Made by a program: the position numbers and the translations under genes. Positions 1 to 62,887 of a stretch of DNA of 62,887 nucleotides are shown piece by piece. Position 1 is the stretch's first letter; each line of letters starts with the position of its first letter. Source of the stretch: a virus (lineage: Duplodnaviria > Caudoviricetes); the IMG/VR virus record IMGVR_UViG_3300032006_002789, positions 1 through 62,887 of that record; one strand, given 5' to 3'. The notes beneath the pieces are model-generated. The model ran no database searches and was not told the origin of the DNA. It saw only the letters and a list, made by a program, of their open reading frames with translations.

Positions 1-2901
1 TTAGATGAATTCAAAAAAGCTTATTTTATATCTCATGGATTCACCAGGGGTGCGACTTATAAATTCGCAACGGTTTGGGATAATACAGGCCCTAGGAGGA
101 GTACTTCAAAATCCTTTAGTGGTGGTGATTGGGAGTTGCCGTATGATGTTGACCCAGAGGGATTCCAATTAGACGTCCAGATTTTATCACTAGACGAAGG
201 TTATAACTCAGATCCGTACGCTGATGATATTGGCTTTTTTAACGGAGAATTAAAAGTTAGGGTAAAATACAACTCACTTTTGGCAGACGAAGACGGATAT
301 CTAAGATTTGGAATCAGTAGAGATGGAGGAATAAAATGGACAATGTTAGCTCCCCTTGCAGAGGCGGTAGATATGGACGGATATCATGAAATCGGATGGA
401 GGTCACTAGAATCTGGAATCTACCAAGTTTATGTTATAGATTTAAATAGACGGGAAATGATAAACATTAGGCCAGAATTAAGGCTATGCAACGGAAATGG
501 TTCACTGCTTAGTAGTTACCCTTCAAATTATAGCCCAAGATCAGGTCACGATACAGCACTGCAAAGCCAATACGGAGGTACTCGAAAGTGTGCGTCCAAA
601 AGTTCGTCGGCAGAATATCAAACCTGGTTAGACCACACACTTCTGCCCGCCTATTCAAATCCGCCAGTAACAGCATCCTCGTCATCACCTAACGGCCATC
701 ACCCTTGGCATAATTATTTAATCACAAGAATTAATGTTTCAACTTCAGGAGCGACAACCACCCCGAGCGGCTTAGCCGCAAATCAAACTTTTCCAGATTT
801 TGCTAGTCAAAATTGTGGCATGGCGTTAGCGCTCTCTAGCGATTCAAATCCTGCAGTATCAGTGGGAGATACGGTGGCGATGTCTCTCTATAGAGACCCA
901 TCGGAGACGGCAACGACCCCGACCGATCTGTTTTTGAAATTTTGGGGAGGTCTTGTAGAAAAACCGTCAAACTCAGCAGTGCCACTTACTCCAAATCCCG
1001 TTGAGCTTGAAAATTTAAATGCTCGAAGGTATCACCCGTATCATTTAAATTTAATAAGGGGTTGGTGTGAAGAGCTATGGAATGAGCTTCATGAGTTTGA
1101 AAAACACGAGATTAGATGGCATGCCTATTACTGGCGCGAGTATTTTGCTGGCCGATTAGAGCCCAATACTTCAGAGGGAACCACCACTTTTACCTACAGG
1201 ACATGGAATACATCAGAGGGGATCTGTACAAATCCCCCGATCGTCTATGATTACACATGCTTTACCGATTTAAATTTTAATTCAAACGGCGACTACATAC
1301 CGCCCCTCAACACTAACGGTGCAGAACTTCAAAAAGCCTCGGAAACTTCCGCTTGGGGCGGTCCAGTATTATTGTACCCAAATGCGCATAAGGTCCAAGG
1401 TTATAATTCGAATACAAATCTCTCTGCGGAGCAGGCGAGTCAGAACCCATTGCAGGGCGATCGATCGATGGCAGGAGGTCATCCAGGGCATATGAGTTTT
1501 ATGCTTTGCGACAGAGCCTTCGATACTACTACAGCCGCAACTGCTGGCTCATCTGCGGTTCTTTCTGACGGAGATGTTCCAAATCGCTGGGGCCCTCGGA
1601 TAGACACTACGTTGCCTGGGCTCCCAGGAAATGGTGAAAACTCTACCTTCGAAGGTCTTTACCCAGAGGCGGATAAACTTCATGGGTATACCCCTCAGAC
1701 AACCTACGAAGAAGCCCCAACGCTTTATGATGGAGTCGGGGCGAAGTATTTCAGTTTTCAAAATCCATTTTCAGAAAAATCCGAACACGGAATAGATAGC
1801 TGGGGAGTGGGCTCAACTTTGACGTCTTACGGAGGCTTTCAATTAGGGAATCCTGCACACGGCAGTAACTCTAGCCCAAGTGGCAGAGGGTGCCTTGGAG
1901 CAGAAAAAGATGTAAACTCATGGATTACTACAAGCGAAGGTAAATCACAGACCCACCTTAACCCCGAAGGTCGTGGAGGGAAAAAAAGAGGAGACTATAC
2001 AGGTGACTTTGGCAAACTAGATACTAGATCCTCATCTTTTACCGTAACTCCTCCAACAAATGCCGAATGGGGAGACCATTGCGACAGTCATGCAGGAAAA
2101 CCCATAAACCATGGACTTGCCTGGGACAGTTATGGACAGAAACCTAAATACTGGAAGGGTTTATTGCCTGGTCCACCTCTTACTACTAATAGATTTGGAC
2201 CAGAAACGCTTGAAGGTAAAGAACCAATTGGAAACCCAGGCGTAAGTTTTAATCTTGATACCCAAATAGCGGTAAACATCCAGGCACACCCAAACTCGAA
2301 TCCCTTAATTGACGAATATATTATAAGTTGGATGCCTGGATGGTTTGGCCAAACTGCGCCAAATGCAAGTAATAATATAGCCGCAAGATTACTTCCTCCA
2401 AACCGCAATGCAGCCTGGGCAAATATAGGCGTTCAAGCCACCCAAGCGTCATATACAAGTCTATTAAATTCGTATGGGTTATGGAACGAATGGCCCAAAT
2501 ACAACGACAGAAATACCGATTGGTCAGGCATCCATAGCCCAGATTACCTTGCAAAATACGGAACGCAAGGAGTTATCGCTGGAAAAACAAAGAATTCCTC
2601 TGGAAACTGGATAGACTCTGTGGTTGCAGCGGATGCTTTTAATGAGGAGGCCTACAAACTCTACCCTGGTTTCTGGAACGGGTCACAGGCGGGGCATGTT
2701 GCATATCCCTCTTGGCCTGCTGGAGGGAAGGACCCAGCACTAGCAAACTTCCACTTCGGAAAACCCTTCTTTTACTTCAAGCCAGACGTGCCAGGTCTTT
2801 ACAAGTTTCGATTTGAGCAAGATACAGCTCCAGCGGCTGGATGGAACACTCCAAAATTAGGAGAAGGATGTGCGTCAGATTACTTTTTGGTAGTGGTTTA
2901 A
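1..2901 (+). CDS. Large hypothetical (probably virion-associated) protein, 5'-truncated by the window edge
   Basis: Frame 1 is open from base 1 (LDEFKKAYF...), so the TTG at 136 is probably not the real start. G/S/N/W/P-rich; region ~118-445 resembles the C-terminal domain of the gpM-like protein; ends in an Ig/PKD-like strand (FKPDVPGLYKFRF). Confidence 0.75.
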   Translation, partial: LDEFKKAYFISHGFTRGATYKFATVWDNTGPRRSTSKSFSGGDWELPYDVDPEGFQLDVQILSLDEGYNSDPYADDIGFFNGELKVRVKYNSLLADEDGYLRFGISRDGGIKWTMLAPLAEAVDMDGYHEIGWRSLESGIYQVYVIDLNRREMINIRPELRLCNGNGSLLSSYPSNYSPRSGHDTALQSQYGGTRKCASKSSSAEYQTWLDHTLLPAYSNPPVTASSSSPNGHHPWHNYLITRINVSTSGATTTPSGLAANQTFPDFASQNCGMALALSSDSNPAVSVGDTVAMSLYRDPSETATTPTDLFLKFWGGLVEKPSNSAVPLTPNPVELENLNARRYHPYHLNLIRGWCEELWNELHEFEKHEIRWHAYYWREYFAGRLEPNTSEGTTTFTYRTWNTSEGICTNPPIVYDYTCFTDLNFNSNGDYIPPLNTNGAELQKASETSAWGGPVLLYPNAHKVQGYNSNTNLSAEQASQNPLQGDRSMAGGHPGHMSFMLCDRAFDTTTAATAGSSAVLSDGDVPNRWGPRIDTTLPGLPGNGENSTFEGLYPEADKLHGYTPQTTYEEAPTLYDGVGAKYFSFQNPFSEKSEHGIDSWGVGSTLTSYGGFQLGNPAHGSNSSPSGRGCLGAEKDVNSWITTSEGKSQTHLNPEGRGGKKRGDYTGDFGKLDTRSSSFTVTPPTNAEWGDHCDSHAGKPINHGLAWDSYGQKPKYWKGLLPGPPLTTNRFGPETLEGKEPIGNPGVSFNLDTQIAVNIQAHPNSNPLIDEYIISWMPGWFGQTAPNASNNIAARLLPPNRNAAWANIGVQATQASYTSLLNSYGLWNEWPKYNDRNTDWSGIHSPDYLAKYGTQGVIAGKTKNSSGNWIDSVVAADAFNEEAYKLYPGFWNGSQAGHVAYPSWPAGGKDPALANFHFGKPFFYFKPDVPGLYKFRFEQDTAPAAGWNTPKLGEGCASDYFLVVV

Positions 2902-5900
2902 AATTCAGGTATAGCTCTAACCCAGTTTATTTGATTATCCTTTACGAGTGCGACGTATAGTGCTGCATAATCAGTGTCCCACCACAAGTGCCCTTCTTCT
3001 GCATCTGCAGGAGGAATACTTTGAACTTTCACTTTTCCGCCAGCGTCACCAACCTCCCACCTCGGAGTGGCCGCCTCGGCATTATAAACAATTCCTTTCC
3101 CATGAGCAAGCGGCATGCCCTGATCCGTGTCGACGTCACTTAAATCATTAATATTTAAAGTTCCAATATGTGACCTTTGAAGTTTTCCTGCAGTATCAAG
3201 GTTACTACCAAGGAAGGTTCCGCCTGATTGGATGGTTAAGGTATTTGGATTAACCGTTAGGACTCCGTTAGGATTGTCAGTTCCATGACCCGATGAAACA
3301 TAAGTTATCATAGAGCTACCATTTCTACCGATAGTAACATTTCCATTTCCATCCAAGTACCAGCCAACCTCCCCAGCGCCACTCATATTATTAGTGCCGT
3401 GTTGATTATGCAGTGTTGCGCTAGTGCTATCTGCATCGTCACCGTCAGCATTCACAATTAATTCGGCATCATCTTCCATAGTCAGCGTATTCTTAACGAA
3501 AGACTCGTCAACCATCTCTAGGCCAGTACTTACGCTATTAAAGCTGGCGCCCATTCCCTCCCACCGAGTAGTGTCAGCAGTAGGATCGGCGTTGCCGCCG
3601 TCATTCGCAGGGATCGCAGCCTTATTCATATAATAAGCGCCATTGTACTTTACAACATCCCTTCTGGTAATCTGATCATTGTTAGCAAAGTAGAAATACT
3701 CCAATTTACTACCCCAATCACCTCTAAATACAATAGCAGGTCCAGCGATATTACTTTGTTTTGATTTACTAAATTGTTGTCTAACGACTTGATTTATACT
3801 TGTATTCTGTAGGGTTTTTCCTGTAATTGTAAAATCGATATAAGGGGAGTCTTCACCAGATACAGCATTAGACGCATCCAGAACCGTTCCGACGTTATTT
3901 GCATAGTTTATAGCTCCTACATTGATATTTACGCCATTCGATGCACTCACCTCCCATTGTCCAGCGGCCGTGGGAGTAGCATCGTAGATTAATTTATCTG
4001 CGCCTTGATAAACTGTAATCGTCGTCCCACTTCCATCGTAAAATGTAACCGCCCCATCCTTATCGGCTGTTAGCTGGTGGGCGGAATTACTCAATACTAC
4101 AGTTATTGGAGATACAGCTCCTCGGCTCTTACTAAAAGTTTGAGTAGTTGAAGTGGCAAACTCATCTCCGTTTGCCTTCCTGCCTGTAATTTGATACGTG
4201 ATAGTCGCTGCTTCTTGATCATTATTTAGACCACTAGCTACCCCATATGTTGCAGTATTTCCGTTTTGCCCCGAAGGGTTTGCATTAGGAGTAATATGAT
4301 CACCAGGGCTTGAGGCAGTTACAGTCCACTTTGATTTATCTGAAGCTGCTACGCTGCTCACATAAGTAAGTGCGGTAGCGCCCTCATATACTTGTATAGC
4401 TGTCCCAGAACCAGTGTAGTCGCTAACTTGACCAAACTCATTGGCAGTCAGTGTGTGATTCTCGTTGCTATTAACAACAGAGATTGCGTCTAGTCCCTCG
4501 TCTAAGACCTGGACAGTCGTAGAATCAGAAGGCCATTGCTCGAGATTCTTTCCTGCTTCAAAGTGAGGGTCTTTGACTACAGCCCTAATTTTAAAACCAT
4601 TAGCGAGTACAGCACGATTATCTTCGCTGTTTATATTGGTAATAGTTAATGTCCCAACGCCATTATTATTATCTACAGCGATAGTGCAACTGCTAAGGAC
4701 TTTAGTGCGGTCAGCAGCGCTAAAATCAGTCCCATCCTTTTTTATCAAGTGCCAGCTTATGTTCGATTTATGAAGATGAGCGGAGTTAGTGTCGGTAACA
4801 GTCTCAGGATTATGGCCGTCTATACGAGAGGGTAAAATATCATGGGGAGCCAGGGGTATATTAGGAGTGTGTGCGGTAAACGTAATAGAGGTAGGAGTCA
4901 AGTCGGCGTCCTTCAACCTCTTAATAACATAACTAGAGGACTCAAGCCTTAGAGTTTTAGCGCTTGTACCTTCCTTTAGTTTTTGAATAACAACTTCATC
5001 AGAAAGAGTCCTTCCGTCTGGCGCGACAGTCCAAGCCTTAATTTTAATTCCAGCCTTATCTTGACCTTTCCACGATTGATCGAGCGGTCGACTAGAATCA
5101 AGAAATAACCTTTCTAAACCTCTCTTGCCACTGCTCCTGAATATAATTTGATTATTCTCTAATCTACTGTCATGATTTTTAGCTTCTATTATAGGATTAT
5201 TATTAATATCCTGATCAGATCCCTCCAGTAGCGGCTGGTCATCCCAGGAATAAAGATCCCAAATTACCTTATTTCGCTGAGGTAAATCATTGAGATATCC
5301 TGGGCCGCCACTTAAATCTGGAAGCTGATCTATATCACCCTCAAAACCTACACAATTAGCGGTTATTATTATTTCCCCTGGTGTTATTGTAAGATCCTCT
5401 TGTTGCCCAACAACTAGAGAGGTGGCCTCAAGACTTAAACTATAAGGAACTACCCCGCTATTTGCACGACTAAATGTTTGAGTCTTTACAAGAGAACCTG
5501 TGTCCCCTTTTATATTTCTATAGTTTATTGTATAACTAATTAAAGAGGTTCTGTGATGCCTACTTTTACTCATTGAGGTCGGAATACCAGAAGCCCATTT
5601 CTTATTTGCCTCGACAGGAGTGTAAGTATTAGCAGGAACAACATTTGTGCCCTCAACTTTATCTATGTAAAAAGTACCAACTGGAATATCACTGTGAGTA
5701 ATATCTTTCGAGCGATAAACAACATCAACTCCACCCCAATATGTTCCATTTGTAAGAATAGGGTCGTTACCTGTCCCTGATTTATTTTCTGCATCCGCTA
5801 TAAAAGTAGCCAACATGGATCTAACGGTTACGCCTTGATTTCCCCACCAATCGCTGTCCTTTTCGCGATTAAAAATAGCCCAGTAAATAATACTAGAAGT

Positions 5901-8900
5901 TTCTTGAGTAACTATTTCATCAAGATTAGTGCCCTTAGGGCTGTGCTCAAAGGCTATAGATGTAGAGCTATCATTTAAGGTTAATGGCGTTAATTGTACG
6001 CTACCCTCCCACATAAATACATCGGTTTGAGCGCCACTTAAAGAGGAGTCTTCGACAACATAAGTTTGCACTTGTTCATTAACCGTAAACACAAGATTAT
6101 TAGTTCCGCTTGAAGAGGCGGTTTTATTCATCTTAAATCCGCCGTTTACTATTTGAGTAACCTTACTTCCGCTTTGGATACCTGGCCCACTAACATCTTG
6201 ACCAACAGCAAAGCCCGTTCCGCTAGTATCAACCTGTCGGTTACCGTTAGTTGTCGTACAAGATGCGGTAGCTTCTGTTTGAGCCTCCATCTCCCAAACT
6301 AGTTGAGCCTCAAAACTTGCAGCCTCGTTATCTAGTAAACATGTTAAATTATCAGTGCCCTCCTCCAGCAGGATTATGGAAAGTTCGTCTTGAAAATCTC
6401 CATAAGGGTTTTTAGAGCTAGAATTAGCTACGGCATCATATTGAGCAACTGAAACATCATCTGGCCTCTCAGATATAATTTTTATTGTGGCCTGCTCAAG
6501 GGTTTTTATTTGGCTTGGTTTTACATAAGCATCAACTATTTGATTTTCTTTGGTAATTTCTACCGTTAGACCGTCGCCGCTCATTAAAGTATTAAGAGCC
6601 TGATCAGAATAGAGTTCAAGTCCAGCAGGAGGCTCCCATGTAACGGAGGCTAGATGCTTACCACTTTCGGCCCCCAAGGAATATCCAGATTGCTCAGACG
6701 GCAAAAGATTAGTTACCCTAGCAAAAACCCTAATAGGATCGGTATCTTCATATGTTGCGGTTGTTCCGTCGGCACTCCAGGTCGGAACGCCCCCGTTAGG
6801 AATAATTGAATTATCTCTTTTTAATATTACCGTTTGAGTAGATGCACCCAAGACGATTCCACGCTCGGAGTCGCCGCCCTCGGCAATATAAATCGTTTCC
6901 TGAGCAAAAATAGTTCTTTTTGTGTTGGGGTCAGTGAATTGAAATTCTACACTTACGCTATTTGGCGAGCCATCACTAGAATTAGCTACTTGAACACTTT
7001 CAACTGGAACTCCATTCAAATTTGCTACTGAGCTAGCGCCGTGAGTTCTAAGGTGGAATATTCTTTGCCATTGGTCGGCATCGCCATCAGTCCAAGAAGT
7101 CTCGGCACCTTCATCATAATAAGTATAACCCACTTGCCAGGGCGCGTCGATTTTAGGATCGCTAGCTAAAGTTTGAGGAGCTTGGGGAGTCCCTCGATTA
7201 ATTTTATATTTAAGACTTCTAGTTGTAGAATATTCATTACCCTTACTATCTGCAGCTGTAATTTTGGCGGTATGAATATGAAGAGATGGCCTGTTACTTA
7301 TCGAGCCTTGCCCAGACTGATTATCGTCGCTGCTAGTTTTTCCGTTGGCCCCTGTTTCTAATTGAACAAATAAATTAACATTATCATCTCCCTCTAAAGC
7401 CTCAGCCCAGACATAGGCGGTGGCGTAGTCCGTTATTGAGGTTTCTCCATCTCTACTAAATTGAGCGGTTAACGTGCGCTTATTTGTTTCGTCTAGGGCT
7501 CCCTTACCCTTACCTCTTATGATACTTAAAGGTTTGTCAACCTCGAGAAAACCAGCTGCACCACCATCAAGTACGTCCGACAGGGTTATGGAGTCCAAAG
7601 CCTCAAGATCGCCGCTTGAGTTTATTGGAGTTCTAGCATAATTATCTGCGGACAATAGTATGGGTAATTTTGTGATAGGATCAACATAATCTTGTCCTTG
7701 ATTTGTTACATCAATAGGTTCACTGGCAGCGACAACGAGCAATTGATCTTCAATCGCGTCTCTACCAATTCTAACGTTATATTTATTATTATTTTGCCAT
7801 ACCTTATCAGTATCCGAAGTTTGTTCGTGAACTTCTTCAACTCCAGCCGCGCGGCCATCATCAGCGTTAGCAGATGGCCCGTACCTACCAGGAAATACAT
7901 CAGTCCTAATAGCCTTAAGTCGAGATATTACGTTATCCCTCGCGTCGTTATCACTAGGAAAATCATCACTTAATTTTTTATAGTTCTTTAATATACTGGG
8001 CTCATCATTCCTGTCTGTATAGGTTGGAAGGTCACCAAGGAACGTTAAAGTTTTCGCGCCACTAGCATTCGCGTTCTTTGTGAGGGTGAATTCTGTAGAG
8101 CTTCCAATGGATTTAACCCTAGTTCCAGATTGAATACCTGAGCCGCTAACCCGCTGCCCGACAGTTATACTATTAGTGGATTCTCCAGCAGATAGACTAA
8201 CGGTTGAATTTCCACTGGTCAAGCTGCAACTTATTTCATCATCGCCATCTGTAAACATTAAATCTCTAAGAGAGATGTAATAAAATTGAAGATCCCCAGA
8301 AAGGGTTCCATTAGTATCAGCGGCAAATCTATAAAACAAAGAGACTTGGTCGGCAAAAACTAGATCCTCTTCATAGTTCCTCAACGACCACCCGCCACCA
8401 TGATATTGTTGATTGGTTATATCTGCGTCATAGTACAAATCCATAGGCAGGTTATTTTCATACTGCCAAACAGTTTGAAGTTCCAGTTTTTGGTCTTTAT
8501 TTTTATTCTTGATCGCAGTCCCATCTAGGGGATTTATAAAGAATACGCTTTGACCGAACGATTCTGCATCCTTATATATCGCTGCAGTAGAGTCCCCAAT
8601 ATCAAGAGCCTGGATAGTGAGTGTTGCGTTAGATCTGTATTGAAGTGCTGTAGTATAAAGTTGGGCAGAGCATTGAGTTCCATCATTTATCCCAAAATTC
8701 CTATGAAATAATTGTCTCCAATAAACCGAATTAGTGACAGGTTTTCCCAGAGATGCAGTGGGATTTATATAAATAAATACCCCATTTGCGCCGTAAGTAG
8801 TTGGAGCAATGACAGTATCCCCTTGTTGATATTCTTGGGTTACTACATAATCTCCTTTTGGGGTACGAGGAGCTTTTCCTGCACCGCTATAAGGCTCAAC

Positions 8901-11900
8901 AATTTCTTTATTTTCTATCGCATAAAAATCCGCAAGAATACCTTCTTGATACTCAGATCCCGTACCTTCAAAGTCTAAATCTTTATTTGAAGTTCCGCCG
9001 TCTAATTTAAGAAAGTGTTTTGATGATATTCCGTTAAAGTTTGTGTTGCCGCTACCAATATACCCAGCAGCAGTAGGATCATAATCCTCTTCTTTATCAA
9101 ATACCATTAACCCAAATGTACCACTATTAGAATCACTGTCTTCAAGATAAAGGGCAACCTTTATTCTGGCACGATTAACCCCAGAGCTATCTTCTTCAAA
9201 TGCCAAACGATAAACCTCTCGCTTTCTGTCTCCGCCTTGAGATCCCTCTGGATCAGAAATATCAAACTGCCACTTTATTCCATGGTGAACAACTTCTCCA
9301 GCGGGGTTTTGAAAACTTGCATTAGCGTCGATGACTTTAGGGGTCCTTGTGGATAATTGATTCCATTCATCATAAGTAACTATGTTAGATGAAACAACAA
9401 GAGCAACCAAGCCAAACGTTGCCCCGCTTGTTTGTCGAATATTACCCTCAATTACTAGCTCGCCATCCTCGAACTTAAGCACCCCATTTTTAGCCTGAAA
9501 AGAAAAGCTTCCGTCCCCTCTTATATAAAACCCTGGTTGAGATTCGCCAGCCTCAGGATTATCAATTCTCGTCCAGTGGGCCTCGCCCGCTCCGCCTGGA
9601 GCATGACTGGGCTGCATTGCAATCTGCTGCACCGTTATATCTAGCGTAGCATTTTCGGGAGCAGTGCCCGTAAATGTAATAGTAACACTCCCTTGAAGTT
9701 CTGGAGGCGCGCTAGTTCCATTAATTTGCGCAGTCCAACCAAAAGAAGCAGAAGGATTCAACGTGGCGTTACCAGCGTTAAGAACTTTTTCAACAATGAT
9801 ATTCTCAGAAGGGACAACAAGACTTCCCTCATCAAGGGCAAATTTATTTCTACCTTCAAATTGAATAAGATCGTCGCTTTCTGGCCTTAGGAAAATGATA
9901 TCATCTGGCTTTTCTCCGTCAACGACTTGAATTCTCTTCTTAACGGTTGCACCAATATCTTTTACCGCCTTAAAATAACCTCGAGTAGGGTTAGAGAAGG
10001 TGACGACTTGATCCTTTTTGTACTCTATAGCCCTGTCACCCGCCTTATTTACTTGAGAAAATGGAAAATCATCCCACCCTACAGTTCCGTCTATACTGCT
10101 ACCAATCGTTCCCCACGCTCCAGCCCCAGCGACATAATCGTTTAAAGACTCTATCGGTTGTTCAAAATTTATACGCTCAGAAGTAGAAGCTCTAGTCCCC
10201 CCATAAACCCTAATATCCTCAGCGCCTATAGTGCCAGCGCGCACCTTATCTGCAATTAAATCTTTAATTTTTGCGGAGGTTATGGCTGCGTCAGCAATTG
10301 AAGCCGAACCAATTACAGCATTAGCAAACGCGTGAAAGGCCTGTTTAATGCCTACGCCCCTGACAAATTGAGCGACAACAAAATCGCCCTCCTGCATTAA
10401 GGAGTTATCACTTGGCTGGTCTAATTTTATTCTTTGATAGTCATAAACAATTCGATCATGAGCCTCATCATTAGCGTCTGCGTCATGTTTAGTGCTTGAT
10501 ACAATAGCAAGATTAGAAGGGTTTGCATGAGAGAATCTATAAATTGCCTTTTTCTCTACAGTTTTTAATGGGTTAGTTATATCGTTAGTGTCTGTTGCAA
10601 TACCATCGGGAGCGTGAAAGGTTTTTGGGGATACGGTAACTACAAGATCATCTAAATTGGCATCAGTAGAAGAATTATTTACAGGAGGAATACTAACCCC
10701 TTCCCCGCCAGAAATAGTTACAACGTTATTATCAGCAGAAGCAGAGATACTGGCATCAAGATTTGCGGTAGCATTTATTATTGTTGCAAGTTTCGCAGCT
10801 GCGTCATTATCGTCCGAGGGCTCGGAGACTGCAGTGGTATCTGTTCCTGCTATTGATAGTTTAACAACATCATCACTTGCAACGTCTTGAATTGTAACTG
10901 TAAGTGATTCGCGAGTATTTTCCCCTTCATCTTTCTTAGTGCCATGTGAAGTAGCTTCGTCAGAATTAAGCTCTTTAGTGTCTCTGGGAGTCCAATAAAT
11001 AAAAAATTTATCCGTAGCTTGAAATTCATCCTTAAGTTTTTCCTTAAGGTCCGTTCTAGTATAGTCAGCGGGGTCAAAGTTGTTATCGTCAAGAACTATG
11101 GGGTGAGTGTCGTTTATATAATTTTGAAGATTGTGTTCAATTGAGAGATTTGAAGAGTGGGGAGCAGTATTAGGAACCCCTCCATCATCAGTAGGATCTA
11201 TATTTATTCCACTTGCCTCAATCAGATACCCAACTCCCTTATTATATAAGTAATGAGTTCCCCAACTAATCCTCCCATCTACAGAGTCAACAACAAATGG
11301 GTTATTAGGAATTAAAGCTATAGTATTTTCGAATTGTTCCGTGATGCCCTGTTCAAAATCCTCTAAATCTGTAACCTTAGCTTGACCCAAGGCCATCCTA
11401 AATCCGTTCGAAGGGTCAGGAAAAAATAAACTTTTATTTCTAGCTTTATCTACGGTCCTGACCCAAAAATATTTTACTTCATTAGTTTTTCCTTTTAACC
11501 TAAGGCTATTCTGGTTGGCGGGGACAGTGATTGCAATTCTGCCATTTGCGGCAGGATTCTTATTTTTTAAAAGATTTTCTGCGGGATCTGTTGGGAGTTG
11601 AGTGAGATAAGAATAACCTTCTCCGTCCTTTTGGCTTTCAGTTTCCACAACACTAAAACCATCATGCTTAGAGTAGAGACTTTTATAAGCTTGTCCGTAA
11701 ACCCTAAGGGTTTCATCTTTCCATGTGGGAGTATCCCCATGATTGTCCCAGAAATTATTTTGAGCAGTAATTATTATATCTTCAGAATCTGGTTGATGTT
11801 CGCTGTAGTGGGGCTCCAGGCACTGATAAATCTTAGGTTCGGATTGACCATTCTTCTTTCCAGAAATCCAATCCCCAGGATTATATAACGTCTCAGGCTC

Positions 11901-14711
11901 CCAAGAATTAATTTCATTGATCCTTCTAAAACTGTCCGCTCCTTGTTGGGTATCAACAAGAGAGGGATCGTCAGACATCCATATTTCATAATGACTAACA
12001 TCAGGAGACGAGCTAGCATTCCAGCTCAAAAAATAAGTTTCAAATGAAGTGGTAGAATCATCACGAAATCCCGTTATAGGTAATGGAGGGCCAGTATCAA
12101 CTGATCCTGGGTACTTTTGACTGCCATCATAATAAGCATAAGGGTATACATATGCTTTCTCTTGAATATGATGGAGGTATCCACTGCCGTAACTATCATA
12201 AGGAAGAACCTTATAATAATAAGGGGTAATTTCTTCTTCGCCGTCTACGGCATTTAAAGTGAAAGGAGGGTCGTCTTCTATTGAGGTTATATTATTTCCA
12301 AAAGACTGCTTACCTTCACCAAAGAACGTTTGAACGAAGTATTTCTTAGAGGAATCTACATACAAAGAGCCAGAAGTAAAAGACTCTACGCCTTCATTAA
12401 CAGTAAATGAATACGGGCCTCCTTGCCCTCCAATTCCTGCAACAAAATAATCTTTAGAGGATCCCAAATTTTGATCCTCTATGGTAACGGTGCCCCCAAC
12501 TTCTATTTGGTTAAGTATCGAAGACGCCTCATTTTGGCTGTCTTTAGCAAACCTAACAATAAACTTATCAATTAACCTTTCGGTCCCCTCGCCATTATAA
12601 ACGGGATCGATATAAATACCTTCGTGCTTCCCGTCGGACTCAAGGAGCAAGGTCTTATTTGAAATTTTTATTTCAACTAAAGAGTCATTAACGTCATACC
12701 AACTAGAAGACCTTAGATATTTTGTATAATAAAGAATGCTATTAGTGGCGTCATTCTTATAAATCACCCAGTTTTCGTTATATTTCGGATCGGCACCCTG
12801 ATAGAGAACAATTTCGTGACTAGGGCCTGAGTCGACCTTTTGAATATAACCCTTACTGGAAAATTTACCTTCTATCTTAGCAACGTCTTCGTATTTATAA
12901 GCTCCTTCTATACTTGAATCAGAATCACAAGATACGACGATTTCATTATAAGCATCGATATCAAAATTCCGATCATCCAGGCTACTGGCCTTATTTCTAA
13001 ATAGGTCAACTTTAGTAGTTTTTTCTCGACTACCCCCAGCATAAACAAAATCAAAATCAATATGGCCGACAGACCTCAAACTGTCAACATTTAAAAAGTT
13101 TATCTTTGGCGCAGGATTTCTTCCGTAAATAGTAGTTTCATGAATAACTTCCTTTTCAGAATCGACTAGAGAAAGATGAAGGTCAATATCCCTTTTCCCG
13201 CTTTCGCGAATAGACGAGTCTCCGTATATTGCATTATTAAACTCTCTTGAATACCTATAGCTTGTTTGTAAAGTATAATTAGTTTTATCATTTTTGTTGT
13301 CTTCGCTGGCGCCAATATAACCCATGATGGTTTCTCCATCGCTAGAATCTATAAGTGCGCCAGAAAAACCAAGGATGCCATTATAGGAGGCGAGTGCCAT
13401 CTGATCTTGGCCCAGCTCAAGGTCGTCACTATTCCTTGAGTATTCTTCTATATCAACAACGTCCCCAAAATTATCAATTAGTTTCCATTCGAAAATCAAA
13501 TCATCACTCGACTCTCTAAATAAATCGTAACCAATTTTCAAGCTGTACTTAATTGGTATAAGATTACCGTCCATACTGAGGCCATCCGCAGTAATATTTT
13601 GAAGCGGCCCCTCTCCCAGACCATCAACCGCAGCAACAGCATAAAAATAATTCTTATTAAATGTTTGACTTAACTTAGGTTTTTCGTCCTCTGACTCCAA
13701 TTGCTCTCTTGAATAAAAATATTTTTCCTTAGTTATAGCTAGTCCATCTTCCGCTTGGGCCGCCTTATAGTCTTTTCTATTTTCAAGAGTTGGAACTTCA
13801 TCTCCATCAGAAGAAAATCTATACAAATTCATCCCAATCCAGTCAGCGTCATTAGAAAGGCCATTGCACTCGAATACTCCCTTTTCTAAATTCCAAATAA
13901 AGAAATCCATTATAGGAGCTCTATTCTGCCCAGCCAAAACGCCAGTAAAAGGAACATTAAATGAATCAAAGCCCACTACCTTTGCGGAAAACCTTCGGCT
14001 ATCTACATCTTCATCAAGGAAAAGTTTTTTATATATCTCAGAACTAATTTCAAATTCAAAATCTTTATAATTTCTTAACGCGGCGCCCACATCGTCAGCC
14101 AGCAACCTATTCTGAAGCTCAGGAATGTTATTAAGTTGAGCGGTTGTTATAGGAGATGCGGTGCCTTGCATGACCTGATCCAAAGTCTGACTCCCGTCAT
14201 AAAAAGTAATTTCAAAATTCTTAAAGAATGGATCAGTAAGAATTTCTTCTTTAACTAATTTACCTTCAAGAGGATGCCCCACAGGAGGAACGAGCCCCCA
14301 AACAATTTTAGCATTATTATTTACAAACTCACCATCGACAGCATATAAATTTTCCTCCTGAGAAGGACTCTGAACAACTAAACTATTTTGAGCGGCTCCT
14401 TCAGGCACCCCGTCAAACCTTAATTCACCAAACGTAAATGTTCCATGGAATTTTGGCGCAGGAATGCTAATCTTTTTTTCTAAAAACTCAGACCTAATAC
14501 CAAGATTACTTTTCGCATAAACCCTAACGGTAAACTCTCCGTAATTGCCCTCAAGGTCTATATTAACCGAGGCGGTATCCCCGTCTTGCTCAACTAACTT
14601 TACCCCAGGAATAGTTCTTTTAAAAGAGTAATTATCAGAAGTGCCAACGATATCGTAGTCCGAGAATGCGTCTTGGACTGTAAAGCTAACTGCTAGTGCT
14701 GTATCTGCCAT
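2898..14711 (-). CDS. Giant tail tip/central fibre protein (3937 aa), continuation of the gpJ-like module
   Basis: FN3-like segments (FTVRVYAKSNLGIRSE; LSWNASSSPDVSHYEIW; YFWVRTVDKARNKS), gpJ-C-like IGSASIADAAITSAKIKDLIADKVRAGTI, CBM5/12-like W-x-Y-x-x-GD-x-V motifs, repeated Ig-like domains (SNENHTL...GSGT.I.VYEG), fibre-like C-terminus. Confidence 0.85.
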   Translation of the reverse strand: MADTALAVSFTVQDAFSDYDIVGTSDNYSFKRTIPGVKLVEQDGDTASVNIDLEGNYGEFTVRVYAKSNLGIRSEFLEKKISIPAPKFHGTFTFGELRFDGVPEGAAQNSLVVQSPSQEENLYAVDGEFVNNNAKIVWGLVPPVGHPLEGKLVKEEILTDPFFKNFEITFYDGSQTLDQVMQGTASPITTAQLNNIPELQNRLLADDVGAALRNYKDFEFEISSEIYKKLFLDEDVDSRRFSAKVVGFDSFNVPFTGVLAGQNRAPIMDFFIWNLEKGVFECNGLSNDADWIGMNLYRFSSDGDEVPTLENRKDYKAAQAEDGLAITKEKYFYSREQLESEDEKPKLSQTFNKNYFYAVAAVDGLGEGPLQNITADGLSMDGNLIPIKYSLKIGYDLFRESSDDLIFEWKLIDNFGDVVDIEEYSRNSDDLELGQDQMALASYNGILGFSGALIDSSDGETIMGYIGASEDNKNDKTNYTLQTSYRYSREFNNAIYGDSSIRESGKRDIDLHLSLVDSEKEVIHETTIYGRNPAPKINFLNVDSLRSVGHIDFDFVYAGGSREKTTKVDLFRNKASSLDDRNFDIDAYNEIVVSCDSDSSIEGAYKYEDVAKIEGKFSSKGYIQKVDSGPSHEIVLYQGADPKYNENWVIYKNDATNSILYYTKYLRSSSWYDVNDSLVEIKISNKTLLLESDGKHEGIYIDPVYNGEGTERLIDKFIVRFAKDSQNEASSILNQIEVGGTVTIEDQNLGSSKDYFVAGIGGQGGPYSFTVNEGVESFTSGSLYVDSSKKYFVQTFFGEGKQSFGNNITSIEDDPPFTLNAVDGEEEITPYYYKVLPYDSYGSGYLHHIQEKAYVYPYAYYDGSQKYPGSVDTGPPLPITGFRDDSTTSFETYFLSWNASSSPDVSHYEIWMSDDPSLVDTQQGADSFRRINEINSWEPETLYNPGDWISGKKNGQSEPKIYQCLEPHYSEHQPDSEDIIITAQNNFWDNHGDTPTWKDETLRVYGQAYKSLYSKHDGFSVVETESQKDGEGYSYLTQLPTDPAENLLKNKNPAANGRIAITVPANQNSLRLKGKTNEVKYFWVRTVDKARNKSLFFPDPSNGFRMALGQAKVTDLEDFEQGITEQFENTIALIPNNPFVVDSVDGRISWGTHYLYNKGVGYLIEASGINIDPTDDGGVPNTAPHSSNLSIEHNLQNYINDTHPIVLDDNNFDPADYTRTDLKEKLKDEFQATDKFFIYWTPRDTKELNSDEATSHGTKKDEGENTRESLTVTIQDVASDDVVKLSIAGTDTTAVSEPSDDNDAAAKLATIINATANLDASISASADNNVVTISGGEGVSIPPVNNSSTDANLDDLVVTVSPKTFHAPDGIATDTNDITNPLKTVEKKAIYRFSHANPSNLAIVSSTKHDADANDEAHDRIVYDYQRIKLDQPSDNSLMQEGDFVVAQFVRGVGIKQAFHAFANAVIGSASIADAAITSAKIKDLIADKVRAGTIGAEDIRVYGGTRASTSERINFEQPIESLNDYVAGAGAWGTIGSSIDGTVGWDDFPFSQVNKAGDRAIEYKKDQVVTFSNPTRGYFKAVKDIGATVKKRIQVVDGEKPDDIIFLRPESDDLIQFEGRNKFALDEGSLVVPSENIIVEKVLNAGNATLNPSASFGWTAQINGTSAPPELQGSVTITFTGTAPENATLDITVQQIAMQPSHAPGGAGEAHWTRIDNPEAGESQPGFYIRGDGSFSFQAKNGVLKFEDGELVIEGNIRQTSGATFGLVALVVSSNIVTYDEWNQLSTRTPKVIDANASFQNPAGEVVHHGIKWQFDISDPEGSQGGDRKREVYRLAFEEDSSGVNRARIKVALYLEDSDSNSGTFGLMVFDKEEDYDPTAAGYIGSGNTNFNGISSKHFLKLDGGTSNKDLDFEGTGSEYQEGILADFYAIENKEIVEPYSGAGKAPRTPKGDYVVTQEYQQGDTVIAPTTYGANGVFIYINPTASLGKPVTNSVYWRQLFHRNFGINDGTQCSAQLYTTALQYRSNATLTIQALDIGDSTAAIYKDAESFGQSVFFINPLDGTAIKNKNKDQKLELQTVWQYENNLPMDLYYDADITNQQYHGGGWSLRNYEEDLVFADQVSLFYRFAADTNGTLSGDLQFYYISLRDLMFTDGDDEISCSLTSGNSTVSLSAGESTNSITVGQRVSGSGIQSGTRVKSIGSSTEFTLTKNANASGAKTLTFLGDLPTYTDRNDEPSILKNYKKLSDDFPSDNDARDNVISRLKAIRTDVFPGRYGPSANADDGRAAGVEEVHEQTSDTDKVWQNNNKYNVRIGRDAIEDQLLVVAASEPIDVTNQGQDYVDPITKLPILLSADNYARTPINSSGDLEALDSITLSDVLDGGAAGFLEVDKPLSIIRGKGKGALDETNKRTLTAQFSRDGETSITDYATAYVWAEALEGDDNVNLFVQLETGANGKTSSDDNQSGQGSISNRPSLHIHTAKITAADSKGNEYSTTRSLKYKINRGTPQAPQTLASDPKIDAPWQVGYTYYDEGAETSWTDGDADQWQRIFHLRTHGASSVANLNGVPVESVQVANSSDGSPNSVSVEFQFTDPNTKRTIFAQETIYIAEGGDSERGIVLGASTQTVILKRDNSIIPNGGVPTWSADGTTATYEDTDPIRVFARVTNLLPSEQSGYSLGAESGKHLASVTWEPPAGLELYSDQALNTLMSGDGLTVEITKENQIVDAYVKPSQIKTLEQATIKIISERPDDVSVAQYDAVANSSSKNPYGDFQDELSIILLEEGTDNLTCLLDNEAASFEAQLVWEMEAQTEATASCTTTNGNRQVDTSGTGFAVGQDVSGPGIQSGSKVTQIVNGGFKMNKTASSSGTNNLVFTVNEQVQTYVVEDSSLSGAQTDVFMWEGSVQLTPLTLNDSSTSIAFEHSPKGTNLDEIVTQETSSIIYWAIFNREKDSDWWGNQGVTVRSMLATFIADAENKSGTGNDPILTNGTYWGGVDVVYRSKDITHSDIPVGTFYIDKVEGTNVVPANTYTPVEANKKWASGIPTSMSKSRHHRTSLISYTINYRNIKGDTGSLVKTQTFSRANSGVVPYSLSLEATSLVVGQQEDLTITPGEIIITANCVGFEGDIDQLPDLSGGPGYLNDLPQRNKVIWDLYSWDDQPLLEGSDQDINNNPIIEAKNHDSRLENNQIIFRSSGKRGLERLFLDSSRPLDQSWKGQDKAGIKIKAWTVAPDGRTLSDEVVIQKLKEGTSAKTLRLESSSYVIKRLKDADLTPTSITFTAHTPNIPLAPHDILPSRIDGHNPETVTDTNSAHLHKSNISWHLIKKDGTDFSAADRTKVLSSCTIAVDNNNGVGTLTITNINSEDNRAVLANGFKIRAVVKDPHFEAGKNLEQWPSDSTTVQVLDEGLDAISVVNSNENHTLTANEFGQVSDYTGSGTAIQVYEGATALTYVSSVAASDKSKWTVTASSPGDHITPNANPSGQNGNTATYGVASGLNNDQEAATITYQITGRKANGDEFATSTTQTFSKSRGAVSPITVVLSNSAHQLTADKDGAVTFYDGSGTTITVYQGADKLIYDATPTAAGQWEVSASNGVNINVGAINYANNVGTVLDASNAVSGEDSPYIDFTITGKTLQNTSINQVVRQQFSKSKQSNIAGPAIVFRGDWGSKLEYFYFANNDQITRRDVVKYNGAYYMNKAAIPANDGGNADPTADTTRWEGMGASFNSVSTGLEMVDESFVKNTLTMEDDAELIVNADGDDADSTSATLHNQHGTNNMSGAGEVGWYLDGNGNVTIGRNGSSMITYVSSGHGTDNPNGVLTVNPNTLTIQSGGTFLGSNLDTAGKLQRSHIGTLNINDLSDVDTDQGMPLAHGKGIVYNAEAATPRWEVGDAGGKVKVQSIPPADAEEGHLWWDTDYAALYVALVKDNQINWVRAIPEF

Positions 14712-14713
14712 TG

Positions 14714-17700
14714 TTATTCGGGTCTAAAAGTTATATCAAATAATTCTAAATCTTCTGGAGCGTCAGGAACCGACATGTCTGCTTGAGGAGGAATGTAAGC
14801 TCTTGGTTTCTGTATATTAATGTTTTTTTCAATTGCTGCAAATTTATAGGGATTATATTCGCTACCAATAACCTCAAAAGATCCATCTCCATTATCCTTA
14901 GTTCCTTTAATCCTAAACTTCTGGGAGTACATTTGAGTTGGGGAAATTTTTGCCCCAGAAATCTTATATACTCCTCCAGAAGCTTCGTTTCCTGTAAATG
15001 CACTTACTGCCTCGGTAATAGTTTTTCCAATTAATAAGTAAAAATCATAACCACCATCTTCGTTGACTCCTATTTTCTTGACCCTGCAAAATCCTCTGTA
15101 ATCATCTGCATATGCGCCGCTCCCCATCATATTTGAATGGTCGCTATAAATTTGAACCTCATCTTCTTCGCTTAGGTTATGTCCGTGGAGTATTCCCATC
15201 ATAGGCATAGGCTTATCGTCGTAATTAATATATTCAGAAACCCCTATATAATTAATAGTCCCGTCTGATGATGCATTAGGGAATGTTGATATTACAGGCT
15301 CGCCAGAATTGTCAGAAATAGGAGAGGTAAGATCGTCTGGAGCGGTTCCAGTGTTAGCTATATCCAACCAATAACCCTGACCAGGGACAACTTTTAGAAT
15401 TTTAAATCCGCCAATCGATTGCCCTGCTCTATATAAAGCCCCATCATCATAAACCTTTATGAAGCCAGGAAATTCATTATCATTAAGGTTTGCAGAGTCA
15501 AAGCTAATATTACCCTCGTGATCTTCAAGTTTAAAAGATACAGGAACAGAACTATCAACTCCACACCATTGCTTGCTAAACAATGGTCCAAAGCGTAAAC
15601 GAGCGCCAACTTTACTCAAAGTTGAAGACCTAAAGGGGTTAAAAAGCCCCTCCGACTCCCTCTGTTTCCCATATTCATTAAACGCTTCCTGTAAATTTTT
15701 GAGAGTTTCAAAACTACTTTCGGTGCAAGACAGGTTAATCTCATCATCCGTAACGGTTTGTGGCATTCCGTCAGAGTCGGTATAGTTGTAGCTAAGCTTT
15801 ATTTTAATCTCGTCACCCTCATTACAGCCCCTTATTGAAAACCTCTGAGATTGAGCTTCTAGTAAGTCAGAGTCATAAACAAAAATAATTCCATCCTTTA
15901 ATCTTTCTTGGTTATTTATATACCTCATGGCAAACCATTTTTTAGTTAATTCTGGCAATTTATCTCCATCTACATAGTGCATGTAATTCTGAAGATCTTG
16001 AGTATCAGACGGGTACCTCGTCCAAATCCATCCCAGGGTATCGTGGCTATAATAAAATCCGTCTGTGCCAGAGGGAACTGGCTCTGCATGAGAAGATACG
16101 TAAACCCATCCCATTCCCTTGGTAAACACCCAACCATTAGAGTCGGTGCTTGCATAAAAGTGTCCGAACTTATCAGAGTAATGCCAATCTGGAGCATCTT
16201 CATTTTCACTCGAGATATAAGTCTGAAAAGTTATAGATATATTTGAGGCGCTCTTTGTTGCTGCTTTGCTAAGACGAACTTTATTTTCTGCGGTAATCTC
16301 CTCAACAACAGAATGATTAGGAATTCCTTCTCCGATAGCAATTAATCCTGTTGAAATTTCATTGTAATCATCGACTGTAATTAAATTTGATCCGCCAGTT
16401 ACGCTTCCAGTTTGAGTAATTTCCTGTTTATCGCCCTTAGCAGCCATAATAATATTTAGATCAGCTGCAGTTATAGCATAACCTTCATTTCCCTGCAGGG
16501 GCTCAATCAGATTATTATTTGATACCGACCAAGCTGCTCCAAGATTTATATTTCTAAGAGCGGCAGTTGTTGTAGAATGATTTGTATTAATGAAATAATG
16601 CAGACCGCCTTCGTTGCCAATTTGATCCTCCCCAGGAGAAGAAGGAACAACTTTTGTATTATGAGAAATAGCCACCTCAAAAGAGTGCCCAGACTCAGAA
16701 ACAGAATGCACAATATAAGCAAACCCCTTTAAAAGCGGCTTAGGAAGGACACCCTCGCTATCAAAATAGATATAATCCCCCTTTATAAGCCCATGATTAT
16801 AAGAGCTAAATCTCTTTCCTTCTAAATCCACAGTAAAGTTTTTCTTCAGCATCAAATCAGCAATAGTTGAAGGGGTAGTAATTTTACCTATAAATCTATC
16901 AAATTGCGTTGTAGATTGATGATCAATAATAACGTCTTGATCAATAGAGTCTTCTCCAGCAGACAAAGATTTACTTTCAATAGATTCGTAAGTTTCATTA
17001 CCCTGATGATTATTGATTATTATTTCATAGCCATAGTAACTAACAGTTGGCTTATTGATATTTTTATCTATAACGATAGACCGATTATCTGGAGAGACTT
17101 CTCGAAGGCGGCCTGATGTAAATTTTTCTTGCCTATTAACATCAGAGATTTCAATAACATCTCCAGCTTTTAAGTACATCCCCTCCAGAAAAGTAGTAAA
17201 GATGACGGATTCCGTTTCAAACTGAGAGACGTAAAGATAAAATCTAGCCATGCGCTTTGCTTGAGATGGGGAAGTTATACCCACCCCCACAAGACTGGCC
17301 TCATTATACCCAAATCTATCTATTGCCGTAGAGTCTTCTTCGTAAGCAAGATCCGTCGCAAAGTCATTATACTTATTATTAAATCTAACAGTAACTGCAG
17401 TTTTTCTTTTAGACCTATCAACTCCCGTATACTTAAAACCCTCAGCACTGACGTTGGAATTATTAAAAAGAAGCAAAGGCTCTCTAGGATGCTCTTGAAT
17501 AACTCCAACCCTCCCATCTATATAAGCAATCATGCCTTGAAATATTGCACTTAAGTTTTTAAATAAATCTAACGCTTGATATAATTGATTAATATAAATA
17601 TTACAAGTGAATCGGGGCTCTACTATTGGAAAGTTAAACTCACAAACACAGCGTCCTTTTACATTAAAATCTGTTTCCCTTTTCTGTCGTTGCCTAAGCT

Positions 17701-19765
17701 TAGGAGCAAATACTTTTACCCATTTTTGATTAGCATTTGAAGAATGAATAGTTCGCCTATGAAACGTTTCCCTTCCATCTTCATCTTCCACAGCAAATAC
17801 CAAAGCTTTTCCCTTAAAAGAGAATCCGTTTCCGTATTCGTCCTTAAAGTCCTTCTGGGATATTGAATATATACTATCATCGCCAATAGTTATTTTAAGA
17901 AGCCTACCCGATTCAGATTTATCTAGGGCGCGAAATGCCCTCCAAGGCTTTTCCGAAGAGTGGCCAGTCTCAACCAGTTCGTCGCAATATTTTGCAGCTT
18001 TATATAGAGACCATTTATCTATTAAATCTTCAGAGATGCCAACTCCATATTTAGCTAAACCGTACCTTGCATTTGTGGCGAGATCATAAAAAATCCACGC
18101 TGGATTATTGGTCCAGTATTTTTGATTATCTGGAATTCCAGCTATAGAATCCAGCTCATCCCTCTGTCCTTTAAACAATCCATTCCAGTTGCCAGTATAT
18201 TCCCTGGAGGTGGGGTCATAGTTGCTCGGAATGGGAATTTTCAACAATTTACAATGAAACTCTCGCTTCGGGGTTGAACTCAAGTTTTTTGCGTCAAAGC
18301 GAATATTTGCCAATGCCACATTAGGGTAAGTTAGAGTGTATTTTTTCTCTTCAAATACATGACTCAACTTAGAGGAAAACAGATTTCTTGCATCGTTCCC
18401 CTTTACTTCATTAGTCAATCTCACAAGCTCGATCCACCTTGGGCCACCCCCCTCTTCTGGAGGTAAGCTCACCTTAACTTCAACCTTATAGACTGACGTG
18501 GCAATACCTTCAATTGAGACAAGCATAGTAGCAGGGTCGTTGACTTTCTTTTGTCTTTCAGGGGCTGCCGCGCCGACCTTACTACTGATTTCATAATTTC
18601 TATATTTTATCGACCATCCTGGATCATCTAAGGTCATATATTTTAATCCGTTATAGATTCTAACGCCGAAGACAAGCTTATTGGTCTGAATAGGGTGATC
18701 TGGATTTTTTGACATATACGAACATTGTACGTTTAAATTCATGGTCGCAGTGACGGAAAAAGAGTCCTCGATATAATGAGTTATAACATTAGCTTCATGG
18801 CGTTTGGCGTTATCGAGAGACCCGAGAATACTATTGCTATAAGGGTTAGGTCCGATTAATTGCTCAGAATAAGGAAACATTTTTCTACTGACTGTATTTG
18901 CGAGAGGGAGGCGCTCAAAGGTATTACCTTTACTAACCCTAATTGGGGTGCCCCCTTCATTGGTAACGTAATTATAAGTTCCAGAAGCTTCTGCAGAGCC
19001 ATCCTCTGCATTGGGCATGTTTTTTACAGGCATCCTATTTAAGTAAACGCCTTGTTCAATATCATAGGTTGTTTCGCCATTTCTATTAACGATACCCTCT
19101 ATGGGTCCCTCTGAGAGCATATCAAAAATTTCTATCTGATCAAAAGATTCTAGCATACCTGAGTTTGCAGCTTGAGCAGTATCAAAACTTCTTAGGCCAG
19201 ATTGAATTACGGTAGAACCTATTAATAACCTACCGTAACCTATGGGCACTGGAACGCCTTGTCGGGTAACATTTTCAGTTCCGTTGAACACATATGATTT
19301 TGTTGCAACAGGGTCACCCATTTGAGGCATGTCAATAAGGGATTCAACAATTGACTGAATAAGCATTGTAGCTCCAACCATTACAGTCATACCAATGGCA
19401 GCAGCAGCAATCTTAGCTCCTAGAGTCATTGCTCCTTTAAACCCGAAGAATTTCATAATTGCCGTTCCAATGGGAATAAATACCGCCCCACCAGCAACAG
19501 CGGGACAAATATGAATTTCATCCTGAGAGACAGGTTGGTGAAAATTCTCTTCGGAAATAAAATCATCAGGCCCTTCGATTTTAGTAACTTTTTTTGTGGT
19601 GATAATGTACGAGGCGCCTTTTCGTTCCTGCTGAATAAGGTACCTCAAGAATCCATCCGCGTTTGCGTCGATAGCTTTTGCAGCTTCGCCCACGGTTCTA
19701 GCGTTCAGGGTCCATTCACGCCCGAACTTCTTACCTAAGTTGCCATATAAAAATACTTTTTTCAC
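14714..19765 (-). CDS. Tail assembly protein I (ubiquitin-like) fused to tail tip/host-specificity protein J
   Basis: N-terminal lambda gpI-like KVFLYGNLGKKFGR...EIHICPAVAGG and QGVPVPIGYGRLLIGS; gpJ-like DMLSEGPIEG, YPNVAL, IPSNYDP...Y.G.W.G.FK, WTNNPAWIFYDL, EPRFTCN, GITSPSQAKR. Confidence 0.92.
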   Translation of the reverse strand: MKKVFLYGNLGKKFGREWTLNARTVGEAAKAIDANADGFLRYLIQQERKGASYIITTKKVTKIEGPDDFISEENFHQPVSQDEIHICPAVAGGAVFIPIGTAIMKFFGFKGAMTLGAKIAAAAIGMTVMVGATMLIQSIVESLIDMPQMGDPVATKSYVFNGTENVTRQGVPVPIGYGRLLIGSTVIQSGLRSFDTAQAANSGMLESFDQIEIFDMLSEGPIEGIVNRNGETTYDIEQGVYLNRMPVKNMPNAEDGSAEASGTYNYVTNEGGTPIRVSKGNTFERLPLANTVSRKMFPYSEQLIGPNPYSNSILGSLDNAKRHEANVITHYIEDSFSVTATMNLNVQCSYMSKNPDHPIQTNKLVFGVRIYNGLKYMTLDDPGWSIKYRNYEISSKVGAAAPERQKKVNDPATMLVSIEGIATSVYKVEVKVSLPPEEGGGPRWIELVRLTNEVKGNDARNLFSSKLSHVFEEKKYTLTYPNVALANIRFDAKNLSSTPKREFHCKLLKIPIPSNYDPTSREYTGNWNGLFKGQRDELDSIAGIPDNQKYWTNNPAWIFYDLATNARYGLAKYGVGISEDLIDKWSLYKAAKYCDELVETGHSSEKPWRAFRALDKSESGRLLKITIGDDSIYSISQKDFKDEYGNGFSFKGKALVFAVEDEDGRETFHRRTIHSSNANQKWVKVFAPKLRQRQKRETDFNVKGRCVCEFNFPIVEPRFTCNIYINQLYQALDLFKNLSAIFQGMIAYIDGRVGVIQEHPREPLLLFNNSNVSAEGFKYTGVDRSKRKTAVTVRFNNKYNDFATDLAYEEDSTAIDRFGYNEASLVGVGITSPSQAKRMARFYLYVSQFETESVIFTTFLEGMYLKAGDVIEISDVNRQEKFTSGRLREVSPDNRSIVIDKNINKPTVSYYGYEIIINNHQGNETYESIESKSLSAGEDSIDQDVIIDHQSTTQFDRFIGKITTPSTIADLMLKKNFTVDLEGKRFSSYNHGLIKGDYIYFDSEGVLPKPLLKGFAYIVHSVSESGHSFEVAISHNTKVVPSSPGEDQIGNEGGLHYFINTNHSTTTAALRNINLGAAWSVSNNNLIEPLQGNEGYAITAADLNIIMAAKGDKQEITQTGSVTGGSNLITVDDYNEISTGLIAIGEGIPNHSVVEEITAENKVRLSKAATKSASNISITFQTYISSENEDAPDWHYSDKFGHFYASTDSNGWVFTKGMGWVYVSSHAEPVPSGTDGFYYSHDTLGWIWTRYPSDTQDLQNYMHYVDGDKLPELTKKWFAMRYINNQERLKDGIIFVYDSDLLEAQSQRFSIRGCNEGDEIKIKLSYNYTDSDGMPQTVTDDEINLSCTESSFETLKNLQEAFNEYGKQRESEGLFNPFRSSTLSKVGARLRFGPLFSKQWCGVDSSVPVSFKLEDHEGNISFDSANLNDNEFPGFIKVYDDGALYRAGQSIGGFKILKVVPGQGYWLDIANTGTAPDDLTSPISDNSGEPVISTFPNASSDGTINYIGVSEYINYDDKPMPMMGILHGHNLSEEDEVQIYSDHSNMMGSGAYADDYRGFCRVKKIGVNEDGGYDFYLLIGKTITEAVSAFTGNEASGGVYKISGAKISPTQMYSQKFRIKGTKDNGDGSFEVIGSEYNPYKFAAIEKNINIQKPRAYIPPQADMSVPDAPEDLELFDITFRPE

Positions 19766-19779
19766 CTTGTCCCCATTTT

Positions 19780-20124
19780 TTATACACTCTCTTCGAGAGG
19801 GGTTAACACAGAAAACTTATCTTCAATTATACTATATATTAAGAAATTCAATTGAAGCTCATTACAATAAAGTCTATCTGCGTGAGATGGAGCAGATGAA
19901 GAATCAGGATGACTATGATAAATCGCTGCTATATTTTTATGCTCAATAAAGTCCAAGGGAGAAATCAAAAAAGATTCTTTAGGGGATTGAGAATGGTTTT
20001 TTAAAGAAACTACTCGCCAAGAGCCTTCCTTTTCGCAAACAATCAACCCGCAGGTTTCGTGAGGAAAATCCTTGGTTGCGAGGTCTTTTATTTGATCAAG
20101 CAAATCTGAGTTATTGATGTCCAT
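19780..20124 (-). CDS. JAB/MPN-domain metallopeptidase (lambda gpK N-domain-like tail assembly protein; no NlpC/P60 domain)
   Basis: PHETCGLI...AIYHSHPD...PSHAD: E/HxH/S/D JAMM motif intact; sits between gpL-like and gpI-like genes. ATG at 20124 preferred over TTG at 20151. Confidence 0.9.
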   Translation of the reverse strand: MDINNSDLLDQIKDLATKDFPHETCGLIVCEKEGSWRVVSLKNHSQSPKESFLISPLDFIEHKNIAAIYHSHPDSSSAPSHADRLYCNELQLNFLIYSIIEDKFSVLTPLEESV

Positions 20125-21265
20125 ATACGCTAGTTCCAGGGAATCCGCCAAAAGGAAGTCTCATAGGTTTTTTCTCTTTGCTTGTTATAATTCCACCCGT
20201 AACACCATCTTCCTCGTACCCAAAGCGAGCGATGCATCCATTTATACTCCTAGAGCAACTATCCTTAACCCAAACACCAGCATTAACCAAGGGGTGGTGG
20301 TCAGCGGCATTACCATGAGTCATTACGCAAACAAATACCATAGGGACATCGTCGGTTATATTTGTCGAAAATGAAGGACTAAGCTTTACAACATCTCCCC
20401 TTTTGTAACCATAAGAGTTTTGGAGTGTGCCCTTTTCCCAGGTTCCGTCGTCTTTTAAATTAATTCCGTGTTTGCTCCACTCGTATATTTCGTCTGTTGT
20501 CTTAACATTAAGCCTGTCAAGTCCCCACCCTTCATCATGGGTTACTGCCCTATTTTCGCCCGCGCCCCCACGTTTAATCCCCTGTTTTTTAACAAAAGGC
20601 TTGTCGTTTGTATCGGCCTTAGGCAAGCCTGAGTATCTACAGCCTATAGAACAACGGTATTTCCATGTGCAGTAATTAGCGATAACAGTCCTCCCAGGGA
20701 GCCTAGTCTGCCCAAGCTCTAGCGCAGTAGCAAGTTCAAATTGAATTACCTGAGAAGTTTCGGCTATTTTTCTGTTTATAAAAAATATATCCTCTGCCAT
20801 CTGGGCCCTGGGATCGCTTCTTCCAAATGGATTTTCTCCAGATTCGTTAGTGCCTCTATTTTGATAGTTTTGCCCATCCAAAAATTTAGCGAAAGTTCTA
20901 ATTCTAGTAACCCTACATCCAACAAAATCATCATTAGAAGAAACGATCTTAGACAGTAATCCGCCAGTATTCAGTATGGAGATTTTTGGCCTAGGAAGAG
21001 TCCCGTCTGATTTGGTTTCGAGATCCTCGATCTCAATAGGCAGCGGCTGATACCCATTATCCCTCCAATATATAGGATTACTGGAGTTTTTTCCAGCATG
21101 AAATCTATAAATAGGTTCGCTACCAAGGTTTAGATTATCCCTGAGTTTTATCATGTCGATATGATTCTGAAGAGAGGAGAAATCAATTTCGAATAATTCA
21201 ATAAGGGTATCGGGCTCAATACTAGAAAGCTCCTTGTTTATTTTTTCTTTAGCGTTAATACTCAT
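20111..21265 (-). CDS. Minor tail protein L-like (Fe-S tail tip protein)
   Basis: LIELFEID, YQPLPIE, GTLPRPKI, RIRTFAKFLD, C-T-W-K-Y-R...C, D-S-C...GCIARF, LPFGGFPG; conserved Cys pattern of lambda gpL. Confidence 0.92.
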   Translation of the reverse strand: MSINAKEKINKELSSIEPDTLIELFEIDFSSLQNHIDMIKLRDNLNLGSEPIYRFHAGKNSSNPIYWRDNGYQPLPIEIEDLETKSDGTLPRPKISILNTGGLLSKIVSSNDDFVGCRVTRIRTFAKFLDGQNYQNRGTNESGENPFGRSDPRAQMAEDIFFINRKIAETSQVIQFELATALELGQTRLPGRTVIANYCTWKYRCSIGCRYSGLPKADTNDKPFVKKQGIKRGGAGENRAVTHDEGWGLDRLNVKTTDEIYEWSKHGINLKDDGTWEKGTLQNSYGYKRGDVVKLSPSFSTNITDDVPMVFVCVMTHGNAADHHPLVNAGVWVKDSCSRSINGCIARFGYEEDGVTGGIITSKEKKPMRLPFGGFPGTSVYGHQ

Positions 21266-21269
21266 AATT

Positions 21270-23390
21270 TTAAGAATTTAAAAATACCCCCGCACCACTG
21301 ATGCCAGTTACTTCTGGGCCATTGATGCCATAAGGATCAATCATTGGCTCTGCCTTTCCGATATTTATGGACTCTTCTCCTCGAGCTTCACTCCTTACTT
21401 GATTTGTCATTTCCATTTCCTGAGTGCTTTCGTAACCAAAGTCTTCAGTAGCAAAGAATAAATTAGATTCTTCACTAGAGGCTATCTTAGCTACAGCCTC
21501 TCCAGTGCCAAGAATCCATGGAAGCCTACAAAGTTCCGTTAAATTTTTCGCACCAGAACCGCTAACGACAGTAGTTTGAGCTTGTATTGCGTATCCAGGT
21601 GCTCCACCAAATTGAATGACGGAAGAAGATTCAGAGGAGGATTGGTTATATATTTTATCAACAATTGTGAATTGGCCGCTCTCACCAAACCATCCGCCAT
21701 TTGCGGATACGGTAATATCCTTATAGCCTGGAATAGAGTGAGTGGTAGGCGCAAGGGAACCTTCTCTGCCTATAAAGTTCCACCTTCCTCCAGTGAGATA
21801 TTCAACAAAGTAAGCCTTACCGTCAGAAGCAGATTCTCCCCCAGTAATGGAGGGAATTATCCATCCAGAATAAGGTGTATTATCCCCCTCTAATTCATAA
21901 CGAGTAAACTGAATGCTAACATCTTGATTGTAAGCCTCTACAGAACAGCCTTCTATAGTTGTTTCGTAAGAGTCCTCGGGATCTCCCTCTAGGGTTGAGT
22001 CAAATTCGACAAGCATTGCACCGCTTAGGCCATAAGGAACGAGAACGGGGCTAATAGATTGAATATTCCTAGAGTCAACATCGTAATCATTAGAAACCAA
22101 GAAAGGAGAGTCGAGTTCTTGATCCTCGTAGAGGTCGAAGCTTTTAGGTCCACTTGATTTTATGTAATAACTTCTTGCGGAAGCATTACCAGTACTGCTA
22201 ATGTAAACCCTGTCTTGATTATGAAGCTCATGGTACTCTTCTAGGATTTCTACTTTTGCGACTCCGCCACTGTTTTTTATAGATTTTATCATTCCCCCTT
22301 GAAATTCAAACCTAGGAGGTTCTGCAATTCTTATACTTCGGCCAGAAAAATAAGAACTCTTTCTAACTTTTCGGCCAGGGTCCAAGGGTTCGTAAGTAGA
22401 AGCGCCCATCATTGCCCCTCCTCCACCTATAACCGTAAGTGTTGTCTTATTTTCCTTGGAGGAACATTCAAAAGCTGGCCCACCTCCGCCTCCCCCTGCT
22501 AAAATTGATGCGGAGTTTCCTTGAAGTATTTCGAACCTTGCGTTTGAATCGTCTATTTGCAAACCTACGCCGCCAGAGCCGTTAGGGGATCCTCCACAGC
22601 CAAGGATGTAACAAGGCCTCCTATCTGTACCTAAGACTATACTGACTCTACCTCCTTGCCTAAATCCAGACCCTGTTCTTAGTGCTGGAATGTTTGGACT
22701 ATTAGATAAGAAGGTGCCAGTCAAAATAAATGTAACATGATCATAAGAAAAGAGAGGTCTCTTATAATCAAAAATTTCAGCTAATGCGGATTTTGCAAGA
22801 GAAAAATTCTGAAAGGTTCCCATTACATTTGTCTGATGAAGAATATAAGAGTCAATTTCTTTTATGTTTTCTGCGACTAATTTGAAATATTCATCGCCTC
22901 CACCGAAAGCGGCATGAGAATCCGATGGATCTAAAATTGCAATTTCGTTAATATCCCGAGGGCTAGAGTTTCCCCAGGCAGCCCTCCACAACTCGCTGCT
23001 AGTGTCTCCGTTTGCAAATTCAGTAGGAGTTTCAGAGTCTACGGTAGACGCATAAACCCATTTACCATCAACCCGACACAAACCTAGGGCAGGATTTTCT
23101 ATAAACGAGTCATTACCTCCTCCATAAATAGAAAAAGAAAAACCAAACATTTCTTCTTCTTCTGGAATTACAAACTGAGATCGAGCGCGAGGCTCAAATA
23201 AACGGGAGTTTGGAGAGATCGCCCTTGCGTCAGATTGAATTGTTCTTATTTTATCTAACAAAGGAGATGTAGAGGAGAATGTTTTTTTAAGCTCTTTTCC
23301 CCATAACTCTCTTGGAACTATAAGCAAACTTTCCTCAATGATTTGACCAGCATCTTCAGAGTCTACAGAAATTGTAATTGAATCACTCAT
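21270..23390 (-). CDS. Glycine-rich virion/tail tip accessory protein (possible adhesin)
   Basis: ILGCGG...GSGGVGL...ILAGGGGGG and GGAPGYAI motifs resemble polyglycine adhesin (T-even gp38-like) domains; lies within the tail operon. Confidence 0.55.
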   Translation of the reverse strand: MSDSITISVDSEDAGQIIEESLLIVPRELWGKELKKTFSSTSPLLDKIRTIQSDARAISPNSRLFEPRARSQFVIPEEEEMFGFSFSIYGGGNDSFIENPALGLCRVDGKWVYASTVDSETPTEFANGDTSSELWRAAWGNSSPRDINEIAILDPSDSHAAFGGGDEYFKLVAENIKEIDSYILHQTNVMGTFQNFSLAKSALAEIFDYKRPLFSYDHVTFILTGTFLSNSPNIPALRTGSGFRQGGRVSIVLGTDRRPCYILGCGGSPNGSGGVGLQIDDSNARFEILQGNSASILAGGGGGGPAFECSSKENKTTLTVIGGGGAMMGASTYEPLDPGRKVRKSSYFSGRSIRIAEPPRFEFQGGMIKSIKNSGGVAKVEILEEYHELHNQDRVYISSTGNASARSYYIKSSGPKSFDLYEDQELDSPFLVSNDYDVDSRNIQSISPVLVPYGLSGAMLVEFDSTLEGDPEDSYETTIEGCSVEAYNQDVSIQFTRYELEGDNTPYSGWIIPSITGGESASDGKAYFVEYLTGGRWNFIGREGSLAPTTHSIPGYKDITVSANGGWFGESGQFTIVDKIYNQSSSESSSVIQFGGAPGYAIQAQTTVVSGSGAKNLTELCRLPWILGTGEAVAKIASSEESNLFFATEDFGYESTQEMEMTNQVRSEARGEESINIGKAEPMIDPYGINGPEVTGISGAGVFLNS

Positions 23391-26212
23391 TGATCATATA
23401 TCCTTTTCGACTTCCAGTCTAAAGTTAGTGTCCTTCGTTGGCCTTTTCCTGGATGTTCCCACCAAGACGTAAACCTTCCATTCCTAATTCCAATTCGCCT
23501 TACTTTTGGAAGGAGTCCGACAGCAGCCTCGGCAACGATCATTTCTTCACTAACTAAGTCTGCAATAGCAAGTCTTTGAATACCCGCTTCGATACCTTTC
23601 CACTCAAATGTTAGAGGGTCTCCCACGGTATCGTTAAACATTTTCCAGGAGGTCCCCCCATTTCTGCTAATGCCCCACATTTTAGCGGTAAGGCCATCGC
23701 CGAGATCTTGTTCGACCAAGCTATTGTAATCAACAGTCAACTTTAATTGTCCATCAAAACATCCATCGTAATATACATAAGGGTCTGTGTTTTGAGTTTC
23801 ATCAATCACGCTAACATGAGAAGCCTTAAGCTTTCCTTTTGGGTACATTTTAGAGGATTGATTAAGTTGATCGGCTCTCCATTTTGTTCCAGAAAATGCA
23901 ATCACCAGGATTTTTGCAAATTGTTTAACGGGAGGGAGTTCGCTCCCTGGAGGAGGATCTCCAGATGCCGAAACCTTAAATTGCGCAGCGTAGACTTTAT
24001 CCTCATCAAGAACCTGGAGATTAGGATTAAAAACTAGCTCAAAAAAACAAGACTCAGCAGGAAGCAGAGACGTTGCGTTAAATCTAGTAAGGGTTGTATC
24101 TAAATTATCTTTATTATTTAATGCAATCATCGTGGAGCCTTTTTCATTATCATGAAGAATTCTCCAGTTTTTATATTCGGTCGGGTAAGTAAACTTTGTA
24201 TTTTCGTTTTTAGAATTTTTAATTACTTGCCCGCCATCAATTAATGATTGCGGATGAAAGTCGGCACCATCGAGAGAGTGAATAGAGCCTTGATTATTTT
24301 GAAAGAATCCGTTTTGAACGGCCCCCTGATCATCTATAGTAAAAAAATATAATCCCCCCTTTGGTCCATGAGAAATTGAAGGAGGGATTTTGGTTCTGCC
24401 ATAATCATCCTCTATATTAACAACCCCCTTACTTTTGTCGGTCAGTGGGGTAAATTCCCATAGGTTATTATCAAAGTCTCCAAGAGCATTGCGGCTCGCT
24501 TCATCGCCCACCAAGTTTACTCTAGTTCCTTCGAAATTGTCATCTGGATTATATGGATAAGGGCCTTCAATTTTCAGTCCAGTTACGCCCACGTCACCAA
24601 GATTATGCACCTCAATTCTCCTCCTTCTCTTCTCTCCCCGCTCTATATTATCATTCCAAGCTATATCCCCAATAGGATTAACCTTTCCCATGGTAATAAA
24701 ACCTGGAGCATTAATTTCTCCACCTCTAAGTTCGGTATCGGATACTACTTGATCAAATTCTTCGTCTGAAAAATTAAAAGGAAATTCCTCGATCTCGCAG
24801 CGTACATTGTGAGTATTTTTAAAAACATACGTATGATTCCATGATGGACATATAAACCTGCGCTTGGCGTTATAAGGAGCTGGGAGAGTCAAAGAAAATG
24901 ATTTAGATCCATAGTGTGTTTCTAGAAAATGGAGAATCGCCTTCGCTTCATTATCGTCCCGACCTTCAAAGTTAAGCTCTAGTTTTAGAAGAGACTGATT
25001 AATTCCATCAGCATGAATTTGTTTATAATTATTATAGCCCATACTAAGCTCTCGAAGTCTAGGCTCTTCCTTTATTTGCAAACCTAACGCTGGAGGCCAA
25101 TAAAACTCTCTGGTCCATGGAGTGTTTTTTGAATCTGCAGGCACGCCATCCCATCCAGTTGGGTGAAATTGAGTACCAGGACTAGTATATTCTCCACTAT
25201 GGTAATAATACTGATGATTCCCAGAGACGAATACTATATCATTTTTATAATATGTAACGTCCTTATTCCAGGAGTCTACTCGTTCCGTCCAAATTTGCTC
25301 AGACTTCCTAAGTATAGATGTATCAAAATTTTCGAAGGTGCAGGTGACCTTATTTGAATCTTCTGAAGTTAAGCTGTGATCCCAACTTCTGCAATAGAAG
25401 CTTTTTGTTAAATTTTCAGTTGAATTATATGGGAAAAACATAGAAGCGCCGTCCCAATGAAATCCAGAAATTCCTTGCTTATAAGGGAGATAGTCAACAT
25501 CTTGATCAATTTCGTGTTGCCCCAATTTATTCTCAAGAAAATGCACAATAGAGTTCGCTTCCCTTGTTGTTCGGTTATCGAATTTTAAATGAAATTTTGC
25601 ATTAATACAATTTACCCCTTTAGGCTGAACCGAATAATACCCATCGCCGAATTCAAACCTGCGAGTGCTGGTTGTAAAATCGACGCTAGATCCATAATCT
25701 GGATCAAAAAAGAAATCGTTTTGAGACCATAGTTGATTAGTTGATTCTCCTGGAGTTTGATCTAGCGCCCTAATGGTTATATCATTAGTAGCTTTACCTT
25801 CACTATTTACGTTTGTTTCGTCGCGAAGATTTCTCGTCCAAATCCTGAGAGTATCGATCACACTAGCCGTGACAGTTTTTATGATAAAGGTTTTGTTATT
25901 TCTAGGATTCGAAGCTCCCGCAATTTCTATAAGCTGGCCAACCTTAAATCCTTCATCTATAAAGCGCCCTTCATCAGTTAATGGATTTAGATTGGTGTCA
26001 GTTATGGTATTCTGTGCGCCATCAAATATAAATCTATTCGGCCCACTTATGCTCGCCCCACCACCCTTGACTATATCTTCTTTTGCGTAATAAAAAACTC
26101 CATCTATTCCACTCGCTGCGGAAACAATATCAAATTTCTTATAGTCGGCAAGAGGAACAAAAGCTCCAGAGTATACCTGAACATGACTTTGATCTGAATT
26201 TATACTAGCCAT
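23387..26212 (-). CDS. Minor tail protein M-like / distal tail protein with two tandem gpM domains plus accessory domains
   Basis: Two copies of the gpM signature (FEFGDGYYSVQPKGVN...FDNR...EANSIVHFLE; SMGYNNYKQIHADGIN...FEGR...EAKAILHFLE), CBM-like motifs, C-terminal domain shared with ORF 1..2901. Confidence 0.85.
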   Translation of the reverse strand: MASINSDQSHVQVYSGAFVPLADYKKFDIVSAASGIDGVFYYAKEDIVKGGGASISGPNRFIFDGAQNTITDTNLNPLTDEGRFIDEGFKVGQLIEIAGASNPRNNKTFIIKTVTASVIDTLRIWTRNLRDETNVNSEGKATNDITIRALDQTPGESTNQLWSQNDFFFDPDYGSSVDFTTSTRRFEFGDGYYSVQPKGVNCINAKFHLKFDNRTTREANSIVHFLENKLGQHEIDQDVDYLPYKQGISGFHWDGASMFFPYNSTENLTKSFYCRSWDHSLTSEDSNKVTCTFENFDTSILRKSEQIWTERVDSWNKDVTYYKNDIVFVSGNHQYYYHSGEYTSPGTQFHPTGWDGVPADSKNTPWTREFYWPPALGLQIKEEPRLRELSMGYNNYKQIHADGINQSLLKLELNFEGRDDNEAKAILHFLETHYGSKSFSLTLPAPYNAKRRFICPSWNHTYVFKNTHNVRCEIEEFPFNFSDEEFDQVVSDTELRGGEINAPGFITMGKVNPIGDIAWNDNIERGEKRRRRIEVHNLGDVGVTGLKIEGPYPYNPDDNFEGTRVNLVGDEASRNALGDFDNNLWEFTPLTDKSKGVVNIEDDYGRTKIPPSISHGPKGGLYFFTIDDQGAVQNGFFQNNQGSIHSLDGADFHPQSLIDGGQVIKNSKNENTKFTYPTEYKNWRILHDNEKGSTMIALNNKDNLDTTLTRFNATSLLPAESCFFELVFNPNLQVLDEDKVYAAQFKVSASGDPPPGSELPPVKQFAKILVIAFSGTKWRADQLNQSSKMYPKGKLKASHVSVIDETQNTDPYVYYDGCFDGQLKLTVDYNSLVEQDLGDGLTAKMWGISRNGGTSWKMFNDTVGDPLTFEWKGIEAGIQRLAIADLVSEEMIVAEAAVGLLPKVRRIGIRNGRFTSWWEHPGKGQRRTLTLDWKSKRIYDQ

Positions 26213-27162
26213 TATCTGATTATTTGTTTGACGGAAATATTAGCTGTAGTCATTCCGTCTTTATTTACCTGGAGGGATTGCATTTCTATTTTTCCAGTGG
26301 ATTTAAATTTTGACAATCTCTCCCCATTAATGGAATATAGATAGGCAGTTATAGAAGCGTCCTCTATACCAAACGGAGTAGTTCCAACCTGATGATCCCC
26401 GTAAGGATTTAATCGGTCAACAAGATCATTAGATGTTATTTTCATGTCGGAATACATATTATTAACAGAAACTCTAGATACCGTAGCTCCTTCAGCTTTT
26501 GTGTTAATAATGCTGTTTTCGTTAGACCTAATGAGCCCACTGGTACGTCTCTCCACGTTAATATTATACTCAAGGGATGTGATTTCAAATACGTAATCCT
26601 GCGCATTTCCACCCGAACGAAGAAAGTCATCATCTTGCAGGTTTCTTCCCCCTGCCTTAACCAAAGCAAAAGAGCGTAAGGCATGAGCAGGATCAAACTC
26701 TTTTATATCTCCAGTGGTCATTTGATAAGAGGGCCTCACCCTATACATTGTACCAGTCATAATATAACCTGCAGACGCTTTTATGACGCCAAACGGAGTC
26801 ATGCTAAACCTAAAACTTTGAAGGTACAAATCACCTAAAACGTACCTTCCGATTCTATTATTTTTAATGGGGAGCTCACTTACATTTTCAACGTCAAATA
26901 ATTCATTGAGTCCAAGAACTGCGTCAAAGAATTCTTTAGTGATGTAAAAATTAACGTTAAGCGTACCCTCCATAGGAGACAAGGGGGCCTGTCTATGCAT
27001 TTTAGTCTTAGTTCCACAGATTTCTGGATTAAACTCCCCATAGACCCGACCTTCCCCAAGATTAGGTTTAATATCTATAGTTCCATCTGTAGCAAATAGT
27101 TTATGACCACCAAGTTCTATAGTAGTGGACTCAAAATTAAGAAATGCGAATTCATTAGCCAT
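26212..27162 (-). CDS. Tail-tube-fold-like protein (tail tip/baseplate-proximal ring candidate)
   Basis: Beta-rich, immediately downstream of the TMP pair; LYLQSFRFSMTPFGVIKASAGY resembles tube-fold strands; ATG at 27162 (MANEF) overlaps the upstream stop and is preferred over 27258. Confidence 0.55.
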   Translation of the reverse strand: MANEFAFLNFESTTIELGGHKLFATDGTIDIKPNLGEGRVYGEFNPEICGTKTKMHRQAPLSPMEGTLNVNFYITKEFFDAVLGLNELFDVENVSELPIKNNRIGRYVLGDLYLQSFRFSMTPFGVIKASAGYIMTGTMYRVRPSYQMTTGDIKEFDPAHALRSFALVKAGGRNLQDDDFLRSGGNAQDYVFEITSLEYNINVERRTSGLIRSNENSIINTKAEGATVSRVSVNNMYSDMKITSNDLVDRLNPYGDHQVGTTPFGIEDASITAYLYSINGERLSKFKSTGKIEMQSLQVNKDGMTTANISVKQIIR

Positions 27163-28102
27163 TTTTCGGAAGGAACAACGGGGGTCTTTCTGCCTCGGGT
27201 GTGCCGTAGAGGTTTTTATTAATATAACTTTTAAAGGATAGTTCCGCCGTAACCTCATTATCTACCGAAGCGCTTACGCTTTCGGATAAAAGGCGTGCGT
27301 ACGGAGCCGCAAAGCTACAGATGACACTATTATCTTCTGGGTTCTGAACTTCAATCAGAATGTTGTTAGCTTCGGTTGCGATAAGGCGGTCCCGAAGCTT
27401 TTTAGTATCATGGTCATTTATTACAATTGAAAATTTAAAATCTATTTCTATAGGATCAACGATATCAACTTGAATAGCTTCCGTATTAGATAAGTCAATA
27501 GCCTGCCCGCCAACCCACATTGCCTCTGATCCAGTAGGAAGAGCATAGACCTGTTCAAGGTTAATTGTTTTATCATAACTGAAATTAGAAACATGGTTGG
27601 TTTCAAATATTTCGTTTGAACCGCTTGGAGTACAAGAAACTTTTAAACTGCCCTGAGAAGGAATCTCTAGAACTGCCGCCTCTTCTGTTACGGTTGGCAT
27701 AAGATGGGGTCCGATTTCTCCTAACACGCGGAACTCAGTATTAATATTTGGGATTTCATCAATTCCGCAGGATATACTATATCTACTTAAGCGTCCTTTT
27801 CGAAACCCAAATCCTTTGTCTCCATATTTAATTGCCCCGCTAAAATAGTTTCGATCATCAAATGTTCCATTTGAAAATGGATCAGTAGTAATAAGCTTTC
27901 TGTTTATAGTAAAGCTGCCCTCAGGTGCGGCGGATAAAAATGAATCAACGAATCCAAATCCAGCAATAGTATATGGTTCTTCCGTTATGCCATAGCTTCC
28001 GTTTGCGCTTGTTACCCCAACCATCTCATGTACGCCCCCGTGAACTCCTGGAGGGTTATGCATTCCTATAACTATAGAGGTCTCGTAGTTTGAGAAGCTC
28101 AT
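27155..28102 (-). CDS. Tail-tube-fold-like protein adjacent to tape measure protein
   Basis: GRLSRYSISCGIDEIPNINTEF and ARLLSESVSASVDNEVTAELSF align by eye with the two halves of the major tail protein (GYVSSYGCEASVGGMPTANVT; AQLESESFSSSIGDNKTVDLTW). Confidence 0.6.
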   Translation of the reverse strand: MSFSNYETSIVIGMHNPPGVHGGVHEMVGVTSANGSYGITEEPYTIAGFGFVDSFLSAAPEGSFTINRKLITTDPFSNGTFDDRNYFSGAIKYGDKGFGFRKGRLSRYSISCGIDEIPNINTEFRVLGEIGPHLMPTVTEEAAVLEIPSQGSLKVSCTPSGSNEIFETNHVSNFSYDKTINLEQVYALPTGSEAMWVGGQAIDLSNTEAIQVDIVDPIEIDFKFSIVINDHDTKKLRDRLIATEANNILIEVQNPEDNSVICSFAAPYARLLSESVSASVDNEVTAELSFKSYINKNLYGTPEAERPPLFLPKNG

Positions 28103-31100
28103 CTTCTTTCCAAAAGCCCGCCAGGTCTAGATTCTTCTTGTATTACAGTTACTACTTTTTGTTCAATCAATTGGCCAAGTTCTTTCATTCGGCCCTGCTG
28201 ATCTCCGTCAGACTGATTTTTTTCTTGTTTTGCTTCCCCGCTATTTTCAACATTAACGGTAATGTTTACATTGTTTGTGTTATCCCCTCCGCTTGCCTTT
28301 TTCGATTCGCCCATAGTGCCATCTATATTTGAAGTGGGTCCACCTCTGGCAAATTTTCCAGCGTTAATAGCATTTAATTTAGGTAGGCCCAGTTGCCTTA
28401 CTGCGTCCGCTTGAATTACATACTCTCCCTCCGATAACATGGCTGGGATATTATCTACGCCAGGAGTTCCAGAAATATATCCTCCAGTAGATTTAGTTTT
28501 GCGAAAGCCGCCTCCTATCTTTCTGCCCAAATTCCCCACTGTTCTCTTGAGGGTAGGGTAAGGTTTGTTCATGTATTCATACGGGTCAAATGCAGGATTT
28601 TCAACATTAGGATGCCCACCCTCGTAGTACTTGCCCTTTTGTTGAGCAAGCGCAGCCTCCCTCATGGCTCCTATGCCTCCATACTTTCCAGCGGCTCCAT
28701 AATAATTCGGATTACCAAAAGCGGTTCTTCCCCACCAATTTTTAAATCTTTGCCCTATAGGCGGCTTGGTAAGCTCGATTTGGCCAGCATCGCTTTTATA
28801 CAAAGAGACAGTTTTACCCATGCTTGCCCCGTCTATTTTTGTTCCAGTCTCGGCATGAGTATAGCCGCCATGAGGACCTACGGTATAGTCGCCTGGGGGA
28901 ATTCCAGCATTTGCAGCGGCCTCCGCCCCAACAGTCACGTTCTTAGCTCCGTCGGCACCTTTTCCCATACTGCTAATTCCATAACTTACTGCAGCGCTTA
29001 AAGCCATGCCAAGAATTTGCCTTTTAAGAGCTGCTTTTTCCTGAGCCTTTTTTAGTCTTTCCTGTCTTTCTTTATCTAGAGCTTGCTTGGCTGCAGCACG
29101 ATCCTCTTGAAGTTGAATATTTTCATTAGAGGCAAGGAAGTATGATGAGATTGGCATGCGGGTATATCTTGCGCTATACTCAGATTCGTGTTTTCCTGCA
29201 GAACTGCCATGGGTTGTTTGAGCCGCGATAGAGGCTCTTGCCCATTCATCTCCAGTTGCGTATCCCCCAGTTGCATACCCAGGAACCTTCCCCTTGTTTA
29301 AAGTGTTCATAAAGCCGACGCCATATCTTTGCACAGCATTAGCATTCATCAAATACTCTCCGTTTGAGACTTTAGCGGGAACGCCACCGCCCTTACTTCT
29401 TGAAATGGACGCTCCACCAGGCAAAATGGAATGAACAAAAGAGTTTGCTATGTGAGTCATAAGGGCTCTATTAATAGCCTGAAGAAATCCAGCGGCAATA
29501 CCCTTAAGAGTTGAGTCTAGGTCGTCAGCCCCTTTGATTGCGGCCTCCATAGCGTCAACCATTCCGTCCCTGAAGCTTTTTACAGTTTGATTGGTTAGGT
29601 TATATGAAAAATAATCAATTTCTTGTTCTATATCACTCCTGGCATCTTTCATTCCTTCGTATATTGCCCCTCCGTATCTTCCCTTAGAAGGGTCATCTGC
29701 AACTTTGAAAGGCCTCGCACCCCTTTTCCTTTGGTCATCAATCTCCTTCTCTTGAAGCTTCAGCATAAGCAATCTTTCTTGTAGGGTTCCTTCTTTACCA
29801 TCCGCCTCACTAAGAAATTTCAGTCTCTTAATCATGGATCCCAGCGCGGTGTTATGATTTTCTTGTGAGCGGGTAACTGCCTCTTGCTCTTGTTTAATTC
29901 TCGCTAAACTGGTTCTATATTCCTTTAAGTTACCGATTTCCTTGTCAATGTTATTGCTTAATTCTTTTTGTAGGAATGCTAAATGACTTTGAATTTCTGT
30001 GGCTTTCATGCTGGCAGGATCGAGTTCCACGCCGTCTTTATTTCTCCCTCCTCCCTTCCAGAATTCTGAAAACCTAGCCTCTGAGGCTAGAGACCTTATT
30101 CTTTTTCCCATAGCTTCTTCGCTTTGGTCCAGTGCATCTTTTTCTTTTTCCCATAGGTCTATTCTTTTTTGCAGCGCTTTTTCTTCCGCAGTTTGTGGGT
30201 CTTCTCCCTTTTTGTCTTGGCTTTTATCCGCATCCGCTCCTGCGAAGTTAAGATCAAGGAACCTAAGATCCCCATTCTCGTCTCTGATCACGGTTTTATT
30301 CTGAAATTGCGGAAATCCCTGCTGCATATTTTGCCCCTCGAGGAGCGTCATTCCCATCTTCAACGCGTCACTGAGCTTTTCTTTAGTGACGATCATGATC
30401 TGGCCCGTATTGGGATCTCTCACTGCGACATTTCCCTCCAGAAAATTAGAAATGTTAGGATCGGAGGCTCTCTTTTTAATGATTTGGTCGAAGACGCCTC
30501 CGTCTATCCTATCTTGTTTAGTATTGGTTTTATTTTGCCACCATTGCAGCTGTTTTCCGCCTTTGTCGTTGAGTAGAAGATTATTTCTGTTCGCTCTAAA
30601 GTCAAATTGAGGCTGGGCGCCTTGCGGTTGCCACTGCTGCCAAAGAACGTGGGCTTCAGGCTTTGGGCGCAAGTCGGCCCTCTTCTTTTGCGCAGAACTT
30701 AGCCGATTCAATTCATCTTTGATCCCCCGCTCTTGAGCTACAAGAGCATTTCTTCTTTCCTCAGACTCTGAAATATTGGTTTGAGCACGAAGCCTTCTAT
30801 TAACCTCGGGCGCAGTCATGTACTCGCGCTCCAGTGCGGTAGGAGCTTCCTTTTTCATGTAATTCATTACGTCGTGAGGGGTCAAATTTTCTTTTGAACG
30901 TAAGTCTTCTAGACCTTTTCTTTTAGATTGATTAGAGGTCCAATAATTTTGAAGAACTTCCTCAGAGGTCAGCTCGTTAATCATTTTTATTGCGGATCCA
31001 TGAGAGGCAGATCTTCGTTTTTCGGCAAATTCCGTTCGCAGCGCCTTTTGTTCGAGGACAATACGCTCCTTATTAGTCATCGAGCCTACACCTCCCCCAA

Positions 31101-34100
31101 GTTTAATCGCCAGAAGATCCCTCTCTAGGGTCAATGCAATTTTCCTTTGCATATTTTCTTTTTTCAGGTTAGACAATTGGGAGTATTTCGAGAGTTGCTT
31201 CAGAATCCTTGCTCTAGTTCCCTCAACATCTGCAATTTCTTTAGTTGCATTAGCTTCCGCATTTTTATTATCAAGAATTGTTTTTGAATTCGCTTGGGCA
31301 TCTTTCAATTCCTTATTCATCGCTACGAGTTTTTTCTTCGTGTCATCCTGCAGGTCAGCAGCTTCAGTAAGAATCTCTAAGAATTTCATCATCCCAGCTT
31401 CGTCGAGAGTGCCGAGCATTTTTGTAAAATGTTTTTCATCTGTTAGGGCCTCTCGGGTTACCATTTTACCTAGCCCCCACCGCTTGAGTGCGTCAGCGGT
31501 GGAGCCTTGACCCCCAGCCATGAGAGACTTGATGTCGGTCATCATCGTAGGACTCCTGGAGATTTGTGTTACAGCTTCTTTTCTATATTTTCCACTGGCT
31601 TGCGTTAATCTAGTTTGATGGTCAACCTTAGCTTGCCACAGAGCTTTTTGATAATCGACGGAAGCTTTCACTAGACCATCGGCAGCAGCACCCATTTTAG
31701 CAACCATTAAATCTTGACTTTTGGCGGCCATACTCATAGAGTGAGCATATCTGGTTAAAGCGGCGTTTACCTGAGATTGAATTTGAACCTGCACCTCTGC
31801 AAGGTTCAATTGTTTAAGTGAGGCAACCCTTCTATTCTTAAGGTCTTGGGCATGCTTGGCTTCAATGGCTCCTATTTTTGAGTATAGTTCATTTCGAGTT
31901 CCTCGAGCAATAGCTTCTTTTTGCATTTCTTGCAGCATTTGTTTGTTAACTTTCTGCATTTTTCCATCCACCTCCATGACTTGTTCGGTGGAGGCGTCCA
32001 TTGCATTAATATATTCTGCTACTTGTTTATCAGCCATGCCCAATTGTTCCTCGCTCCACTCTGCGGGCTTTATTGTTCCAAATCTAGCAATTGCATCGCT
32101 GACGGTTTTAACATCCTCGGAGTCTGGAAAAAGGTCCGCAAAGCTGGCAGTTCCCTTTTGGGTTTCTTTTTTAAACTCTTCGGCCCCATTAGCGGCTTCA
32201 AGTAGAGCTTGCTGTAATGCACTACGAGCTTCCTCGAGTTCTTCAGGGCTCAAAAATTGATCTCCCCCAAACCCCTGATCTTCCTCAGAAACTTTTGTTG
32301 TAATTTTCTTATTTAATATAAGGTTTGCGGTTTCTACGGCCCCTATGACACTATCTCGAAAGTCCCACTCATCTTCATTTTCTCTTGTGAATTGAACGGC
32401 ATTTTGACCAAAAGTATCTTCATTCACCAAGCCTAATTTACGAAATGCGCCAGAGGCATCGCGACCCGCAGCATCATGCTTCCCTTCTGCGATGTCTTTT
32501 AGTGCATCCGAAAAGAAATCTCTAGAGTTTATTTTTTTATCATTACCAGCGGAATCTTTGATGGTATATTCTTGGTCTTCAAGGGACCATAGCTCTCCCC
32601 TAACTTTATATCCACTGCCTTTTTCAAAGTCCCTCTCTTTATGAATATCAAATTTTTGACCTCCCGAAGCTTCTCTCATTGCGGCCATCATTCCAGTAAA
32701 TGCGGTCTGGCGCCCCGCCATCGCACTCTGGCGAAGCTCTTTTTCTTTTGTTGAATTAATATCTCTTTGAACTTTATTTGCCTTTTCAAGACCATCAACA
32801 AAACCCATGACGGTGCCAACCCCAGCGCCAAGCGCTGCTCCAAATGGCCCCGCAAAACTACCCATGGCAGCGCCAGTTTGCATTTGAGTTAAAGCTCCAC
32901 CAGTGGCTTGGGCAGCCGAGCTGCCTTCCCTTCCTTGGGTTATCATACCCGCAAGCATTGGTGCGGCCATCATCATAGGCATCGAGCCAACCGCGCCCCC
33001 AAATTTATGCATTGCGCCGCCAAATTTAGTTCCCTTAAACCTTTGACCCATAGCTTGCATTGCGCCACTAAAGCCCGTGCGGTTAGAGCTACGGACCGAC
33101 GCGGCGGCGACCTCAGCTTCTTCTTTTTCGTAATTTAAACTTTCCAATGCCTTGGCGGATTCCTCTTGAGAGAATCCTAATCTTTTATGAGCCTCAGCGG
33201 TTTCCAGTATAGTAAGCTTGTGTTTTTTATGTGCAACCTCGACTTGTTCTAGACCCATTTTTTTGATATTATTCTCACTGCGCACTCCACGCTTTCTAGC
33301 GTCATCCATCCACTTCGCCAGCTTTCCGATCGACTCTTCCACCGCCCCGCCGCCAATCGCCATCTCTGACGCCCACCCAGAGGCCGCGTTACGAGCTCCT
33401 TGGCCCCATTTTTGAATTTCTTGGGTAACAAATTTAGTTGCCTTTTCCCATGCAGACGGATCGCCAGTGGCGAAGTTTGGAATAATTCCACCTCCCCCAA
33501 ATATATCGCGAAGACCCCCAGGTTCATCTCTGGTATTGGTAACGCCCAGGCCGAAAGGATTACCCCTGTTCATTAATGCGGAATGCTGACCCACTCTTAT
33601 TTTTGATACTGGAAGCCCTGCGGCTCTTTCTCTGGCTATCGAATCACTTAATGGGTTTGCGAAATTAGGAATAAAGCCCATTGCCCGATTGGCGGTTTGA
33701 AGGATTTTCTGAGCGTCGAGACCCATTAAGTTTATTTTTTTGCTTATGTTATCTAACTCCTTAAAAGTGAGGCCCCCGCTTATACTATTAACCGAAGGGG
33801 AAATCAATTTACCTAAATAAGATCCCATACTATCGTCAGTGATTCCATGCTTAATTTCAGCTTCTTTCATTTGTACTCCGTAGATTTCCTCCAGAGCTTT
33901 TTTGGCGCTAGGTTTATCTTTAAGGGCATTTCGGGGAATATCCATTCTTTCGCTTTCGGATCCAGCTTTAGCCCCAATTGCTTGGGTCAGTATATTTTCA
34001 AAAATTCTTCCTACGGTTTGATTTAATTGTCCTTTTTGGTCATGATCCGCAAGCTTGAACTTTTTACCCCTTAAGGATTGTGGTAGATAATTTCTATAAA

Positions 34101-36471
34101 TTTTAGTTAAGGAATTATTTAGGCCGCCAGCTATAGCGTCGTGAAGAGTGGTTGAGCCGCCCCTACTTGATCCAGATGAACTAAATGAAAGTGAAGGTCC
34201 TGCGTATTCACCTGGAGCGAGTTTATTTATGAAATTTAAAGAGCGCCGAATTGGACTAACTCCCCCTTTACTATTTATTTTGTTTAAATTCATATTAGCA
34301 AAAGGCATTAGCGTTTTAGGGTTCGCGCCACCTTCTTTAGCATGCAGCAACCATGTACCAGGATTCACACTAAATGTTTTGTTCAATAAATTCATACTTT
34401 TTTCGTCCCAGTTGCTCTCAAACTTCGTCCATGGAGAGGACGATGAGGCCTTCGGGGGAGCTTTCCCGAAATGTTGCGAAACTTGAGCAGGTTTATAACC
34501 TAAGGCTTGGGCCTGGCTCCTAGTAAGGGTAACGCCTTCTTCTTTTTGATATAGCCCTATTGACCTGCTCTTTTTTGGATTCAATGCTGTGAAATTAGGT
34601 ATATATCCTTTCGCGGCGTAGGGGTCAAATCCATGTGCAGCAAAAAAATCTCCCCTGTAGTTTGCGCCAGCCCTGCTTCTTTCGGGGGGTATAATTGCGC
34701 TTTGCTGCATGCCAGGAAATTTTTTAACAGTTTCCCTTGAATTGTAAACAAAACCTGGCCCCTGCATTATTGTTCCCGCAACATAACCGCCCTTTGTAGC
34801 CTCTCTTCTTTCCCTAGTGGCAGCGTCGGCATAATTAGGAATAAAGCCTCCAGCTTTATTTCCCGAACTTAAGTTTGCTCCAACGCCTTTCCTAGATAAA
34901 GCGGGCGCTAAGGCAGCGGCGATTTGTTGAAGCTTTGCAGCCTCGAGAGTTTGCTGTTTAATTAGTCCTAAGATAATTTTCTCTTGTTGACTTCGAGTAG
35001 TTCCTTTCTTAAGCAGTTCGTCTTGAATGCTCTTATTTTGAGCAAGAACCATCAACAAGGATTGCTGGATTTGTTTTTGCTTTTGAGTTTCCGTGGTTAC
35101 TCCGAGAACGCTTCTCAAACTATCTTTTGCAAATTTAAAAGCGTTCATGAACAATTTGCCAATAACAGCAGCAAACATAACTAAACCTGGACCAGTCAAT
35201 ATGTTACCCACTCCCGTAAGAAATCCTTTTGCAAAGGTATTACCTTCGTTTTCGCTATCGCCAAGCAATCCGCTCATCCAATCTGCGGCTCCCTTAATGG
35301 TTTCTAAGATTTTTCCTATACCTGGGGCAAGAGCTAGGTCGCCAATTTTTTTAGCTAATTCTTCGACAGCAAGACCAGCCTCAGTATAGGCTGCGGCAAA
35401 TGTTTTGCTTAATATTTTATTTTTTTCTATAGCTTGGTCTGTTGCTTGAGAACTAATGCTGGTAGCCTTAGCCATGATCCCATTTTTATTTGCAGCGTCC
35501 CCGAGCACAGCCTTAAGGATATTAATTTGAAAAATGCCAGCGGTAGTTTGAGCTACTTGAGCTTTCTGTGCGTCACTTAGCGTATCAAATGTATTCGCGA
35601 GGTCGGTAAGGATTTTTTTAGCGCCCAGGGTCTTTCCTTCTACATCTCTGACCGCAATACCAACAGCCTCTAATTGCTTGAGCGTTTCTGGTTTTTGTAT
35701 CCGAGTGAAAATAGTCTTAAGGGAATTTCCGATAACCGCTCCACCTCGAGCGGTTTTTTGTTGAGCGGCGGTAACCATGCCAATAAATTCATCGAGGTTT
35801 ACTCCAGCGCTTTTTGCAGATGCTCCAGCGCGAGACAAAGCTTGCGCAAAATCTTCAGCGCTAACAGCAAATTTAACGTCAACCGCAGCAAACTTACTAA
35901 CCAATTCTGTTGAATCTTTTACCTGATGACCAAAGGTATTCATGGCGGCGGTAAGATTAGTAACGGAGCTCGTGGCATCCATTCCAGTCAAGCGAGTAAG
36001 TATAAGGGCGTCTCTTGTTCGCTTTAGGGTTTCTTCTACGCTTAAACCCTGTCTTGCAAATTCTGTTGCAGCCTCAGATGCGACTTTAAAACTTTGAGCA
36101 GTTTCCCTTGCGACTTTAAATAATCCAGCACTAAATTTGTCTAAGCCTTGATTACTCAAGCCCATAACAACATTAATATTTGCTAAATGTTTTTCTACTT
36201 CTATTGTAGATTTAACCAAGCCCTTAAATGCGTCACTTATGGAATTAATAACCATAACAGAAGCACCAAAAGCAATAACACGAGAATTTGAAGCTTCTAA
36301 AGATTTGGTAAACTCGTCGGCACTACGCCTCATATTACCCAAGGGCTGGGTAACCCCCTTGTCATTAATATTAATCTTCAGTTTTCCAGATCGATTAATT
36401 CGATCTATAGCACTAAATACGTCTCGCTCCATTGGCGAGGTGTTAGCCCTGACTGTTACATTAACGCTCAT
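28099..36471 (-). CDS. Tail tape measure protein (2790 aa)
   Basis: N-terminal TP901-type TMP core (EKHLANINVV...ARETAQSF...ATEFARQGL), long helical/coiled-coil stretches, G/A-rich hydrophobic segments, two lambda-gpH-like C-terminal modules (VPAKVSNGEY; IPAMLSEGEYV), terminal RPGGLL. Confidence 0.95.
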   Translation of the reverse strand: MSVNVTVRANTSPMERDVFSAIDRINRSGKLKININDKGVTQPLGNMRRSADEFTKSLEASNSRVIAFGASVMVINSISDAFKGLVKSTIEVEKHLANINVVMGLSNQGLDKFSAGLFKVARETAQSFKVASEAATEFARQGLSVEETLKRTRDALILTRLTGMDATSSVTNLTAAMNTFGHQVKDSTELVSKFAAVDVKFAVSAEDFAQALSRAGASAKSAGVNLDEFIGMVTAAQQKTARGGAVIGNSLKTIFTRIQKPETLKQLEAVGIAVRDVEGKTLGAKKILTDLANTFDTLSDAQKAQVAQTTAGIFQINILKAVLGDAANKNGIMAKATSISSQATDQAIEKNKILSKTFAAAYTEAGLAVEELAKKIGDLALAPGIGKILETIKGAADWMSGLLGDSENEGNTFAKGFLTGVGNILTGPGLVMFAAVIGKLFMNAFKFAKDSLRSVLGVTTETQKQKQIQQSLLMVLAQNKSIQDELLKKGTTRSQQEKIILGLIKQQTLEAAKLQQIAAALAPALSRKGVGANLSSGNKAGGFIPNYADAATRERREATKGGYVAGTIMQGPGFVYNSRETVKKFPGMQQSAIIPPERSRAGANYRGDFFAAHGFDPYAAKGYIPNFTALNPKKSRSIGLYQKEEGVTLTRSQAQALGYKPAQVSQHFGKAPPKASSSSPWTKFESNWDEKSMNLLNKTFSVNPGTWLLHAKEGGANPKTLMPFANMNLNKINSKGGVSPIRRSLNFINKLAPGEYAGPSLSFSSSGSSRGGSTTLHDAIAGGLNNSLTKIYRNYLPQSLRGKKFKLADHDQKGQLNQTVGRIFENILTQAIGAKAGSESERMDIPRNALKDKPSAKKALEEIYGVQMKEAEIKHGITDDSMGSYLGKLISPSVNSISGGLTFKELDNISKKINLMGLDAQKILQTANRAMGFIPNFANPLSDSIARERAAGLPVSKIRVGQHSALMNRGNPFGLGVTNTRDEPGGLRDIFGGGGIIPNFATGDPSAWEKATKFVTQEIQKWGQGARNAASGWASEMAIGGGAVEESIGKLAKWMDDARKRGVRSENNIKKMGLEQVEVAHKKHKLTILETAEAHKRLGFSQEESAKALESLNYEKEEAEVAAASVRSSNRTGFSGAMQAMGQRFKGTKFGGAMHKFGGAVGSMPMMMAAPMLAGMITQGREGSSAAQATGGALTQMQTGAAMGSFAGPFGAALGAGVGTVMGFVDGLEKANKVQRDINSTKEKELRQSAMAGRQTAFTGMMAAMREASGGQKFDIHKERDFEKGSGYKVRGELWSLEDQEYTIKDSAGNDKKINSRDFFSDALKDIAEGKHDAAGRDASGAFRKLGLVNEDTFGQNAVQFTRENEDEWDFRDSVIGAVETANLILNKKITTKVSEEDQGFGGDQFLSPEELEEARSALQQALLEAANGAEEFKKETQKGTASFADLFPDSEDVKTVSDAIARFGTIKPAEWSEEQLGMADKQVAEYINAMDASTEQVMEVDGKMQKVNKQMLQEMQKEAIARGTRNELYSKIGAIEAKHAQDLKNRRVASLKQLNLAEVQVQIQSQVNAALTRYAHSMSMAAKSQDLMVAKMGAAADGLVKASVDYQKALWQAKVDHQTRLTQASGKYRKEAVTQISRSPTMMTDIKSLMAGGQGSTADALKRWGLGKMVTREALTDEKHFTKMLGTLDEAGMMKFLEILTEAADLQDDTKKKLVAMNKELKDAQANSKTILDNKNAEANATKEIADVEGTRARILKQLSKYSQLSNLKKENMQRKIALTLERDLLAIKLGGGVGSMTNKERIVLEQKALRTEFAEKRRSASHGSAIKMINELTSEEVLQNYWTSNQSKRKGLEDLRSKENLTPHDVMNYMKKEAPTALEREYMTAPEVNRRLRAQTNISESEERRNALVAQERGIKDELNRLSSAQKKRADLRPKPEAHVLWQQWQPQGAQPQFDFRANRNNLLLNDKGGKQLQWWQNKTNTKQDRIDGGVFDQIIKKRASDPNISNFLEGNVAVRDPNTGQIMIVTKEKLSDALKMGMTLLEGQNMQQGFPQFQNKTVIRDENGDLRFLDLNFAGADADKSQDKKGEDPQTAEEKALQKRIDLWEKEKDALDQSEEAMGKRIRSLASEARFSEFWKGGGRNKDGVELDPASMKATEIQSHLAFLQKELSNNIDKEIGNLKEYRTSLARIKQEQEAVTRSQENHNTALGSMIKRLKFLSEADGKEGTLQERLLMLKLQEKEIDDQRKRGARPFKVADDPSKGRYGGAIYEGMKDARSDIEQEIDYFSYNLTNQTVKSFRDGMVDAMEAAIKGADDLDSTLKGIAAGFLQAINRALMTHIANSFVHSILPGGASISRSKGGGVPAKVSNGEYLMNANAVQRYGVGFMNTLNKGKVPGYATGGYATGDEWARASIAAQTTHGSSAGKHESEYSARYTRMPISSYFLASNENIQLQEDRAAAKQALDKERQERLKKAQEKAALKRQILGMALSAAVSYGISSMGKGADGAKNVTVGAEAAANAGIPPGDYTVGPHGGYTHAETGTKIDGASMGKTVSLYKSDAGQIELTKPPIGQRFKNWWGRTAFGNPNYYGAAGKYGGIGAMREAALAQQKGKYYEGGHPNVENPAFDPYEYMNKPYPTLKRTVGNLGRKIGGGFRKTKSTGGYISGTPGVDNIPAMLSEGEYVIQADAVRQLGLPKLNAINAGKFARGGPTSNIDGTMGESKKASGGDNTNNVNITVNVENSGEAKQEKNQSDGDQQGRMKELGQLIEQKVVTVIQEESRPGGLLERR

Positions 36472-36505
36472 ACCTTATTCCGAGATAAAGTATTACACGT
36501 AAAGA

Positions 36506-37492
36506 CTATTGTTCCACGCCTGAAAGTTTCATAAGGTCTTGCATAGAAAGGGTCCCTCCTTTTTTCTTTGCTTCTTCATGTAGATCAACGGAGCCAGGAG
36601 AGCCTAACCCTAGTTCTTGATAATCTTGCCTTGTAGCACCCACTAGAGTTGAGCCGTCACTTTGGCTAAACTTATCCTGAAGCTTCTCTTTTTCTTCTTT
36701 AGCGGTACTTGCATAATCCATTAGTGCTTGAGGGTCCTTTCTTATTTTTTCTGGAATATTCTCTTCGGACTCGAATATATTTTTAAATATTTTAGAATAT
36801 ACTATTAATTTAATTTGGCAATAAGTTAACTCACAAAAGGGCTTTCCAAAAAACTGCATACTATCTTCAGTGAAACCTAAATATGCAGTAAAAAAATCCT
36901 GAAGTATTAGATGTTGAATATTTTCCTCATTAATAGTAGAGAAGACTTGATTATATATTAAAACGACCTTATGAACTTCGGATGAAGTAAGGTAATCAAA
37001 TTCCTTTTCAAGAAATAAAGGTCTAACTAAATCAGAATCCTTAAAGAAGCTTTTAATTATATAATAGTCATTAGTTCTTTCTAGTGCGTATTTCTCGCAA
37101 GTATTTCCCAGGAGAGCCTCCTTTTCTTGTTCTTTTTTTTGAATTTTTTCTCGAGATTCGGTGATCAATTTATCTTGAGATGCGAGATGAGAGGGGAGAA
37201 CGATTTTGCTTTTGGCTTCAATTAAATTTTTTAAAAATACTCTCTCTTTTTCTAGACCAGCCTCCTCTGCATCTGTCCAGTCACCCTCCTCCCGAAGAAG
37301 GGAGAGCATCTCCTCCCTTGTGGGAACCCCTCTTTTGACAGCTTTATTGTAATAATTTTCTTCTATTTCTTCGATTTCAATTTGGTCGTGGGGAGTAAGA
37401 TGTTTAATGTAAACACTTTGACCCTTATAATTCGAAGAGGAATATCCCCTTACAATATCCCTGAAGTTTTTTCTATAAGAAACTTTTTCCAC
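36506..37492 (-). CDS. Putative tail assembly chaperone (second paralogue)
   Basis: Directly upstream of the TMP; helical; paralogous by eye to 37496..38311 (KAVKRGVPTREEML vs KCIKRGILTKAML). Confidence 0.6.
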   Translation of the reverse strand: MEKVSYRKNFRDIVRGYSSSNYKGQSVYIKHLTPHDQIEIEEIEENYYNKAVKRGVPTREEMLSLLREEGDWTDAEEAGLEKERVFLKNLIEAKSKIVLPSHLASQDKLITESREKIQKKEQEKEALLGNTCEKYALERTNDYYIIKSFFKDSDLVRPLFLEKEFDYLTSSEVHKVVLIYNQVFSTINEENIQHLILQDFFTAYLGFTEDSMQFFGKPFCELTYCQIKLIVYSKIFKNIFESEENIPEKIRKDPQALMDYASTAKEEKEKLQDKFSQSDGSTLVGATRQDYQELGLGSPGSVDLHEEAKKKGGTLSMQDLMKLSGVEQ

Positions 37493-37495
37493 GCA

Positions 37496-38311
37496 TCAAA
37501 CATTCCCCTCTTCAATATCCTGATCAAGGGACTTGAAGTCTTCTGGCGATACTGATCCTGCACTATAGTACCAATAACTAACAAACGCCGTAAGCTTGCC
37601 AGAAACCATGTCATAAAGCTCGTCCCCATTTTCCTCGAGATGGTAATACTGGTCAGTTTTTTCTTCGAAAGTTTCACCCAAAAATAAATCGCTAGCCTCG
37701 CTTTCGTCGTCTTTCCTTATCTGCGAGAGATGAAGCATGTACCAACTTATGGCTTTATTTTGAGCGCGAGCGTCTGCCGTGTGATTAAATAGCGAGGCGT
37801 AGGAGGTCTCCATGTCAATAATATCTTTTCTTGCATTCATTATTTGAGCAGAAAGCTCCTCAAGGCGCACCTTATCTTTGTCGGTCTGATTTTTTTTCAG
37901 CTGAAGTTTTTGAAATTCATTTGTAAGAGAGCTGTAATCGACATATTTATTAGCAAGAAACTTTGCATCATCTTCTGCTAACAGCCCTCCAGTGTCGGAG
38001 TATTTCTTTGCGAGCATCGCCTTAGTAAGGATGCCGCGCTTAATACATTTACTCATTTCTATACTGTATTCCAGTTCAGCTTCCTCCATTTCTCTGCGAC
38101 TGGGAGATCGAATAATACATTGGTAAGGAATTAATTTCTCAACTTCTTTAGTGATACTAACGGTTTCTTTTTTTCCGTCCTTTCCTTCTTGAGTTTGCTC
38201 TTCAGTTTCCTTGACCGTTTCTTTTTTCTCCACAGTAAAACTATAGATTATTTTGTCCAGACTGGACTGGTCTTCTTCTTTTTTTGTTTTTGTTTTTGTT
38301 TTTGTTGCCAT
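37496..38311 (-). CDS. Putative tail assembly chaperone (first paralogue)
   Basis: Position of lambda G/T genes before the TMP; acidic and helical. Confidence 0.6.
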   Translation of the reverse strand: MATKTKTKTKKEEDQSSLDKIIYSFTVEKKETVKETEEQTQEGKDGKKETVSITKEVEKLIPYQCIIRSPSRREMEEAELEYSIEMSKCIKRGILTKAMLAKKYSDTGGLLAEDDAKFLANKYVDYSSLTNEFQKLQLKKNQTDKDKVRLEELSAQIMNARKDIIDMETSYASLFNHTADARAQNKAISWYMLHLSQIRKDDESEASDLFLGETFEEKTDQYYHLEENGDELYDMVSGKLTAFVSYWYYSAGSVSPEDFKSLDQDIEEGNV

Positions 38312-38326
38312 GCCTTGTACCTTATT

Positions 38327-38617
38327 TTAATGAGTAAATGTAAAATTTATAGTGAAGTTTTCAAATTCACCTTCTATATTCCTAATTGCTTCATTACCAA
38401 TGTCAAGCGTACGCTTTCGTAAGTGCTGAAGCTTATCGTCGCAGAAGTAATCCGCTTGCTCAAGAAGGGCATCATATTCATCAGGCAAACTATCCCTTAG
38501 TTTGTCGAAGTTAATTTGATGCTCCTTTTGGAGGTCTTCCAACATCATAAGGAACCCTTTAAATAGAGCTACCGTATTCCGATGGCAATGCTTTTTAAAA
38601 ATGCCTTCTGCGTCCAT
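38327..38617 (-). CDS. Hypothetical protein (first gene of the leftward tail operon)
   Basis: 96-aa helical ORF preceded by GTGTA and GGGATAAGG motifs. Confidence 0.75.
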   Translation of the reverse strand: MDAEGIFKKHCHRNTVALFKGFLMMLEDLQKEHQINFDKLRDSLPDEYDALLEQADYFCDDKLQHLRKRTLDIGNEAIRNIEGEFENFTINFTFTH

Positions 38618-38675
38618 AAAACCTTATCCCGAGAAATTATACACTAAAAGAAAATAATTAAGTGTAAAAAAATCT
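38618..38675. promoter_or_regulatory. Back-to-back divergent GTGTA promoter-like motifs
   Basis: TACAC at 38640-38644 (minus-strand GTGTATAAT) and GTGTA at 38662-38666 (plus strand) in a 58-bp AT-rich divergent gap. Confidence 0.65.
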
Positions 38676-39128
38676 ATGACAAGCTTTCTTTCAGACGATG
38701 AAAAACTACATTTAGCTGCTCAATTCAAGCATCTTCACGACACCTTTGCAAGAGATATTGTAGTTTACAAGGAGGCGCAGAAAGTTATTATCAACACAGA
38801 TCCCAATTACAATTATATATATAACAACTCTGGCCCAACAACGAGCGTGCAAAACGTTCCTCAGAAAAAAATATTCAAAGCAAGAGTGTTTTACGATTAC
38901 AATAGAGAGATGGAGTATTTCGGAGAGGCAAATGCGCAAACAAAAGTAGAGAGAATTAGTGCGAATGACAGAGTTAGAATAAAATTAGAAAAAGCAGACT
39001 ACAATTACATAAAAGAAGCGAAGCGAATAGAATTTGACGGAAGAATGTTTTTCATAGACTCCGATGCCCGAGCGCATGGCCTGTTTGATGTAGATTTTTA
39101 TACATTATTTCTTAAACCCGTAGAATAA
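38676..39128 (+). CDS. Putative head-closure / head-tail joining protein
   Basis: 150 aa, beta-rich (VRIKL...RIEFDGRMFFI...YTLFLK); size and synteny fit SPP1 gp16 / lambda gpFII-type proteins. Confidence 0.5.
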   Translation: MTSFLSDDEKLHLAAQFKHLHDTFARDIVVYKEAQKVIINTDPNYNYIYNNSGPTTSVQNVPQKKIFKARVFYDYNREMEYFGEANAQTKVERISANDRVRIKLEKADYNYIKEAKRIEFDGRMFFIDSDARAHGLFDVDFYTLFLKPVE

Positions 39129-39745
39129 TGCGTCGATCAAACAAATTAAAAAAAGAATTACAATCCCAAGTACTCAAGGATAGAAAAGTTAATAGAGAGC
39201 TCACCAAGTCTGCAACAGTCCATTTCTTGAGAGAAAAAAAAGCTATGCTTGCTAAATTTGATTTACATCCAGTGACAAGAGAGATACGCGGTGGGTCAAA
39301 CGCCCCAAATATCTCAGGGACAATGCATAGCGGAAACCTTTTTGGGTTTATAGGTTTTTCGGCGGGATCAGATCCAATTTCTCCACTAAGATCGATTTTA
39401 GAAAAAATAAACATACGACCAAAATTTGAGCGGGAAAAAACTGGGGATAAAATATACATAGTAGATATACCTACCATGAAAGAGCTAAGTGCAGTTACCC
39501 CAATGCCTTGGGCAAGCGGAAGAAGCTGGCTGGAAGGAGTGGAGAGAGGGATGTCTGGTTTGGGTAGGTATTTAGATACAAAATCTCCACTTAGTCGCTC
39601 GGGAGGTGGAATCCAATCAAAACACACAGTAAAAGGCGGAGCATTTACAGGTGTAACATATTTAACTAACGGCGGAATATTGGATGAGTTTGCAGAATCT
39701 TTGATAAAACTATCCGACGGAAACCGAACAATAATTACCAACTAA
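39128..39745 (+). CDS. Putative neck / tail completion protein
   Basis: Basic 205-aa ORF between the head-closure candidate and the terminator candidate; translationally coupled (TAATG). Confidence 0.45.
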   Translation: MRRSNKLKKELQSQVLKDRKVNRELTKSATVHFLREKKAMLAKFDLHPVTREIRGGSNAPNISGTMHSGNLFGFIGFSAGSDPISPLRSILEKINIRPKFEREKTGDKIYIVDIPTMKELSAVTPMPWASGRSWLEGVERGMSGLGRYLDTKSPLSRSGGGIQSKHTVKGGAFTGVTYLTNGGILDEFAESLIKLSDGNRTIITN

Positions 39746-39746
39746 A

Positions 39747-40601
39747 ATGAAACCTCAGTTCCAACACGAAGTAACAACAAGCTTTGTTTTATGGCTGGAT
39801 CACTATTTATTAGAAAAGGGAACGGCATTTAAGAATGTAACGAGTGATCTTTATTATCTAGAAGATGACAGGATGCCAGGGTTTCATACTTATTCTAGTC
39901 CATATAAGCAGTGGATATTTGACAAAAGCGTAACAGACTCCAAGGTGCCAGATAAAGTAACCTCTTCGACAGGAGACATTACTAGAAATGATGGCCTTAT
40001 AATAGATTATGAAAACGGAAGGGTGTTATTGCCCTCGGATTCCTTTACTGCTTCGGAGAATTTAACTGCAACCTACTCAGTGAAAGACTTTAATGTATAT
40101 GTAACAAATCAAACAGAAGAAGAGTTAATTACTGAAAGCAAATTTGAAACCAATAGTAGATTCAAACAGGAAGAATTTCCTATCAATCCCTACTCTCAAG
40201 TGCTGCCAGCGGTTTTCGTAAGCAATCAATTCGCAAGAAACCAACCTTTTTGTTTAGGTGGTGAAGATGAGACGATAATGGATGTGCGTTGTGTGGTCAT
40301 GGCAGAGAACATGTATCAACTGGATGGAGTTTTATCTATTTTTGTAGATGCGAGCCAAGAAGTTTTTGGAAAAATAAAGTTTGAAGATCACCCTTTAACG
40401 GAGTATGGAGACTCTGTAGATTTTTTCTACAATTCACTTATCAGGGATAGAGTAATCGAAAGCAATCACAGAGACTTATGCTACATTGGATCTTCTACAG
40501 TTTCTAAACTTAGCGACAGAGTAAGCAAGAGAATAGATCCCACTTTGTTTGTAGGCTTTATAGACTTCTCAATTTCAAGCTACAGATTCCCCAGATTATA
40601 G
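39747..40601 (+). CDS. Putative tail terminator protein
   Basis: Directly upstream of the major tail protein; LPAVFV...PFCLGG motif and C-terminal VGFIDF strand resemble tail terminators; inserted IIDYENGRV beta domain. Confidence 0.5.
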   Translation: MKPQFQHEVTTSFVLWLDHYLLEKGTAFKNVTSDLYYLEDDRMPGFHTYSSPYKQWIFDKSVTDSKVPDKVTSSTGDITRNDGLIIDYENGRVLLPSDSFTASENLTATYSVKDFNVYVTNQTEEELITESKFETNSRFKQEEFPINPYSQVLPAVFVSNQFARNQPFCLGGEDETIMDVRCVVMAENMYQLDGVLSIFVDASQEVFGKIKFEDHPLTEYGDSVDFFYNSLIRDRVIESNHRDLCYIGSSTVSKLSDRVSKRIDPTLFVGFIDFSISSYRFPRL

Positions 40602-40662
40602 TTCTCTTTTTGTTTAAACTGTTGTAATTATTTAAAAATCCCAATCTTTTAAGGAAAATATT

Positions 40663-42702
40663 ATGGCAACTGCAAGAGCAAGAGTAATTTATCAAAGCGA
40701 AGCTTTGTACGTCGGGCAAAACGACGCGACGGGGTATCATTTTAGTGTGGGGGCCCCAGGCTGTCCACAAAGTAAGCGTACAGGAATCTTTCAAGAACCT
40801 AAAACAAAAAACGATTTAGGAGTTTTTGGCTACAAGGAAGACTCAAACAGTAGCGTTGCGGGCACGCTAGGTGGAGGCACAGAGCTGACAGACCTGGAGT
40901 TTCATACGGGAATCTCTCAGCTTCGAAGGGTACAGAACGCAAATTACAGCTTTACCGTAAACCGTCAAGACGTTAATCAATTTGGTCAGCTAGCTCGCAT
41001 TGATGCAGTAGCAATTGACCCTCCTACAGTTTCCTTGGATTTTTCTTATTACCTAACAAATGGGGTCAATGAAACACTACTTGGCTTTAATGTTGAATCG
41101 GAAGCCAAAGATAAGGCGGGGACCGCGAAAAGCGCACTCAACACAAGGTTTCTAGAAGAAGGGAACCCTGATGGCAGAAATTATTTTATCTTAACAACCC
41201 CTCAAGGATCAGATGCAGTAGGTAATAATGACAACGAAACAGCGCATTCTGTTATTGCTCTTGGTAATGGATATGTTTCAAGTTATGGTTGCGAAGCCTC
41301 TGTTGGAGGTATGCCCACGGCTAATGTAACTGTTGAGGGTTTAAACCTTCGCTCTTATAATGGCTCAAAGGATTTGCCAGTTCCATCGGTTAATACAAAT
41401 TATGGAACACCGATTACTGGAGTTGAATTTACGATTCCTCCCGCGATTAGTGGAGTATTGAATGATAGCGCTCCCCCACTTACTTCTCAAGATACTATTG
41501 TCTCTTCGGCAGGAACATCTGCAGTTAACGGCACTTATAAGTATTATGCGAGTAGTGATGCATGGGAATTGGGGCCAAAAGAATCGCTTACCATTACAAT
41601 TAGTAACGTTGAAAACGGTGCGGATGTTGTAGAAGTAATGGTTGGCGCTCCAGTAAATAACGCTTCGGCCTCTACAAATCCTGCAGATGACAATACTGCC
41701 GCTTCGGAAATTGCCGCCGCAATTAATGGAGAAGGGGCATTGCCTGCAGGTGTTTCGGCAACTGCGTCGGACAATGTCGTTACTTTAGTTGGAGGCAGAG
41801 GAGACTTGCCAGCTATAACAGTTGGCGCGGGACAGTCTGATGCAAATGGAGGCGACCTTTCAACTGTAATTTCTTCGACAACAGACAGTCGAGACTATGC
41901 AGTTTGGCTGGCAGCCAGTGATCATTCTCTATATGAAGCAGGAAAGCATGCGGATTACGCAGGCAAATACATCTTGACCGACTCAGCTAATTCTTTGGTT
42001 TATTCCGCAAACAAAAACGGAGTAGTAGGTTTGGCGGAGAGCTCTGCAGAACCTTATGGAAATTCTGACTACTGGACTGCGGTTGGCGGTTCTGGTAGCG
42101 ATCCAACACCATCTGTACTCAACGACTCTCAGATTGGTCTTGAGAAAGAAGGTTGGTCATGCCTACGACCAGGAGACATCACTCTGAAGCTTGGAACGAA
42201 TGGGCGAGCCTCCCTAATGGAAAGGCTTCCTTCCGCAGATCCAATTGCGGATTACAACGCAGGCTCCTGTCATATTCAAAATTTCTCCATCGATCTCCCT
42301 GTAGGTCGGACACCTCTACAAAGACTTGGAACTCCTTATGGATATACTCGGGTTATTGACTTTCCTGTAACAATTACAGTTAGTTGTTCCGCGATCCTTG
42401 CGGACCTTAAGGACGGAAATGTTGCCGATCTACTTTTCGAATACGAAAATCACGACCTAGAGTTCACCTTGCGAGAGCCTCACCCCTATGGAATAGGCGA
42501 TATCGCAATGAAGTATATTGTAAAAGGGGCGCAGCTAGAATCAGAATCATTTAGCTCCTCTATTGGAGACAATAAAACGGTTGATCTAACTTGGACCGCT
42601 CAAGTTGGTGGGCCAGAAGATAAGCAACGCGGGATTCAAATCGTAGGATCTCGTAACGCTCTTACCATTGAAGATGGATTTGCTTTGCCAGAAATAACCT
42701 AA
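40663..42702 (+). CDS. Major tail (tube) protein with two tandem tube-like halves and inserted decoration domains
   Basis: RVQNANYSFTVNRQDVNQFGQ and IQNFSIDLPVGRTPLQRLG repeats; synteny after neck genes; followed by a strong terminator. Confidence 0.75.
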   Translation: MATARARVIYQSEALYVGQNDATGYHFSVGAPGCPQSKRTGIFQEPKTKNDLGVFGYKEDSNSSVAGTLGGGTELTDLEFHTGISQLRRVQNANYSFTVNRQDVNQFGQLARIDAVAIDPPTVSLDFSYYLTNGVNETLLGFNVESEAKDKAGTAKSALNTRFLEEGNPDGRNYFILTTPQGSDAVGNNDNETAHSVIALGNGYVSSYGCEASVGGMPTANVTVEGLNLRSYNGSKDLPVPSVNTNYGTPITGVEFTIPPAISGVLNDSAPPLTSQDTIVSSAGTSAVNGTYKYYASSDAWELGPKESLTITISNVENGADVVEVMVGAPVNNASASTNPADDNTAASEIAAAINGEGALPAGVSATASDNVVTLVGGRGDLPAITVGAGQSDANGGDLSTVISSTTDSRDYAVWLAASDHSLYEAGKHADYAGKYILTDSANSLVYSANKNGVVGLAESSAEPYGNSDYWTAVGGSGSDPTPSVLNDSQIGLEKEGWSCLRPGDITLKLGTNGRASLMERLPSADPIADYNAGSCHIQNFSIDLPVGRTPLQRLGTPYGYTRVIDFPVTITVSCSAILADLKDGNVADLLFEYENHDLEFTLREPHPYGIGDIAMKYIVKGAQLESESFSSSIGDNKTVDLTWTAQVGGPEDKQRGIQIVGSRNALTIEDGFALPEIT

Positions 42703-42720
42703 AGTTTAAGAAGACAAGGC

Positions 42721-42758
42721 AATAAAAACCCGCTCTTTAATTAGGGCGGGTTTTTTAT
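42721..42758. terminator. Bidirectional rho-independent terminator
   Basis: AAAAACCCGCTCT-TTAATT-AGGGCGGGTTTTTT hairpin with A- and T-tracts, between convergent genes. Confidence 0.9.
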
Positions 42759-44612
42759 TTAATCTATTAGATTTATTTCAATAACCTTAAGGTGGACTTG
42801 TGAACCATTATAAGGGCTAGTCCATGAGCTATCCTGCGAAATGTAAGGGGAATTATTTTGAGCAAAATGAAAGAAATCATTAGTACAATAATCAGGCCAC
42901 CATTGATCGCCAGGCTGACAAGGAGTTAATGCTGAAGAATTTTCAACAAATGCGCTCCAATTGGCATTGGCAATTGAATTAGGCCTACCTTCGAGTCGCC
43001 ATCCGATACCTTCGCCTCTATAATATATTCGCGCGGCAATTTTGTGATCAGGGTGAGGATCTCCATCATACCAAGGTTGCCCCATGTTTCTGCGAGCTTC
43101 AAATCGATGACCATTATACTGAACTATATCGCCTGGAGCATATGGAGCGTTAGCCTCCCATGGCAAGTCTTCGGGTTGCGGGTTAATTGAATTACTTGTA
43201 GTGGTGTCTGTCCACCAGTAGTCTCCGCCAATAGGCGGTTCCGCGTTCCAGATCTCCTTCTTATTGGGCGGTGGATTTTGAAGTTCGTAATAAGAGCTAT
43301 CTATTAATTTATAAGTACCAAACAAGCTAGTATCGTAAACCCAACTATTTGGCCAACGACCCCAGTCAGGAACTTCGGCCTCTAATTTTATTTCGTCATA
43401 AAGAAATACAGGAGGAACTTTATCTTTATAAACAAACGACATTCCAGTCACAGGAGTAACCTCAAAAACAAAGTTCGTACTCACTGTTGCGGAATCTCCT
43501 ATACTGGCAGAAAAATTCTCAGACTTTAATTTAGCATGATCAATTTGCATAGATGCAATGTCAAATGATTCCCATACAGCAGAAGACGCATACATATTTC
43601 CTGTAGTAGAGGGGTCTCTAGCTAAATGAGTGAGCTTAACTGTATAATCAGAATCATGACTAAAAACATTCTCAAGTTTTGTGTCAGTATTAAACTCCCT
43701 TAATATATATTCCAAAGAAAGGCTCCCAACAACAGGATATTTTATTTTTCTATCAAAGACATAGCTATTACCAAGTCCTTGAACGTCGGAGCGGGCGAAA
43801 TCAAGAGTGATATTTGCACTCTGAATTGCAACATCATCACTGTCAAGAACCAGAGTACTAAAGCCTTGAGGATCGTTTTTAATAACGTCCACCTTGATTT
43901 CCCCAGGCTTTATGACACTAACCTCATTAAGCTCTTTAAACCCTGCATCTTTAAACTTTATCCCCGAGACGGGGTTTGGAGAAAAGAAAGAGCTCTTCAT
44001 CTCGTTTGTGTTTTGAGGGTTAACGCTAGGAAATTGGATTGCAGAATGCCCATCGTATATATCAAAGCTTGCATTACTACATTTGTAAGAAAGCTGACAT
44101 TCTGGAAATTGACCAACCGCAGCGTTATAGGAGTATTGCGTCAAGTAAGCATTACCAAAGCCCAGGACATCAAATCCAGATAAGTTTACCCCGCTTTCAA
44201 TAATATCCTCTCGAGAAGATGCCTTCGAACCAAGTATAATAATATTAATATCGTCTTTATATCCAGGAGTTTTTTTTGCATTATAATCAGCTTGAAGCAT
44301 CTGACCAACTGGAGAGAATCCTATAGCCTCTTCGTTTTCTCCGCTTGAAAAAAAATATTTTATATTTAAATCTACAGTAGGTTGAGTGACAGAGGGCAAC
44401 CTTTTTATGCCGTTCGAGTCGGGAGCAGACTTCACAAATTCGTACGAATTCATTTGCTTGATCGTCTTTTTATTTACGTCAAATCCATAGTCTATGGATT
44501 GAATTCTTTTAATGGGAGTCAAGCTTCCAGCGTTAGCATTAGAGGCTGGCGCGTCACTAACAAGCGCAGCCATTCTTTCATACGTTAATCTTGCTCTCTT
44601 GCCTTGTCCCAT
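42759..44612 (-). CDS. Paralogue of the major tail protein with C-terminal Trp-rich/CBM5-12-like extension
   Basis: RARLTYE/RIQSIDYGF/PTVDLNIKY/GFGNAYLTQYSYNAAVGQFP align with the MTP (RARVIYQ/RVQNANYSF/PTVSLDFSY/LGNGYVSSYGCEASVGGMP); tail PWEANAPYAPGDIVQYNG. Confidence 0.75.
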   Translation of the reverse strand: MGQGKRARLTYERMAALVSDAPASNANAGSLTPIKRIQSIDYGFDVNKKTIKQMNSYEFVKSAPDSNGIKRLPSVTQPTVDLNIKYFFSSGENEEAIGFSPVGQMLQADYNAKKTPGYKDDINIIILGSKASSREDIIESGVNLSGFDVLGFGNAYLTQYSYNAAVGQFPECQLSYKCSNASFDIYDGHSAIQFPSVNPQNTNEMKSSFFSPNPVSGIKFKDAGFKELNEVSVIKPGEIKVDVIKNDPQGFSTLVLDSDDVAIQSANITLDFARSDVQGLGNSYVFDRKIKYPVVGSLSLEYILREFNTDTKLENVFSHDSDYTVKLTHLARDPSTTGNMYASSAVWESFDIASMQIDHAKLKSENFSASIGDSATVSTNFVFEVTPVTGMSFVYKDKVPPVFLYDEIKLEAEVPDWGRWPNSWVYDTSLFGTYKLIDSSYYELQNPPPNKKEIWNAEPPIGGDYWWTDTTTSNSINPQPEDLPWEANAPYAPGDIVQYNGHRFEARRNMGQPWYDGDPHPDHKIAARIYYRGEGIGWRLEGRPNSIANANWSAFVENSSALTPCQPGDQWWPDYCTNDFFHFAQNNSPYISQDSSWTSPYNGSQVHLKVIEINLID

Positions 44613-44697
44613 GTATCTTCTTTACACTTTTAAAGTTTTTTATATAGTCTTTTTTTTATTGGTGTATTATATAAAAGGTGTAGTGCCCTTTTTAGTC
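44613..44697. promoter_or_regulatory. Divergent GTGTA promoter-like motifs
   Basis: TACAC at 44623-44627 (10 nt before the minus-strand ATG) and GTGTA at 44662 and 44678 on the plus strand. Confidence 0.6.
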
Positions 44698-45906
44698 ATG
44701 GCAAATAGCAGAATTTCAGACCTTAATAAGATTTTATCCTTAGACCCCTCTAATGACGTACAAGGAAGTGGAATGTTTCTTGTTGCGAATAAAAAAGTTG
44801 GATGCGAACATATTGAATATAGAGATCTAAAGAAAACGATTACAGATCATACTGTTTTTACCACAGGAGATCAGCTTAACATCATGGGAAACAAGACCTT
44901 CAAGGGAACTGTAACCTTTGAGGGAGGGCATACAGATGGCTCAACGGGACCGCTTTCGGATTTGGCAAACGATTTGTTTTCAACGGGCCAGCTCTTAACC
45001 AACGCCCTTACAGCCCTAGATTTAGATCATGACGCAGATTCAATTAAAACTAATTTATTCAATACTGGACAACTACTTTATAATAAGGCAGTTTCGAATA
45101 GCGCCTTTGAGGTAAGCCTATTTGCCACAGGCCAAAGCTTAAACCAGAAGATACTATCTGAAACACAAGCTCGGGTTGCGGCAAACAACGCCGCTGCGAT
45201 CAGTTTATTTAATACAGGACAACTACTTGCTTCTCGCCATGAGGTAGATACGCTAACTGCGGAGACTGCAATAAAATCACCCTTAATATCAGGAACAATC
45301 ATAGAAGCTTCGGCGAGCGAGCTTTCTATCACTGGAAAAGAGGTTAATATTTCTGGTGCTGATAAATTTTCGATATCGGAATTTAACAGCGTTACGGTAA
45401 ATAGTTCAGAAGACCTAAATACTTCGAGCAGCATCATTAATAATACCGCAACGACGAATTATAACATATCTTCCCCTGTTGTTACAATAGGAGAAGATGT
45501 TTTTATTAAAGGAGATTTATTTGTTTCAGGAGAAACTGTAACTTTTGATGTAGGAACTTTGTCCATTGAGGATAAAACCATAGAACTTGCAGTTTCAACA
45601 ACTGGCGCTGACGGAACTGCAGCTACAGCGGAAACTAACGATGCGACGGCTGATGGAGCAGGCCTCATAGTAAAGTCATCCGAAGGAGATAAGACTTGGC
45701 TTTGGGAGAAAGATACATTAAGTTGGGAATCGAATCAAATCATTTCGGCAGAGGGAAGCTTGATCATTAAAAACCCTACCCTTCCACCTGTAGAATCGAA
45801 TGCGGCAGAAGGAGAAATTGGAGAGATGAGATGGGACGATAACTTTCTTTATATTAAAACCACGAACGGCTGGCGCAGAGCATTATTAATGGATTGGGGA
45901 GCATAA
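44698..45906 (+). CDS. Tail fibre-like protein
   Basis: MANSRISDL start (ATG 44698 preferred to 44512), TTGDQ..MGNKTF, LF[ASN]TGQ.L repeats, IEDKTIEL...ADGAGL domain, C-terminal GEIGEMRWDDNFLYI...WRR typical of phage fibres. Confidence 0.8.
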   Translation: MANSRISDLNKILSLDPSNDVQGSGMFLVANKKVGCEHIEYRDLKKTITDHTVFTTGDQLNIMGNKTFKGTVTFEGGHTDGSTGPLSDLANDLFSTGQLLTNALTALDLDHDADSIKTNLFNTGQLLYNKAVSNSAFEVSLFATGQSLNQKILSETQARVAANNAAAISLFNTGQLLASRHEVDTLTAETAIKSPLISGTIIEASASELSITGKEVNISGADKFSISEFNSVTVNSSEDLNTSSSIINNTATTNYNISSPVVTIGEDVFIKGDLFVSGETVTFDVGTLSIEDKTIELAVSTTGADGTAATAETNDATADGAGLIVKSSEGDKTWLWEKDTLSWESNQIISAEGSLIIKNPTLPPVESNAAEGEIGEMRWDDNFLYIKTTNGWRRALLMDWGA

Positions 45907-45907
45907 T

Positions 45908-48454
45908 ATGGCAAACAAAAAAATATTTTTATCAAAAGACGCGAGTACCTACGATCCAGCAGAAGCAATATTTGGATTTCAGAGCGCTCCCATCAACGAG
46001 TCAACAGTAACCATTATTTCTGCATGCAATAATATATCAGTTACATATATGGCGATTAGCGATGGAGGGTCCCTTGTGTCAACGGACCCCTATGTTGTAA
46101 AGTTTCATAATGGATCAAGCGAAAGCGGCGATGAAGCAGAGGCTGCAAAAGCAGGAGCAAACTTTATGAATGCGATCTTAAGCGGGCCACATGGCCCGCC
46201 GAATGGCGCAGGGCCTCATTACGATTCTTTTATAGTAACTTCAGAGGTTATAAACAAAGGAATTATAGTAGGAAATATTACAGCGGTTAAATTAGTCCAA
46301 AAAAAAGCGGGAGAAGCAGGAAATACGGCTATAGCCTACACGAATGGCTTTCATTTTAATCTCCACGACGACCATAAGCCGTGGGAATTTGTTAGTGGAT
46401 TTGATCACTTAAATCATCGCGGACCAAGAACAAATCCAAATGATTGTCTACCCGAGGCGGCCCAAGCCGAGTGGCCTATGTCCATGAGCTCGGAAGGAGA
46501 TATCCTCTTTTCATTCAAGGCTGGCGGAATAGACCCTACAACAAGTGGGGATTTTGCAACAAAGCATTATGTAGATACTAATGATGACACAATTAAGGTC
46601 AGCCTATTTGCAACGGGGCAACTATTAAATAACCTTATAGAGCAAGAGGGTGCTGATTGGCGAGGGAGCGACAATCACCTCAACGACGTTAAGGCAGACA
46701 AGGTCAGCCTATTCGCAACGGGACAACTTCTCAATCAGTCAATCGTAAGTGAAGCGGCAACTCGCGCCGCCAACGACACGACCCTCATGAATACCAAAGC
46801 GGATAAGGTTAGTTTATTTGCGACAGGGGTAACACTAGCGAACAGCATCAGAAATGAGATGGTGACGAGGGCGTCCGAGGATATAATTTGGAACAATACC
46901 ATACAAGCAAGCCTTTTCGCAACAGGCCAACTCCTGACGAGCACTAAGGCAGACAAGGTCAGCCTGTTCGCAACGGGGCAAACGCTCAATACTAGAGTAA
47001 ATCAAACCAGCATGCAACTTGCCACGATTACGTCTTGGTTAATAGATACGGGGCAAAAATGCTCCATGCAAGCGGAAGAATGTATGGTATCCATTGGGAA
47101 TACAAATACCAATTTAGCTACAACAGGAGAGACAATCTATAACATTTTCCTTAGTGAAGCTGCGACTCGCGCCAGTCAAGATGCGACAATCATGGATCTC
47201 TTTGGAGACGTCTCTTCGGACCTTGAGGATACCAAGGTTAGTTTATTTACTACGGGTCAATTAATGGCCAATAACCTAGCTACGACAGGAGAGACAATCT
47301 ATAACATTTTCCTTAGTGAAGCTGCGACCCGAGCTAGTCAAGATGCGACAATCATGGATCTCTTTGGAGATGTCTCTTCAGACCTTGAGGATACCAAGGT
47401 TAGTTTGTTTGCTACGGGTCAGTTAATGTCTACTGTTACTGCAGTTAGCCTATTTGCAACGGGTCAAGAACTGTACGGATCTATCGTAAATGAAGCGGCA
47501 ACTCGCGCTGCCAACGATGCAACCCTAATGAATACTAAGGCAGACAAGGTCAGCCTATTCGCAACGGGACAAGGCCTCAATCAGTCAATCGTAAGTGAAG
47601 CGGCAACTCGCGCTGCCAACGATGCAACCCTAATGAATACTAAGGCAGACAAGGTCAGCCTATTCGCAACGGGACAAGGCCTCAATCAGTCAATCGTAAG
47701 TGAAGCGGCAACTCGTGCCGCTTACGATGCGACCTTAAGTAATGACGTTATTGAACTGCAGGCTGCCTCTGGATACTATACAAGTCAACACGTAATGACT
47801 TTCGGAGACCAGTCTATAACTGGCCAGAAAAGCTTTGTGGAAGGGGTGGACATGGGGTATCCCCTAAACGTTAAGTTGGGCTCCGCCCTTCATGTTGACG
47901 CAATCAATATAATTGAAACAGCAGACAATCGATTTACTATTGGAGCAGACTATATTGGGGATCAGGACAAAAATAGATTATACATATCCTCTAGGGGCAC
48001 AAATTGGGGAGCAAGAACCCCGCCAGAAGTTGCAGAAAACATTTTATCGATTCAGGCAAACGGCAACGTAGGTATAGGGGTTGCTCGCCCCGTTTATAAA
48101 CTTCAAGTGAATGGACCAGTACACGGAATCGGTTTTGTCAATATGTCGGACGAGAGATATAAGAAAAATATTAATATAATAGATAGCGCATTAGATAAGG
48201 TTACTTCAATAGAAGGGGTAACCTTTAAGTGGGATGCAGACTCCTATCCCTATAATGCACCAGAAGGGGTTCAGTTGGGACTAATAGCTCAACAAGTAGA
48301 AAATTCAGTTCCAGATGTAGTAATTACAGATGAAAATGGAGACAAATCAATTTGTTACGACAGACTAATACCTCTATTAGTCGAAGCAGTGAAAGAACAA
48401 CAGCAAACAATAGAGGACCTCAAGATCGAGGTTGAAGATCTAAAAAATAAGTAA
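45908..48454 (+). CDS. Tail fibre protein with C-terminal intramolecular chaperone (peptidase S74)
   Basis: ATKHYVD motif, many VSLFATGQ repeats, GNVGIG, SDERYKKNI...GLIAQQV...LIPLLVEAVKEQQ. Confidence 0.92.
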   Translation: MANKKIFLSKDASTYDPAEAIFGFQSAPINESTVTIISACNNISVTYMAISDGGSLVSTDPYVVKFHNGSSESGDEAEAAKAGANFMNAILSGPHGPPNGAGPHYDSFIVTSEVINKGIIVGNITAVKLVQKKAGEAGNTAIAYTNGFHFNLHDDHKPWEFVSGFDHLNHRGPRTNPNDCLPEAAQAEWPMSMSSEGDILFSFKAGGIDPTTSGDFATKHYVDTNDDTIKVSLFATGQLLNNLIEQEGADWRGSDNHLNDVKADKVSLFATGQLLNQSIVSEAATRAANDTTLMNTKADKVSLFATGVTLANSIRNEMVTRASEDIIWNNTIQASLFATGQLLTSTKADKVSLFATGQTLNTRVNQTSMQLATITSWLIDTGQKCSMQAEECMVSIGNTNTNLATTGETIYNIFLSEAATRASQDATIMDLFGDVSSDLEDTKVSLFTTGQLMANNLATTGETIYNIFLSEAATRASQDATIMDLFGDVSSDLEDTKVSLFATGQLMSTVTAVSLFATGQELYGSIVNEAATRAANDATLMNTKADKVSLFATGQGLNQSIVSEAATRAANDATLMNTKADKVSLFATGQGLNQSIVSEAATRAAYDATLSNDVIELQAASGYYTSQHVMTFGDQSITGQKSFVEGVDMGYPLNVKLGSALHVDAINIIETADNRFTIGADYIGDQDKNRLYISSRGTNWGARTPPEVAENILSIQANGNVGIGVARPVYKLQVNGPVHGIGFVNMSDERYKKNINIIDSALDKVTSIEGVTFKWDADSYPYNAPEGVQLGLIAQQVENSVPDVVITDENGDKSICYDRLIPLLVEAVKEQQQTIEDLKIEVEDLKNK
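47115..47428 (+). repeat. Two near-identical direct repeats, 162-bp period (54 aa), in the fibre gene
   Basis: TAGCTAC.ACAGGAGAGACAATCTATAAC... starts at 47115 and 47277. Confidence 0.9.
47483..47722 (+). repeat. Tandem direct repeats, 105-bp period (35 aa), in the fibre gene
   Basis: ATCGTAA.TGAAGCGGCAACTCG at 47483, 47588 and 47693; a related copy starts near 46742. Confidence 0.9.
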
Positions 48455-48461
48455 TTTAGAC

Positions 48462-48490
48462 TTGACTTTCTTCTCCCCGTAATGTATTAT
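48462..48490 (+). promoter_or_regulatory. Sigma70-type promoter
   Basis: TTGACT-17 nt-TATTAT; ATG 48497 follows after 6 nt. Confidence 0.75.
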
Positions 48491-48496
48491 AGGGGA

Positions 48497-49036
48497 ATGA
48501 AAAATTTGTTGGAGAATACAAAAACCTACTTAGTTGGCCACATGCAATATGTTAGTGGTCGAGACTGGAGAGCAGAAGTTACGGAAAAGCTTAATCCTCT
48601 AGGGGTGACATGCTTTGATCCGTATAATAAACCTTTCATGAAAGATGTTGAAGAAGACGAGGGCACTCGTGAGGAGATGGAGGTCTGGATGAGAACAAAA
48701 CAATATGACAGGGTGACAGAAAGAATGAAGACGGTTCGATCTTATGATTTGAATCTTGTTGACCGCTCAGATTTTATTGTAGCTCATCTAGTTCCAGATG
48801 TTGCTTCTTGGGGTTCCGCAGAAGAGATCGTGACAGCAGTAAGAATGAAGAAGCCAATTTTTGTTAGCATGGAAGGAGGGAAATCAAAAACCCCCCTTTG
48901 GATGTTGGGCATGTTTCCACATAAATATATATACAATAACCTGGACGAGATAGTGGAAATGCTTTATGCCATAGACAATGGAGACAAGCAGATTGACTCG
49001 GACAGATGGAGACTACTAAGAAAGGAGTTCAGATGA
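48497..49036 (+). CDS. Nucleoside 2-deoxyribosyltransferase / N-glycosidase (NDT-like) family protein
   Basis: TYLVGHM...DWR...FDPY...DLNLVDRSDFIV...WGSAEEI pattern; ATG 48497 preferred because 48482 lies inside the promoter. Confidence 0.75.
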   Translation: MKNLLENTKTYLVGHMQYVSGRDWRAEVTEKLNPLGVTCFDPYNKPFMKDVEEDEGTREEMEVWMRTKQYDRVTERMKTVRSYDLNLVDRSDFIVAHLVPDVASWGSAEEIVTAVRMKKPIFVSMEGGKSKTPLWMLGMFPHKYIYNNLDEIVEMLYAIDNGDKQIDSDRWRLLRKEFR

Positions 49037-49167
49037 TAGAAATATTAGCAGCGCCAGACAAAAGTTACATGGAATTTTTTCCAGGAGATTGGATTGTATT
49101 TGGATTATTAATATCGATTGTATGGGCAATTAAACATGGTTGCGGTTATACTGATGACAATCAATGA
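49033..49167 (+). CDS. Small membrane protein (44 aa), not in the ORF track
   Basis: MIEILAAPDKSYMEFFPGDWIVFGLLISIVWAIKHGCGYTDDNQ; ATGA overlaps at both ends, AGGAG upstream. Confidence 0.7.
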   Translation: MIEILAAPDKSYMEFFPGDWIVFGLLISIVWAIKHGCGYTDDNQ

Positions 49168-50150
49168 AAACATTAAAGTATTCTGACATTTGCCTTACCC
49201 CAGCTTATGGGATTTGCGAGTCAAGGTCAGATGTGTCAACATTTGTCACATTCGGGCCTCAACAATTTCGCCTACCCGTAGTTCCAGCAAACATGAAGGC
49301 AGTGATTAGCGAGGACATTGCTCAATGGATGAGCGAGGCTCGTTATTTTTATATCATGCATAGATTTGATATAGATATACTTAAGTTTGTGCAACGAGCA
49401 AATGATGAAGATTGGCAGACAATCTCCATTAGTGTGGGAGTGAAAGATGAAGATCTTAATTTTTTAATCAAAGCAAGCTCACTAAAACTAAGAATAGATT
49501 ATATTACCATCGATATTGCGCATGGACACTCTTCCAACATGAAGAAGGCGATTGAAAAGGTAAGGAGATGCTATCCAAATACATACCTGATCGCAGGGAA
49601 TGTTGCAACGAGAGCAGCGGTAAGCAATCTAAATTCATGGGGAGCGGACTGCGTTAAGGTTGGAATAGGTCAGGGCTCTCCATGCACGACAAAAGATAAA
49701 ACTGGATTTACTATGCCAATGTTTTCTTGCACTATGAACTGCGCCTCTACAGTACAAAGCGGTCCAGATTGGTTTGATAGCTCGGGAGATTATAAAAAAA
49801 TACCAATCATTGCTGACGGAGGAGTTGCTTGTAATGGGGATATAGCAAAGGCATTGGTTGCTGGAGCAAAAATGGTAATGGCAGGAGGATTGTTCGCGAA
49901 ATGCTCAGACAGTCCAGCAGAAACAATTAAAATGGAGGGGCAAGTATATAAAGCCTATTTTGGATCAGCGAGTGAGCAAAATAAAGGCCACAACAACCAC
50001 ATAGAAGGAACCCTTAAGAATCTTTCTTCAAGTGGAATGAGCTATAAAACAAAACTTCTTGAAATAGGACAAGACCTTCAGTCTGCAATTAGCTATGCAG
50101 GAGGAATGAAAATAGAGGATCTAAAAGGGACAAAATATGAGCTCTGTTGA
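49164..50150 (+). CDS. guaC: GMP reductase
   Basis: Y.DI.L.P...SRS, LPVVPANM, YFYIMHRF, IDIAHGHS, AGNVAT, KVGIGQGSPCTT, IIADGG, YFGSAS, LQSAISYAG: short (no CBS) GMP reductase. Confidence 0.93.
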   Translation: MKTLKYSDICLTPAYGICESRSDVSTFVTFGPQQFRLPVVPANMKAVISEDIAQWMSEARYFYIMHRFDIDILKFVQRANDEDWQTISISVGVKDEDLNFLIKASSLKLRIDYITIDIAHGHSSNMKKAIEKVRRCYPNTYLIAGNVATRAAVSNLNSWGADCVKVGIGQGSPCTTKDKTGFTMPMFSCTMNCASTVQSGPDWFDSSGDYKKIPIIADGGVACNGDIAKALVAGAKMVMAGGLFAKCSDSPAETIKMEGQVYKAYFGSASEQNKGHNNHIEGTLKNLSSSGMSYKTKLLEIGQDLQSAISYAGGMKIEDLKGTKYELC

Positions 50151-50625
50151 TATTGTCTACGCAAATGCCAATCATGAGGATGACATCAAAGAAATGCTCG
50201 GCCTATTTTTTGAGACAGATTTTGCATCAGTATCTTATTTAAATACCCAACACAATGTAGATCAATACTATACACACGTAATCCTCCCACTAATAATGAG
50301 AGGGGACCCTGTTCTTCTTGCCATAAAAGACGGGGAAGCAGTAGGGCTTAACTGTTTAAGCACAGAGTTGAACGAGCATTACGACTTAAAATACAAGACC
50401 ATACATGGAATCATGACATTTATAAAAGAGGGATACAGGCGAAAAGGAATAGCCATGAGCATGAAGCAGTATTTATTTAAATGGGTCAAAAGAATGGGGT
50501 ACGAACGAGCGATAGGAGAGTGGGTTGGAGATAATGTTGCGAGCCATGCCCATTCAGATGCAGCAGTAAAAGAGTTTAATGCAACCATAGATAGAAAGTC
50601 AACACAATATGTCGTTAAGTTGTAA
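50137..50625 (+). CDS. GNAT-family N-acyltransferase
   Basis: Acetyl-CoA binding motif FIKEGYRRKGIA; 162 aa. Confidence 0.85.
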   Translation: MSSVDIVYANANHEDDIKEMLGLFFETDFASVSYLNTQHNVDQYYTHVILPLIMRGDPVLLAIKDGEAVGLNCLSTELNEHYDLKYKTIHGIMTFIKEGYRRKGIAMSMKQYLFKWVKRMGYERAIGEWVGDNVASHAHSDAAVKEFNATIDRKSTQYVVKL

Positions 50626-51265
50626 TAGTTTTTTTTCTGAAGTTTATAAAGATCTTACAGGAAATGATTCAAACAAAAATATAGATCATTTTTTAAATGA
50701 GCTATGCAAACTTTTTGTTCGATTTGAAGCGAACGATGTAGAGCCTCCAAGCTCTTGTGTTTTAGCGATGACAGCGAATTGCGGCGCCACATTTGCGCAG
50801 TCCGCATCCTCTGCATTAAACTGCGTGACAGATAAGCACTTGTTGTTTTCCCGTATTTCAGACTTTATCGAGGACAATTGGAAGAAAGACCCCAAGCTTG
50901 TTGCAGAGACTTCTCGAATAAAAGGCAAGAAAATTCCAGGCTTTGGACACCCTTCAATAAAGGGAGAGGACGAAAGAGTTTTAAAAATTATTTCACTTGC
51001 CAAGGAACTAAAATTTGATTGCCCAAGACTTTTGTTTGTCGAGCAATTAAGTTTAGAATTAAAACCTTATCTTAACGTAGGGGGCGCAACATCAGCGGCA
51101 CTCTTGGATTTAGGATTCAACAGGGACAATGTTGTTTATTTTCCCATCATCTCTCGCATGTTTGGGTGGCTCAAAATATATCTTGCCCTAGATAAACAAA
51201 AAGACTCACTACTTCCATCAGATATTTTCATTGAAAAATACAAAGAAATATTCAGTAAAAAGTAA
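50609..51265 (+). CDS. Citrate synthase / citryl-CoA lyase-like protein, degenerate active site
   Basis: KIPGFGHP...EDER, LNVGGA..A.LLDLGF, F.ISRMFGW; canonical NVD is NVG and DHG is NDV. Confidence 0.75.
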   Translation: MSLSCNSFFSEVYKDLTGNDSNKNIDHFLNELCKLFVRFEANDVEPPSSCVLAMTANCGATFAQSASSALNCVTDKHLLFSRISDFIEDNWKKDPKLVAETSRIKGKKIPGFGHPSIKGEDERVLKIISLAKELKFDCPRLLFVEQLSLELKPYLNVGGATSAALLDLGFNRDNVVYFPIISRMFGWLKIYLALDKQKDSLLPSDIFIEKYKEIFSKK

Positions 51266-52001
51266 TTTACTCACGCTCTTTCAAAATGAAGAGCTTCAAT
51301 ATTTTTTAGGCTCAAGAGATAGACTTAAAGAATCCTCAACATGTCTGACGGGCTGGGGAGTTGACTATAATAAAAGTGAAGTAACTTCCCTTAAGGTTTA
51401 TCATAAGATTTTTGATAAAGACCTCAGAAATATTTCCTTTTTTACTCGGTGGTTTTTTAAGGATTTTATACATGGGAGAGACGTGCTCAACTCCAGCATT
51501 CATAATGCAAGCAAATCGCTTTTAACCTCAAAAGGCGGGCTTGGAGGAATTAATTTTGCAATAAAGGTCCCCTTTTACTCAAAGCCAACTAAGGCATTCT
51601 ATATTAAACAAAAAAAAGGAGAGGTTAAAGTAATAAATTTTAAGAAAGGCCCTCTTGAACAAAGAAAATATAATTATTTATTTAATAAAATACTCATAAA
51701 GCTTTTAGCTTGGAGGTATGACTTAAATCTTCCTGACACTCAACACGGAATAGAATATTCCATAAGAGAGGGGAAGCTCTTTGCGTCGGTTTACCCAAAC
51801 TATAAGCTGCAAAAAGATTCTCTTTTTAGTTTTCTACAGGACATTTATTGGCAACTATCTCAGCATGACCCGTGGCCGATAGAAAATGAAATTGTAAAAG
51901 CAATAGCCAGCATGTTTCCCCCAAACATCCCAATAACAAAAGGGTATATCTCTGGAGACAATGAAAGAAAAATATTTTTTGGCGCAATAGAGGATGTTTA
52001 A
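51231..52001 (+). CDS. Hypothetical protein (beta-rich, basic)
   Basis: 256-aa ORF overlapping the previous gene; start uncertain (TTG). Confidence 0.7.
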   Translation: MKNTKKYSVKSNLLTLFQNEELQYFLGSRDRLKESSTCLTGWGVDYNKSEVTSLKVYHKIFDKDLRNISFFTRWFFKDFIHGRDVLNSSIHNASKSLLTSKGGLGGINFAIKVPFYSKPTKAFYIKQKKGEVKVINFKKGPLEQRKYNYLFNKILIKLLAWRYDLNLPDTQHGIEYSIREGKLFASVYPNYKLQKDSLFSFLQDIYWQLSQHDPWPIENEIVKAIASMFPPNIPITKGYISGDNERKIFFGAIEDV

Positions 52002-52067
52002 AATTACCATTCCCTAGAAATGAAAAAAAATTTTCGAGAAAAAGTGCAGGACAGTGGACGATATACG

Positions 52068-52379
52068 CTAGGCTCTGAGATCGTTCAAGCGAGAGAGTAC
52101 CATATTTAAATTTTCAGGAACAAGCTTATCTATAATTAGATTCGCGCGCGCGAGGCCGATCCTAAAGCCAACAACCTCTTCGTCCAGCGAAACTATTTCT
52201 TCTACAAAATCAAGCGCGCCATATCTCTTAAGCCATTGATAATAAATATCTTTAGATGAGCGTTCGCATTCAACGAGTACTTCTTTTTTAATAAAAATGC
52301 TTACATACATAGAAGTGTCCCTAAAAGAGTGAACCCAACTTGGAGGCTCAGTTAATCTCGCATCAACAATTATAGGCAT
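52068..52379 (-). CDS. Hypothetical protein
   Basis: 103 aa; minus-strand GTGTA motif 9 nt before the ATG. Confidence 0.75.
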   Translation of the reverse strand: MPIIVDARLTEPPSWVHSFRDTSMYVSIFIKKEVLVECERSSKDIYYQWLKRYGALDFVEEIVSLDEEVVGFRIGLARANLIIDKLVPENLNMVLSRLNDLRA

Positions 52380-52400
52380 AAAATATTTTACACATTTCTC

Positions 52401-52429
52401 TTGACTTTATCCTCAAGTTATGCTACTAT
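52401..52429 (+). promoter_or_regulatory. Sigma70-type promoter (extended -10)
   Basis: TTGACT-17 nt-(TGc)TACTAT. Confidence 0.75.
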
Positions 52430-52465
52430 ATATCATCATTAAAAATTAAACCCAAGATTATTAAA

Positions 52466-52783
52466 ATGTCAGAAACAAATACAGAAAAACAAAACGAATG
52501 GAAGAGCAGAGAGCTTGGAGCCCTTTGGATTAAAGAGGGTCGCAATCAAAAGTTCCTCTCTGGCCATGTAACACTAGAAGACATGCCTGGAGTAACCAGT
52601 AAGGTTAAGGTTGTTGTGTTCTCGAACAAAGGGAAGACTGAAAATGAGCGCGCGCCAGATTATGTAATCTATCGTTCCGTTGATTTGGATTCGGCAGAAT
52701 CTACTGAAACCTCAGCATCAACCGAAGCTTCTACAGAGACGACGGAGGCTTCTGATGAGGAAATTCCAGCATCTCTAGTGTAA
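52466..52783 (+). CDS. DUF736-like protein with acidic tail (possible ssDNA-binding protein)
   Basis: ELGALW.K...KFLSG...VVFSN..K..ERAPDYVI followed by an E/S/T-rich acidic C-terminus. Confidence 0.65.
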   Translation: MSETNTEKQNEWKSRELGALWIKEGRNQKFLSGHVTLEDMPGVTSKVKVVVFSNKGKTENERAPDYVIYRSVDLDSAESTETSASTEASTETTEASDEEIPASLV

Positions 52784-52803
52784 ACAATTATGTTCTTTGA
52801 AAT

Positions 52804-53167
52804 GGGGGCGTCACGGAATCGATTGGCGTTCTATAATATAGTCGCAAGTCGGAGATGTGTCTGGCTCCGTAATCAAGACGCAAAAGCTAAAAATGGCGAA
52901 AGTTATGATAGCACTGAGATTCTTTCTTTCGAGGAAGATCTCGCAATGGCAGCTTAAAGTTGTCTCCTCTTCTCTTCTGACGCAGATAGGATAAGATAGA
53001 GGCCACCATCTGCAAAACAGAAAAGGTTTACTTGTTCATAAACTGTAAATAATTGTAACAAGAAGTTAGATGTTAATATCAACAACTTAAAAGGAAATTA
53101 ACTAAACTCGTAGAAGCTATATTAGAAAACGAACAAGACGCGGGTTCAACTCCCGCCGCCTCCACCA
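52804..53167 (+). ncRNA. ssrA: tmRNA (transfer-messenger RNA)
   Basis: 5' GGGGGCG pairs with 3' CGCCTCC-A-CCA giving the G3-U70 alanyl identity; T-arm GCGGG-TTCAACT-CCCGC; tag ORF 52895-52957 (A)GESYDSTEILSFEEDLAMAA-stop. Confidence 0.95.
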
Positions 53168-53170
53168 TTT

Positions 53171-53482
53171 ATGTTTAAAAAAATAAAATCATTCTTTTCT
53201 AAGAAAGATAAAATCAAGAATGATCTTGATGATGTAAACAATATCCAAAGAACAATAGGGGATTTTGTAACCCCTCTTTTAGAGAAATATGCAAGACATA
53301 AAAGGGAAAAACCATCTGAAATTTCAGAAGAAGACTGGAGACACATAATGGAGTGCATTCAGTTCTCTTTTTCTTCGCTTCAAAACGATAAAAGTTATTT
53401 TAACAAAAAGAAAGAAGTTAAACATAAAAAAAAGATTAAAAAAGGTTTAATTCTTTTCGCTCACCACATAGACAAATTCTAA
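53171..53482 (+). CDS. Hypothetical protein
   Basis: 103-aa Lys-rich ORF right after the tmRNA. Confidence 0.7.
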   Translation: MFKKIKSFFSKKDKIKNDLDDVNNIQRTIGDFVTPLLEKYARHKREKPSEISEEDWRHIMECIQFSFSSLQNDKSYFNKKKEVKHKKKIKKGLILFAHHIDKF

Positions 53483-53502
53483 ATATAAGTGTACGAAACA
53501 TT

Positions 53503-53715
53503 ATGTGCATGTACAAAATTCAATACGAAATACATGACGGCGACAAAAAAGTTGAACACTCTAGGTATTACCATGCAGTTAATCAAGACACAGCAAAAGA
53601 AATGCTGGAAGAGACCTGGAGAGAGGGGTCGCTAGTAGGATACCCTCATCCAGAGATTACTGAAATATCTGAAGTAAAGTCTTTTCGCAAAAAAGAAAAA
53701 CAAGAACAACTTTAA
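53503..53715 (+). CDS. Hypothetical protein
   Basis: GTGTA 9 nt upstream; RYYHAVNQDTAKE resembles RYFNAFTAEEAL in 61540..61767. Confidence 0.75.
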   Translation: MCMYKIQYEIHDGDKKVEHSRYYHAVNQDTAKEMLEETWREGSLVGYPHPEITEISEVKSFRKKEKQEQL

Positions 53716-53743
53716 ATCTCCGTACAATTTTTCAACTAACGTC

Positions 53744-53771
53744 TTGATTTTAAAGAGTTAAGACATACTAT
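53744..53771 (+). promoter_or_regulatory. Possible sigma70-type promoter
   Basis: TTGATT-16 nt-TACTAT upstream of 53788. Confidence 0.45.
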
Positions 53772-53787
53772 TATACATCACTAAATT

Positions 53788-54039
53788 ATGAAAGAAGAAA
53801 ATAAAGAAAAAGCAACAGTAGCAATCGCAAACTCGATTCTTGGGCAAATTACCCTCTCGGACGTTTTACAACTTGTTCAAGGAAACGTACTTCAGCAGGC
53901 AAAAACCCATGTTGAGGAAATGGGAGACGAAGAGCTAGAGAATCTGATCAGTAAGCTCGAGACTGAAGGAGGGGAGCCTCAAGAAGAGTCTCAAGCAGAA
54001 GCTGAAGAAAGCCTTCAGGCTGTAAGTGATGAAGAGTAA
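53788..54039 (+). CDS. Hypothetical acidic protein
   Basis: 83 aa, Glu-rich C-terminus. Confidence 0.75.
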   Translation: MKEENKEKATVAIANSILGQITLSDVLQLVQGNVLQQAKTHVEEMGDEELENLISKLETEGGEPQEESQAEAEESLQAVSDEE

Positions 54040-54226
54040 GAAAAAAACAAAGGAAGTCTACGTCGTTACGAGAAACGGTAGGCGCGTAGAGCAAGAGAAT
54101 TATTTCAGCGAGGGGGCAGCGAAAGAAAGAGCTACCACCCTTAGAAAAGTATTGAAAAAGTGGAACGATTCAGACGCGACAAAGGTAGAGATCGTCCGCA
54201 CGACGCAACCTTATAAAGTATGGTAG
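54029..54226 (+). CDS. Hypothetical basic protein
   Basis: Coupled ORF overlapping both neighbours. Confidence 0.75.
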   Translation: MKSKKKTKEVYVVTRNGRRVEQENYFSEGAAKERATTLRKVLKKWNDSDATKVEIVRTTQPYKVW

Positions 54227-54714
54227 ACGGTGACAATGTATTTAATGAATTAGCAAAATTAAGAAAATATAAAATCCTTAAAGTCACCAAGGAAGATAGA
54301 AAAAAATTTATCAGTCATAGACTTAAAGGAATCTCCGCAACGGGGAAAGAAGTAACCTTCACGATTTTCTTACGAAAGCAATTCAAGCCCTCGAAGTATT
54401 CTGATAATTGGACGTGGGTTGAATTTTGGAACAGAAGGCCGAGAGGCTCTGATCCAGGGAGAGTTGGTTGGATTTACGGAAAGGCTCATTTTATCGCATT
54501 TGAAACAACTAAATCATTCATAATAGTTTCGTCAAAAACCTTAATGAAATTTTTAAATACTTCTGGAAAAGTAAGATACGATCTCCCCTATGTTCATGAG
54601 CCAAAGTATGCACGATATAAAGTATTAAGAGATAAAAAAGGAAGGGAATCTACTCAAATAAACTTTAGGGACGTTAAAAAGCTAGAAGGAGTAAAAATAT
54701 GGGACAAAGAGTGA
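54220..54714 (+). CDS. PD-(D/E)XK-fold nuclease-like protein, apparently lacking catalytic residues
   Basis: WTWVEFWN...GWIYGKAHFIAFET block of a phage endonuclease-like family; related to 58194..58778. Confidence 0.55.
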   Translation: MVDGDNVFNELAKLRKYKILKVTKEDRKKFISHRLKGISATGKEVTFTIFLRKQFKPSKYSDNWTWVEFWNRRPRGSDPGRVGWIYGKAHFIAFETTKSFIIVSSKTLMKFLNTSGKVRYDLPYVHEPKYARYKVLRDKKGRESTQINFRDVKKLEGVKIWDKE

Positions 54715-54715
54715 A

Positions 54716-54886
54716 ATGGCAGAATCTTTAAATATAATTTTTTCCAGCTTTTGGACATGGGGAGGAACAATTGTTTTAATACTTGCGTTTGGAAATGCTT
54801 TAGCGCTACCGTTTTATTGGTATTATAGATTAAAACAGCAACAATTAACCAAAAGTTATTGGGAATTAACTGGAAAATATAATTAA
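54716..54886 (+). CDS. Small membrane protein (56 aa), not in the ORF track
   Basis: MAESLNIIFSSFWTWGGTIVLILAFGNALALPFYWYYRLKQQQLTKSYWELTGKYN; fills the gap and is TAATG-coupled to the next gene. Confidence 0.7.
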   Translation: MAESLNIIFSSFWTWGGTIVLILAFGNALALPFYWYYRLKQQQLTKSYWELTGKYN

Positions 54887-55356
54887 TGGCATCTCAAGAA
54901 GATTTAGATCGGGCGTACATGGACATGGCGCTAAGGTGGTCAGAATTGTCTTACGCAAAGAGAAAAAAGGTTGGATGTTTAATTGTAAAAAATGGAGCGA
55001 TTATTTCGGATGGATACAATGGAATGCCTAGTGGATTTACAAATAACTGCGAAACAATCAAATCAAGCGACAGGCCAATAGTAGTTGACGATGAAGGCAA
55101 CCTAGTAGAAGGAACATATGAATTAATAACTAAACCCGAGGTCTTGCATGCGGAAAGTAATGCAATAACAAAATTAGCAAAATCAACACAATCCAGTATA
55201 AATTCAACAATGTATATAACAATATCACCCTGCGTGGACTGTGCAAAACTCATAATTCAATCGGGAATTTCAAGAGTCGCATACAGGGAATTATATAGAG
55301 ATAAAAAGGGGATAAATTTATTAGAAATGGCAAACATACAGGTAAATCAAATATGA
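54886..55356 (+). CDS. dCMP deaminase
   Basis: KVGCLIV...GYNG.PSG, HAESNAI, SPCVDC zinc motifs. Confidence 0.95.
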   Translation: MASQEDLDRAYMDMALRWSELSYAKRKKVGCLIVKNGAIISDGYNGMPSGFTNNCETIKSSDRPIVVDDEGNLVEGTYELITKPEVLHAESNAITKLAKSTQSSINSTMYITISPCVDCAKLIIQSGISRVAYRELYRDKKGINLLEMANIQVNQI

Positions 55357-55523
55357 AAGAATTAATTAGATCAATTATTGAAAGGTACGGGAAACTAAAT
55401 CCCTCTTTGGATGACGAAGATTTTGTAGAAATGCTGTCTTCAGAAATCGCAGATGAATTAATATCAACAATAAAAGAAACGGAAAAGTTAATTAAAGATG
55501 AAAAACTGCAAGAAAAAGAATGA
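55353..55523 (+). CDS. Small hypothetical protein (56 aa), not in the ORF track
   Basis: MKELIRSIIERYGKLNPSLDDEDFVEMLSSEIADELISTIKETEKLIKDEKLQEKE; ATGA-coupled. Confidence 0.65.
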   Translation: MKELIRSIIERYGKLNPSLDDEDFVEMLSSEIADELISTIKETEKLIKDEKLQEKE

Positions 55524-55740
55524 AGGAAAAGCGGGAACGCAAGCAGTAATTGATTATTGCTTAAACAGATTTTGCCCACCTATAATTATTGCCTTCCTAC
55601 TTTGGAGCAACTTTGAAGCAACAGACTGGGCGCCCTATTTTATTATGGGTCTTGTATTATTTGCGGAAAGGTTTCACTTTAATGTAGGATATTCAGTAGC
55701 GTTTTGCGAGAAACGAGGTTTGATTAAAGATGAAGGTTAG
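55498..55740 (+). CDS. Hypothetical membrane protein
   Basis: Two short hydrophobic segments. Confidence 0.65.
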   Translation: MKNCKKKNEGKAGTQAVIDYCLNRFCPPIIIAFLLWSNFEATDWAPYFIMGLVLFAERFHFNVGYSVAFCEKRGLIKDEG

Positions 55741-55969
55741 AGATTTAATCTCTCACCTTGAAGAAATAAACCCTAATTTAGAGGTCTGCTGTTGCGATAC
55801 CAATGGCGACGTTGAACCCATTAGTGGCGCCCTAGACAGAGAGAAGATAGCTTATCTAGTCAGGGAGCCAAAACCGTGGAACGGAGGAGAAGATTACTAT
55901 GAGTATTGGACTCTTCATCCAGCAGACCTTGAGATTTTAGAAAAAAGGGAAGTGTTTATTGTATGGTAG
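55730..55969 (+). CDS. Hypothetical protein
   Basis: MKVRDLISHLEEINPNLEV: a common small phage protein N-terminus. Confidence 0.75.
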   Translation: MKVRDLISHLEEINPNLEVCCCDTNGDVEPISGALDREKIAYLVREPKPWNGGEDYYEYWTLHPADLEILEKREVFIVW

Positions 55970-56325
55970 AAATTTCATTACTTAGTTTTATTATAACAGT
56001 AATACTAATTCTCTTTCTGCGAGAATCTCATTTAAGAAAAGCTTCTCAACAGAAATACAAAAAACTCCTCTCACAAAAGAAAAGCAGTGAAACTAGAATT
56101 GGACATATATCAGAAACGATAGCTCCATTTTTAAATCAATTCGAATTCAACCCAGAGGATTGCAGTTTCCTAGGTAAACCTATAGATTATATAGCATTTG
56201 AAGAAAAAGGGATAACGATCATAGAAGTAAAGAGCGGCAAGGCACGACTGACAAAAAAACAGAGAGAGATTAGGGACTTAATAAAAGATGGAAAAGTATA
56301 CTGGAAAGAAATCAGAATTGAATAA
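55963..56325 (+). CDS. Holliday-junction-resolvase-like endonuclease (Endonuc_Holl type) with N-terminal membrane anchor
   Basis: TM helix, then G.ISE.IAPF, FLGKPIDYIAF, IEVKSG..RLTKKQ..IRD.I..G.V.W. Confidence 0.85.
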   Translation: MVEISLLSFIITVILILFLRESHLRKASQQKYKKLLSQKKSSETRIGHISETIAPFLNQFEFNPEDCSFLGKPIDYIAFEEKGITIIEVKSGKARLTKKQREIRDLIKDGKVYWKEIRIE

Positions 56326-56330
56326 TTCAC

Positions 56331-56359
56331 TTGACATTCTTCTTGAGATATAGTATAAT
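56331..56359 (+). promoter_or_regulatory. Consensus sigma70 promoter
   Basis: TTGACA-17 nt-TATAAT, perfect consensus. Confidence 0.9.
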
Positions 56360-56377
56360 TACGACTTTAATTTCATT

Positions 56378-57064
56378 ATGAAAACTAAAACAAAACTAAC
56401 AGCACTTCTTGTTGCCCTGATTTTGGGTGCAGGAGTTTTTAATATTAACGCCGAAGAACCTTCAGCTTTTGGAGGTAAAGTGGGAACTAAATATTCCTCA
56501 GATTACTTTCGAAGGGGAGCAAGTTTCTCAGATGAAGCGATCCAAGCACAGGTAGGGTTTTCTACAAATCTTTCTGGAGTTCAAGTCTTTGGAGATTTTT
56601 TCACAAACCAAAGCACAGCATCGGAAGGTTCTAATACCGATGAGGCAACGGTTGGTCTTGGGTATTCTTTTCTTGAAGACAGGCTTAGTACTTACGTTGG
56701 TGTTTACAACACTGACAATAGTGCGCTTTCTGACTCTACCCTCGAAGGATTCCTTGCGGTATCAGTAAATACGCTTCTAGATCCTACAGTGTTTATTTAT
56801 CAGGATACGGAAGAAAGCCTTCAAACATTTGAAGGGCAATTGAGTCATGAGTTTGATATTAACGTGGCAACGCTTGAACTCGCAGGAGTTCTGGGATCCA
56901 CAGATACTCTAGCGGTAGATAATCAAACATACACAGCGCTAACGACTACAATTTCTCGAAGCTTCAATGAGAGTCTTAATGTTTATGCAGACGTATCATT
57001 ATCTGATACAGATTATCGCTCAAACGAGACGGCTTGGGGAGTTGGCCTAAGCCTAAGATTTTAA
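56378..57064 (+). CDS. Outer-membrane beta-barrel protein (TorF / Gcw_chp-like putative porin)
   Basis: Signal peptide ending INA-E, SSDYFRRG...AIQ motif, alternating beta strands, C-terminal GVGLSLRF (Bam-type terminal Phe). Confidence 0.8.
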   Translation: MKTKTKLTALLVALILGAGVFNINAEEPSAFGGKVGTKYSSDYFRRGASFSDEAIQAQVGFSTNLSGVQVFGDFFTNQSTASEGSNTDEATVGLGYSFLEDRLSTYVGVYNTDNSALSDSTLEGFLAVSVNTLLDPTVFIYQDTEESLQTFEGQLSHEFDINVATLELAGVLGSTDTLAVDNQTYTALTTTISRSFNESLNVYADVSLSDTDYRSNETAWGVGLSLRF

Positions 57065-57085
57065 CCCTAAAACTCAACATAATAT

Positions 57086-57328
57086 ATGAACCAAGTAGTA
57101 GAAACAGTTAGGTCTGCCATCGGTGGGCTATTCACAGTACTAATCTCAATCGTTGGACTTCTTGTGCTCGCACAGGTAGTGTTCGGCGAAGCAGCAGGCA
57201 TGAATGTCATCTCGAACCTGCAAAGCATCGTTAATGGCTTTGTCGGTGAAGGGGCCAGCCTAGCAGGGCTAATTACCCTATTGTTGGTCATTGGACTCCT
57301 GCAAAAACAGGAACAAGCCAAGAAGTAA
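57086..57328 (+). CDS. Small integral membrane protein
   Basis: Hydrophobic helices (LFTVLISIVGLLVLAQVVFG; LAGLITLLLVIGLL) around a VISNLQSIV linker. Confidence 0.85.
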   Translation: MNQVVETVRSAIGGLFTVLISIVGLLVLAQVVFGEAAGMNVISNLQSIVNGFVGEGASLAGLITLLLVIGLLQKQEQAKK

Positions 57329-57348
57329 AATAGACGAGATAGGGATAC

Positions 57349-57386
57349 ATAGGGCGTGCTCGAAAGGGCGCGCCCTATTGTTATTT
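57349..57386 (+). terminator. Stem-loop, probable terminator of the porin cassette
   Basis: ATAGGGCGTGCTC-GAAA-GGGCGCGCCCTAT followed by TGTTATTT. Confidence 0.75.
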
Positions 57387-57418
57387 AAATATTCATTAAA
57401 TCGTGTACTATAATATGA

Positions 57419-57643
57419 ATGGATGACGACTTTCATATTAGTGGTCCAAGAGACTATGATGAACAAACTGATGCCTTTAGGTTTGAGCTTGACGATATAG
57501 TAAATCGATATCTTCAAGAGTTTGATATCAATACTTTTGTAATGATCGGTGCGTTGCAGGAAAAAATAAAAGAATTAATTGATTCAGGAAATTGCGACAT
57601 GGGAGATGAAATGCTAGGAGGAGAAGGAGAGGAGTGGAGTTAA
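57419..57643 (+). CDS. Hypothetical acidic protein
   Basis: 74 aa; GTGTA 11 nt upstream. Confidence 0.75.
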   Translation: MDDDFHISGPRDYDEQTDAFRFELDDIVNRYLQEFDINTFVMIGALQEKIKELIDSGNCDMGDEMLGGEGEEWS

Positions 57644-57649
57644 TATTTT

Positions 57650-57725
57650 GCCACCTTAGCTCAGCTGGTAGAGCACTTCACTTGTAATGAAGATGTCGTC
57701 GGTTCGATCCCGACAGGTGGCTCCA
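57650..57725 (+). tRNA. trnT: tRNA-Thr (anticodon UGU)
   Basis: GCCACCT/AGGTGGC acceptor stem, D-arm GCTC/GAGC, anticodon stem CTTCA/TGAAG with loop CTTGTAA, T-arm GTCGG-TTCGATC-CCGAC, encoded CCA; 76 nt. Confidence 0.97.
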
Positions 57726-57763
57726 ATTTATAGATTTTTTAGAATTAAATAATATCATATAAT

Positions 57764-57952
57764 ATGAGCGATGACAACGGCAGCACTAAAGAGTTTGGAG
57801 ATTGGTGCAAGAAAAAAAAGATTGGAATGAAGGGTGAAAACGGAAAGGGAGATTCCCGCCGACCAGTAGACGAAGACATCTACAGGTCTAATTATGATAG
57901 AATTTTTCGAAAACCCAAAAATCAAGAAAAAAAAATTCAGAAAAATCATTGA
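57764..57952 (+). CDS. Small hypothetical protein
   Basis: GKGDSRRP...Y..NYD.IF motif, familiar from small phage ORFs. Confidence 0.75.
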   Translation: MSDDNGSTKEFGDWCKKKKIGMKGENGKGDSRRPVDEDIYRSNYDRIFRKPKNQEKKIQKNH

Positions 57953-57955
57953 GCA

Positions 57956-58123
57956 GTGGACGATAGACAAAAAAGGTACGCAGGCACACCTAAGGGGGAG
58001 AAAGCGATACAGCGCGCAAGAGAAGCATATGACAAAAGAGATTTAGAGAGAAGGCGAAAGCAAAAGCGGGAATATATGCGAAGAAAGAGAGAACAGGATC
58101 CAGGATACTGTAAGTGGAAATAA
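57956..58123 (+). CDS. Small basic protein (55 aa), not in the ORF track
   Basis: GTG start; MDDRQKRYAGTPKGEKAIQRAREAYDKRDLERRRKQKREYMRRKREQDPGYCKWK. Confidence 0.65.
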   Translation: MDDRQKRYAGTPKGEKAIQRAREAYDKRDLERRRKQKREYMRRKREQDPGYCKWK

Positions 58124-58154
58124 TACATTTTAGCAAACCGCTCGCAGAAATGGC

Positions 58155-58183
58155 TTGACTTTTGTCAAATAATTTGCTATACT
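58155..58183 (+). promoter_or_regulatory. Sigma70-type promoter (extended -10)
   Basis: TTGACT-17 nt-(TGc)TATACT. Confidence 0.8.
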
Positions 58184-58193
58184 GTTATCTATT

Positions 58194-58778
58194 ATGAAAA
58201 TGCACCCAGAAGATAAAACTGGAGACTGCTATCGACGCGGTTTGCAGGCAGAAGAAATTTTTACAGATATTATGGAGAGTAACGGATATGCCGCCAGGCA
58301 AGCTACTCCACATGAGGACGGAAGAAAGCATATAGATACTTTTCTCGAAAAAGACGGTGAAACCCACAGCTATCAAGTAAAAGGGTTAAGGAAGTTTTTT
58401 CGGAGAAGCAAATATTACAACAACTCTCATGCTCTTTTGGAAATATCAAAAAATCAAGGAAAGCGAGACGGCACAGCTTTTACCACAGAATCAGACTATA
58501 TGGTCTTTTTCAGAAAAGGCGAGTTTTTAGTTTTTTCAACAAAAGGACTGCGCGAGGTTTGCGAGAAATACGTAAAATTCAATGAAAGCGTGGGATATAA
58601 TGATTATGAAGATTTTAAGCTAAAATTAAGAAAAAGTGGAGGATGGAATGGCCGAGCAAAGAGAATTGAAGAGCTTACCATAATTCCCTATTCCTTTCTT
58701 AAGGAAAAGTTGAAATATAAAAGGTACGAACATTCGTATTATAAAAACTATAAAACACAAGATATTTGCGAGAGTTAG
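58194..58778 (+). CDS. PD-(D/E)XK-family endonuclease
   Basis: G..AEE.F, ED..KHID.F, SYQVKG, LLEI: E...D...(Q)xK catalytic pattern. Confidence 0.7.
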   Translation: MKMHPEDKTGDCYRRGLQAEEIFTDIMESNGYAARQATPHEDGRKHIDTFLEKDGETHSYQVKGLRKFFRRSKYYNNSHALLEISKNQGKRDGTAFTTESDYMVFFRKGEFLVFSTKGLREVCEKYVKFNESVGYNDYEDFKLKLRKSGGWNGRAKRIEELTIIPYSFLKEKLKYKRYEHSYYKNYKTQDICES

Positions 58779-58805
58779 AGAAAATGATTTAGTGTACATA
58801 TAAAT

Positions 58806-59036
58806 GTGATAAGATTTTTGCCAATGCTGCTTTTATGTGGTTGTGTTACTACCCACGACCCTCAGCCAGCAGATACGGAATTTGATGAGAGTAAAAGGGA
58901 TTGGCTAGAAGTTTATAGACACGAAATTAAGGCTGCGGTAGAGAACGAAGACGAAGGAGCTTATCATTTTTTCTTTCAACAGTATATGAGAGAGCGAATT
59001 CGTCAGTATAAAGAGCAACGGAGCAATGCTGAGTAA
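58806..59036 (+). CDS. Putative lipoprotein
   Basis: Short signal with lipobox-like LLLCGC; GTGTA 9 nt upstream of GTG. Confidence 0.7.
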   Translation: MIRFLPMLLLCGCVTTHDPQPADTEFDESKRDWLEVYRHEIKAAVENEDEGAYHFFFQQYMRERIRQYKEQRSNAE

Positions 59037-59202
59037 GTATACAGGCAGAGGCAAATTATGTATTATCCTTATGTGTACGAACGTTTTACTAGCTTTTTTT
59101 AATGCTTATTTTAATAATTTAAGTTGTTTTTTTAATTTTGGTATTGCTTTTTTTTGCTGGATCGGCAGTCGGCATAATCTATCAATAAAGACAAAGAGGT
59201 GA
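59026..59202 (+). CDS. Small membrane protein (58 aa), not in the ORF track
   Basis: MLSKYTGRGKLCIILMCTNVLLAFFNAYFNNLSCFFNFGIAFFCWIGSRHNLSIKTKR; two hydrophobic segments, basic ends. Confidence 0.55.
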   Translation: MLSKYTGRGKLCIILMCTNVLLAFFNAYFNNLSCFFNFGIAFFCWIGSRHNLSIKTKR

Positions 59203-59323
59203 GTCGAAAAACCTCCCAGAAGAGCATTTTCGTGTAAATAATAGCGTAGAGGAACAAGTTTGCGTAACAAAAATTATTGCGAAGATATACTATAATAATA
59301 ACCCTAATTGGAGGAAATATGCT

Positions 59324-59431
59324 ATGATGGAATACATCGATTGTGCCATGTTCATGTTCTGTGGAATGCTTATTGAGGCATACACAGGATTCATGTACAA
59401 GCTTCTTGTAAAGCTAGGCTTAAAAAAATAA
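59324..59431 (+). CDS. Small hydrophobic peptide (35 aa), not in the ORF track
   Basis: GGAGG RBS 9 nt upstream; MMEYIDCAMFMFCGMLIEAYTGFMYKLLVKLGLKK; followed by a terminator. Confidence 0.7.
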   Translation: MMEYIDCAMFMFCGMLIEAYTGFMYKLLVKLGLKK

Positions 59432-59451
59432 TCCTGAAACAGGAAACTTAT

Positions 59452-59482
59452 AAGGAACCCCCTTCCGAGGGGGTTTCTTTTT
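59452..59482 (+). terminator. Rho-independent terminator
   Basis: AAGGAACCCCCT-TCCG-AGGGGGTTTCTT followed by a T-tract. Confidence 0.85.
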
Positions 59483-59497
59483 GTGTACAATAAAAGC

Positions 59498-59734
59498 ATG
59501 AAGGATCGGCTTGCAATTTATGGGGTAATACTTGTAGCCTTTTATATAGGAACTTACATATGGAATCAGAAAGAAGGCATAAACCTTTTAAAAGAGCAAA
59601 TAATTGAATACGACTCAACATTAAAAAAGCAAAGAGAATTAATTAACGCTCAAGAAGAATATATTAAGTTTTTAGAGAGAGGGTCTTCCCCGTTTTATCG
59701 AGACCGCATTCCTAAATATAATCAACCTATTTAA
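59498..59734 (+). CDS. Membrane-anchored coiled-coil protein
   Basis: N-terminal TM (LAIYGVILVAFYIGTYIW) then heptad-like region; ATG 59498 lies 10 nt after GTGTA, so the track's GTG at 59483 is part of the motif. Confidence 0.75.
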   Translation: MKDRLAIYGVILVAFYIGTYIWNQKEGINLLKEQIIEYDSTLKKQRELINAQEEYIKFLERGSSPFYRDRIPKYNQPI

Positions 59735-59740
59735 AATAAA

Positions 59741-60535
59741 ATGAAAATCAAGAGGAAGATTTTAATTATGGGGTTACCTGGTTCAGGGAAAACCACTCTA
59801 GCAGAACTGCTAGTACCTCGCTTGAATGCGGTATGGTTTAATGCCGACATGGTGAGAAATGAGATAAATAAAGACCTTGGCTTTACAAAGGAAGACAGGG
59901 AAGAGCAAGCAAGAAGAATGGGGCTTTTATGTGACTGGGTTACTGAAAGCGGTCAATACGCAGTTGCGGACTTTATTTGCCCAACGCCAGATACAAGAAA
60001 AATTTTTAATGCAGACATAGTTATATGGGTGGACAGGATAAAGGAGGGCAGGTTCGAGAATACGAATAAAATATTCGAAGCTCCCAAAAACCCTGACATG
60101 ATCCTCAAAGAGGGGAGTCCCAAAGAGTGGTGCGAAAAAGTTTTAGAATATATCAAGAAATCAGAAGACTGGGACGATCAAGCCCCTACGGCTCTTTTAA
60201 TAGGTAGATATCAACCTTTTCATGATGGACATAAGGCTCTTGTAGCAGAAGCCATTAAACGCACGGGGCAATGCTGTATAGCGCTTAGAAATGTCGGAGG
60301 AAAAGATGATGACAATCCTTATGATTTCAATGAGGTTAAAGCAAACATTAAAGCGGCATGCATAGAATTTGGAAACAAGTTAAATGTCATAGAGATACCA
60401 AATATAATGGATGTATTTTATGGTCGAGGAGTAGGCTATAATATAGAAATGATAGAATTGAGCGATGAACTCAAAAGCATTTCTGCAACAAAAATTCGAA
60501 AAGGAGAGATCGACGAACACGGAAATAAAGCTTGA
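59741..60535 (+). CDS. cysC: Adenylyl-sulfate (APS) kinase-like domain fused to an HxGH nucleotidyltransferase domain
   Basis: GLPGSGKTT, NAD.VR...DLGFT.EDR.EQARR, FICPT, FEAP; C-terminal GRYQPFHDGH...ISATKIR. Confidence 0.8.
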   Translation: MKIKRKILIMGLPGSGKTTLAELLVPRLNAVWFNADMVRNEINKDLGFTKEDREEQARRMGLLCDWVTESGQYAVADFICPTPDTRKIFNADIVIWVDRIKEGRFENTNKIFEAPKNPDMILKEGSPKEWCEKVLEYIKKSEDWDDQAPTALLIGRYQPFHDGHKALVAEAIKRTGQCCIALRNVGGKDDDNPYDFNEVKANIKAACIEFGNKLNVIEIPNIMDVFYGRGVGYNIEMIELSDELKSISATKIRKGEIDEHGNKA

Positions 60536-60560
60536 CATTGAGGCGGAGATATGTTACTAT
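60532..60560 (+). promoter_or_regulatory. Sigma70-type promoter (extended -10)
   Basis: TTGACA-17 nt-(TGt)TACTAT, overlapping the upstream stop codon. Confidence 0.8.
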
Positions 60561-60570
60561 TTACGCATAA

Positions 60571-60885
60571 ATGAAAATAACAAAAGAGCTAAAATATGCC
60601 TCATTTGAATGGGACGATGAACTCAAAGAGTTTACGATTGATACCAGAAACCAAATAGGAGGCAATGTTATTACCTTAAATAAGGTCTATTCTTTTGCCT
60701 TTATGAGGTTCGTAATAAGAATGGCCCAGCGAAATTGGTATAGAAAAACGAAAGATAATTCTTTAAAGAAGCCCGAAAAGGATCCAGTTGATTTGGCGGA
60801 TCATCCATGGGAGAATCCAGACCAAATGACGCTAGAGGAGCTTGATGCGTTTGATGCAATTAACCTAGATAAAACTCCATTTTAA
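60571..60885 (+). CDS. Hypothetical protein
   Basis: 104-aa ORF after a promoter. Confidence 0.8.
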   Translation: MKITKELKYASFEWDDELKEFTIDTRNQIGGNVITLNKVYSFAFMRFVIRMAQRNWYRKTKDNSLKKPEKDPVDLADHPWENPDQMTLEELDAFDAINLDKTPF

Positions 60886-60886
60886 T

Positions 60887-61105
60887 ATGACAAATCGAGA
60901 AATACAAGAAGAAATTCAAGCAAATGTTAAAAATCTATTAAAAGGACCGCCAGAGCTTCTGAGGGCGTTAGCAAAACGCGCGAATGAAGCGGAGCAAAGC
61001 GTTGCCTATTTTGCTAAGATTAAAGATAAAAATCGAGTAAGATATGAAATGCACAGTTTCCTTAAATGGCTTAAGAAGACGATGCAAGAACGAGGGCAAT
61101 ATTAA
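60887..61105 (+). CDS. Hypothetical protein
   Basis: 72 aa, tightly packed. Confidence 0.75.
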   Translation: MTNREIQEEIQANVKNLLKGPPELLRALAKRANEAEQSVAYFAKIKDKNRVRYEMHSFLKWLKKTMQERGQY

Positions 61106-61107
61106 AA

Positions 61108-61356
61108 ATGGATAATTATAATTATGAAATCTTCTTAAGTGACTCCTCGGATGATTATCCAAAATATGGAGACGTAAAGGAAAATAATTCATCAAACAAG
61201 CCAGAAGATTTAACCAAAGAATCTTTTAAGGAAGTTATTAGATTAGCTAGGTCTGGAGTTCAATCTTGGTGGACGGAAAAATATAAAAATTCAGCGGAAA
61301 CGGCAATTTCGAACGTGGAGAGGTATATTGAGAAAAATATCTTCAAAACAAGTTGA
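61108..61356 (+). CDS. Hypothetical protein
   Basis: 82 aa, tightly packed. Confidence 0.7.
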   Translation: MDNYNYEIFLSDSSDDYPKYGDVKENNSSNKPEDLTKESFKEVIRLARSGVQSWWTEKYKNSAETAISNVERYIEKNIFKTS

Positions 61357-61543
61357 AGCTCTAACTGATCTTGCAGAGCAAAAGGAAGTAATTTTTAAAT
61401 TATTTGAAGATCAAATAAAATGGGATTGCTTTTATGCGCATAAATATGCGTCCCATGCAGAAGCTTCAAAAGAGTATTATGACCACTGTATCGAATTGAA
61501 AAAAGCCCTTAACATACTAAAATATATACTAGAGAAGATATGA
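61328..61543 (+). CDS. Hypothetical protein
   Basis: 71 aa, overlapping neighbours; start uncertain. Confidence 0.6.
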   Translation: MRKISSKQVEALTDLAEQKEVIFKLFEDQIKWDCFYAHKYASHAEASKEYYDHCIELKKALNILKYILEKI

Positions 61544-61767
61544 AAGAAAAAATAAAAGAATTTAGAATAAAAAGATCCGAAGAAGGAGCGGACATTGTTC
61601 AGTTCCGATATTTTAACGCATTTACGGCAGAAGAGGCATTGAATTATGAGCTTGCGGTAAGAGCAAAAGAAGGAGATGACAAACCAGTGGCTTTACTGGA
61701 AGAATACAATCCTTATTCGGATAAATGGACCAAGATCAACTTAAATGAATGCGGAAGAACATCATGA
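61540..61767 (+). CDS. Hypothetical protein
   Basis: ATGA-coupled; motif shared with 53503..53715. Confidence 0.75.
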   Translation: MKEKIKEFRIKRSEEGADIVQFRYFNAFTAEEALNYELAVRAKEGDDKPVALLEEYNPYSDKWTKINLNECGRTS

Positions 61768-62014
61768 GGCGATGCAAGAAGGGATCTTCAGGGCCTCTTT
61801 AATCAAAAAAGATTTGCAAAAACATCCCACAGAATATTATCCCGAAAAAGTGAGAGCTTTAAATAAAGCTTATATAGAAACTGCGAGAGAAATAATCAGA
61901 CAAGGGGAGCTTTTTTTAGATAAAACAGAAAATTTTGACCTTGGATTAAAGGTAGTGCAGATTGTGGAAAATTATAGAGCTTTACTCTCAACACTGGGAC
62001 TCAATGATGACTGA
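61745..62014 (+). CDS. Hypothetical protein
   Basis: 89 aa, helical. Confidence 0.7.
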   Translation: MNAEEHHEAMQEGIFRASLIKKDLQKHPTEYYPEKVRALNKAYIETAREIIRQGELFLDKTENFDLGLKVVQIVENYRALLSTLGLNDD

Positions 62015-62276
62015 AACAAAATTTATTAAATGCGAGTGTCACGGAGAAGGTATGGGCATAGACTACGATGCGGAAGATGACTATTATTATTTTTCATATT
62101 GGAGCTATGGACTGTCAAATAAAAAATTATCATGGAAGGATAGGTTGAGGCATTGCTGGCACGTATTAAGAAAAGGAAAGGCTTTTGAGGATGAGATTAT
62201 CTTAAATTCAAAAAAAGCAAATGAGCTTTGCAATTGGATTATGGCAACAGAATCAAACAAGCATTTGGGTGAATAA
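62004..62276 (+). CDS. Hypothetical protein with CxC motif
   Basis: FIKCECHGE...LSWKDRLRHCWHVL..G...DEIIL; ATG 62004 preferred over 61962. Confidence 0.75.
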   Translation: MMTETKFIKCECHGEGMGIDYDAEDDYYYFSYWSYGLSNKKLSWKDRLRHCWHVLRKGKAFEDEIILNSKKANELCNWIMATESNKHLGE

Positions 62277-62478
62277 ATTATTCAAAAAGCCTCACGCCGA
62301 ATCAATAGGAAGATATACGGTCAACATAGACAAGGAAGATCTACTGGAAATTTATACAAAAAAATGGGTATTAAAGTGGTGTAAAGAAAACCATCCAGAA
62401 AAATTCGAAGAAGGGAAAAAATTTATCGAGGGCCTAATCAACAAAGAAGAAGGTATAATCTTAAATGAGAAGCGATAA
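62269..62478 (+). CDS. Hypothetical protein
   Basis: Likely GTG start at 62269 (track start 62221). Confidence 0.65.
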   Translation: MNKLFKKPHAESIGRYTVNIDKEDLLEIYTKKWVLKWCKENHPEKFEEGKKFIEGLINKEEGIILNEKR

Positions 62479-62887
62479 TCCAAAAATAGGAATAACTTTT
62501 TCTACCTTTGACTTGCTTCATGCAGGTCACATTTCTATGTTAAAGGAAGCGAAGTCTGTGTGCGATTATTTAATTTGCGGACTTCATGTTAACCCCCAGA
62601 TAGAACGGCCCCAAAAAAATAAGCCAATACAGAATCTAATTGAAAGATATATTCAGTTAAGTGCGGTAAAATATGTCGATGAGATTATCCCTTATTGTCT
62701 AGAGAGCGAATTAAGAGAAATTCTTTTAGCTTTTCCAATTGATGTCCGAATTATTGGATCGGACTATAAAGATGATGGCTTTACTGGTAAAAACATTTGC
62801 AGAACAAAAGGTATAGAAATTTATTATAATAAAAGAGACCATAGCTTCTCAAGTACAGAATTAAGAGAGAGAATTAAGGGGGCATAG
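62465..62887 (+). CDS. Cytidylyltransferase-like protein (glycerol-3-phosphate cytidylyltransferase TagD / RfaE-II family)
   Basis: ITFSTFDLLHAGH, CDYLICGL, KNKPIQ...ER, KYVDEIIPY, GSDY, HSFSSTELR. Confidence 0.9.
   Translation: MRSDNPKIGITFSTFDLLHAGHISMLKEAKSVCDYLICGLHVNPQIERPQKNKPIQNLIERYIQLSAVKYVDEIIPYCLESELREILLAFPIDVRIIGSDYKDDGFTGKNICRTKGIEIYYNKRDHSFSSTELRERIKGA

What the first reader, a model, noticed from the sequence alone, without database searches (positions are those of the whole stretch)
14500..14800. Fibronectin-III domain split across two genes at the gpJ / giant-fibre junction
Seen: the gpI-J protein ends ...VPDAPEDLELFDITFRPE-stop, which resembles the first strand of an FN3 domain (P..P.NL). 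The 3937-aa gene starts 2 nt later with LAVSFTV...YDIV...FTVRVYAKSNLGIRSE, resembling the remaining FN3 strands. In lambda-type gpJ this FN3 domain is contiguous. Inference: the two chains join by beta-strand complementation, a natural split-domain connector that makes the huge fibre an exchangeable module.
Basis: partly seen in the sequence, partly recalled or inferred. Interest (0 to 1): 0.7.

Follow-up and report, generated by a model that had tools for sequence, protein, structure and literature searches.

The report
Fibronectin-like domain split between two tail genes
In this marine phage and about 70 relatives, the gene boundary between the tail-tip hub protein and a giant tail fibre cuts through one small fibronectin-type domain, so the hub probably holds the fibre by lending it the missing first beta-strand.

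Summary
On the minus strand a 1683-aa gpI-gpJ hub protein ends ...VPDAPEDLELFDITFRPE-TAA. Two bases later the 3937-aa fibre gene starts.

It is not an assembly error. Contigs from four other sequencing runs cover the junction without a difference. All 68 informative related viral contigs (of 69) have the same stop and restart at the same place, in all three relative frames. No fused form was found.

AlphaFold2 folds fibre residues 1-85 confidently as six strands. These superpose on solved FN3 domains only from their residue 13-20 onward, so strand A is missing.

The hub tail carries a conserved P-x-x-P-x-x-L-x-L-x-D motif. In Xanthomonas phage Kintu and in lambda, the matching J domain is one continuous chain, and the two window pieces tile it end to end.

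A two-chain model places the tail antiparallel to the fibre's first strand (ipSAE 0.71, best control 0.46).

So a split FN3 joined by donor-strand complementation is well supported by computation, but it is not shown experimentally.

The "exchangeable module" idea is not supported. In the four closest of seven pairs of relatives, similarity runs unbroken across the junction and breaks only near the far end of the fibre.

I rate it a new variant of known kinds.

The parts
14714..19765 (-). P0001, 1683 aa. It is a fusion of tail assembly protein gpI (residues 1-196) and a gpJ-type tail-tip hub that lacks its own central fibre and receptor-binding domain.
   Evidence: PHROG 32, PHROG 31, Pfam Phage-tail_3, PDB 8iyk_J/8iyk_I and 25vf_A. 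No Ig_GpJ_C or Phage_Tail_Tip hit.
14777..14827 (-). HDIV-to-FN3 linker of P0001 (residues 1647-1663, KNINIQKPRAYIPPQAD), with conserved P-IPPQAD.
   Evidence: Alignment A3: invariant P41, P46, P47, Q48. hhalign to Kintu J, probability 96%, E 2e-9. Lambda/T5 linker described in PMC10721106 (passages read).
14717..14776 (-). Donor tail of P0001 (residues 1664-1683, MSVPDAPEDLELFDITFRPE). The predicted strand A of the FN3 domain is EDLELFDI, residues 1671-1678, at 14732..14755.
   Evidence: invariant P54 and P57; L60, L62 and D64 in 90% or more of sequences; residues 51-68 (A3 numbering) form the interface, antiparallel to fibre residues 5-11.
14712..14716 (-). Stop codon TAA (14716..14714) plus a 2-nt spacer before the fibre ATG.
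   Evidence: In relatives the spacing is -11 to +11 nt and all three frame offsets occur.
14457..14711 (-). Fibre residues 1-85: an FN3-like beta-sandwich with strands B, C, C', E, F and G only.
   Evidence: AF2 pLDDT 93-97 over residues 11-80, six strands. VIA-align matches to FN3 domains, Z 7.3-9.6, starting at their residue 13-20. hhalign to Kintu J FN3, E 2.9e-5.
13812..14456 (-). Fibre residues 86-300: the rest of the conserved N-terminal region shared with relatives. Mixed alpha/beta, fold not identified.
2898..14711 (-). P0002, the 3937-aa tail fibre gene.
   Evidence: No Pfam or PHROG family.

Best explanation
An ancestral lambda-type gpJ gene was cut by a stop and restart inside its first fibronectin-type domain (FNIII-1), in the turn between strands A and B. 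The hub protein (gpI-gpJ fusion) keeps the HDIV-FNIII linker and strand A as a roughly 20-residue C-terminal tail. The 3937-aa fibre begins with strands B-G.

During tail-tip assembly each of the three hub tails inserts as the missing edge strand. It runs antiparallel to the fibre's first strand, with Leu1673 and Leu1675 filling the hydrophobic core. This completes the sandwich and anchors one fibre chain per hub chain. The tight gene spacing suggests coupled translation.

Shown here: the gene anatomy, its conservation, the lack of fused forms, and homology of both pieces to a contiguous J domain. Predicted: the six-strand fold and the strand insertion. Inferred: that this joint is the main physical attachment, and that the fission serves to make and fold hub and giant fibre separately, as in T5 pb3/pb4.
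For: Anatomy.

Not an artefact: contigs of runs X3, X4, X6 and X8 (three studies) span 14705-14731 with 0 differences and 0 gaps.

Conservation: 54 of 54 loci and 58 of 58 informative loci have tail, stop and restart. These give 40 distinct tail/fibre pairs. Frame offsets are 9, 31 and 14 across the three classes.

Fibre N-terminus: 60 of 71 non-self representative hits begin with Met, at most 6 residues, then the strand-B motif. None of the 71 has the domain behind a hub.

Fold: six strands at pLDDT 93-97 in two models. FN3 chains align only from their residue 13-20 onward, for example 4m6a_J 13..92 at Z 8.5, rmsd 2.2, 75 aligned, and 2h45_A 18..95 at Z 8.5.

Homology: A3 against Kintu J, probability 96.3%, E 2e-9, tail residues 1-69 to piece 5-70. 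A1 residues 44-76 to piece 106-139, probability 73.6%, E 2.9e-5. The two pieces therefore tile one contiguous domain. The Kintu and HHU4 J coding sequences run on for 1.6 and 4 kb past the match.

Complex: ipSAE 0.71, 0.71 and 0.79 against a best control of 0.46. That mark was reached by 58 of 80 solved complexes and 2 of 110 mismatched pairs. Runs agree in at least 92% of contacts and partner pLDDT is at least 63. The register is i+j=70. L60 and L62 touch fibre residues 62, 64, 77, 79 and 81.

Weak covariation: tail63-fibre7 and tail61-fibre9 rank 2nd and 4th of 81 position pairs.
Against: No experiment or solved structure exists for this joint.

Neither piece reaches any Pfam FN3 or Ig_J model, and the A1 profile finds no PDB sequence.

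Foldseek E-values are weak (best 0.013). VIA Z scores of 7-9.6 lie in a range the tool calls common for beta-sandwiches.

The complex model may simply rebuild a familiar FN3 from two pieces. That shows likeness, not binding, and one control scored 0.46.

A1 against lambda J alone is very weak (E 0.022, probability 2%).

The covariation is not corrected for phylogeny, and other position pairs score as high.

I could not inspect coordinates, so I cannot exclude that fibre residues beyond 88, or a neighbouring fibre chain in the trimer, occupy the strand-A site.
Confidence: 0.7

Rival explanations
1. The gene boundary is just a domain-linker boundary. The hub tail would be a flexible remnant with no structural role, and the fibre would dock on the hub through loop contacts or other surfaces, as T5 pb4 docks on pb3.
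For: In T5 the pb3-pb4 contact is made by loops of complete FNIII domains (PMC10038345, passages read). Binding here is only predicted.
Against: The tail is the best-conserved part of the hub: 42-53% identity over the last 65-70 aa against 30-36% elsewhere. It has invariant prolines and an alternating L-x-L-x-D pattern. The fibre domain lacks one strand. The two pieces tile a contiguous homologous domain.
Confidence: 0.12
2. The strand-A position of the fibre's first domain is filled within the fibre trimer, by later residues of the same chain or by a neighbouring fibre chain. The hub tail would bind elsewhere or nowhere.
For: Only a 1:1 pair of fragments was modelled. Coordinates of the 300-residue model could not be inspected. 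Strand swapping of the N-terminal strand is known for an engineered FN3 scaffold (title of PDB 4m6a).
Against: The fibre starts only 4 residues before strand B in the window, and with at most 6 residues before the strand-B motif in 60 of 71 relatives, so it has no N-terminal strand of its own to swap. The tail carries the strand-A-like motif, and the homologous contiguous domain uses exactly that segment as strand A.
Confidence: 0.1
3. The two ORFs are normally read as one protein, by programmed frameshift or stop-codon readthrough.
For: The gap is tiny (2 nt). In 9 of 54 loci the stop is in frame with the fibre ATG.
Against: Relative frames fall in all three classes (9, 31, 14), and spacing ranges from an 11-nt overlap to an 11-nt gap. 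A stop is present in all 58 informative loci. There is no slippery heptamer at the window junction. The fibre frame is closed 12 nt upstream of its ATG.
Confidence: 0.03
4. Assembly or sequencing error, or a pseudogene, created a false split.
For: The window is a metagenome-derived provirus record, and coverage in the laid runs is low (depth 2-5).
Against: Four other runs from three studies reproduce the junction exactly. All 68 informative contigs of 69 have the split, at 28-60% protein identity.
Confidence: 0.01

Closest known systems
Lambda gpJ (tip attachment protein J) and J proteins of cultured phages such as Xanthomonas phage Kintu
   Same: Same hub (Phage-tail_3, PHROG 31; PDB 8iyk_J E 8e-36). 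Same order of HDIV, linker, then FNIII-1. The hub tail and the fibre N-terminus are each homologous to the Kintu J domain.
   Different: In lambda (Pfam Ig_J 610-714), Kintu and HHU4 the domain and the whole central fibre are one chain. Here the chain is cut after strand A. gpI is fused to the hub's N-terminus, and the fibre is 3937 aa.
Phage T5 baseplate hub pb3 plus central fibre pb4
   Same: Hub and central fibre are separate adjacent gene products, and FNIII strings bridge them (PMC10038345, passages read).
   Different: T5 is cut between complete FNIII domains, two on pb3 and three on pb4. The contact is by loops and the pb4 N-terminus. Here the cut lies inside a domain and the predicted contact is a shared beta-sheet. 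The T5 interface figure (S8A) is in a supplement I could not see.
Donor-strand complementation in chaperone-usher pili (recalled from general knowledge, no call)
   Same: An Ig-like sandwich encoded one strand short is completed by a strand from the neighbouring subunit, giving a very stable non-covalent joint.
   Different: In pili the missing strand is the C-terminal G strand, the donor is an N-terminal extension, and a chaperone fills in first. Here strand A is missing, the donor is a C-terminal tail, and no chaperone is known.
N-terminal strand swapping in an engineered consensus FN3 scaffold (PDB 4m6a, title seen)
   Same: It shows that strand A of an FN3 can be supplied by another chain. 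It is among the best structural matches to the fibre domain (Z 8.5).
   Different: That case is an engineered homodimer swap, not a natural two-gene split.

Membership tests
Fibronectin type III / Ig_J domain (Pfam PF00041, PF24421) | Sequence match to the Pfam model at its gathering score | tested here: not met
   No fn3 or Ig_J hit for P0001 or P0002, for 37 fibre N-termini or for 31 hub tails. Even contiguous Kintu J reaches only 21.8 bits against a cut-off of 25.
Fibronectin type III / Ig_J domain (Pfam PF00041, PF24421) | Beta-sandwich fold superposable on solved FN3 domains | tested here: met
   Strands B-G only. VIA Z 7.3-9.6, rmsd 2.0-3.0, 72-84 residues aligned, mostly to FN3 chains and from their residue 13-20 onward. 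Foldseek E-values are weak.
Fibronectin type III / Ig_J domain (Pfam PF00041, PF24421) | Seven strands (A, B, C, C', E, F, G) in one chain | tested here: not met
   Six strands in the fibre. The strand-A-like motif sits on the other protein.
Fibronectin type III / Ig_J domain (Pfam PF00041, PF24421) | Homology to FNIII-1 of J-type proteins | tested here: met
   hhalign of A3 against Kintu J, probability 96.3%, E 2e-9. A1 against Kintu J, probability 73.6%, E 2.9e-5. Against lambda J only weak for A1, and E 9.8e-6 for the hub end.
Lambda-type tip attachment protein J | Hub domains (Phage-tail_3 / PHROG 31) | tested here: met
Lambda-type tip attachment protein J | Central fibre and C-terminal receptor-binding domain in the same chain | tested here: not met
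   P0001 stops after strand A. It has no Phage_Tail_Tip or Ig_GpJ_C hit, whereas lambda J has both.
T5-type two-gene hub plus central fibre (pb3/pb4) | Hub and fibre as separate adjacent genes | tested here: met
T5-type two-gene hub plus central fibre (pb3/pb4) | Chains meet between complete FNIII domains through loops | tested here: not met
   The boundary falls in the A/B turn of one domain. This rests on prediction and homology only.
Donor-strand complementation systems | An incomplete Ig-like fold completed by a strand of another subunit | tested here: inconclusive
   Predicted with controls (0.71 against 0.46). There is no structure.
Donor-strand complementation systems | Periplasmic chaperone that donates the strand first | not testable with these tools
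   No candidate was examined.

The most novel reading that the evidence does not exclude
The split FN3 is the only joint holding a fibre of about 4000 aa, and it works as a force-sensitive latch. A pull on the fibre at receptor binding would shear or peel the donated strand A. That would tug directly on the HDIV-FNIII linker, the element that in T5 frees the plug and opens the tube. The gene fission would then have created a trigger, or a fibre-release element, rather than merely a convenient gene boundary. As a by-product, the 20-residue tail and the 85-residue domain would be a natural peptide-tag and catcher pair.
Probability: 0.12. Interest if true: 0.75.

Novelty: new variant of a known kind. 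Interest (0 to 1): 0.6.

Why it matters
It would be a natural, evolutionarily stable case of a single small domain encoded by two genes and reassembled by donor-strand insertion, at the load-bearing joint of a phage tail tip. It links three known things: contiguous lambda gpJ, the two-gene T5 hub and fibre, and pilus donor-strand complementation. It is directly testable with a peptide and an 85-residue domain.

It also shows how a whole clade of uncultured marine siphophages attaches fibres of 2000-4000 aa. And it gives annotators a rule: a J-like ORF ending P-x-x-P-x-x-L-x-L-x-D-L-T is complete, not truncated.

Tried and rejected
- **Cultured phage matches to the junction or fibre.** DNA similarity of the junction to 50,697 phage records found nothing. 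tblastn of fibre residues 1-400 against the same records also found nothing. The fibre N-terminus therefore has no cultured relative in that collection.
- **First locus searches.** A single-protein scan of viral contigs with the hub C-terminus gave no relative. The first alignment was too diverse for the locus finder (an error), so I used a closer subset (A2).
- **Host.** A scan of GTDB species genomes with A2 gave no confirmed relative, so no host was identified.
- **Word-based protein searches with the hub tail.** The "longer" search found none (which the tool itself calls weak evidence). The "near" search found only the query itself.
- **Sequence-level FN3 membership.** Pfam and PDB sequence searches with the two pieces gave no FN3 or Ig_J hit.
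- **Exchange at the junction.** This was rejected on 7 pairwise identity profiles.
- **Covariation.** The analysis is only suggestive, because phylogeny is not controlled and several off-register pairs score as high.
- **Literature.** Three full-text searches found no report of a split FN3 or a donor strand at a phage hub-fibre joint. Subscription journals and supplements were not searched.


Full report
**What is there.** The window is a 62,887-bp IMG/VR record classed as a provirus and estimated 48% complete. Sequencing runs that hold the junction come from seawater and marine plankton metagenomes.

Positions 2.9-38 kb on the minus strand form a lambda-like tail module. It holds a 2790-aa tape measure protein, gpM-, gpL- and gpK-like minor tail proteins, then P0001 (14714..19765, 1683 aa), then P0002 (2898..14711, 3937 aa).

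P0001 is a fusion of gpI and gpJ. Residues 2-196 match tail assembly protein I (PHROG 32, E 6e-30; PDB 8iyk_I). The rest matches central tail fibre J (PHROG 31, E 3.5e-107; Pfam Phage-tail_3; PDB F2-pyocin J 7e-46, lambda J 8e-36). P0002 matches no Pfam or PHROG family.

**The junction.** One search shows ...FRPE-TAA, then two bases, then ATG. The fibre frame carries a TAG 12 nt upstream of its ATG with no start codon between, so the fibre cannot begin earlier.

**Is it an artefact? No.**
- Logan contigs of four runs from three studies, none flagged as the possible source, cover 14705-14731. They show no substitution, insertion or deletion, though at low depth of 2-5.
- HMMER of fibre residues 1-400 against 1.84 billion representatives gave 71 hits besides itself.
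- Of these, 60 begin with Met, at most six residues, then the same first-strand motif.
- The other 11 are five N-terminally cut fragments, four with slightly different called or matched starts, and two unrelated FN3-repeat proteins matched elsewhere. None has the domain behind a hub.

**Do relatives keep the split? Yes, all of them.**
- Searching viral contigs with the fibre N-terminus gave 52 loci, plus 2 from a clade only about 30% identical.
- In 54 of 54, an upstream J-like ORF of at least 1300 aa in 50 loci (shorter in four, where it is cut by the contig end or interrupted) ends P-[IM]-P-P-Q-x-x-[MI]-x-x-P-x-x-P-x-x-[LIV]-x-[LI]-x-x-x-[TSNV], followed by 0-8 residues. One locus (L038) instead has 27 further residues, mostly a Ser/Gly-rich stretch.
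- The stop comes next, and the fibre ATG lies between an 11-nt overlap and an 11-nt gap away.
- Searching independently with the hub tail gave 59 loci, 15 of them on contigs not seen before. 58 of 58 informative ones show the same stop and restart; one ends at its contig end.
- That makes 68 informative contigs of 69, all split.
- The relative frame is 0, +1 or +2 in 9, 31 and 14 loci. This rules out a conserved frameshift or readthrough.
- A "longer proteins" search with the hub tail found no fused form, which is weak evidence.

**Is the divided thing an FN3 domain?**
- AlphaFold2 with a 37-sequence alignment folds fibre residues 1-85 at pLDDT 93-97 over residues 11-80. It gives six strands: 5-11, 18-24, 29-35, 46-52, 58-67 and 77-83. 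A second model of residues 1-300 gives the same six.
- Foldseek E-values are weak (best 0.013), but the list is dominated by FN3 domains.
- VIA-align gives Z 7.7-9.4 on Foldseek's candidates and Z 7.3-9.6 in the Foldseek-independent search of 48,161 chains. Most matches are again FN3. The tool warns that Z near 8 is common for sandwiches.
- The informative point is the register. Model residues 1-2 align to residue 13-20 of single-domain FN3 entries (4m6a_J 13..92, 5oc7_B 16..92, 2h45_A 18..95, 1j8k 15..94, 3teu_A 14..96). So the first strand of a standard FN3 has no counterpart in the fibre.
- By sequence, neither piece reaches a Pfam FN3 or Ig_J model.

**Homology to a contiguous domain.**
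- In lambda J, Pfam places Ig_J at 610-714, directly after the hub. [quoted passage not shown]
- The hub-tail alignment A3 matches lambda J 566-601 (E 9.8e-6).
- A3 also matches Xanthomonas phage Kintu J over 65 columns, tail included (probability 96.3%, E 2e-9). Tail residue 69 falls at residue 70 of the Kintu piece.
- The fibre alignment A1 matches the same Kintu piece at 106-139 through fibre residues 44-76 (probability 73.6%, E 2.9e-5).
- Counting back from there, fibre residue 1 falls at about piece residue 72-73. The two window proteins therefore tile one contiguous Kintu domain with neither gap nor overlap.
- The Kintu and Acinetobacter phage HHU4 J coding sequences continue 1.6 and 4 kb past this point. 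Kintu's segment 72-139 gives a sub-threshold fn3 hit (21.8 bits against a cut-off of 25).

**Do the pieces fit together?**
- The controlled two-chain prediction used fibre 1-90 with A1 and hub residues 1644-1683 with A3.
- It scored ipSAE 0.71, 0.71 and 0.79 against a best control of 0.46. That mark was reached by 58 of 80 solved complexes and 2 of 110 mismatched pairs. Runs agreed in at least 92% of contacts, and partner pLDDT was at least 63.
- The verdict is "supports, does not show".
- The interface is hub residues 1664-1681 against fibre residues 3-14 and 72-84. The pairs 9:61, 10:60, 8:62 and 7:63 define an antiparallel ladder.
- The nearly invariant Leu60 and Leu62 (Leu1673 and Leu1675) touch fibre core residues 62, 64, 77, 79 and 81. 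This is the position of strand A in an FN3.
- Because FN3 is a familiar fold, the pass may partly be memory of that fold. Here that is itself the point at issue: the two pieces together look like one FN3.
- Across 40 distinct tail/fibre pairs, the predicted neighbours tail63-fibre7 and tail61-fibre9 rank 2nd and 4th of 81 position pairs by mutual information. Tail Glu61 sits opposite fibre Lys9 in four of the five pairs with Glu61, and never opposite Glu9. This is uncorrected for phylogeny, so it is only a hint.

**Function.** The most likely reading is donor-strand complementation at the hub-fibre joint, with three such joints per tail tip. The flanks of the junction are the best-conserved parts of both proteins. 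The hub's last 65-70 aa are 42-53% identical against 30-36% elsewhere, and the fibre's first 130 aa are 26-59% identical with patchy similarity beyond.

In the four closest of seven pairwise DNA profiles, identity is continuous over the junction and collapses only 5.4-6.6 kb into the fibre gene. For example, L003 against L009 is 98% just before the junction and 93% just after, and drops to about 50% beyond that point. The three more distant pairs show no step at the junction either. What is swapped is the distal tip.

A plausible benefit, which I infer rather than show, is separate synthesis and folding of hub and giant fibre, as in T5 pb3/pb4. T5 is cut between complete FNIII domains and joined through loops (PMC10038345, passages read). 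Its interface figure is in a supplement I could not see.

**Novelty.** Three full-text searches found no description of a split FN3 or a donor strand at a phage hub-fibre joint. The components are known: contiguous gpJ, the two-gene T5 arrangement, and pilus donor-strand complementation (the last recalled, not from a call). I therefore rate this a new variant of a known kind, of moderate to good interest, resting on strong comparative evidence and on structure prediction only.

Noticed in passing
window 19178..19765 (-), P0001 residues 1-196: Tail assembly protein gpI is fused in frame to the N-terminus of the gpJ-like hub. In lambda, I and J are separate genes. Relatives' hub ORFs align from residue 1, so the fusion seems shared.
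   Followed up: partly
window about 14940..16520 (-), P0001 residues about 1081-1610: A stretch of about 530 residues lies between hub segments. It has little or no similarity to relatives' hubs or to solved J proteins, and its function is unknown.
   Followed up: no
L003 vs L009, L008, L048; L017 vs L021: Close relatives are 80-100% identical through the hub and the first 5.4-6.0 kb of the fibre gene. [quoted passage not shown]
   Followed up: partly
L038, about 6850..7000: One relative's hub tail carries 27 further residues, mostly a Ser/Gly-rich stretch, after the strand-A motif and before its stop. The fibre start 1 nt later is unchanged.
   Followed up: no
L018 and L019: In L018 the fibre ORF stops after 519 aa. 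In L019 the upstream hub ORF is open for only 102 aa. These may be broken genes or assembly errors in those contigs.
   Followed up: no
window 45908..48454 (+): A second tail-fibre-like gene of 848 aa lies on the other strand. Its C-terminal 100-500 residues match many tail-fibre and baseplate PHROGs.
   Followed up: no
window 28099..36471 (-): The tape measure protein has 2790 aa, which implies an unusually long tail.
   Followed up: no
window 13812..14456 (-), fibre residues 86-300: The conserved region after the split domain is confidently predicted as a mixed alpha/beta unit (pLDDT mostly 90 or more). It has invariant W138, P143, H146 and D160, and no fold match was obtained for it.
   Followed up: partly
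window 27155..27258 (-): ORFs 26212..27258 and 27155..28102 overlap by 104 nt, directly downstream of the tape measure gene. Neither has a PHROG match.
   Followed up: no
window 49164..50150 (+) and 59741..60535 (+): Dehydrogenase-like (PHROG 9582, E 6e-85) and kinase-like (PHROG 10255, E 1e-53) genes lie in the plus-strand half of the record.
   Followed up: no
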